Positions 1 to 44,076 of a stretch of 44,076 nucleotides of DNA are shown piece by piece. Source of the stretch: Macrostomum lignano (Eukaryota). The position numbers were made by a program, and so were the translations under genes. The stretch covers positions 1 to 44,076 of the forward strand of contig NIVC01002810.1 of assembly GCA_002269645.1 (NCBI GenBank). The letters are read 5' to 3'. Numbering within the stretch: the stretch's first letter is position 1; the number at the start of each line of letters is the position of its first letter. Below the pieces are notes generated by a model, which made no database searches, was not told the DNA's origin, and saw only the letters and a list, made by a program, of their open reading frames with translations.

Positions 1-189
1 AGTCTGCAATGATCCTTCAACAATCTGCAGTTCCCGCAGTTAGTCTGCAGTCAATTCATTTGCAGTCAGCAAGTGTTTCCTTAATAATTCTCATTTTTCC
101 CCTCAGCAGTATGCAGTTCTCTCAGCTGGCCCCTCAGTATTCTCAGCAAACTGGCAATGATCTTTTCAATGATTTAAAAATTGCTTAGC

Positions 190-955
190 ATTTACGATGG
201 CGCAGCTAATCAATTTTCGATACATATTGGCAGTCTTGCGCAACTCAGCATTTAGCAATACCTCAGCAGTTTAGCAGCATTGTCTGCAGTTAAGTAATTT
301 AATTAATACTTCCATAGACCTAGATAATAACAATTAATGGGATCTTAGGATTTTACAAATCAAATCAAATTTGCTTAAAGGCTTGTGCGAGTAGCAAAAA
401 TAAATTATTGTAATTAATAAAAAAATTTTAATTGCTCAGGCAATAGATAATTAATCAAGCAATTCTCAAAATAGTCAAGGCACAAGCTACTAATGAATGA
501 ATTTATTTAATTTTAATTATCCGCTGGGGAGGCGGACTCGAACCTTGGACCTTACGCCTAGCCTAAACCTAGGCTCACTAATCAATTTACGATACATATC
601 GGCAGTCTTTTGCGCAGCTCAGCATTTAGTAGTAACTTCAGCAGTTTAGCTATTTAGCAGCATTGTCTGCAATTCAGGAGCAGTAATACACTCGTACACG
701 AAGCAGTTTTTTACAAATCAAATTTTAAAATGCACTGGCTGAAATCAAATCAAATTCAAATTGACAAAATCAAGTTTGTTTAGCAACTTGTGTTGAATAG
801 CAAAAATCATTCATTGAGTGTGGCTTACTAATTAATAAAAAATGATTCAATTAGTTGAGGGGCGAGCTATAAATGAATTAACTTGTTTAATTTTAATTAT
901 CCGCCGACAAGGCGGACTCGAACCTTGGACCTTACGCCTAGCCTAAACCTAGTCC
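190..955. repeat. Diverged ~380-bp tandem duplication containing a tRNA-like B-box (minus strand)
   Basis: The block ttaattatccgc...aggcggactcgaaccttggaccttacgcctagcctaaacctag occurs at ~510-572 and ~890-955. Flanking blocks (tttacgat..acatat.ggcagtc, aaatcaaatcaaatt) are also duplicated ~380 bp apart. The minus strand reads GGTTCGAGTCC. Confidence 0.6.
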
Positions 956-1285
956 TAGTGCCTACACTGCGGCTACTCCGCCTACTGATCGGAGGGCGCA
1001 AAAATCAGCAATATATGCTTCGGCACTGCAGTCAAATACATAGCAGTGATAGGCTGCTCAGTGTGCACATGTTGTATGCAGGCAGAGCCAATGCACAGTT
1101 GAGTGAAATCTATAAATAGCAATTGTCTATGCAGTCCGCCAGTCAGCCAGGGTCAGAATGTACACACGCAGCCACTGAGCATTATTTTCCTCTCCCTTAT
1201 TGCAGCCAGTATTGAGGCGTACACAGTGAACAGAGAAAAGTTGTGGCGCAATCTTAATTGGAATTGAAATTCATTTAGTGAGATT

Positions 1286-1972
1286 TTGACCTTTTCTAGC
1301 CGCCCATTGAAAGCATTGGGAAAACTCGTTTTTCGAATATTTAACCAACTTCCCATTCGAATTTTTCAATACAATTACACCCACACAATCTCACAAGAAT
1401 TTTGAGTTGAATAAAGCAAGTTTGAAAAAAATCGGTTCAGGCATTCAGGCTGTGGACTGGAATACCGGTCAAACAGACAGACAGACAGATCTTAGAGATT
1501 TAGTATATTGTGATTGACCTTTTCTAGCCGCCCATTGAAAGCATTGGGAAAACTCGTTTTTCGAATATTTAACCAACTTCCCATTCGAATTTTTCAATAC
1601 AATTACACCCACACAATCTCACAAGAATTTTGAGTTGAATAAAGCAAGTTTGAAAAAAATCGGTTCAGGCATTCAGGCTGTGGACTGGAATACCGGTCAA
1701 ACAGACAGACAGACAGATCTTAGAGATTTAGTATATTGTGATTGACCTTTTCTAGCCGCCCATTGAAAGCATTGGGAAAACTCGTTTTTCGAATATTTAA
1801 CCAACTTCCCATTCGAATTTTTCAATACAATTACACCCACACAATCTCACAAGAATTTTGAGTTGAATAAAGCAAGTTTGAAAAAAATCGGTTCAGGCAT
1901 TCAGGCTGTGGACTGGAATACCGGTCAAACAGACAGACAGACAGATCTTAGAGATTTAGTATATTGTGATTG
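1286..1972 (-). repeat. Three essentially identical 228-bp tandem units; minus strand resembles the 5' end of a non-autonomous Helitron-like element
   Basis: ttgaccttttctagccgcc starts at 1286, 1514 and 1742. The minus strand reads a|tcacaatatactaaatctctaagatctgtctgtctgtctg...gaaccgattttt (TC start, TCTG microsatellite). Confidence 0.85.
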
Positions 1973-2139
1973 CTCCAATGATCTATCTGAAGTGCGAAGT
2001 AATTCAGTGAGAAGGTTAAATCTGGCATTATTTTAACCAGTTCTATTTCTTTGTTCGCCGATGGCTCAGATGATTAGCTAAGCTAGTAGGCGCCGGTCAC
2101 AGTGGACCAATGGCAAGGCAGTTCTAAGTCGATCAATCT

Positions 2140-2196
2140 ATCAAATCAGTTAGCGAATATCAAATCAGTTAGCGAAAATCAAATCAGTTAGCGAAA
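2140..2196. repeat. 19-bp tandem repeat x3
   Basis: atcaaatcagttagcgaa(t/a) at 2140, 2159 and 2178. Confidence 0.9.
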
Positions 2197-2742
2197 TTGC
2201 CAATAGTGCAAAATCGGCGCTAGAGATGTAGAAATTTAGATGTAGAGGTGAATCATGCGGTCTCCGAAGTTCGAGTTAGTCTATCATCAGCGCTACGAGA
2301 GGCTGCATGGTTGGCGCGTTGAAGGCCAAAAGCACAAACCCTCGTATTTAGCAATGTAGTACATGCGGCTATACCCTTAGCCTCGCCACTGCAAGAATCC
2401 CCTGCACAAGTCGATCCCCTCTGTCCCTGCATGGCCAGCAGTACATGTCCCTTATCATCGGCTATGACTTCGAGATTGACAGCAAAAAGACACTAGTTGG
2501 CAGGTAAGTGCTAAGCCCCTTCTACACATGTAGTCGGAAGCCCGATTTCGAAAGTTCCGGTTTGGTGAGCCAGAGCGCACCTGGTGGCAGCGGGTTAGTT
2601 AATCTGCGGATTAGCTGATCTCTACCTCCAAAATCCTCCCTGCTTGTCTCTCGCGCTGTACCTCTCTTAGCTACAGGACCTAGACTGCTCGCCACAGTTC
2701 AAGCTACCACGGGGCTGACCATCTGACGGAGTGGGGGGCCAG

Positions 2743-3270
2743 GAGGTCTTTCTCGAAAGCAACTTACGATCGACCATAGACGTAAGTTGGGTAAGCTACA
2801 CTTACTGGTTGCTAGCTCGAAGGGCTCGCAAGTTAGCTATGCGTAAGATTGATCGCAACTTTACGAGTTCGTAACTTTGCGCAAAAGACTGTTTCTCGAA
2901 ACGTTCGTATGTCTATGGTCTTTCGTAAGGTTGATCTTAACCCTACGACTGCTTGGTATCAGTCGTAAGACGCACTTAAGCACTAATCGCATAGTACGTG
3001 AAGCTTTAGTCAAGCCAAGTCAAGTTAAACTTTATCGAAGGTGGGTCTTTCTCGAAAGCAACTTACGATAGACTAAGTAAAGATATTTACAGATTTATGA
3101 CCATAGACATGCAACTTTTCGTTTCAGATCCGACTTACGAACAGCGTAAGCCACGCAAAGTCTAAGTGAGTTTTGAGAAAGCGTCTTACGAGCAAACTTA
3201 CGCTACACGTAAATTTCTTTCTTACGATCTAACTTACCATAGAACTTACGTGAGTTTCGAGAAACACCCC
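2743..3270. mobile_element. MITE, PIF/Harbinger-like, 528 bp
   Basis: 16-bp TIRs gaggtctttctcgaaa / tttcgagaaacacccc (14/16 match). 3-bp TSD CAG at 2740-2742 and 3271-3273, matching the CWG target type. Many internal cttacg/cgtaag motifs. Confidence 0.75.
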
Positions 3271-6200
3271 CAGGACTCTAATCGATTTATTTCTGAGACC
3301 TGAGGCCCAAAGGCTTTCTCTCCAAAGAAGCCGAAAAGGCCGAAACCCTTCAAATAGATATATTCGAGCTAGCACATCTACTTCCACAGGGACACAGGGT
3401 TCATCTTACGACGAGCAGCATGTAACAAAGTTTTTGTGGTCGTTCAATTTGTTTGTTTGGTTCGAAGCAAAATTATGGACGCACAGTTCATATTTATTTA
3501 TTGCTTATTCACTTAAATTTCTATGTCAGTCCAGTTCCTCATAACTTGAGGCGTTATTCTAAAGTTAATCTAATTGGGTCGTTCGCAAATTCTAGGAGGA
3601 GCAAAAATTTTAACAATTTTCCGAACATTTACTATTGTTACTGCCATATTGAAAATAATAGGACACTTTTATCTGTGAATAAAGATAATTTTTGGGTTAA
3701 ACTTTATCATGCAAAAGTGTTTTTTAATCATCTGGCGGTATTAAGCGATAATTAGCGATGAAAAAATTCAAATTCAATCATTTCACCGATGTTAATTTTT
3801 GGTACTACAAGATGTCTGTAGCTAAAAAAAAGTTGTTGTTGTGTTGAAACCTTGCTATATTACATTTAAAATTAAAGCTTATATAAATTTAATTTAAGAT
3901 TTTTTTAAAGCTCAATAAACTGCACTATAAATGATTTTATAGACGCTTAACTGTACGCCTAGCATTTCCGGTGGGATAGCCTCTTTGCGTCTCACAAAAT
4001 GTATTTTTTCAGCTGACGTCTAGAATGTGCGCTTAAAATGATACATTTTGATGCAGATAATTAGAAAAACATGTCTTTTTATCTTTTTGTAAAAAATTGT
4101 TATGAAATAGAGCACTATTGTTGATAAAAATAATTAAAAGCAACCATGCATCGCAATAAACTCCTACTTTGAAGCACAAAATAAATATCCTGTAACCACA
4201 CTAGCATTCTCCATGGAGCACCTTTTGAGCTGAAATTTTACACAGATATCCAGTAAAGTAAACTGAGCAAATGATTTTTTTTGTTTTTGAAAATACTTCA
4301 ATTTGGCTATGTATCAGTTAGTACATTGGACATATTTATTATATTTTTATTAAAATCCTTGTAACCAAGCTACAGAGAAACATGTGCAAAACTGGACCTT
4401 GAAATTTGACCTGAATGATCAGCAAATGTGTATCTCGAAATGATTTTTTTTGTTTTCATCAAGTCATTCTATGCTAATTTTTTCTGAAGGGAAAGATACC
4501 ATATATTTAGAGTCAATAGGGGAAGCATTTAGACTTATTCAATAGTCATTAAAATTGCAACTATATTATTATAATATAGTAATAATATTATACATGTATT
4601 ATATAGTAATATTAACTTCTAAGATGCCCTTATAAATTTAAGTAAAGACAACAGGCCTTAATTAATTAATCAGCATTTTGAAGAAACTGACCTTATACAG
4701 ATGGGCCCCAAGCTAAGAAATGAATGTAGAGCTTATTTCGTGTAAGGTATAAAAATCAATTTATTAAAATATTAAATACTTCTAATAAATTGGTTAAATT
4801 AGTTATTTACCTTGAATTAATTTAATTTTAATAATTAAATATATAAATTTGTTTCACTTCTTACTGCATTTAAATAGAGTACCTCTCTACTATACTATAG
4901 AAGTATAGTAAAAGTACATGGTAAAAAAGTATAGTAAAAATTTTCTTTGGTTTAATCCCAGCTTGCCTCAGTTTTTTAGTCTTAATACGAGCTAGATAGT
5001 AAGTGTTGATTAATTTGCTCCATCACCTTTTGCCACGGAAACAGCACATGTCGGACATGCAACACTCTTCCTGATCCCTGGATTCAAGATGACTGCTTCT
5101 GCTTCTTCAATGCTTGAAAACTGAGCTCATGGAGCTTTAGGTTATGCTGTCAGAGTGCTGCTGCCGGTGCTGTGTGTGTATGTGTGTGTCTTCTGCGGGT
5201 AGGTTCCATGTCCCTCAGTTTAGCCACTGTTGTGGGCTAACTGGAGGAATTGCCGTTGTCGGTGCTGCAGGTGGCACTGCATGGTAGTATTGACGCTGTC
5301 AGTGACGCTGGCAAAGGCTTGGACGAAGCTAGGTGCCGTCATTGTCAGAAGGACATGCGTGTGCTGCTTAGACCAGTGCGCACATTCGACTGGACTCGTA
5401 TCTGGTGCAGTCTGGTGTATTCACTGAGATTGTGTGGATCTGCCTCCTCGCATCACCTCAACCAGGCTCAATTTCTTTTGTAGAATTTTCGTGCGCTGCT
5501 TAACTGCATCTTGTGCCTGCTGAGTGATGCCAAGAATTGTGCCACACAATAATTTGGCCCATAAACTACTCGTATATTATACATATGTATGCACAGCACA
5601 CACACACGCAGTTCATTCATATTAAATGTACTAGTTAATGGAATTCTCATCTCATGAGCTCTAGTCTATGGACAAACCTGAAATTACTAGAATATCTAGA
5701 TAGATCTAAACTTCTTTGAGCAGCGCGTTGCGCTGCGAGCAAAATACATGTAGATTCCTTAGCGCAACTAATTAATAGTGTAGTACAGTCTACAGCCTGA
5801 AGTAGCCTGTGTAAGATGCGGAGGGATGATTTTTGCATAGGAAGCCACTACGGTAAGGTTGATGGAACTATGGGGAGGTGAGAGATTCAAAGCGAGGGAC
5901 GGAAGCCATGCATAGTTCGATCATAAGTTTGATTATTGCATGAGTCTGGGGATGCATTAACGAGAGGCGGACGAGAGCATAGAAATAAAGCGGGCTAAAT
6001 ATATTAATACACAAAATTACATGTACTAGCTAGTAATTTCAGAATGGTCAGCGACTCCTCCGATTTGTATCCGCGACCGCGTGCCCACAAATCCCCCGGC
6101 AGACCCTGTCGCAGTTGGTGGTTGTGCACAGAATACAATGTTAATTTTCGAGCTTCTCTGCAAAAAATGCGTGATGCACTCAAGATGCGTGCTATAGTCT

Positions 6201-8240
6201 ACTTCTTTGATTGATGGCTGGGTTTTGCCTTTTCGCTTGTGATCATCAAAAGCTTGGGCGTCATTGCTACTGGTGTTTCAGTGTGCGCATTATGTCTGGT
6301 TATCATATTATGTGCATGTGCAGTGTCTTTTACCTACATTTTTGTTTGTCTCTGTTTCCTGCATGCTCTTTCGCATTTTTACACCTCGCACACCCTCATT
6401 TTTCTCAATTAACAAGTGAAATCTTTTTTTAAAGACTAACTGCTATTTTAGTTAAGCTAGTAGGTTTTTGGTAATTAAATAATTCAATTTTGTCTATTTT
6501 CCAAAAAGTTTCAAAAAATGAATTGATTAAAATAAATTTGAATTATTTTAAGTTAATTGGAGTAAAATGTCTAATAAGTAACTATAATTTTTTATTTTAA
6601 GTACATGCAGCTTTGGTATAAGTATTAATGTAATAAGTACTTAAAGTAAAATCAAGCAAGTTATAGTTTTCAGAAATTATGCTACAAATAATCAAATATA
6701 TACTAGAATCCGAATTCCTTTATTAAGGAACATGCAGTTTGATATTAAATCCACAATGTGCTTTTTGGTGTTCAAGGATAGTTCCCTGACTTTTTCTATT
6801 ATTAGTTAGATTTTATTATATTTAATGTAAAAATGAACAATTCTATTCACCGTAAAAATGAACATTCTTTATTTGTCGAATCATCTTGACTTTGAAAAGA
6901 TACATAGTGAAAACTTGATTTTTAATTCAACTTTTCAAGACTTATTTAGACTTCTTAATTCAGTGATTAGTTAAACTGATCGAAGTCCTTTCGAGTGCAT
7001 GCTATAATAATTTCGCACTTTTTCGCACACGATAATTTTAAATGTCTGGGATTTAGAGCAGAGTAACAAAATGCTGTGCTCAAAAACATTTCCTTTGTCA
7101 ATTTCTTGTTCTTTTATTTTTGCAAAAGAAATTTAACTGCATATTTAAAATAAAAATAGAAGAAAATTTTATTTTCTCTTTAATATTTTTGTCGTTTATT
7201 TTCCGCAACAAAGAATAACAAATAGCCTTGATTTCTTCTCAATTTCAAGTTTTCTTGTGGTTTTAGTAGCAGCTTCTTACAGAAATTGTCGAAATAATTT
7301 TTTTTGTACGATTATTGGTCGATGTATAAACTTTTTTGCAATAACAAAAAGTTGTGACCTAGCTTTGAGAACGACCCAATTGTTCTTCCCTTGCATCAAT
7401 TTAAAATTTAAAAATACCGCGTCGCTATTTAGTTACCGTGGTTATAGAATATCTCTAGGTGTGAAAAAATCGGACGACGTCGGGGATTCAGGATTCATTC
7501 AATATCCTATCATAATGTATATAAAAATATCATCTGCTTATAGTTGTTTAAAAGAAGTATTTAGTTCTACCTCTTTTATTATTACTATTAAATACTAGTT
7601 ACATAAATAGTTCATACTGTACTGATATTCAATTCATAATTTAGTCACCTGACTGGCTGCATAGCCTGCATCGGCGTTCAACTGGCTCAAATGGAGCCTT
7701 TACAAAATAAAACCTAATTTATGTAGTAAAATGTAATGCTTTACTTTAGGCAATTGCAATTAGCTTTAGGTAGCTATTGTTTTGCATGTTTATGCAGTGT
7801 CAATTCTGATTTTGCCATTTAAATTATAATTTGAATAATAGTTTGTGGTAGTAGTTTAGTAGCCTATGCTTGTAGATATTTTGCTAAAATGCCCAACTTA
7901 CTTTTTCAACAAATATTTTATTTAGACCTTTGGATATTTGAATCTTTGAATCTTTACATCTTTGAACTTTTAGATTACTGTTTTTTATACAATATAATGT
8001 AGCAGTATTATAGTTATATTGAAGTATAATAGATGTTTATATACTAGATATACTAGTAATAAATATCTAGTATAGGCCAAATTAGTACAAGAGTTTTTGT
8101 TTTTATATTATAAAGTAGAATTAAGTAGTGAATCAAGTTTATGGCAATGTTGCAGTTTGTTTTGTGTAATTATTTTTACTTTTTAATACGCGCAAACATG
8201 TCATGGAGGGTTTAAATTTGTGCTGACTTGTCATGCTTGG

Positions 8241-8396
8241 GCGCAACCTAGGGATTCACCCGGCCATTTCTATTGGCAACACACACATGTAAGTTGCTAT
8301 TGGACAGAATAGTAGTCACGTGACTGCTCTCAGCCAATAGCGACTTACATGTGTGTGTTGCCAATAGAAACGGCCGGGTGAATCCCTAGGTTGCGC
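8241..8396. mobile_element. 156-bp near-perfect palindrome (MITE-like hairpin)
   Basis: ~63-bp arms gcgcaacctagggattcacccggcc...ctattgg / ccaatag...ggccgggtgaatccctaggttgcgc with 2 mismatches. The central spacer contains agtcacgtgact. Confidence 0.8.
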
Positions 8397-8830
8397 ATGT
8401 ATGTGACTTGTCATGCCACATCATCCTAAAAGGCCATAGGAGGTCAGGCATTGTCAGGCTCTTAAAATTAGTAATGATATATTTGTTCATTTATATTTAA
8501 CAATTATTAATTAAGACTAAAATGAGTCAATAAAAGTCAGAAATGTATATAAATTAACAGTAGATTGTACAGTCCAACAGAGCACTCACAGAGTTGCAAT
8601 GAGGGGAGAGAGAGAGAGAGAAAAAAGAGAGAGAGAAAGAGAAAAGAAAGAGAGCCAAGTAGATAAAAACTTTTCCACCATCCATATGTGCTCAAATGAG
8701 TACAGACTAAAAGTGCTTGAGGTCCTGTATATAAAATTGCGTAAACCAATCCTAAATAAGCAACTTGCCAATCATGGTGCCAGTGCCCTCCTTAGAATAT
8801 TCTAGGTGTACACTTGTGCTTATCTCATTT

Positions 8831-8889
<59 letters not shown>

Positions 8890-8890
<1 letters not shown>

Positions 8891-9950
8891 CAACCAATCT
8901 GGGTTTGCTTCCCAAAGGGTTCCATCCCTGTGGGTCATCACGTTGCAAATGCTGCACCTACTCATCACCTACTCTCTCCGCCCAGGGGCTAAAACTGGCT
9001 TCCAGTTTTTTAATCTCTCAGAGCCTATCCTGTGGTATGGCTCCAAAAACTTCATCTATGGCATCTCCTGCAACCAATGCCACCCTGGGAAGATATTCTA
9101 TGTAGGGATGACAAGAAGAACAATGAGAGATAGAATGAACCAACACGGCAAATATTAATAGGAGGGTTGTGACTTTGGGGTCAGAGCACTTTCTCACCCC
9201 CAATCACTCGATTGCAAACTTTGTCTCTATTGCTATCAAACAAGTTCTTAATAACAACAAAATCAAACTTAGGGAAGAAATCTGGATTAAAAAACTGGGG
9301 ACTGACAAACTGCCAGGTACGAATATCAGGGTTGACAATCATCTTCTTCGACCTATCTTATTGGTCCTTCCTTTTCACCCATCTATAGTCTGGCTTGCCA
9401 ACAAGATAGCTAAAAACTTTGATAAGCTACAAAATAAACCAGGCTCCTGCATACTGCCTGCATTTACATGGCAACATAACTTACAGAGCCTCCTGGCTCC
9501 CAATAAGTTCAAGTCTCAGCCAGGAAACCATTGAATAATTTAACCAATATGCTATTTTACCTATAGAACTACAATATTTATTCACTTTGTCATGTATTTT
9601 ATTCAAACTGCTTGATTATATGCACAAATATCAATTTTTATGCTCCCACCCTCAATACTGCATTTTATTTAATCGTACTTCAAAAAAGCAATTTTTTAAT
9701 ATACTAAATATACCATCGCTTAAACTGACTGGTTGAAAGCCTCTGGGACAAGTTAGAGCTAGAATGAACCCAGTTTAAATGTACACCCCTCATATGTACA
9801 GCAGCTCAGCAATTTTATTAGACTGAGAAAACTAATACTTAACAGACCAACTTGCACTGCATGAAACACTGATTTTTGGCCTGACAAAGAGCCCAGAGGC
9901 TCGAAACCGGTAGCCCATATTAAATTAATTAGTCTTTTGATTTTTTAAAC
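8890..9950 (+). pseudogene. Penelope-like element A: degraded Zn-knuckle plus GIY-YIG endonuclease and 3' UTR
   Basis: Across frames: PKGFHPCGSSRCKCC, NFIYGISCNQC...FYVGMTRRTMRDRMNQH, EHFLTPNH, LREEIWIKKLGTDKLPGTN. Contains frameshifts and stops. Confidence 0.85.
9878..9915 (+). ncRNA. Minimal type-I hammerhead ribozyme-like motif (variant core)
   Basis: ggc-CTGACAA-a-GAGCC-caga-GGCTC-GAAA-ccgg-TA-gcc. Stem III region ACCGGT is palindromic. Located in the 3' UTR of a Penelope element. Confidence 0.6.
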
Positions 9951-10127
9951 ATGCCGTGACCTCTCTTCTCTCTCTTTTTCTACCTCTCTCCCCTTATTGC
10001 AACTCTGTGAGCATTCTGTTGGACTGTACAATCTACTGTTAATTTATATACATTTCTGACTTTTATCAACCCATTTTAGTCTTAATTGTTAAATATAAAT
10101 GAACAAAAAAATTGTTACTAATTTTAA

Positions 10128-10165
10128 GAGCCTGACAATGCCTGATGCAAGGCGAAACATGTTGC
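10128..10165 (+). ncRNA. Minimal hammerhead ribozyme-like motif (variant core)
   Basis: gagc-CTGACAA-t-GCCT-gatgca-AGGC-GAAA-catg-TT-gc. Palindromic ACATGT. Stem I is weak. Confidence 0.5.
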
Positions 10166-10307
10166 ATAAAAAAGATTTTGAGTTTATATCTAGGCCTATC
10201 TTATTAGGCCTATTCAAAATATGCTATATCAACATATATATGCCAATTAATTTTGCTTCATATTTTTAAGGGTTAGTCACATTTTACATTTTTGGATTGA
10301 TTGGGTC

Positions 10308-11248
10308 TAGGGATTCCAAAATCCCGACATTTTACAATCCCGGGATTGAATAGTCCCGAAATCCCGATGCTGTTGAAATCCCGGGATTCAAAATCCCGGA
10401 ATCCCGGTGCTTTTGCAATCCCGGGATTAAAAATCCCGGGATTCGATTCCCAAAAAAATCCCGGGATTCAAATCCCGGATTTTTGGCCCCAATCCCGGGA
10501 TCCCGGGATCCCGGGATTGGAATCCCTAAATTGCTAGACGGACTGTGCGGCGTGCCGCGTGCAGTAGTCATGGTCTCGCGACTCTCAGAGTCTCAGGGCC
10601 TTTTCATATTACCAATTCCAGAACCAGAATCGGTTCGGAATTCGAAGAAAAACAGCAGTATAACTATTAAACTCTGTTAATATTTGACTGCCTTAACAGC
10701 CTCACTTAGCACAATTTTTCACTTTCTTCTTGGCGACTGTCATTCAATAATAAAAACTTTATAGCACGTATCTCCCTCTAGTTATGGAGACAAAAAGTTT
10801 ATACTTCACAAATTGGTTCTTGTTCTGGAACCAGAGCAAGCAATATGAAAAGGCCCTCAGTCTCGTCTCGTGGTAGAAAACGAAAAAAAAGTTAAAATTA
10901 TCTATAATTTACAGTTCACATTAACAATTTTTAGCTCAATTAGGACAGGAGCTTTGCAAATGTTTAACGTTTCATTGAGAAACAGCAAAAACAAATAAAT
11001 GTTTTATTATTCAAATAAACGTTTAGACTTTAAATTATCTAATTTAGGCATTGAAAGGTCGTTCTAATCCCGGACCAATCCCGGGATTAAGGCCTTGAAA
11101 TCCCGGGATCCCGATCCCGGTCTTTTGCAATCCCGGGATTAAAAATCCCGGGATTCGATTCCCAAAAAAATCCCGGGATTCAAATCCCGGATTTTTGGCC
11201 CCAATCCCGGGATCCCGGGATCCCGGGATCCCGGGATTGGAATCCCTA
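10308..11248. mobile_element. Non-autonomous hAT-like element, 941 bp, with CCCGGGA(T) subterminal arrays
   Basis: TIRs tagggattccaa / ttggaatcccta. 8-bp TSD attgggtc at 10300-10307 and 11249-11256. Confidence 0.85.
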
Positions 11249-11993
11249 ATTGGGTCATCTCTACATATAAAAATCAAAACTCTGTCTGTCTGTCTCTCTG
11301 TCTGTGTACAATTTTGATCGCTATGGACTCCCGAACCGCTCAACCAAATGACACCAAACTTTACACCCACCCTAAACTTACTACGGAGAATGTCTTAGGC
11401 TACCTTTAAATTTCCTAGACTCAAGTCTTCCTACCTAAAAGTACAAAAAACTTCTCAAAATACGCGATTTTTTCACTAAATCCTCCATAGCGCCGCTCCA
11501 CTTTTACCGATTCTTTTCAAATTTGACACAGACAATCTTAAACTATTTTGGCACAATCGTGTAAAATTTCGAGTCTCAAAGTTAATCCTGAGCGGTGCTG
11601 TGCACTTTTAAAGTTAGGCTGCTTTTTTCAGCGTAGCAACCACCCCAACCTCCGCCCGCCTGCCTCTCTTTCCCGATTCCGATCTGGGCCCAGATGTGTA
11701 AAATGGGTTTCAAAATCGACTAACTTTCAGCTGCCATAAGTTTGCTCCACGTGAAGCGATTGACTTTAAACTTGACACAATTCTTCATTGACTCATTCTC
11801 TATCTAAATGTAAAGTTTCAACTCTGTAACTCAACCGAAAAAGAAACTGTAAGCATGTGAAGTTTTTCAGCTTTTTCTGTTGTTTGTGCCACTCACTCAC
11901 TCATTCCCCCAGAGCCAGACCAAGGGTCAGGCGATAGGGCTGAATGTACATGGCAATGTACAGTGTTTTGGAATAGCTTTGTTTATGGCCTTC

Positions 11994-12912
11994 GAAAATT
12001 TCGAATATTTCGAAATCAAATTTCTTCGTCAGGGCTGCAAGCGAGTGAAGTTTATTTGGCGCGAATTGCCGTCAATATATAAAGGCGATATCGCCAGGGA
12101 GAGACGATCGATAAATTGATGTGCTCAAGCACTTAAAACAGTACGCATGGTCAGTACATTAAAACGAGTCCGAGACTATGAGAAAAGCGGGGGGTGGCTA
12201 AAACTGTACAATTGGGCCTAGACGACCTTTAAGTGTAGAATAAAAATTGCAAAAATAAATGGCGAAATAAATAGGTAAGGTAAATAAAAATAATTATTAA
12301 ATGCTCAGAGCAAAAATGCAGGTGCACCGTACACAGTGTCAGAAAAATGAATAAAAAGCAGAAAATAAATAATCTTAATAAATCGAAATAAAGTCAATGA
12401 AAAATCACAGAGGGGAAAATAGCAGTAAAGGAGCCTTTGTACAGCTGATCTCAATTGGCAGAAGCTGGTTCGAGCTGGCTGTGGCAGAGTAGATCCCGAA
12501 GGCTCCTCCCTTTAGTGAAGGCCGGCAGTACAGGGGCATCGCAGTGCTGTGCCACGCCGTCCCTCACCTTGGCAACCAGGGTGTCTGACCCAGCGCAGTG
12601 CGGCACAATCAGTGGGATCGCCGCATTGTGCAGCACCCCGGCCAGCTCGTTGGCGCCATGTGGGACCAGAGTTTTCAGGACCGCGATGAGTTTGGCCTCC
12701 TGGCGTTGACGTCGTTCATTGGCCTTGGGTCCAGAGCCGTCCCGCGTCCACATTCCGGTGAAGGCAAAGTCCTCGAGACTATGGCCATCGTTGCTGAAGT
12801 GGCGGGCCACCGGAGTGTCGCGTGCGTGCCTGATGTCGCCGACGTGCGCTAGCATGCGGGCCCGGATGCTGTTGACCGTCTCGCCGACGTAGACCGTGCA
12901 GCTGCAGCGATA
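11994..12912 (-). pseudogene. 5'-truncated Penelope-like element C (GIY-YIG endonuclease C-terminal part and 3' UTR)
   Basis: The minus strand reads YRCSCTVYVGETVNSIRARMLAHVGDIRHARDTPVARHFSNDGHS...EAKLIAVLKTLVPHGAN, open to the stop at 12451. Confidence 0.85.
12003..12035 (-). ncRNA. Minimal hammerhead ribozyme motif with canonical core
   Basis: Minus strand: gcc-CTGACGA-a-GAAAT-ttg-ATTTC-GAAA-tat-TC, at the 3' end of Penelope element C. Confidence 0.65.
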
Positions 12913-12988
12913 GGGAGAGAGAAGAGGAAATAGGAGAATGAAGAGGGGAGAGAGTAGAGAGGAGAAGAGAGATGGGAGAGGAGAGATA

Positions 12989-13029
<41 letters not shown>

Positions 13030-13817
13030 AGAGATAAAACAATAAAAGAGATGAAAGAAAAGAGAGAGAGGAAAGGGGAGAGAGGAGAGAGGAAAGAGTA
13101 GAGATGAGAGATGAGAGAGTAGAGGAGAGAGTTAAGAGATGAGAGAAAAGAATAGAGAGGAGAAGGAAGAGACGAGAGAAGAGGGGGAGAGAGGAGAGAG
13201 GAGAGGAGAGAGAAAACGAAAAAGTAGATAGGAGAAAGGAGAGGAGAGAGAAAAGAAGAGGGAAGAGATGAGATAAGAGATATCAAAGAGAAGAAAGATG
13301 AGGGAGGATACGAAAGAAGATGGGAGAGAGGAGAGAGGAGAGGAGAGAGAAAACGAAATAATAGAGAGGAGAGCAGAGAGAAAACGAAAAGTAGAAAGGA
13401 GAGAGGAGAGAGAAAAGAATAGGGAAGAGATGAGGGAAGATACGAGAGGAGAGAGGAGAGAAGAGAGAGGAGAGAGGAGAGACGAGGGACGGGAGAGAAG
13501 AAAGGAAAGAGACGATAGAAATTTTAAAGGATCCAAGGGACATAGGGAGAGTCAGGGAGAGGCCAGAGTTTGCCAATACATGTTTTAGAGTCAGACAGAC
13601 ATTGCCTGGCATTCTGCGGAGCACCCCAGCCAACAATATCAACGTTTGCCTCAAACCCTAATTTTATACGAATGTGCTCCATTTTATGTCTACCTCTATC
13701 CTACTAACTATTAACAAGTTTTTGTTTGTGTATGGCTTTAGATTTCAGAATACATTCAAAAGTAGTTCCGGGGATTGGAATTCCCCGGGTTCAAATTCCG
13801 CGGGTTTCAATAGCTTG

Positions 13818-16800
13818 TCTATACATATAAAAATCAAAACTCTGTCTGTCTGTCTGTCTGTGGACAAATTACTTCGCTATGGACTCCCAAACCGCTTAAC
13901 CAAATGACACCAAACTTTACACCCACCCTAAACTTACTACGGAGAATGTCTTAGGCTACCTTTAAATTTCCTAGACTCAAGTCTTCCTACCTAAAAGTAC
14001 AAAAAACTGCTCAAAATGCGCGATTTTTTCACTAAATCCTCCATAGCGCCGCTCCACTTTTACCAATCCTTTTCAAATTTGACACGAACAATGTTAAACT
14101 ATTTTGACACAATCGTGTAAAATTTCGAGTCCCAAAGTTAATCCTGAACAGCGCTGTGCACTTTTAAAGTTAGGCTGCTTTTTTTCAGCGAGACAGCCAC
14201 CCCAACCTCCGCCTGCCTGCCTCTCTTTCCCGATCTGGGCCCAGATGTGTAAAAGGGGTTTCAAAATTGACTAACTTTCGGCTGCCATAAGTTTGCTCCA
14301 CGTAAAGCGATTGACTTCAAATTTAACACAATTCTTCTTTGACTCATTCTCTGTCTAAATGTAAAGTCTCAACTCTGTATCTCAATCAGGACGGAAACTG
14401 TAAGCATGTGAAGTTTGTCTGCTTTTTCTGTATTTTGCGCCGCTAAATCACTCTCACTCTTCCCCACGCCCAGACGAAGGGTCAGGCGATAGGGCTCAAT
14501 GTACATAGCAAATGTACAGTGTTTTGGAATAACTTTTTAATAGCCTTCTCTGTACCCCCGCGAGTGGAGAGGCGTGGAGAGGAGAGAGTTTAGCCAGAGA
14601 TTCAAACTACTGTCCTCTGTATAGACAAGTCGCAGCAGTTTAACAAGGATGGCAAATCAAGGCGATGTGGGATGGTTTGTAAAAATAGCGAAAAATTAAT
14701 GAATAACTGATTACAATGCAATCCTATTATCCTACTAAATTAGTTACACCATGAAAATTTTAACATTAAGATTCGCATAAGGTACTTTAAAATTTAAATG
14801 GTCTCCTAAGAAATGCGTATTTCCTTGGTTGTTAGACTGCTGCAGACTGTGGTGGTGGAGCTGGAGAATGGAGATACAAAAATTCCTCTCAGGGCTGCTA
14901 ATTGGCCAGAAAGATGACGTGATTAAAGCATGAGAAATGATAACAACCATGATAGTACTATGAAGCAGGGATGTTTTGTTTTTAGAGGGAATGTCTGTTG
15001 TTGTTTTTTGAAGGCTTTAGTTCGCTGTCTATTTGTTATTTGTAAAGAACAAGGATTCTAACCAGATGTCCCCCATCGGGGGGCGAAGATTGCTAGTTTT
15101 TATCTCAAAGGCCAGATAAAGAATCCAGCTCAGGGCTGCGGGCCAGATGAGAGTGAAAAGGAAAAGGAATAGACTATTAGAGAGGGAGGAGGGGCGAGAG
15201 GGGGATAAGAGAAAAGATAGAAGATAACAGGAGAGACGAGGGGGTTGAAGAGAGAGCAGAGAATATGGGACGAAGAAGCGAGAGGAGGGGAGAGAGAAGG
15301 GAGAGGAAATAGTAGAGGTGAGAAGATGAAGAGAGAAGAGGGGAGAGATGAGACAGAGGATCAATCAGAGAGGAGAGTAGAGAAGAGTGAGAAGAGATGA
15401 GAGAACAGAGGTACCTTAAGGTAGATGAGAGAGGATCGAGAGGAGAGATTCGAAAGGATAGAGAAGAGAGGAGATAAGGGGGGGAGAGAGGGGAAGAGAG
15501 AGGAGTGAGAAGAGGAGATAAGAGATGAGTGAGAAGATGAGATAAGAGATAAGAGATAAGAGAGAGAGAGAGTTGAGAAAGAAGAGAGGAGAAAGGAGAG
15601 ATGATAGAGTAAAGGGAAGAGGAGGAGAGAGTGGAGATGACAGATGAAGGAAGAGAGGGCAGAGTGCAGAGAGACGAGAGAAGAGAATATAGAGGGGAGA
15701 GAGTATAGAAGAGGGAAGAGAAGAGAGGAGTAAGGAAAGAGATTAGTCAGAAGAGGGGAAAGAGAAGAGTACACAGTAGAGAGGAGAGTAGAGATGACAG
15801 AAGAGAGAGGGGAATGAGAGAGTGAAGATGAGGGTGAACAGACGATATAAGAGAGGAGAGAGGAGAGTGAGAGAGAAGAGAGAAGAAAAGAGAGGGAGAG
15901 AGTATAGAAGAGAGAAGTGAAGAGACGAGAAGAAAGAAGAAAAGATCGAGTCCTCCTGAGTCAAAAAAGGGGAAAGAGAGGAGTAAAAGGGGAGAGAGGT
16001 GAGAGAACATATGAGAGTAAAGATGAAATATGAGAGAGGGGAGATGAGAGATCAGAAACGAGAGTGAACAGACGAGAGATGGGAGAGTAGAGAAAAAAGG
16101 AGAACTATAAGAAATAAAAGATGAGAGGTAAGTGAGGAGAGAGGAGGGGAAGGGAGAGAATCGAGAGGACATGGGAAATTGGTGAAAAGGACGAGAGAGG
16201 AGAGGAAAGAGGGGAGAGATTAGAGAGAAGAGAGATAGGACAGGAGAGAGCAGAGAGAGATGAGATATAATGCATATGCATATGAGAGATAAGAGATGAG
16301 AGAGAGAGGGGGGAGAGGAGAGAGAGCAGAGAAATGAGAAAAGATAAGAGAGAGAAGATAAAAGAAGAGAAATGAGAGATAAGAGAGCAAAGACGAGAGA
16401 GGAGGTGAGGGAAGAGACGATAGAAGACATGAGAGGAGAGAGTTGAGAGAAGAGAGGAAAAAGGAGAGAGTAGAGATAAGGAAAGTGTTGAGAGAGGGTA
16501 GAGTAAGGAGTGAGAAGAGAGGTGAGGGAAGAGAGAGTAGAGAGCAGAGGGAAGAGAGAGTAGAGAGCAGAGAGAAATGAGAAGAGATAAAAAAGGAAAA
16601 AGGAGATATGAGAGACCAGAGAGAAGAGAGGAGAGGAGATAGAAAAGAATAGAAGGGAGAGGGAAGAGACGAGAGAGGAGAGAGGACAGAGGAGAGAAGA
16701 AAGAAAAGATAACAGGAGACAGAGAGAGAAGAGACGAGACAGAAGATAGGAAACAGAAAAGAAGATGGAAGGATGCAAAGGACATAGGGAGAGGCAGAGG

Positions 16801-17025
16801 TACAGGCCTGAGTTTACCTAACATTCTGCGCAGCACCCCAGCCAACAATATAAATGTTTGCCTCAAATCCTAATTTTACATGAATGTACAACATTTTATG
16901 TTTAACTCTATCCTAACTATTACCAAGTTTTATTTGAATTTGACCTCAGATTTTAGAATACATGCAAAAATAATTCCGGGGATTGGAATTCCCTGGGTTC
17001 AAAATCCGCGGGTTTCAACAGCTTG
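13818..17025 (+). mobile_element. Non-autonomous Helitron-like unit 2 (uninterrupted reference copy)
   Basis: Same 5' end (tctatacatataaaaatcaaaactctgtc) and 3' end (cgcgggtttcaacagcttg), directly abutting units 1 and 3. Contains a ~1.6-kb GA-rich tract. Confidence 0.8.
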
Positions 17026-17055
17026 TCTCTACATATAAAAATCAAAACTCTGTCT

Positions 17056-20000
17056 CAGCGCGCAGGAGCTGCGTGTAAGGGTTAAAAAAATCTAGTACAA
17101 AGCGACCTGCTTTATTGTGTTCACCATTACCTGGTAAGTATTTTTCTAGAGTTTTTAAAAAATCTGCCGATGTCAAGCTCCACAATCAGTAAATTATTTA
17201 ATTAGCATTAATTGCATGGCGAAAGGTCTAAACAAGTCATGATTTTTATCCAAGGACCATTGATTTTTTAAATTAAAGGCAAAATACACACCCATGAGTG
17301 CGTACCCCCAAGCCCCAAGGCACAGTGTACATGCATGACGAATAGCGAAAGCTGAGGCGCCGTACACCCCTAAGTGCGCATGATCAACCTCTATCAGTGT
17401 AGCGTCAGTTGCGTCACCGAAAAAATGGAGTGCATTTAGCGTCACTCTCAGACAGGCAGATTTTTTATTTTTGAGCTATATAAATGATTAATTTAGCATA
17501 AATCAGCTCATCTCAGCATTTAGGAATTGAAAAGCCTTGAACTGAACACCACCATGCCAAACTACTCAAAATCTCACGAAGAGAACCGGCTGAAGGTCTG
17601 CCTTGTGTGCTTTAAGCGCGGGTCAGGCATGCAGCGCATTGGCAAAGCAGCTCTACCTCGCATCCAGCGGTACTTTTATGCAAACTACGATTTGAAGAAC
17701 GAGTTTCTCCCAGCTGCTCTGTGTGCTCGATGCCAGGGTCTGCTGCTGGATATTGAACGGGGGAATCGAACTTCTGAAGCTCTTCCTGCCCCTTTTGATT
17801 TTTCAAAAGTCGTACCGACAAAGGAAACAAGGGGCCACCCGAAGTGCAGCTGCTGTCTCTGTGAGATTGCCAGAGAAAGTCCAATCGGCAAAGGACTCGG
17901 CACCTGGAAGCCGGAGCCGCATCGCCTTGGCAGACCGAAAACCGATTCGCCAAACAAGGAGGTGCCACCTGCTCGTCCCATCACCATCTGCCAGAGATGT
18001 CACTCCACCATTGGCAGGGGTCTTAGCCACACCTGTACGCAATCTCGCTGGCTAAATAGCATCTGCTCTGAGCTGTCACGTGATCCGCGTGGTTCAGAAA
18101 TTCATGCTAGTGACGTCCTCAAAGCCAAGTTAACAGACGCAGGTGGCGATTCGCCTATTCGGCTGGCAACTCGAGGCCGCTCAATCACGCTAAGCGTGTC
18201 CGCTCAGAGTAGCAGGTGCTCCGCGGGTGCATTTGGTGACATAGCAGTGCCGGCTAGTGAGATTGCCAGGATGCAGGATGCGATCGGTTTGAGTGGTCGG
18301 CAAACCAGACAGGCGGCCCAGTTCTTCCGTGAGTGGAAGGGTCGCAGTTCGATCGAGCCAAACCTCCTGCATCGCCTGGCAGAATTGAATAGCGAGTTGG
18401 ATCCATTTTATGCAACAGAGTCAGTCCAAGTCCGTTGCAGCACGGGCGAATTTGAAACGCGGACTGTTGTGTTCTGCTCCAACGTCTCTGGCTTGGTGGG
18501 CTACGTGCTGGCACGGCGGAGAATGGATCCTGATCCTGGCAGCTTCCTGCTTAAGATTGGTATTGATGGAGGACGCGGCTTTTTTAAAGTTTGCATGACA
18601 TTGGTCCGGTCCGGGGAGCAGTCATCTATTCTACTAGGCGGTGTCACCGAGGCCGGCAGCAGCCCTTTTGCCGAAGGTGGTGTAAAGAAGCTAATAATTA
18701 TCGCAGCAGTTGAAAAAGTACCGGAGTACTATGAGAACGTGCAAACTGTGCTCAATCTGCTGAACCTAGAAGACGTGTCTTTCTGCAGCTCCGTGGACAT
18801 GAAACTTGCAAATGTGCTTCTTGGACTGCAGAGCGCCAGCAGCGCCCATCCCTGCCCGTGGTGCGAGACGCCTCGAAAAGAGTTCGCCAATCCCCATCGC
18901 AGTGTCAGATTGCGGACTTTCGGCTCCCCAAGCTGCCAAGCTGCCCAGTATCAGCGCATCGAGGGGCAACGAAGCTCAAAGCCATCAGGAGAGCCATTCC
19001 ACAACTGCATCAGGCAACCACTGCTGAATTGGCCAGACAGTTCAAACACGCTAGAAGCCGTGCCACCCATGGAGCTCCACCTGCTGCTAGGCCTTGTCAA
19101 CAGGCTGTACGACGAGCTTGAGCAGCGCCTGACAGCATTGGGTCCCGACGGAGTCCGTGCTGCACAGTGGGCTGAGGCTCTTCACGTACGGCGCTCACCG
19201 TATCATGGCAGCCAGTTCAATGGCAATGAGTGCGACCGACTGCTTGGTGGAGTCGACAGCCTGCGCCAGATCCTCGCTGACCACGCTGCCTTCAGCGGAG
19301 TGCCTGTCGCCCATGCATTCAGCTGCCTGCGAGCTGTCCAGCAGAAGTGCTTCGGCCAACAACTGCTTGAAGGCTACGATACAGCAGTCAAAGAGTTCGA
19401 GGCGGCATACCACGCTCTGGCCATCAACATCACTCCGAAGGCCCATGCCCTCATTGACCACGTGCCGCAGTTTTTGGAAGCGATGGCAGTACAATCTGGG
19501 TGTCGCCGAGGCCTTGGGTTTTGGTCTGAGCAGGCAATGGAGTCGGCACATCGCGACTTCAGCGACATGTGGAGTCAACGGTTCAAGGTGGATGCAACTC
19601 ATCCGGAGTATGCTCGGCGTTTGCTCAGGTGCATCACGGTGTACAGCTCTCGGCATCTGTAAAATGGGCTACTGTGCTGTAAGCAGTTCTGTTGAAGGTG
19701 CAATAATATCCGAGTTACTTTAAAACCGATTGGTGCACCAGAATTCTTGTTTTGATAAATGGGGGACAAATTCAGGTTTTTTGTTTAATTTTTGGTGAGG
19801 TTACAGTTGGAGCTCTCTATTTTGAGGTCTGGTCATAGACAAATCAACCCCTGAAACTTCACAGCAAGGCTTCTCATGTCATGCAGTGTTTTAGACTCTC
19901 ATGGCACGAAATAGTCTATGGACATTCTGCCACAAATTTTCTCTCGGCTTTACTCCAACTGTGGCTACACCAAGAACTAAAATTATTTTCTACAATTTGA

Positions 20001-20423
20001 AAAGACATAAATTTGTCGCCTATCTGTATTTCTTACTGTTTTTTAGTTATACTTTTCTATTACTATGTATAACTTACTTTCTATTTATTTAACACTATAA
20101 ATTGTTTCCAATTCTAGGCTATGCACACGAATTTATACAATAAACTGTCACAAAAATTATATAATACACTATACATAACATGCATGTAATAGTGCAACGA
20201 CCCTAGCTTAAAATATCAATGGTCCTTGGATAAAAATCATGACTTGTTTAGACCTTTCGCCATGCAATTAATGCTAATTAAATAATTTACTGATTGTGGA
20301 GCTTGACATCGGCAGATTTTTTAAAAACTCAAGAAAAATACTTACCAGGTAATGGTGAACACAATAAAGCAGGTCGCTTTGTACTAGATTTTTTTAACCC
20401 TTACACGCAGCTCCTGCGCGCTG
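17056..20423 (+). mobile_element. Autonomous-looking Chapaev-type (RAG1-related) DNA transposon, ~3.37 kb
   Basis: 216-bp TIRs at 17056-17271 and 20208-20423 with only 2 mismatches seen. One intact transposase ORF. Interrupts the TGTC microsatellite of Helitron unit 3. Confidence 0.9.
17554..19662 (+). CDS. Chapaev/RAG1-like DDE transposase, 702 aa from the first ATG
   Basis: N-terminal H-x7-C-x2-C (HEENRLKVCLVC), LPAALCARC, HPKCSCCLC and CQRC-x8-HTC zinc motifs. Core motifs IGIDGG, SVDMKLANVLLGLQSASSAHPCPWCE, PPMELHLLLG, ITPKAHALIDHVPQF and WSEQAMESAH parallel the RAG1 core. No stops. Confidence 0.88.
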   Translation: MPNYSKSHEENRLKVCLVCFKRGSGMQRIGKAALPRIQRYFYANYDLKNEFLPAALCARCQGLLLDIERGNRTSEALPAPFDFSKVVPTKETRGHPKCSCCLCEIARESPIGKGLGTWKPEPHRLGRPKTDSPNKEVPPARPITICQRCHSTIGRGLSHTCTQSRWLNSICSELSRDPRGSEIHASDVLKAKLTDAGGDSPIRLATRGRSITLSVSAQSSRCSAGAFGDIAVPASEIARMQDAIGLSGRQTRQAAQFFREWKGRSSIEPNLLHRLAELNSELDPFYATESVQVRCSTGEFETRTVVFCSNVSGLVGYVLARRRMDPDPGSFLLKIGIDGGRGFFKVCMTLVRSGEQSSILLGGVTEAGSSPFAEGGVKKLIIIAAVEKVPEYYENVQTVLNLLNLEDVSFCSSVDMKLANVLLGLQSASSAHPCPWCETPRKEFANPHRSVRLRTFGSPSCQAAQYQRIEGQRSSKPSGEPFHNCIRQPLLNWPDSSNTLEAVPPMELHLLLGLVNRLYDELEQRLTALGPDGVRAAQWAEALHVRRSPYHGSQFNGNECDRLLGGVDSLRQILADHAAFSGVPVAHAFSCLRAVQQKCFGQQLLEGYDTAVKEFEAAYHALAINITPKAHALIDHVPQFLEAMAVQSGCRRGLGFWSEQAMESAHRDFSDMWSQRFKVDATHPEYARRLLRCITVYSSRHL

Positions 20424-21125
20424 TAGTCTGTGTGTCTGTCTGTCTGTGGACAATTTTGATCGCTATGGACTCCCAAACCACTCAACCAAATGACACCAAA
20501 TTTTACACCCACCCTAAAATTGCTACGGAGAATGTCTTGGGCTACTTTTAAATTTCCTAAATTTGAGTCTTCCCACCTAAAAGTGCCAAAAACTGCTCAA
20601 AATGCGAGATTTTTTTACTAAATCCTCCATAGCACCGCTCCACTTCTACCGATCCTCTTCAAATTTGACACAATCAATTTTCAACTATTTTGACACAATC
20701 GTGTAGAATTTCGAATCTGAAAGTTAATCCTGAACGGCGCTGTGCACTTTTAAAGTTTGGCTTTTTTTTCAGCGAGGCAGCCACCCCAACCTCCGCCTGC
20801 CTGCCTCTCTTTCCCGATCTGGGCAAATGGTGTGAATATGTTTTAAAATGCCTAACTTTCGGCTGCCATAGTTTTGCTCCACGTGAAGCGATTGACTTCA
20901 AATTTGACAAAATTCTTTATTGACTCATTCTCTGCCTACATGTAAAGTCTCAACTCTGTATCTCAATCAGGACAGAAACTGTAAGCATGTGAAGTTTGTC
21001 TGCTTTTTCTGTTGTTTGTGCCGCTCACTCACTCATTCCCCAGCCCAGACGAAGGGTCAGGCGATAGGGCTCAATGTACTTAGCGAATGTACAGTGTTTT
21101 GGAATAACTTTTTAATAGCCTTCTC

Positions 21126-22334
21126 GGGTCTATGAAATTTGCTTGCGAGAAGTTTGCTTGCCGAAGTTTGCTTGCGGGACTTTTGCTTGCGGAAATTTGC
21201 TTGCCGAAGTCTGCTTGCCGAATTTTGCTTGCGGAATTTTGCTTGCCGAAGTCTGCTTGCCGAACTTTGCTTGCGGAATTTTGCTTGCCGAAGTCTGCTT
21301 GCCGAACTTTGCTTGCGGAATTTTGCCTGCCGAAGTTTGCTTGCCGAGCTTTGCTTGCCGAACTTTGCTTGCCGAACTTTGCTTGCCGAATTTTGCTTGC
21401 AGGAAATTTGCTTGCTGCACATAAGCTTGCCGAAGTTTGCTTGCAGGAAATTTGCTTGCGAGGTTTGCCAGCCAAAGTTTTGCGGAACCTTAAAGAAACC
21501 TATTTTTGAGCTCTTGTATTTCTAATTTTCATTTTCTAAGATTCGTGGAAGTCGCCTATAATAGTGTTATAATTTTGTATGAGGATATGGCGGATTATTA
21601 ACTACATTTTATATACTGTACAAAAATATTATTAGTATATGCATTATTATACATTAACATCACTGCAATTATCATACCTGCTCAATCGTGCTGAAATCAG
21701 GAACTACAAAGATTTATACTGTTACCGATCCCTATCTTCTACCTATACTAAATCTCTAAGCAATCTATATACTACATTCTTAGAATGAAACTCTATAAGC
21801 CTAGTTTGAAAACTTAGTGTCAAGTCAGTTTACGTCGACCCTGATAAGAATCCACTTGCAAAGCATCTGTAGTAAGTAATAATTGACTGACCAACTTTAC
21901 AAGCAATCAAAACAAGCAAGCAAACAAGAAAATAATTCTGCAAGTTAAAACCTTGCGATTGTGTGATTGCAATTTTCTAGAAAGCAGACATCAAAATTTC
22001 GCAAGCAAAGTTCGGCAAGCAAAATTCCTGCAAGCAAAGTTCGGCAAGCAAACTTCGGCAGGCAAAGTTCCTGCAAGCAAATTTCCTGCAAGCAAAGTTC
22101 GGTAAGCAAAGTTCGGCAAGCAAAGTTCGGCAAGCAAAGTTCGGCAGGCAAAATTCCGCAAGCAAAGTTCGGCAAGCAAACTTCGACAAGCAAAGTTCGG
22201 CAAGCAAAGTTCGGCAAGCAAAGTTCGGCAAGCAAAATTCCGCAAGCAAAGCTCGGCAAGCAAAGTTCGGCAAGCAAAATTCCTGCAAGCAAAGTTCGGC
22301 AAGCAAACTTCCCGCAAGCAAACGTCGTACTCCC
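21126..22334. mobile_element. Mutator-like foldback non-autonomous element, 1209 bp
   Basis: 9-bp TSD agccttctc (21117-21125, 22335-22343). The empty site is visible in unit 2 at ~14530. Termini GGG...tttgcttgcg / cgcaagcaaa...CCC. The inverted arms are built of ~14-bp subunits (gccgaagtttgctt). Confidence 0.8.
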
Positions 22335-23880
22335 AGCCTTCTCGGCACCCCGCGCGTGGAAAGGCAACGTTTGACAGTTTAGCGAGAGATTCAAGCCACT
22401 GCAGAGACAAGTCTGCAGCAGTTTAACAGTGGATGGATGGCAAATCAAGGCGATGTGGGGATGGTTTGTAAAAGTAGCGATAAATTAATAAATAACTGAT
22501 TACAATGCAATCCTACTAAAAGTTACACCACGAAAATTTTAACATTAATATCGCATAAAGTACCTCAAAATTTAAATGGTTCCTAAGAAATGCGTATTTC
22601 CTTGGTTGTTAGACTGCTGCAGACTGGTGATGGAGCTGGAGATACACAAATTCCTCTCAGGGCTGCAAATTGGCCAGAAAGATGACGTGATTAAAGCATG
22701 AGAAATGATAACAACCATGATAGTACTACGTCCCACAAACTGGCTTTCGAAGCAGGGATCGGCAGATTTTTACCTGAAAGGTAAAATCCAGCTTTTTATC
22801 CAGCTCATGGCTGCGGGCCAGATGAGAGTGAAAAGGAGAAGGAATAGACTACTAGAAAGGGAGGAGGGGCGAGAGGGGGGTAAGAAAAAAGATAGACGAT
22901 AATAGGAGAGACGAGGGGTAAGGAGAGAGCAGACAGCAGAGTATATGGGAGGAAGAAGCAAGAGGAGGGGAGAGAGGAGGGAGAGGAAATAGTAAAGGTG
23001 AGAAGAGGGAGAGAGAAGAGGGGAGAGATGAGACAGAGGATCGATGGGAGAGGAGAGTAGAGAAGAGTGAGAAGAGAGTAGAGATGAGAGAGCAGATAGA
23101 AGATGAGAGAGGAGAGATTAGAGAGGGTAGGGAAGAGAGTAGATAAAAGGGGGAGAGAGGAGTGAGAAGAGAGTTGAGAAAGAAGAGTGGGAAGGGAAGA
23201 GTAAAGGAAAGAGGAGGAGAGATGAAAGAGATGAGATTATAGAGATGGGAGAGATGAAAGGAAAGATGAGAGAGTAGAGATGAGAGATGAAGGAAGAGAG
23301 AGCAGAGTGCAGAGAGACGGGTTTAGAGAATAGAGGGGAAAGAGAAGAGTACACAGGAGAGAGGAGAGTAGAGATGACAGAAGAGAAAGGGGGATGAGAG
23401 AGCAAAGGTGAGAGTGAACAGACGATATATGAGAGTGGAGAGAGAAGAGAGAAGACAAGAGAGGGAGAGAGTATAGAAGAGGGAAGAGAAGAGAAGAGAA
23501 GAAAGGAGAAAGAAAAGAGAGGAGTCAAAAGAGGGGAAAAAGAAGAGTACAGAGGAGAGAGGTGAGAGAACACACGCGTATAAGAGAGTAATGACAGATG
23601 AGAGAGGGGAGATAAGAGAGCAGAAACAAGAGTGAACAGACGAGAGATGGGAGAGTAAAGAGAAAAGAGGAGAGGTGAGACAAAGGGAGAGAGAAGTGAG
23701 TGAGGAAGAGGAGGGGAGGGGAGGGGAGAGAATCGAGAGGACAGGGAAAGAGGGGAAAGGATGAGAGAGGAGAGGAAAGAGGGGAAAGGATGAGAGAGGA
23801 GAGGAAAGAGGGGAAAGGATGAAAGTGGAGAGGAAAGAGGGGAAAGATTAGAGAGGAGAAGACAGATGAGACAGGAGAGA

Positions 23881-23921
<41 letters not shown>

Positions 23922-24728
23922 CAAGCAGAGAATAATGGGAAGAGATAAGAGAGAAAAGAGGTGAGGAAAGAGATGAGAGGAGAGAGTGGAGAGAGGAGAG
24001 GAGAGAGTTGAGAGAAGAGATGAGAAAGGGGAGAGGAGTAGATGAAGGAAGTGTTGAAAGGGTAGAGTAAGGACTGAGAAGAGAAGGAAGAGACAAGAGA
24101 CGAGAGAGAAGAGAGGAAACAGAAGAGAAGATAGAAATTTCAAAGGATCCAAGGGGCATAGGGAGACAGAGAGGCAGATGCAGAGGCAGAGGCCAGCCAG
24201 ACTGCCAGAGTTTGCCTGACATTCTGCGCAGCACCCTAGCCAACAATATCAATGTTTGCCTCAAATCCTAATTTTACACAAATGTGTACTCTATTTTATG
24301 TTTAACTCTTTCGTAACTATTAACAAGTTTTTGTTTGAGTTAGACCTCAGATTTTAGAATACATGCAAAAATAGTTCCGGAGATTGAAATTCCCCGGGTT
24401 CAAAATCAGCGGGTTTCAACAGCTTGTTATATTTATATAAAAATATTTTTGCATTATTATTTTAAGAGAGCTATGTGGCACTATGTCTTAAAGGGATATG
24501 GTCATTTCATCTCCTGTCATTTTGTCTGCCAGCAGACAAAATGACTATTCAGTGGTGGGTATAATAATTGTTTATTTTAGCATGATTTGACATATTACAT
24601 ATTTAATGATTAGTTAATTAATTTGTGCATAATTTAGTTGCCAATATTCAAAGCAAAGGAAAATAATTTGTTATGATGCTTTGCTCATATGTTTAACTTT
24701 TATAGACAACAGCCTATCAGATCTATAA

Positions 24729-26067
24729 ATGAGCAGTGTAGAAAAAGAAGGTCTACTATCAGCCACTGCTGGTGCTGGCAGTGGTTTACCAACCAAAGAA
24801 ACCCAAGGGCAGCCTGCTTCAGTGCCAGTGCAGCACAATGAACTCTACCGCGAAATTGACTCTGACAGTGAGCAGCAGCCCTGGTGGAAGGCGAACTTTC
24901 TTATCACAACACAGCGTGTCACTTTTGGCACCTGGGATGGCGTGTTTACCTCCTGCGTGATGAACATCTTCGGCACTCTGGTATTTCTGCGCGCTGGCTG
25001 GCTGGTGGGTCAGGCTGGCCTTCCACTGGCGCTCCTGGCCTGCTGTCTGACTGCCACTGTTGGCCTTCTCACCGCACTTAGTGCCATCGGTGTCTGCCTC
25101 CAATGCGGCGTTGAGTCTGGCGGAGTGCACAGCCTGCTTGGCCGCGTGCTTGGTGACAAATTTGGCTCCGCCATTGGCCTGGTTTATTGCCTCGGTCAAG
25201 CTATTGGCGTCTCTCTGTGCACTGCTGGCCTTGGGGAGTCCGTTGCCAACATGTTTGGTATTGTAGGCAGCGACTGGGCCTCTCGCGCTTTTGCCTTAGT
25301 CTTGACCGCCACTCTGCTTGCCGTCGCTGGTGCCGGCGTCAAGTGGGTCATCCGCTTGCAGCTGCTCCTGCTGGCGGTTGTCGTGCTAGCTGTTTTCGAC
25401 TTCGTCATTGGATCTGGTTTTCGCGGCAGTGTCACAAATGACAACGGCGTCCTTGGTTACGGCAGTGGCGCAGTTGGAAACAATACTCGGCCAGAGTTCT
25501 CCGAGGGAGAGACTTTCCTGACTGTGCTAGGCGTGTTCTTTCCCACCATCACAGGCGTCCTGGCTGGTGTCAACATGGCTGGGGATCTTGCCGATCCGCT
25601 ACGCAGCATTCCAACTGGAACTATGTCAGCCATCGGAGCCAGCTTCGTTTTGTACGTTACCTTCGTGATTGTCCTTGGTGCCACCTGCTCCAGAGTAGCG
25701 CTTCAGTCCGACTATCTGATTGGTCAGCAGGTATCTCTGCTAGGTCCCGTGTTCCTGTGTGGCCTATACGTGAGCTCCTTGAGTTCGGCGCTGGGTGGCC
25801 TGACAGCTGCTTCTCGGGTGCTGTCAGCCATCGCTCACAGCACGCAGCTACCCGGTTTGCGTCACCTGTCAGTGCACAAATTCAGCGCCCAGGTGCCGAT
25901 CTACGCCCTGATTGCGGTAGCCGTTGTCACAATTGCTTTCAACATAGCCGGCAGCCTCAATATCCTGGCGCCCATTGTAGCCATGCCGTTTTTAGCCACG
26001 TACGCCACAGTTTGCTACGCTAACTTTGCCCTTGAGATGAGTAAAAAAATTGGCAACCAACACATAG
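24729..26067 (+). CDS. SLC12A8: SLC12A8/CCC9-like cation-chloride cotransporter family member, coding exon 1
   Basis: PWW...FGTWDGVFTSCVMNIFGTLVFLRAGWLVG and VFFPTITGVLAGVNMAGDL motifs, multiple TM segments. Donor AG|GTGAGT at 26067/26068, phase 1. Confidence 0.9.
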
Positions 26068-26353
26068 GTGAGTAGTTGTTTTTATGCAGCAAAATTGTAT
26101 GTTTCCATTCATATTTAACCATCAACTAGTTCATGTTAAAATAATTTTTATGATTTCTCTACTATTTAGAAATAATATTTGCCGGAAAAAATTGGTGCCA
26201 GCAATCTTAACTACTAATAATTGTAGCGTAGGGGTAAGGAATCAGTTCGTGATAAAAGTTCCTTAAAGAGCTCTTATATTTAGCTGCGAGAGAGAATCGA
26301 AAGCATGCCTATCATGCTGATTACGCAACAACTTGTTTCTCCCCACGTGGCAG

Positions 26354-26865
26354 GTCGCAACAGCAAGTCCGATCAGCAAGCTGGGACTGGCGGTGACTTG
26401 GACACGCTGTTTCCTGACGCTGGCCCTGCTTCAAATCGCGGGCCAGACGAGGCGCCGCTCAAAGGCGAAGTCTCAACTGTCTGGTCTCGCCTGGCCAACG
26501 GCTGGCTGTCTCTGTTCTCCTGCTGCGCCTGCCTAGCTGTCATGCTGGCCATCAACTGGATCTACGCTCTGGTCACCAGCCTGCTGGTTGTTGGCCTGCA
26601 CGTCTACGTTGGTCACTTCTGCCCCGGCGCCAGTCCGGGCGTTGCTGACTTTTCTCTCATCGGCTGGATTCAGTCCCTGCGCCGCGGTGGCGGCGGCCAC
26701 GGCGGCAGCGCTGGCGGTTTCGGCATAGTGTCCGCTAGACCTCCGCCAAAGCCCGGCACCGAGGGCGCGCTGCTGACACAGGACAACGAGGATTACGCTG
26801 AGCGGGGCAAGTACCACCAGAGCCGACAGCTGGACCCGCGGCTTGTGCCAGATGATCTCGAGTGA
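26354..26865 (+). CDS. SLC12A8: SLC12A8-like coding exon 2
   Basis: Acceptor tttctccccacgtggCAG|gt is phase-compatible with exon 1. Encodes WLSLFSCCACLAVMLAINWIYALV and LTQDNEDYAERGKYH, matching the SLC12A8 C-terminus. The joined protein is ~616 aa. Confidence 0.8.
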
Positions 26866-29075
26866 GCTTTCGCCAGCTGTATTAGAAGAGCCTCCGTTAC
26901 CGAGATTCGTGACCATCCATCAATGTGATTAGCCCAAGACCGTTTGCTTGTGTTTAGAGAGCACAACGAAAGGACTGTTAATACTACAGGATCCTATATT
27001 GTTTAAATAGTTTTGGACTCGACGATGTGCAATCATCAGCTACTTACGAGTAGTGATGAATGCTTGCAAAATCTGATTTCCAAATTCTCTCGCATCTGTG
27101 TTTTGGACAATTCGTCTGCGAATAATGTATTATAATGCTAATCCTAAAGGGATTTGATGACTATAGTTATATGATGAAACTTTCACATAAGCATTATTCA
27201 ATGTTACAATTGTATTAAATAAATGGTCACACCCGTGAGGGCCAACCCCAAGGCACAGAGACTGTACATGCCTGACGATTGGAAGGTCAGGACCTCTGTA
27301 CACCCTGTGTGAGCGCGTGCATATGAGTGCACCGGAATGGGCAGGGTTGCCTCAGTAACGCAATGCATTGTGGTACACTTCTAATATTTTTTGTATTTTT
27401 AGTAAGCGCGGGAAGTTTGCTACGCTACTGTATGCTAATTGTGAGCTGCTTCAATTGTGTGTCCAAATAACAGTTCTTATCCGTCTTCGCACATGCTACA
27501 GAAGATTGTGCTCAGAAAACAACTAAAATTCAAAATGTTTAATTAATTACACCCTCTGTCAGCTGGTGTTGTTCTGCACAATATTATGGACAGTTTGTTT
27601 TAATTTTCTTTGCTGTTTTTGTTAAGCCACTATTTATTATTCGAGTATTGTTAACAACTCACACAGTACAACGATGCTATAATGTGCTTCTTATTTTTAA
27701 TTAACGTTACAATTTGCGTTTTCTTGTCGTGCTTTCGTTCAAGAAAACTATTTTTACTTTTAATTAGGAACAAAATTTGTTCAGTTAAGTCGAAGTCATT
27801 CTATCTTTAGGAATATTCAAATTCTGAATAGTCTAATGCTATTATATGTTATCGGCATTTGCAGTTTGATCTGTCTGCCCTTTTTTAATATTCCATCTAT
27901 CATGCTTTGCTTTATTCGAAAAAATAATTTTACACGCTATCATGTAGTTTTATTTATGGTTTAGTTTATTAGCTATTTCTCTACTGGCGACTCAAGTCAA
28001 CGTTTTATTGCCTGGGTGTTTAAATTTCATATTCAAAATTGATTTGTTTCCAACATTCGAATAAGTAGGCTGTTGTGTCTTTATCTGGCTCTGATTAGTT
28101 GGCTTCTTACCGATCTCGAACACAAAGCTATCGGAAAGATCTTTTGCTGAATTAAATCTGTGATATTATGTGCACAAATTTAGATTTTACAATGCACAGC
28201 TTTATTATTGAATTATTAATAAAAATAATCGCTGAACGGGTGTCTCGAACAGCTTATCGTTTGAAAATTGGCAATGCTTGCTTTTTGAGCCAATTGTAAG
28301 CTTGTTTTGGGAGGCCAGTTATTCTTTTTACTGTTTTCTTTGACAGCAGGTGTGTGATCTCTTTTTGTTTGCACTTGCGCTATATTAGTTTCATACATTA
28401 GCTATATTATTGATATATATATATGTGTGTTTTGTAAACACCTAGTCAGGTACATTACCCAGCTGTGTTGTATTGTGTGCTTCGTGCATTTCCGTTCCAA
28501 CGCTTTGTTGTTGTCTTATTTTAGCCATTTTAGCCCCACTGTCATGTGCCGTCTTTACAGTATGCTTTTTTTCGTGAAGTAAGTTATAAGTCTATTTGAA
28601 ATAAATAAACTCTTTGTTTGTGAGTTATTGTTACTGTGAGAATATTAGTAAATATTTATTCTCTGATTTTGTTTTATTCTGAAATTTAAATTTTTCTTCG
28701 TCTCAGTTTAATGCTAGATATGAGATGCTTTCTTCCGTCATCCGCATCTCAGTTGAACCTCACCTCATCAGCAATAGCATATCAGCTTACGAGCTTTTTC
28801 TAGGCACAACCGCACAACAGTACGAGCCGTATTAAAATTATTAACTACAGCTACTGCAAGTAGTAATAAAAAATAAGTAAACAAAAAATATATTTCTTAA
28901 TTTTAAACGGTGAAAGAGGGGCACAGGGGGTTGTTCCCGGCCCAATCACGCCTACAGTAATTGCGCCCTCCGTAAAAATGCGCTCCTCTTAAAACTGAAT
29001 GAGAGAGTTAGCCAAGCTCGACGACTAGCAGGAGCTCGACGTTTGCCTCATCTTGGACATGACATTCACCGGCCA

Positions 29076-30005
29076 AGGAGATAGGGGCGCCTAACTAGGA
29101 GCCTTAGGAGATAGGGGCGCCTAACTAGGAGCCTTAGGAGATAGGGGCGCCTAACTAGGAGCCGTAGGAGATAGGGGCGCCTAACTAGGAGGCGTAGGAG
29201 ATAGGGGCGCCTAACTAGGAGCCGTAGGAGATAGGGGCGCCTAACTAGGAGGCGTAGGAGATAGGGGCGCCTAACTAGGAGCCGTAGGAGATAGGGGCGC
29301 CTAACCAGGAGCCGTAGGAGATAGGGGCGCCTAACTAGGAGCCGTAGGAGATAGGGGCGCCTAACTAGGAGGCGTAGGAGATAGGGGCGCTTAACTAGGA
29401 TCCGTAGGAGATAGGGGCGCCTAACTAGGAGCCGTAGGAGATAGGGGCGCCTGACTAGGAGGCGTAGGAGATAGGGGCGCCTAACTAGGAGCCGTAGGAG
29501 ATAGGGGCGCCTAACTAGGAGCCGTAGGAGATAGGGGCGCCTAACTAGGAGGCGTAGGAGATAGGGGCGCCTAACTAGGAGCCGTAGGAGATAGGGGCGC
29601 CTAACTAGGAGCCGTAGGAGATAGGGGCGCCTAACTAGGAGCCGTAGGAGATAGGGGCGCCTAACTAGGAGGCGTAGGAGATAGGGGCGCCTAACTAGGA
29701 GGCGTAGGAGATAGGGGCGCCTAACTAGGAGGCGTAGGAGATAGGGGCGCTTAACTAGGATCCGTAGGAGATAGGGGCGCCTAACTAGGAGCCGTAGGAG
29801 ATAGGGGCGCCTAACTAGGAGCCGTAGGAGATAGGGGCGCCTAACTAGGAGGCGTAGGAGATAGGGGCGCTTAACTAGGATCCGTAGGAGATAGGGGCGC
29901 CTAACTAGGAGCCGTAGGAGATAGGGGCGCCTAACTAGGAGGCGTAGGAGATAGGGGCGCTTAACTAGGATCCGTAGGAGATAGGGGCGCCTAACTAGCA
30001 GCCGT
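29076..30005. repeat. 30-bp minisatellite, ~31 copies
   Basis: Unit aggagataggggcgcctaactaggagccgt with a few recurring variants. Confidence 0.97.
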
Positions 30006-30393
30006 TTGAAATGAAAACATTTTCCCGAACTTTTTTGCAATATGTTTAATCCATCAGCATTCAGCGACTGCTGTGTAGCTATAATAACTCAAGTCAAGTC
30101 TAGCTAATCTATTGAAGACTTTTTAAAGGCTAAATCTTTTGACAGCTCATGCATGCATTTCCCCTCAAATCACAGACTAATCAAACCAGTGACCCGTGAA
30201 AAGCTGACGATGGAAGGGAAAAGCTTTTCTATCTTCACCAATTCCAAAGGCAAAAGATCAAACGTCATTCACCTCTGCTCTTTTAATCTATTTATCCGAC
30301 ATCTTCCCTTGAATCTCCCAAATCGAGCTATAGCTAGGGCTATTTAATATTCACACAGAACTGATGAAGGCAATTATTTGTTATTAGCTTCTG

Positions 30394-30578
30394 CTCAGCG
30401 CAGATGCACTCAGCCTAAACTCCGTATTGGCAGTCAGCCAAACTACTCAGAGCAGACGCACTCAGCCTAAAGTCCGCATTGGCAGTCAGCTAAACTACTC
30501 AGAGCAGACGCACTCAGCCTAAAGTCCGCATTGGCAGTCAGCTAAACTACTCAGAGCAGACGCACTCAGCCTAAACTC
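30394..30578. repeat. 52-bp tandem repeat, ~3.5 copies
   Basis: ctcagagcagacgcactcagcctaaagtccgcattggcagtcagctaaacta; starts at 30394, 30446, 30498 and 30550. Confidence 0.92.
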
Positions 30579-30810
30579 TGATGAATCAGACGCGTTTATC
30601 GTCGAGCTGATCCGCCCCTCATACTCGTACGTTTCACCTCTTTTTCATTAAACTTTAAACGAAGCTTTATTTATGACCTTTATTTATGACTCGAATCATG
30701 ACCTGGAATGGTTTGAAAACTTTCCCAGTGCGAGAGAACAAATCTAATGTATTTTCGAATCAAACCAATTAGCAGACCGTCGAATGCCATTCGTTCGAAT
30801 TCGTTCGAAT

Positions 30811-31056
30811 GCCATAGACAGCAGCCACATGCCATAAGCAACCATATGCCATAGACAGCAGCCACATGCCATAAGCAACCATATGCCATAGACAGCAGCC
30901 ACATGCCATAAGCAACCATATGCCATAGACAGCAGCCACATGCCATAAGCAGCCATATGCCATAGACAGCAGCCACATGCCATAAGCAGCCATATGCCAT
31001 AGACAGAAGCTACTGTATAATGCCATAGGGAGCAGCTACTGTATATGCCATAGACA
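30811..31056. repeat. 37-bp minisatellite (20+17 dimer), ~5 copies plus a degenerate tail
   Basis: gccatagacagcagccacat-gccataagcaaccatat. Confidence 0.92.
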
Positions 31057-32389
31057 GCTTTTGCATTAGAGAATACGCATATGCTTCTTACTTTAATAAC
31101 TCGCCTCCGGAATAATTTTCCAAGACCAAATTTTCCTGAAAAATTAGATGCTTACCATAGAACAAGTTGAATCATACAGGGCTACAATTAAACAAAAGTG
31201 TAGTTAGTGGAAAAATAGAGGTTCGATGAAAACTGCAAATATGTAGCAGATTAATGGGATTCTGCTCTAACGGCTGATTACGGAGGGGGAATGTATTAAT
31301 GATATCAGGATTCACAATCTATTGTAGAAGAATTAGGGTTCCTGCGCATTTATGTGGCACAGTAAATACAGTGCAGACCTACACGATTTGTGCTTCCGCA
31401 ACCGCTTTATTATTAACGGAGACTAATCGTATAAACCAGACCTACTGGGTTTTACAGTTCTGCTGAATGATTTAAACCAGTCTTTTTAGCTGATTTTACA
31501 TGAAAGTGGGAAAAAAGTTTGAATTTCAAAGCAGCAAAAGTTTCAATTTTTCCACGCTTTTAAAAAGATTCTAGCCTGTCGATGTCCCGATTTCCTGTGA
31601 CTAAAGAAATTGCTAACCTATCGAATTTTGCTTTAGTAGAGGTACGATTAGTTGCGTAAATCAATTGTCTGGGTGCTGGGGCAGTGACTGGCAGGACTTG
31701 TTAAAGACTTTGGAAAATCAATTGCTAATCCAGGTGCTGGAAAATATTCTAATGCTGTTCTAATGTGTAATGTCTCCGATTTAGGGAGAAATATTTCTCC
31801 CTAAAATTAATTCCGTATTTGGCATTTGCAACTTTAGGAGATTAAATATGTTTAGTGTGTATTGCCCTGCGTAAACTCAGTCGAGCATAATCATCGCATT
31901 TGCGATCAGCTACGCACCAAGTGTCACACTATGCTTTTAGCAGCAATTCTATCCCACACTGTGGAGCCTGGTGATAAAAGGAATTTATGCGCAACCCCAG
32001 TCATTTGGGCAGTAAAAGACCTGACTGCATGCTGCTAGCGTACCCATTGAATCGAATAGATCCACGGTCCAATAACTCAGATCAGACGCTGAGGCAGTCA
32101 AACTGATGATTGTAATTTTACGATTCCTACTTGATTTAAAGACTCAGAATAAATGAATCAAAGATGATTAAAAATGCCCATAGCTTCATATATCGATCGA
32201 TCTATATATAGTAAATGTGGGACGTCTTCCTTGAAAAATGTTTTGGTGCGAGCTCAAATGGCATCAATCGATAGAAGCGCAACCACGTTCTAGGGGGAGA
32301 CCATATTCAACCCATGCTTCGACGAATATCTACATGTATGACCAAAACCGTGTATGGGGAGAGCGAAGGATTGCCCCTATGTTGACTTA

Positions 32390-32528
32390 GCTCCTCAGGA
32401 AGCGAAATGCTAAAGAATTCCCATAGACTAAACTCGTGCATATTTAGTGTATTTATTAGCGCTTCGTGTGTAAATGTTTAGTCTAAAAAATCTATGGGAA
32501 TTCTTTAGAGTGTCGCTTCCTGAGGAGC
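32390..32528. repeat. ~140-bp imperfect palindrome (MITE-like)
   Basis: gctcctcaggaagcga..ctaaagaattcccataga..ctaaac versus gtttag..tctatgggaattctttag..tcgcttcctgaggagc. Confidence 0.7.
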
Positions 32529-32681
32529 GAAGCGAATATAGAAGCTTTCTTGGGAGAGCATTGCGCTATTCAATGCTTTTGGATAATATACCAATATGGA
32601 TGGGCTGCTTAGGGCAGAAATGAGCGCTCCGCGCCTCGACCGTTTCGCTCATTTCTGCCCGAAAGCAGCCTATCCATATTA

Positions 32682-33595
32682 TAGGATTTTTCGTTTGATT
32701 TCATAAAATTGTCATTTGATTTCGTCCATAGAAGTTGGCAGCGCGGCCATATAGAGTCTATGGCAATAAAGTGCGCTGTTTTCCGATTGAATTCATAACT
32801 TTGCCACTTCATTTCGACTTGACGCGCGGAGTGACTCAAACACTGCCAGAGGGGGCTGGGATATCAGTGGGTGAATGTCTATGGCCAAACCTCTCAGAAA
32901 TGAAAAGCCTATATGAACGTGTCCTCTTCTTGGGCAACAGTCCTTGTGTGCCTAAAAATGGCTGCATACGCGTCCATTGGAAACGTATAAACGCGGCCAA
33001 TCGTATTCAACTGCGAACTCTGCCATCGTACTCTCCATTTCTTAACGCCACGGAGCAGGCACACAGTTGTCTCAAGGCTTCGCTTAAACGCCAGCTAGCA
33101 ACACCTGAGCTTCAACAGGAACTTAGCTATCCGCCTGATGGCATCAACCTAACGCAGTGGAGACTCATGGTGCTTTTTCGCTGCGGCTACGTTGCACTAG
33201 AGGAAATTTCCGCCGCGAAGTGCCTTGCCTGGGAACGACATGTGATGCGGTTTCTGCCCCTGTGCATCAATGAGCAGCAGATAATGTGAAATTTGTAGCT
33301 TGTTGCAGCGAACGAGCATTAACTTTGGCGGACATAACTGATTTCACTGTTGCAACTGCCTACTTCCTCATGTGACTTGAATACACAGCTTTCTGTTTTT
33401 AACAGTTCTTTCTGTACGGGACAAGCGCATCGACTTTTCTGTTGCCTTTCTACTGGGTATGTCGAAATGAAGTGGCAAAGTTATGAATTCAATTGGAAAA
33501 CAGCGCACTTTATTGCCATAGACTCTATGGCCGCGCTGCCAACTTCTATGAACGAAATCAAATGACAATTTTATGAAATCAAACGAAAAATCCTA
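32682..33595 (+). mobile_element. Internally deleted Tc1/IS630-like transposon, 914 bp
   Basis: ~140-bp TIRs (taggatttttcgtttgatttc...catttcgac and its reverse complement) flanked by TA. The internal ORF encodes a DDE C-terminal remnant (VLFLGNSPC...LPSYSPFLNATEQAHSCLK). Confidence 0.85.
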
Positions 33596-33879
33596 TATTA
33601 TTATGGCATAACAGAGCCAGCAACTAAAGCGGGCACGAAATGATATTTCGCGCCCGCTGTCACTGTCTATCGTAAAAAATTTCTACGAAGGACCCCTAAC
33701 TATTTCTATATAGTAGCCTGTATTCCTCGATTATTTCTCCATTTTCTCCTCAGTATTTTTTTGCATCATGTTGCGCTAGGACAGAATACACAAAAGCGAA
33801 ATAGGCGTTTTGACTGGCGATTAGTTGGATTTTGTCGTTCGTCTTGTAAACCGCGAGGATACCGCGTTTCAATCGGCCA

Positions 33880-34117
33880 ATGGGCAGGCCTTACTGAGAA
33901 CCTGGAACGCCTCAACGACGAGGAACTTCGTGATCCAACCAACGTTGACGACATTTCTCTGTTGCGTGAGTTGACCTCTGAAGAACAAGATCTTCTGCGA
34001 CAGGCAGAGGAGGATAGCAAGCGAAAGCCTACCGCCAAGCAGACGGAACAACATATTCAAAGGTTTAAAAAGTTTCTGATGGAGGAGGGAATGCCAACCG
34101 ACATTGAAGGCATCTGA
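33880..34117 (+). pseudogene. Crypton-like tyrosine recombinase N-terminal fragment
   Basis: ELTSEEQDLLRQAEEDSKRKPTAKQTEQHIQRFKKFLMEEGMPTDIE resembles the start of the neighbouring recombinase (EDMGKVLSTEKATATFAACFRKFLEDRGLPSQLE). Confidence 0.55.
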
Positions 34118-34798
34118 TGCTGGTTCAAATTCTCTTTCGAACTGCATGATAGCCATTAGCAATTCAGTTGGCGAAGCACCCCAAGGACCACTAGATACTA
34201 CGGTAACTTCTAGTGGTCCTTGCACCCAATTCGTTTGGGAACTGCAAGTTCGAAAACTGTACCTGAACATCACCCCCAACAAGTGAGTGTCTGATCGAGC
34301 AGACTGAAATTTTAGCATGTTTGAGACAATGATGCGTCGCCTACTTCACTATATACGTAAATAAGAGCTATTTATCAGCTCACGTTGAATTCGTTTTAAT
34401 ACGTTATTCTGGAAATTGATTCTGCTTGTTTACTCGCCTCTTGTTTTCAAAGAGGCATAAAAATAAAGAATATATGCCATTAGGTTTGGCCATAGACATC
34501 GGCCGCGGGAAAATATCGTTGGTTTCACCCTCATTTCGACACGCCCTGGCCTGCCATAATGTATCTAAGGCGTTATGGGGAAGCCAAAGAGGGCGACGAA
34601 GGCGCCCGAGGGATTTCTCATTATCGCCCGCAAAGCCTTGGTAATACTGATTGTACCATAGACTATGTGGCTGAGTAGTTATACGAGCACATGAGCTGCA
34701 TTGATGAATATGGGCAGGGGGTGTGGGGGCGAAGCCCCCAAATTTCAACCATAGACAAAAATTTAGTGAGAAACTATACAGAAGCGAAGAGAAGCTAA

Positions 34799-36002
34799 AA
34801 ACGAGAGAAAGAAGCGAGACTGCTGCCGTCATATGCAAGACCTGACCAAGACCTGAATGAAATTGCCAAGATGGAGGACATGGGCAAAGTCTTGTCTACT
34901 GAGAAGGCAACAGCTACGTTCGCTGCTTGCTTCCGAAAGTTTCTTGAAGATCGAGGACTGCCATCACAACTTGAGACGATACCGACTCGATATTTATGTC
35001 AGTATCTGCGCCTGTACTTTTTGTGGTTAAAAAGGATGATGGAACCGCGTACAGTTGCAGTTCTCTGGTATGTATGCGCGCAGGAATCCACCGGTACTTG
35101 AAGAATTTACGAGGATTGGATATCATCGGCAATGTTGAATTTAGCGCTTTTGAGAAGACTTTCAGGGCTGCTCTTACGTACTCGCTGAAGAAACCAGCTT
35201 CAGTGATGGATGGTGACGGTGGGTATCGCGCATTAGAGCCTGAAGATTTGGCGTTGTTGCGTGCGTATTTTGACCGTAGCTCGCCACAGAAACTGCAACA
35301 GGAAGTCTTCTTTCTCCTGAGCTCGCACTTTGCCTTTCGTGGACGTGAATGGATTCGAGGGCTTGAGAAAAAGATGTAATTCTGCGGGAATCTACTGCGG
35401 GTATGATATGCGTTGACTTATCGAAGGAAAAGAAAGAAAAGTGTGTGTCCGCCGATGCCCCTCGGTCCAATCGGGAGATTGGGATTTTTCCTGTGCAAGA
35501 CAAGTCTGTGTGTCCAGTTGAAGCGATCAAACTGTATCTTTCGAAGCTTCCATCTGAGAATAGCTGTCTGTTTCCCAGGCCTGCCATCAAGTGGCAGAAT
35601 GGAGCATGGTATTGCCCAAAGGACGAATTGGGCAAGAACTCATTGGCCAACATGATGAAGACGATCTCGAAAGCGGCCAGGCTCTCGCGGAAATACACTA
35701 ACCATTCTATCCGCGCAACAACCATAACAAGCCTGTCGTCTGCTGGATTCAGTGCCGAAGCGATTCAAACCGTCTCCGGACACAAAAAGGTGGATAGTGT
35801 TGTCCGTTATACAAAGCGGACAACGGTGGCCCAGAAGCGAGCATTGTCTTCTGCAATCACAGATAGTCTACATGCCTCTACGTCGAGCGTGGTCAGTAAT
35901 CAAGCACAAGAGTCAGTTGCACTGTGCGAACAGTCATCTAGCGTTCCAACTGCCGTCACAACTATTGGCCAGCCTAATAAATCCGGCCCGACGATCGTCT
36001 AA
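34799..36002 (+). pseudogene. Crypton-like tyrosine recombinase (DUF3504/KCTD1-like), near complete, two -1 frameshifts
   Basis: The joined ORFs give KKDDGTAYSCSSL, HFAFRGRE, CPVEAIKLYLSK, LFPRP, LGKNSL, YTNHSIRATTIT and SGHKKVDSVVRY. The catalytic R...HxxR...H...Y set is present. Confidence 0.88.
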
Positions 36003-36576
36003 AAAACGGGGCTAAATGTTACGTTTATATATGAGTGCGAAAAGAACGCTTTGCAAAAGTTGAATTTGGCTCTAGACTCTGACTGCTTTGTTTGATTTGT
36101 TTGTTTGTCTTTTGATTATTTGGCTGAAATACATGAAATGGAAATAATCCATTATCGGCCCGAATTTTTGTGGCCAAAATGAAATCGTCTATGGCAATAA
36201 TCAAATATAAGCCCGCCCGATATAGCCACGTAGTCATGGTACAATATTTTGTCTATGGTAAAAATTATCGCAACTTTGATTTCACTCGATAGTGTATGTG
36301 TATGTATATGTATGTGTATGTGTATTTCACTCTGTGTATGTGGTTTTAGCGTCACTTCTGTATAATGTCCTTAGGTTCTGGATAATGTCCACGACTTGTG
36401 GATAATGTCCACAATTAATTTAGCAAAACAGCATACCACACAGTAACAAACAATACAATACAATGCACAGTACAAAGAGGTGACAAGAAGCACTAGGAAA
36501 TACAGTCAAATTTCAATAAGGCTAAAGTCTCGAAATATTTTGGCTTGTAGTTGTAGTTTCAGTTCCACATGAATTC

Positions 36577-36945
36577 TCAGACCGCGCATTGGTTCAACGT
36601 GTATTTTTGCATGACGAAGATGTTCTTGCCATTTGGGTGAGCGTTTGCGAAGTTGACCACCTCCTGGACCGTTGAGCTCTGAATGTTGACTGGGCAGACG
36701 CTTGTGTTGACTGCTGGGCTATCTGTTGTACTGGCTGATGGGCACGCGCTCGTAATAGCATGTCCATCTGAATCCGGTGTAATGTTTTTCTCTATGTTCA
36801 GTACCTTGCTAACGGTGTCGCTGCACTTCTTTAGCACCTTGTCACGTCTGATTGAGAGATATCGGCGAACGGTCTTTTCGCACTTCTGGCCGGTTATCGC
36901 CATGATGTCGGGCCATGGAATGTCCAGCAGCTGCTTCTAAGTCGC
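36577..36945 (-). pseudogene. Tyrosine recombinase C-terminal fragment (another Crypton-like copy)
   Basis: The in-frame extension upstream of the listed ORF reads KQLLDIPWPDIMAITGQKCEKTVRRY, paralleling AIQTVSGHKKVDSVVRY, and is followed by a similar Ser/Thr-rich tail. Confidence 0.55.
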
Positions 36946-37554
36946 ACACCCTGCTGACTCTAACCAGAAGAAAGACATCGAATCGGCAAGTTAGCCCAGT
37001 TAATCAGATGCACTTGGTCTGCCATGATGTTTTTCTAGCTAGTAGGGTTATTTGAGAGATTTCATTTTCTCCATCCTCTCTCCCCCTCAATGCCTTTTTT
37101 CGAAAACATAGTCTATGGCCAAAAATATGATAAGCAGCCTATGGCCGTACAAGTTCAACCAAATATTCTGTCTATGGTACTTCCGAGCTACGCGCACTCG
37201 TGATCTAGGCGTTGCTGAATTTAGCCAACTCGTGCCCCACCCTCATTATCCCGAGTTCTGACCTTCGTCTTAACACACCCATTACATTTAATAAAATGAG
37301 CTGTTAAATTCACACTTTAAACTCAGAACCATTAGACAAAATTGGTATATTTTGTTACGCAGAAAGCGATTAAAGTGAATAAGAATTTTGTGGGGCACAT
37401 AGCGAACAAGTCAAAACTGCAACTTTCACTAAACTGTCAGACGACGCGTGATTATTCAGATATGTTCTCACGGGCCAAGGGCAGAAAGCGCAGTGTGTTA
37501 GCAAACTAGACTGTACTCTTGGCAACTGTGGTTGACATCCACGCCTGACTCCGA

Positions 37555-38124
37555 GACTGGAATCAGACCCCTGTACACTTGGACTGGAATCAGACCCCTG
37601 TACACTTGGACTGGAATCAGACCCCTGTACACTTGGACTGGAATCAGACCCCTGTACACTTGAACTGGAAACAGACCCCTGCACACTTGGACTGGAATCA
37701 GACCCCTGTACACTTGGACTGGAAACAGACCCCTGTACACTTGGACTGGAAACAGACCCCTGTACACTTGGACTGGAATCAGACCCCTGTACACTTGGAC
37801 TGGAATCAGACCCCTGTACACTTGGACTGGAATCAGACCCCTGTACACTTGAACTGGAAACAGACCCCTGTACACTTGAACTGGAAACAGACCCCTGCAC
37901 ACTTGGACTGGAAACAGACCCCTGCACACTTGGACTGGAATCAGACCCCTGTACACTTGGACTGGAAACAGACCTTTGTACACTTGGACTGGAATCAGAC
38001 CCCTGTACACTTGGACTGGAATCAGACCCCTGTACACTTGGACTGGAAGCAGACCCCTGTACACTTGGACTGGAAGCAGACCCCTGCACACTTGGACTGG
38101 AAACAGACCCCTGTACACACTTGG
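37555..38124. repeat. 27-bp minisatellite, ~21 copies
   Basis: gactggaatcagacccctgtacacttg. Confidence 0.97.
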
Positions 38125-38385
38125 ATTCGACTTTATAATTAGGCAGCTATGCAAACCGAGGTATCTTGTTGTTTTTTAAGGCTTACACATCATGAGCTTA
38201 ATAAACGAGGTTATGTAACAATATACATAAAATTTAAGGTTTGCAAGTCTCGCAGACACAAATGGCTATTCTAAAACATACGGTTTTGGACATTGAACCA
38301 AGACTCAAATTCGTAATAGTTTTTCGATGTGGATGCCATACATGTATAACAGAAAAAACGACAGCAAAACCTGGCTGCAATATTA

Positions 38386-39313
38386 GTTAGTACTCTCATT
38401 TGTAATATAAGTTAGTACACTCAATTGTAATATAAGTTAGTACACTCATTTGTAATAAGTTAGTACACTCAATTGTAATATAAGTTAGTACACTCATTTG
38501 TAATATAAGTTAGTACACTCAATTGTAATATAAGTTAGTACACTCATTTGTAATATAAGTTAGTAAACTCAATTGTAATATAAGTTAGTACACTCATTTG
38601 TAATATAAGTTAGTACACTCATTTGTAATATAAGTTAGTACAATAAATTGTAATATAAGTTAGTACACTCATTTGTAATATAAGTTAGTACAATCAATTG
38701 TAATATAAGTTAGTACACTCAATTGTAATATATAAGTTAGTACACTCATTTGTAATATAAGTTAGTACAATCAATTGTAATATAAGTTAGTACACTCAAT
38801 TGTAATATAAGTTAGTACACTCAATTGCAATATAAGTTAGTACACTCATTTGTAATATAAGTTAGTACAATCAATTGTAATATAAGTTAGTACAATCAAT
38901 TGTAATATTAGTTAGTACACTCATTTGTAATATAAGTTAGTACACTCAATTGTAATATAAGTTAGTACACTCAATTGTAATATAAGTTAGTACACTCAAT
39001 TGTAATATAAGTTAGTACACTCATTTGTAATATAAGTTAGTACAATCAATTGTAATATAAGTTAGTACACTCATTTGTAATATAAGTTAGTACAATCAAT
39101 TGTAATATTAGTTAGTACACTCATTTGTAATATAAGTTAGTACAATCAATTGTAATATAAGTTAGTACACTCATTTGTAATATAAGTTAGTACACTCAAT
39201 TGTAATATAAGTTAGTACAATCAATTGTAATATTAGTTAGTACACTCAATTGTAATATAAGTTAGTACACTCAATTATATTATACGAGTACTGTAAGTTA
39301 GTACACTCAATTG
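38386..39313. repeat. 25-bp AT-rich minisatellite, ~36 copies
   Basis: gttagtacactca(a/t)ttgtaatataa. Confidence 0.97.
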
Positions 39314-40132
39314 CATGTGCAATTATTATGAAGGATATTGATCGAACAGCTGACGTCAAGGACTACGCTAGTATAAAGACGGGAAACTACATTTCTTGGA
39401 GGCGGGTTTTACCATTATCAATTATCTATTTTATTTATTAGTCTTTTTATCGTTTTCAGCTCACTGCATGTGTAACAAAATTTATGACAGGATTAATAGA
39501 GCTATAAGAAAGGCTAAACAAATCAAAAGATGAACATTGGGTTTGCCTCCTATTAAAAGCAATAACAGTTTTTTGTGCTGAGAAAAAACGAAAATTAAAA
39601 TCCCCGTACTGTATTGTTTTGTAAAACCGGCCTCCTAAAATTTCCTAAGAAACGTACATGTAATTTCCGGTCCTTCTACGAGTATTTGAGTAGTATATGT
39701 AACTGGTGGAAGTAAAATAGCTTATTTTTCAGTCTGTATTCTCTAATGGAAACTCCTATAACGAGAACTAAGAACCGACATACATGTACAGTACAGTAAA
39801 TATTTTGCCAGTTGAATTGAGAGTTGGATTTAAAAAGTATCGATTTGGAACAAATGGTACCACATTTTTAATACAGTTATTCTTTGAAATCAAGCATGGA
39901 CTGCATAAGCGATAAGTTTTGACTGCATGGAGCGAGCAGGTCTTCATAATAAGGGTCCCGGTACACGTTCATCAAAGGCATCGTAATCCTTGTCAATTGA
40001 TGAGGTGAGTCGGAAAACTTGCTTCAGCATTCCAGCTAGACAGAGCTACTGTCAGCCGACTGCCAGGGGTTTCGCTGTGAGCAGCCGGCGCAGCGGACAC
40101 CATCCGCAGGCTGGAATCGTCGACAGTTTCCT

Positions 40133-41203
40133 TCATCGGCTCCCGGGCCGCCTACTGATCGACCATCTGGCGCCGGCGCCGTCTGTTTTAGTCCGCTCGC
40201 TCGCTCTAGGAATTTTTCGGGCGAGCCAGCGAAACATCAGCTTCAGATCCTGCTTGAACACCGGCGAGGTGAAGCTGAAGATGAAGAAGTGCGTGAGGTG
40301 GTTCAGCTCCTCCAGCATCTTCCAGGTGAACTCGAGGTGAACGCAGGTCACGGGGTGCTTCTCAAAATTGCACCAATCGCTGGCGCGGATGTGCCAGACA
40401 ACTATTGGAGCAGTGAAAAGAAGGTGGCACAGCGCCATGCAGAACACGGTAAAAATATTTTGTATGAATTTCGTCTCTGGTTGTTTCCTGGAGCTGTTGA
40501 GCCACTCGCGCCGTTGCGGGACAGTCGGCGGCGTCTCCTGCCGAGCTGGATGACAATCACGGCGTTCAGACCCACAATAAGAACGAAAGGCAAGTACGAG
40601 TACGCTATGGAGTCCAGCGTGTGGAAGTAGGACGCCAGGTGCTGGAACTGTGGCCTAGCATCGCACTGCTCACCCGAGACATGGATTATAACCGGCAGAT
40701 AGATAGTAGCACATGCACACACGATGGCAACAGTTGCCAGGGATACCAGGCCGTTTCTGATCCGACAGATTAATTTCATGTCGAATGGCCGAATGACGCA
40801 AATAAGACGCTCGAAGCACATGAGACAAATAATCCATACAGAAAATGTACTAAGCCAGGTGTGCAAGAACAGGGGAAGTTTGCAGCCGAGCACCTGGTAA
40901 AGATCAATGCAGGAGACAGTCATGAGCAGGTGGCGCAAACAGCTCTGGCTCAGCACGACGGTGTCCACTCCGCAGAGTCCAGTCAGGTAGAGCGACGTTG
41001 AGCCTGCGAGTCGCGGATTCGGCGAGACCAAATTACCATGGAGACAACATCCGCGGGCACGCCAACAAAGATGAAGACGATTGGGTAGACCAGAACAAGT
41101 AGCGAACGAGAAGGTCGGAGTCCTCGCCGTCGAACACTCCGTGCGTGCCGTTTATTGAACAGGCCGGCAGCAGCCAGGTTGGGCGTTCTGGCTGCGGCTG
41201 CAT
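40133..41203 (-). pseudogene. Intronless rhodopsin-family (class A) peptide GPCR, FMRFamide-receptor-like; three apparent frameshifts (pseudogene or assembly error)
   Basis: Across frames: MQPQ...NGT (N-glycosylation site), LVYPIVFIFVGVPADVVSMVIWSR (TM1), STSLYLTGLCGVDTVVL (TM2), MCFERLICV (DRY-equivalent), YSYLPFVLIVGLN (TM5), FCMALCHLLFTAP (TM6), ELNHLTHFFIFSFTSPVFKQDL (TM7/H8). Confidence 0.85.
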
Positions 41204-42491
41204 ATGGTTCTAGAATCTAGATGGCGCTTCAGAGGACCCAGTAGCTGACGCTCGCAACCGATGCTTGTCAACAAGCTGCTCTGCTCGTCTTCGACCTAAA
41301 TATAGATGCTGCAGTCCCCTCCGCTAGCGCCGAGCGTCAGAGAGGCCATTGGCTGTTAGCGACTTCTGCCAGGCTGATGATGCAGATGGGAATGGGGGGT
41401 TTGGGAAGGCAGTGCACAGAGTGCCGGCCCGATGCAAATGAAGCAGAGCTATCTAGAAAATTCAGGCGCAGAGTGGGCTAGAGCCTAGAGGGTGCTTTAC
41501 ATGTACAACAAATATCATTGTAGCAATCGGAAGGGAACGAATTGTGGGACGATGGAGCCAGTAAGTACCATAGGAAAAAATGCGAGCGAACTTTAATAAC
41601 ATATAAAATGCGCTTTTTGTACCCAAAGAGTATCGCTTTTGACGATCTAAATGGGAATTTGGACAATCAAAACGGGACTCGGGCTGCTTGGGTACACAAC
41701 CATAGAATGTGGAGTAGACAATCAAAATGGTAAAAAAGCCATTCAAAACGGGAATTCGCCCAATTTAATGAATTTTTTATTTTGTCAGGGCCCACACTGG
41801 AATATTTAAAAGTGAACAGTGTCCGTTACGGAAAGCAAAACAAAAGTAACTCAGAATTCCTTGAGCGTCAGGAAATGATTTTCAGAGTTTCTCAACCAAG
41901 AGAGTTTCTCAATCGGGCTTGCACAGATCCATCTTTCGACAACCGCGAGGAAGGGATTCCACTCTTGTTGTTCTCTAGCAGTGAAAGTCCAGCTGTTTAC
42001 GAACGTGGCACAGCTAGAGAATCACCACTGTAGGAGCCATATAGAGTACGTCTAGACGCATAAACGCCCTGCCCCAGCAAGTTGCTGGCAATTGCATTTG
42101 TACATGCATCATTAAACGATCGACCATGTGCCCTAAGAGATAGTGTGGCAAGTTCAAGCTTTCTCAATAATTTAGCTTTAGACTATAATGGACGCTCAAT
42201 TCTGCAAAGAATGATTTATGAAAGGTACAGTGTAAAGTTATAGACATTGAAGTGTCCCCTGTTTGGGTCACCTGTTGTTAAACTCAACGAATGGCTCTTA
42301 TCATCGACATCGTACGCTTCTCTACCAAGCTAAATGCTACGAGTACAAGCCCATGTTATTGCGTTCATATTAAAATTCCAGAAACTGTTTAGTCCAAGCG
42401 CAATGATAATTCTTTATTCATACCGAATTTGAATTCTTGCTTAAGCTACACTACATGTACGGGTATGCTTTTTGCAGAGCAGAGAAATTTC

Positions 42492-42646
42492 TGATGCTAT
42501 TGGGGCGGTGAAATGTTTGATGCTGTTGTGGGCGGTGAAATGTTTGATGCTGTTGTGGGCGGTGAAATGTTTGATGCTGTTGTGAGCGTGAAACGTTTGA
42601 TGCTGTTGTGGGCGGTAAAATGTTTGATGTTATTGTGGGCGGTGAT
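42492..42646. repeat. 27-bp tandem repeat, ~5.5 copies
   Basis: gggcggtgaaatgtttgatgctgttgt. Confidence 0.92.
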
Positions 42647-44076
42647 AGCGATAAAGGATCGTGAGCAAATTTGGTAACTTTTGTAGCAGTAACTTTCGGA
42701 TTTCCGGCACGCATTTATATGAAAAAATGTTTGATATTTTCCGGCTTCTCAGTGTTATTTTTTTATCAGAGGCTGTTTCCTTAGGCGCACCGAAGACATT
42801 GTCACACAAGCGGCGAGAGGCATTACTGCCGAACATTCCGCACTCCCCTGAGCAGGCATACAAGCGCGCGGATACGTACGCAGCCTTACGCACTGGAGTG
42901 CACAGAGGCTCTAACTTTATTTATCGCTAGGCATGTACACTCCACTGTGCCTCGAGGCTTGGCTCTATCAGTGCTATCAGCGCAGAAAATATTTCTGCAT
43001 CGTGGTAGCCGCCTAGTCAGTCAGGGTTTTACTCCAGCACTTGTACGACGTAAAGATAAGATTGAGTTCGTCACTTCTTGCTTCATAATTTATTCGCACC
43101 AAATCACAGCAGCCCGTGGTCTGTTCAATAACTACGATTGCAGCATCGGTGGCCACAACCGGCGTTGCTGCTGGCTGCTTCCAGAAAAAATTGCACAGTC
43201 CATGTAATCAGACACCCATTGTAGTGGGGCTCACGTGAAAGCCAGAAAGATAGTTCACAGTGCTGCCCTAGTGTTAGCAGAATTCTGAGATGGCCGACTC
43301 AGATTTCAAAGAAATAGCAGTAGCAATTAAAAGCTATAACGCTTACTGATGATGATTAGGGGAGGAAAACGTTTAGCAAACAGACATTGACGAATTATTT
43401 ATTTTTGAACAAGTACTATATGTACTACTATTATGAGGTGGTCAGTAACTAACTACTGAAATATTCTGAGTTATGCTTGCCCTAGCTTTGATTCGCCCTC
43501 AGAGTGCAACTAATGACCAAGAACCGCTGACAACTAATGCCATCATATTATTGACACTAGAATTGCTGTCACAAGCCGGAGCAACGACAACAATGCAAAA
43601 TAGATATTTCATAGACAGGAAAGGCAGGGATTGAAGCCGCTAGCAGATGATTCTTTATTGAAAATCACAAGGTGAAAATGGATACCTAATGATTTAGGAC
43701 TGCTTAAATTTTAAAATTAACACGACAGGGCGATACACCGAAAAACTGCTTCGCTTAAGGAACTCAATTTTGCTGATAGAAACTACTCGTAGGAATGAAG
43801 CAAAGCAGTTGTGTTATCTACAATGAAGCTTTTGAAATACATTAAAAACTCAGAAGCAAGAAACTTTAACATTGAAGCAGTTAGTTTAAATTCCTGTGTG
43901 CTGCTACTAATGCCTTTGAGCCCAGATGAGGCGACATAAACCCGCAAGCAGTGTTAACCAGTCCGTATATGCGAGTTAGCGAACAACTCTGACAGAAAGG
44001 AAACCAGCAACCCTTTCCCACCAAAAAACAGGGCAAGTTCATAAGAATAAAGACCGACACACTTTGCTTTACATCT

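What the first reader, a model, noticed from the sequence alone, without database searches (positions are those of the whole stretch)
17054..17092. Transposon ends mimic a V(D)J 23-RSS (heptamer, 23-bp spacer, nonamer)
Extending each TIR by 2 bp gives left CTCAGCG (17054-17060) and right TACAGCG (reverse complement of 20419-20425). Each is one change from CACAGCG, which matches the RSS heptamer CACAGTG at 6/7. Exactly 23 bp further in, both ends read AAAAAAATC (17084-17092; 20387-20395 reverse complement), 7/9 identical to the nonamer ACAAAAACC. A symmetric 23/23 RSS-like end on a RAG1-related element lacking RAG2 would bear on RSS origins. Caveat: A-runs are common here, and CACAGCG is reconstructed, not observed.
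Basis: partly seen in the sequence, partly recalled or inferred. Interest (0 to 1): 0.7.

Follow-up and report, generated by a model that had tools for sequence, protein, structure and literature searches.

The report
RSS-like ends of a flatworm RAG1-fold transposon
The ends of a Macrostomum lignano DNA transposon, whose enzyme has the RAG1 fold, carry the heptamer / 23-bp spacer / A-rich nonamer layout long known from Transib transposons; relatives share the layout, so it is inherited rather than chance, but this copy has lost the essential CAC at both tips.

Summary
All the quoted strings are at the stated coordinates. The "heptamer", however, starts 2 bp outside the perfect inverted repeat (17056-17271 / 20208-20423). 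Those two bases differ between the ends (CT vs TA), so neither end has an intact CAC.

The inner motif AAAAAAATC is 7/9 to the RSS nonamer. It is also 9/9 to the published Transib TIR consensus (CACAATG-23-AAAAAAATC, Kapitonov & Jurka 2005).

The element (about 17054-20426) is a single-ORF autonomous transposon of Macrostomum lignano. Its 702/711-aa transposase has no Pfam hit. A family profile hits RAG1 (E 1e-5), and an AlphaFold model (pLDDT 89) matches only RAG1/RAG1L structures (E 1e-13).

An N-terminal NZD/Chapa-type zinc finger, weak DUF1280 hits in relatives and the absence of RAG2L point to a Chapaev-like lineage, not a RAGL or canonical Transib.

Seven related families were compared. 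All have true CAC termini. Four have an A-rich nonamer at 22-24 bp and five have AAAATC about 105 bp inside. A scan for this signature predicted three further termini, and one was confirmed by an independent copy.

The resemblance is therefore real and inherited, but RSS-like ends are already known for Transib. This is a new member, with one modest extension: the layout, plus a conserved GRP(K/R) motif, reaches into Chapaev-like elements.

The parts
17049..17053 (.). Candidate left target-site duplication TCTGT
   Evidence: Identical to 20427-20431. It is valid only if the element is 17054-20426. The right flank is (TCTG)n-like low complexity, so a chance match is not excluded.
17054..17060 (+). 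Left heptamer-like terminus CTCAGCG (5/7 to CACAGTG; CAC replaced by CTC)
   Evidence: MAFFT aligns it in register with CACAC/CACAG of relatives.
17056..17271 (+). Left arm of the gap-free terminal inverted repeat (216 nt)
   Evidence: There are 2 mismatches to the right arm, at 17148 and 17265.
17061..17083 (+). 23-bp spacer
   Evidence: Direct count. Its sequence is not conserved between families, apart from a shared A at position 14 from the end (17067) and an A in 5 of 6 families at position 15.
17084..17092 (+). Proximal nonamer-like motif AAAAAAATC
   Evidence: It is 9/9 to the Transib TIR consensus nonamer and 7/9 to the RSS nonamer.
17156..17165 (+). Distal copy of the motif, TAAAAAATCT (AAAATC at position 106 from the end)
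   Evidence: AAAATC lies at positions 103-109 in one or both arms of 5 of 7 families; the second arm is at 95 in L028 and has no copy in L044.
17554..19662 (+). Transposase gene, 702 aa from the ATG (711 aa from the upstream TTG at 17527), no intron
   Evidence: It is 100% identical to M. lignano BOX15_Mlig010790g22. AlphaFold pLDDT is 89.4 and the fold matches RAG1.
17575..17862 (+). N-terminal NZD/Chapa-type double zinc finger (H17, C25xxC28, C66xxC69, C107xC109xxC112)
   Evidence: The ligands are invariant or nearly so in 57 relatives. Their spacing matches the RAG1 NZD ligands H102/C110/C113/C175/C178/H206/C210/C213. Pfam zf-AD hits 13 of 57 relatives.
17929..17940 (+). GRPK motif (AT-hook-like; GRP conserved in the family)
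   Evidence: G is conserved in 45/57, R in 36/57 and P in 50/57 relatives. It lies in a low-confidence (disordered) segment of the model. The GRPR/K motif of the RAG1 NBD contacts the A/T part of the nonamer.
18565..19542 (+). Catalytic core: D347 (18565-18567), D424 (18796-18798), C443xxC446 (18853-18864), H640x4H645 (19444-19461), E672 (19540-19542)
   Evidence: D347, D424, C446, H640, H645 and E672 are invariant in 57 relatives and C443 is conserved in 56 of 57. D424 through E672 align with RAG1 D708 / CxxC / HxxxxH / E962.
20312..20321 (-). Distal motif copy in the right arm
20387..20395 (-). Proximal nonamer-like motif AAAAAAATC in the right arm
20208..20423 (-). Right arm of the gap-free terminal inverted repeat
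20419..20426 (-). Right heptamer-like terminus: TACAGCG if read from 20425, CTACAGCG if read from 20426
20427..20431 (.). Candidate right target-site duplication TCTGT

Best explanation
The flagged 39 bp is the outer part of the long (216-218 bp) terminal inverted repeat of an autonomous cut-and-paste DNA transposon of the flatworm Macrostomum lignano.

Its only gene encodes a DDE transposase with these parts:
- the RAG1 fold;
- an N-terminal NZD/Chapa-type zinc finger;
- a GRPK motif;
- the C(2)C and H(4)H zinc sites;
- no RAG2-like partner.

This places it in a very large Chapaev-like lineage of the CMC/Transib clade.

The ends of this lineage are organised like Transib ends and 23-RSSs. They have a CAC-initiated heptamer where cleavage occurs, then a non-conserved 22-24 bp spacer, then an A-rich nonamer (A6-7 T C/G). 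There is also a second AAAATCY site about 105 bp inside.

Inferred mechanism:
1. The GRP(K/R) motif and the helical domain after it bind the A-tract motifs and position the RNase-H domain on the heptamer.
2. Cleavage proceeds by nick and hairpin, as in RAG and Transib.
3. Integration duplicates a few bases of the target (5 bp in the M. lignano sister family).

The resemblance to an RSS is therefore inherited family architecture, not mimicry peculiar to this copy. This particular copy has an intact ORF and nearly identical arms, but CAC is degenerate at both tips (CTC and TAC/CTAC). It may be unable to be cut.
For: Shown:
- The host is M. lignano and there is a single ORF.
- The family is large: 7,537 representatives at E<=1e-3.
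- D347/D424/E672, C446 and H640/H645 are invariant and C443 is conserved in 56 of 57 relatives. D424 through E672 align to the RAG1 catalytic and zinc residues at E 1.4e-5.
- All 44 Foldseek hits with E<=1e-3 are RAG1 or amphioxus RAG1L, over 560-670 columns.
- The zinc-ligand spacing equals that of the RAG1 NZD / type I Chapa domain.
- DUF1280, the Pfam family for Chapaev transposases, hits 12 of 57 relatives, and zf-AD hits 13 of 57.
- Relatives have true CAC ends: CACACAT with a 5-bp TSD TCTCC, CACAGGT, CACACGT, CACAGTT, CACGGTG and CACACTA.
- The best match to AAAAAAATC falls at spacer 22-24 in 4 of 6 families with both ends defined. P is about 1e-3 for 3 or more of the 5 other families, using a conservative background.
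- AAAATC lies at 103-109 in 5 of 7 families, against a background of 8e-4 per position.
- A CAC + nonamer + distal-motif scan recovered known ends and predicted three new ones. The one in L039 was confirmed, because an independent contig (L045) diverges exactly there.
- The Transib consensus is CACAATG-23-AAAAAAATC.
- GRP is conserved in the family. The family without a proximal nonamer has RGPQP in its place.

Inferred, not shown: binding of the GRPK/helical region to the motif, hairpin chemistry, and immobility of this copy.
Against: - Neither end of the window copy has CAC.
- The gap-free repeat starts at CAGCGCG, which also fits the clade's 5'-CA...TG-3' rule and would make the spacer 21 bp.
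- The TSD TCTGT lies in low-complexity sequence. No second copy or empty site could be examined.
- Two of seven families (L037, L013) lack the proximal nonamer at 22-24 bp, so the spacing is not universal.
- The distal site is better conserved than the proximal one.
- TSD length varies between families (3, 4 and 5 bp).
- The GRPK motif is separated from the helical domain by a CCHC knuckle, unlike the RAG1 NBD. Homology of the two GRP motifs is unproven.
- The window protein itself has no DUF1280 or RAG1 Pfam hit. No reference Chapaev sequence was available for a phylogeny.
- Three of the supporting termini were found by the signature itself, which is an ascertainment bias.
Confidence: 0.7

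Rival explanations
1. Chance resemblance. An A-run in an AT-rich subterminal region happens to lie 23 bp from an arbitrarily chosen start point, and the 'heptamer' is wishful reconstruction.
For: - The heptamer is 5/7 at each end and has no CAC.
- Loose heptamer + nonamer pairs at RSS-like spacings occur 16 times in the window.
- A-runs are over-represented here: 11 exact AAAAAAATC against 1.55 expected.
- Within TIR arms the >=7/9 rate is 1.6% per position.
Against: - The match to the independent, published Transib consensus nonamer is exact (9/9) and at the same spacer.
- The same layout appears in families only about 30-49% identical in protein, whose spacers are otherwise unrelated.
- A prediction made from the signature was confirmed.
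Confidence: 0.08
2. The A-tract is simply one of several subterminal transposase-binding repeats, as in CACTA/En-Spm elements. It has no RSS-like requirement for a fixed 23-bp spacer. The real conserved recognition site is the AAAATCY motif about 105 bp inside the end.
For: - There are two AAAAAATCT copies per arm in the window.
- L037 has copies at 104, 147 and 165 but none at about 31, and L013 has its A-run at position 13.
- The L039 family carries tandem CATACAAAACG subterminal repeats.
- The distal site is present in more families than the proximal one.
Against: Where the proximal copy exists, its A/T junction falls within a 2-bp range (positions 36/37 to 37/38) in five or six divergent families. 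Freely placed repeats would not be expected to do this.
Confidence: 0.25
3. The true termini are the ends of the gap-free repeat (5'-CAGCGCG...CGCGCTG-3'). On this view CT and TA are flanking DNA, there is no heptamer homolog, and the spacer is 21 bp.
For: - The inverted repeat is perfect only from 17056 and 20423.
- 5'-CA...TG-3' is the common rule in the CMC/Transib clade.
- The two outer bases differ between the ends.
Against: - With these ends no TSD of 2-5 bp exists, whereas ends at 17054/20426 give a perfect 5-bp TSD, as in the sister family.
- All seven relatives start CAC, not CAG.
- The register starting at 17054/20425 aligns ACAG and the downstream GA with relatives better (7/16 against 5/16 by my own count).
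Confidence: 0.25

Closest known systems
Transib transposons (for example Drosophila Transib1-5 and Helicoverpa zea HzTransib)
   Same: - A single-gene element with no RAG2.
- A DDE core with C(2)C and H(4)H sites and the RAG1 fold.
- TIR layout of heptamer, 23-bp variable spacer and AAAAAAATC; the window's inner motif is identical to that consensus.
- Mostly symmetric 23/23 ends.
- A 5-bp TSD in the M. lignano sister family.
- Few autonomous copies per genome.
   Different: - Neither the single sequence nor the profiles hit HzTransib chains in the PDB, and none is among the 44 significant fold matches.
- The protein carries an N-terminal Chapa/NZD-type zinc finger, which canonical Transib lacks.
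- Relatives make 3- and 4-bp TSDs.
- The TIRs are long (216 bp), with a second conserved site about 105 bp inside.
Chapaev / Chapaev3 transposons (CMC superfamily)
   Same: - An N-terminal Chapa-type zinc finger, a distant RAG1-like core and C(2)C / H(3-4)H motifs.
- CAC...GTG termini in relatives, and 3-4 bp TSDs in two of them.
- An animal host range.
- Weak DUF1280 matches.
   Different: - I found no open paper describing an RSS-like heptamer-spacer-nonamer layout for Chapaev ends.
- The M. lignano members show or suggest 5-bp TSDs.
- Membership was not tested against Repbase reference sequences.
RAGL transposons (ProtoRAG/BbeRAGL-B, PflRAGL-A) and vertebrate RAG1 with its RSSs
   Same: - The RAG1 fold over the whole core.
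- The NZD-like ligand pattern.
[quoted passage not shown]
- A CAC heptamer in relatives.
   Different: - There is no RAG2L gene, no Pfam RAG1 match and only 12-14% identity.
- There is no CTT CCGHC clamp motif at the C-terminus; this rests on reading the sequence.
- The ends are symmetric rather than 12/23.
- A CCHC knuckle lies between the GRP motif and the helical domain.

Membership tests
V(D)J 23-RSS (as a sequence pattern) | Heptamer positions 1-3 = CAC | tested here: not met
   The window ends read CTC (17054-17056) and TAC/CTA (reverse complement of 20423-20426). Relatives do have CAC.
V(D)J 23-RSS (as a sequence pattern) | A-rich nonamer with A at positions 5 and 6, located 23+/-1 bp from the heptamer | tested here: met
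   AAAAAAATC lies at 17084-17092, 23 bp after 17060. It is 7/9 to ACAAAAACC and positions 5 and 6 are A.
Transib superfamily (canonical) | TIR consensus CACAATG - 23 bp - AAAAAAATC | tested here: met
   The nonamer matches 9/9 at spacer 23 and the heptamer 4/7 (CTCAGCG or TACAGCG against CACAATG). The consensus is quoted.
Transib superfamily (canonical) | 5-bp target-site duplication | tested here: inconclusive
   TCTGT/TCTGT is present if the ends are 17054/20426, but it lies in low-complexity sequence. The sister family L001 has a clean TCTCC. L013 shows 3 bp and L028 shows 4 bp.
Transib superfamily (canonical) | Transposase recognisably similar in sequence to Transib transposases, with no extra N-terminal domain | tested here: not met
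   There is no hit to HzTransib chains with a single sequence or with profiles, nor among significant fold hits. A Chapa/NZD-type zinc finger is present.
Chapaev (CMC) | N-terminal Chapa zinc-finger domain (ZFa C4 plus ZFb with one N-terminal and three C-terminal ligands) | tested here: met
   H17, C25, C28, C66, C69, C107, C109 and C112 are conserved in 53-57 of 57 relatives. The H-x7-CxxC spacing is as in the RAG1 NZD. zf-AD hits 13 of 57 relatives. The evidence is the ligand pattern only; no structural superposition was done.
Chapaev (CMC) | [quoted passage not shown] | tested here: met
   D424, C443xxC446, H640x4H645 and E672 are conserved in 56-57 of 57 relatives (C443 in 56, the rest in all 57). 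The rule is quoted.
Chapaev (CMC) | 5'-CAC...GTG-3' termini and a 3-4 bp TSD | tested here: inconclusive
   All seven relatives have CAC. L013 has a 3-bp TSD and L028 a 4-bp TSD. The window copy lacks CAC, and the M. lignano lineage points to 5 bp.
Chapaev (CMC) | Match to Pfam DUF1280 (the Chapaev transposase family) or to Repbase Chapaev references | tested here: inconclusive
   The window protein has no hit. Twelve of 57 relatives hit DUF1280, with a best E of 6.4e-7; the one hit whose score was seen had 19.2 bits against a cut-off of 25.
RAGL transposon | Convergent RAG1L and RAG2L genes between the TIRs | tested here: not met
   There is only one long ORF in 17054-20426.
RAGL transposon | RAG1L protein matching Pfam RAG1 (PF12940) | tested here: not met
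   There is no RAG1 hit for the window protein or for any of the 57 relatives.

The most novel reading that the evidence does not exclude
The heptamer / ~23-bp spacer / A-rich nonamer end, read by a GRP(K/R)-type DNA-binding module, is not a Transib/RAG invention. On this reading it was already present in the common ancestor of Chapaev-like, Transib and RAG transposases. That ancestor would also have carried the NZD/Chapa zinc finger. The huge Chapaev-like family would then serve as an outgroup for reconstructing how RSS recognition evolved, including the repeated loss of the nonamer together with the GRP motif.
Probability: 0.25. Interest if true: 0.65.

Novelty: new member of a known kind. 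Interest (0 to 1): 0.4.

Why it matters
RSS-like transposon ends are the classic argument that V(D)J recombination descends from a transposon. That argument was made for Transib in 2005, so this finding does not open the question.

Three things are added here:
1. A flatworm element with a RAG1 fold shows the same end layout. It also has an NZD/Chapa-type zinc finger, which canonical Transib lacks.
2. The layout recurs across a very large, mostly unannotated family seen in marine metagenomes.
3. It co-occurs with a conserved GRP(K/R) motif. That is the feature which in RAG1 reads the nonamer.

If the layout holds up in a systematic survey, nonamer-type recognition would be older than the Transib/RAG branch. 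It would also offer many natural 'experiments', with the nonamer and GRP motif gained or lost, for testing models of RSS evolution.

As a single locus the finding is an ordinary, probably crippled, transposon copy.

Tried and rejected
- Pfam and PDB sequence searches with the single protein or the 6-sequence profile gave nothing useful.
- The first AlphaFold run, on 6 sequences, was too poor to use (pLDDT 53.6).
- A second homologous-protein run with the 57-sequence alignment returned only the same six proteins.
- A third run, with what I wrongly took for exon 1 of the neighbouring gene, found nothing.
- The empty-site test failed.
  - I reconstructed the spliced 616-aa neighbour gene (24729-26865, intron 26068-26353) in order to fetch homeologous contigs.
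- The public contig NIVC01000691.1 turned out to be the same insertion in another haplotype or assembly. It differs at 8 positions but has identical tips, so it is not an independent copy.
- No other copy of the TIR exists in the window.
- Many metagenomic contigs stop inside the TIR and give no terminus: L004, L009, L010, L016, L019, L041, L042 and L043.
- TSDs on metagenomic contigs (L037, L044) do not match. This is probably because assemblers join flanks of different copies, so those TSDs were not used.
- I considered a canonical Transib and a RAGL transposon, and rejected both for the reasons given in the membership table.
- I considered that CACACATGG in L009 marks an end. I rejected this because the inverted repeat continues 41 nt beyond it on both sides.
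Full report
**Observation.**
- CTCAGCG lies at 17054-17060.
- TACAGCG is the reverse complement of 20419-20425.
- AAAAAAATC lies at 17084-17092 and, on the minus strand, at 20387-20395.

The gap-free inverted repeat is 17056-17271 / 20208-20423, 216 nt with two mismatches. The first two heptamer bases therefore lie outside it and differ between the ends (CT against TA). Each heptamer is 5/7 to CACAGTG, and neither has the essential CAC. Because the two arms are copies of one repeat, the symmetric 23/23 arrangement is one observation, not two.

A 5-bp direct repeat TCTGT flanks the element if its ends are 17054 and 20426. That adds one base on the right (CTACAGCG). The right flank is also (TCTG)n-like, so this TSD is not decisive.

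**Chance.** These are the background rates in the window.
- A >=7/9 match to the RSS nonamer occurs at 2e-3 per position.
- A >=5/7 match to the heptamer occurs at 1.2e-2 per position.
- Exact AAAAAAATC occurs at 1.2e-4 per position (11 sites against 1.55 expected from shuffles).
- Loose heptamer plus nonamer at exactly 23 bp occurs only twice, consistent with the two arms (the script printed the count, not the sites). With spacers 11-13 or 22-24 it occurs 16 times.

On this locus alone the resemblance is only suggestive.

**What the element is.**
- The only long ORF (17527/17554-19662, +) is 100% identical to a hypothetical protein of Macrostomum lignano. There is no second gene, hence no RAG2-like partner.
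- The protein has no Pfam family and no PDB sequence match. An exhaustive profile search nevertheless finds 7,537 cluster representatives at E<=1e-3. Those checked came from short marine-metagenome contigs.
- In an alignment of 57 relatives, D347, D424, E672, C446, H640 and H645 are invariant and C443 is conserved in 56 of 57. So are the N-terminal ligands H17, C25, C28, C66, C69, C107, C109 and C112, and a CCHC knuckle at 155-170.
- The profile of that alignment hits zebrafish and mouse RAG1 and amphioxus RAG1L (E 1.4e-5 to 1.6e-4). The alignment pairs D424 with RAG1 D708, CxxC with C727/C730, HxxxxH with H937/H942, and E672 with E962. The mouse numbering comes from my own knowledge of RAG1.
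- An AlphaFold model built on the 57-sequence alignment has mean pLDDT 89.4. All 44 of its PDB fold matches with E<=1e-3 are RAG1 or BbRAG1L, with E down to 9e-14 over 560-670 columns. The next match is Hermes at 6e-3.
- Targets that include the nonamer-binding domain (NBD) align over roughly 70-110 more columns than targets without it. This suggests an NBD-like region in the query, but it is my inference from the table.

**Which family.** The N-terminal ligand pattern is H-x7-CxxC ... CxxC ... CxCxxC. It is the pattern of the RAG1 NZD and the type I Chapa domain. The literature says this domain occurs in Chapaev and RAG1/RAG1L but not in canonical Transib.

Pfam zf-AD hits 13 of 57 relatives. 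DUF1280, which is equated with Chapaev transposases, hits 12 of 57; the one hit whose score was seen fell below the cut-off. No HzTransib chain is found by any search, and no member hits Pfam RAG1.

I therefore file the element as Chapaev-like within the CMC/Transib ('CMCT') clade. That clade shares C(2)C and H(3-4)H motifs, 5'-CA..TG-3' ends and 2-5 bp TSDs. The placement was not tested against Repbase references.

**Ends of relatives.**

| Family (locus) | Terminus | TSD / status |
|---|---|---|
| M. lignano sister family, 49% protein identity (L001-L003) | CACACATG | clean 5-bp TSD TCTCC |
| L013 | CACACGTG | 3 bp |
| L028 | CACAGGT | 4 bp |
| L037, end defined by four different flanks | CACAGTTG | not usable |
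| L044 | CACGGTG | not usable |

In an ungapped comparison of the six families with both ends defined, four have their best match to AAAAAAATC at spacer 22-24.
- The window matches 9/9 at spacer 23.
- L028 matches 9/9 and 8/9 at spacer 22.
- L044 (GAAAAAATG) matches 7/9 at spacer 23.
- L001 matches 7/9 at spacer 24.

L037 and L013 do not show this. With the TIR arms themselves as background, three or more of the five other families would do so by chance with P of about 1e-3.

MAFFT also exposed, unprompted, an invariant AAAATC block. It lies 103-109 bp from the tip in five of seven families, against a background of 8e-4 per position. The window has two AAAAAATCT copies per arm, at positions 31 and 104.

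A scan for CAC plus nonamer at 22-24 bp plus AAAATC at 95-115 bp covered 4,932 CAC sites. It recovered the known ends and predicted right ends in three further loci.
- L005: CACGGTT-23-AAAAAATAC.
- L017: CACTGTG-23-AAAAAAATG.
- L039: CACACTA followed by A9TG.

An independent contig of the L039 family (L045) loses identity exactly at the predicted CAC. The layout is therefore a conserved, though not universal, feature of the family.

**Comparison with what is known.** Kapitonov and Jurka (2005) described the Transib TIR consensus as CACAATG, a variable 23-bp spacer and AAAAAAATC. They reported that most families are symmetric 23/23, and they proposed this as the origin of RSSs. The window's inner motif is identical to that consensus.

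I found no open paper that describes such a layout for Chapaev. The Repbase Reports that describe Chapaev were not searchable.

In RAG1 and in PflRAG1L-A, a GRPR/K motif at the start of the nonamer-binding domain contacts the A/T part of the nonamer. The motif is found alongside A/T-rich nonamers in RAG1 and PflRAG1L-A, whereas BbeRAGL-B lacks both. The window protein has GRPK at residues 135-138, in a disordered basic stretch. GRP is conserved in 36-50 of 57 relatives.

The family without a proximal nonamer (P0011/L037) has RGPQP at this site. L017 has RGRPR, L044 has RGRPS, and L013 has GKP. This is a lead from very few cases, not a result. A CCHC knuckle separates the motif from the helices, unlike in RAG1.

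**Mechanism proposed.**
- Shown: the anatomy of the ends, the fold, the catalytic and zinc residues, and the conservation of the end layout.
- Inferred: the GRPK/helical region binds the A-tract sites. The RNase-H domain nicks at the heptamer and forms a hairpin on the flank, as RAG and Transib do. Integration duplicates 5 bp in the M. lignano lineage.

The window copy is young: its arms differ at 2 of 216 positions and its ORF is intact. Its tips read CTC and TAC/CTAC, so it may not be cleavable. Alternatively, the true ends are CAGCGCG. Only further copies or an empty site can settle this.

The public contig NIVC01000691.1 carries the same insertion with 8 substitutions and identical tips.

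**Verdict.** The feature is a new member of a known kind. It carries one modestly novel extension: an RSS23/Transib-type end plus a GRP motif in a Chapaev-like, NZD-bearing lineage. That extension deserves a systematic survey.

Noticed in passing
window 16857-20705 versus L034 (NIVC01000691.1) 9304-13152; flanks window 8046-14097 and 22866-22877: The window is another haplotype or assembly version of the public contig. It carries the same transposon insertion with 8 substitutions. The flanks differ by kb-sized insertions and deletions: window 10307-14097 is extra, and L034 1272-4300 and 15259-16824 are extra.
   Followed up: partly
window 10300-10530, 11060-11240 and 16975-17022: There are dense clusters of the palindromic motif AATCCCGGGATT (period about 40 bp). 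They look like subterminal repeats of another, unidentified mobile element. A degenerate patch lies about 30-80 bp (16975-17022) left of the transposon's left end.
   Followed up: no
window 12947-13511, 16194-16762, 22961-24038: Purine-rich (GAGAGG)n-type satellites lie on both sides of the element. They give extreme GC and AT skew (up to 0.69) and spurious long Ser/Leu-rich ORFs on the minus strand.
   Followed up: no
window 21134-21480 and 22001-22322: Two arrays of a 14-bp unit (GAAGTTTGCTTGCC and its complement) lie in inverted orientation about 520 bp apart. Together they form a large palindromic structure about 700 bp right of the element.
   Followed up: no
window 1286-1972; 29076-30005; 37555-38118; 38379-39284: There are several high-identity minisatellites: 228 bp x3 (100% identical), 30 bp x31, 27 bp x21 and 25 bp x36. 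The first carries AAAAAAATC once per unit.
   Followed up: no
window 24729-26865: This is an amino-acid permease (Pfam AA_permease) gene of 616 aa. A single 286-nt GT-AG intron at 26068-26353 is the only one-intron solution that gives the annotated length.
   Followed up: partly
L039 1-130 and 3320-3422 (P0009/P0155 family): The subterminal regions carry tandem CATACAAAACG units, which contain an ACAAAAC core. They begin about 165 bp inside the confirmed CACACTA terminus.
   Followed up: partly
Foldseek result for model m607525779656: No Helicoverpa zea Transib chain appears among the 44 significant PDB fold matches, although RAG1 and amphioxus RAG1L do. I have no explanation for this.
   Followed up: no
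L037/L035/L036/L038 termini: All four distinct flanks of the CACAGTTG end have a C immediately before the CAC. This is either a target preference or the true end lies one base further out.
   Followed up: no
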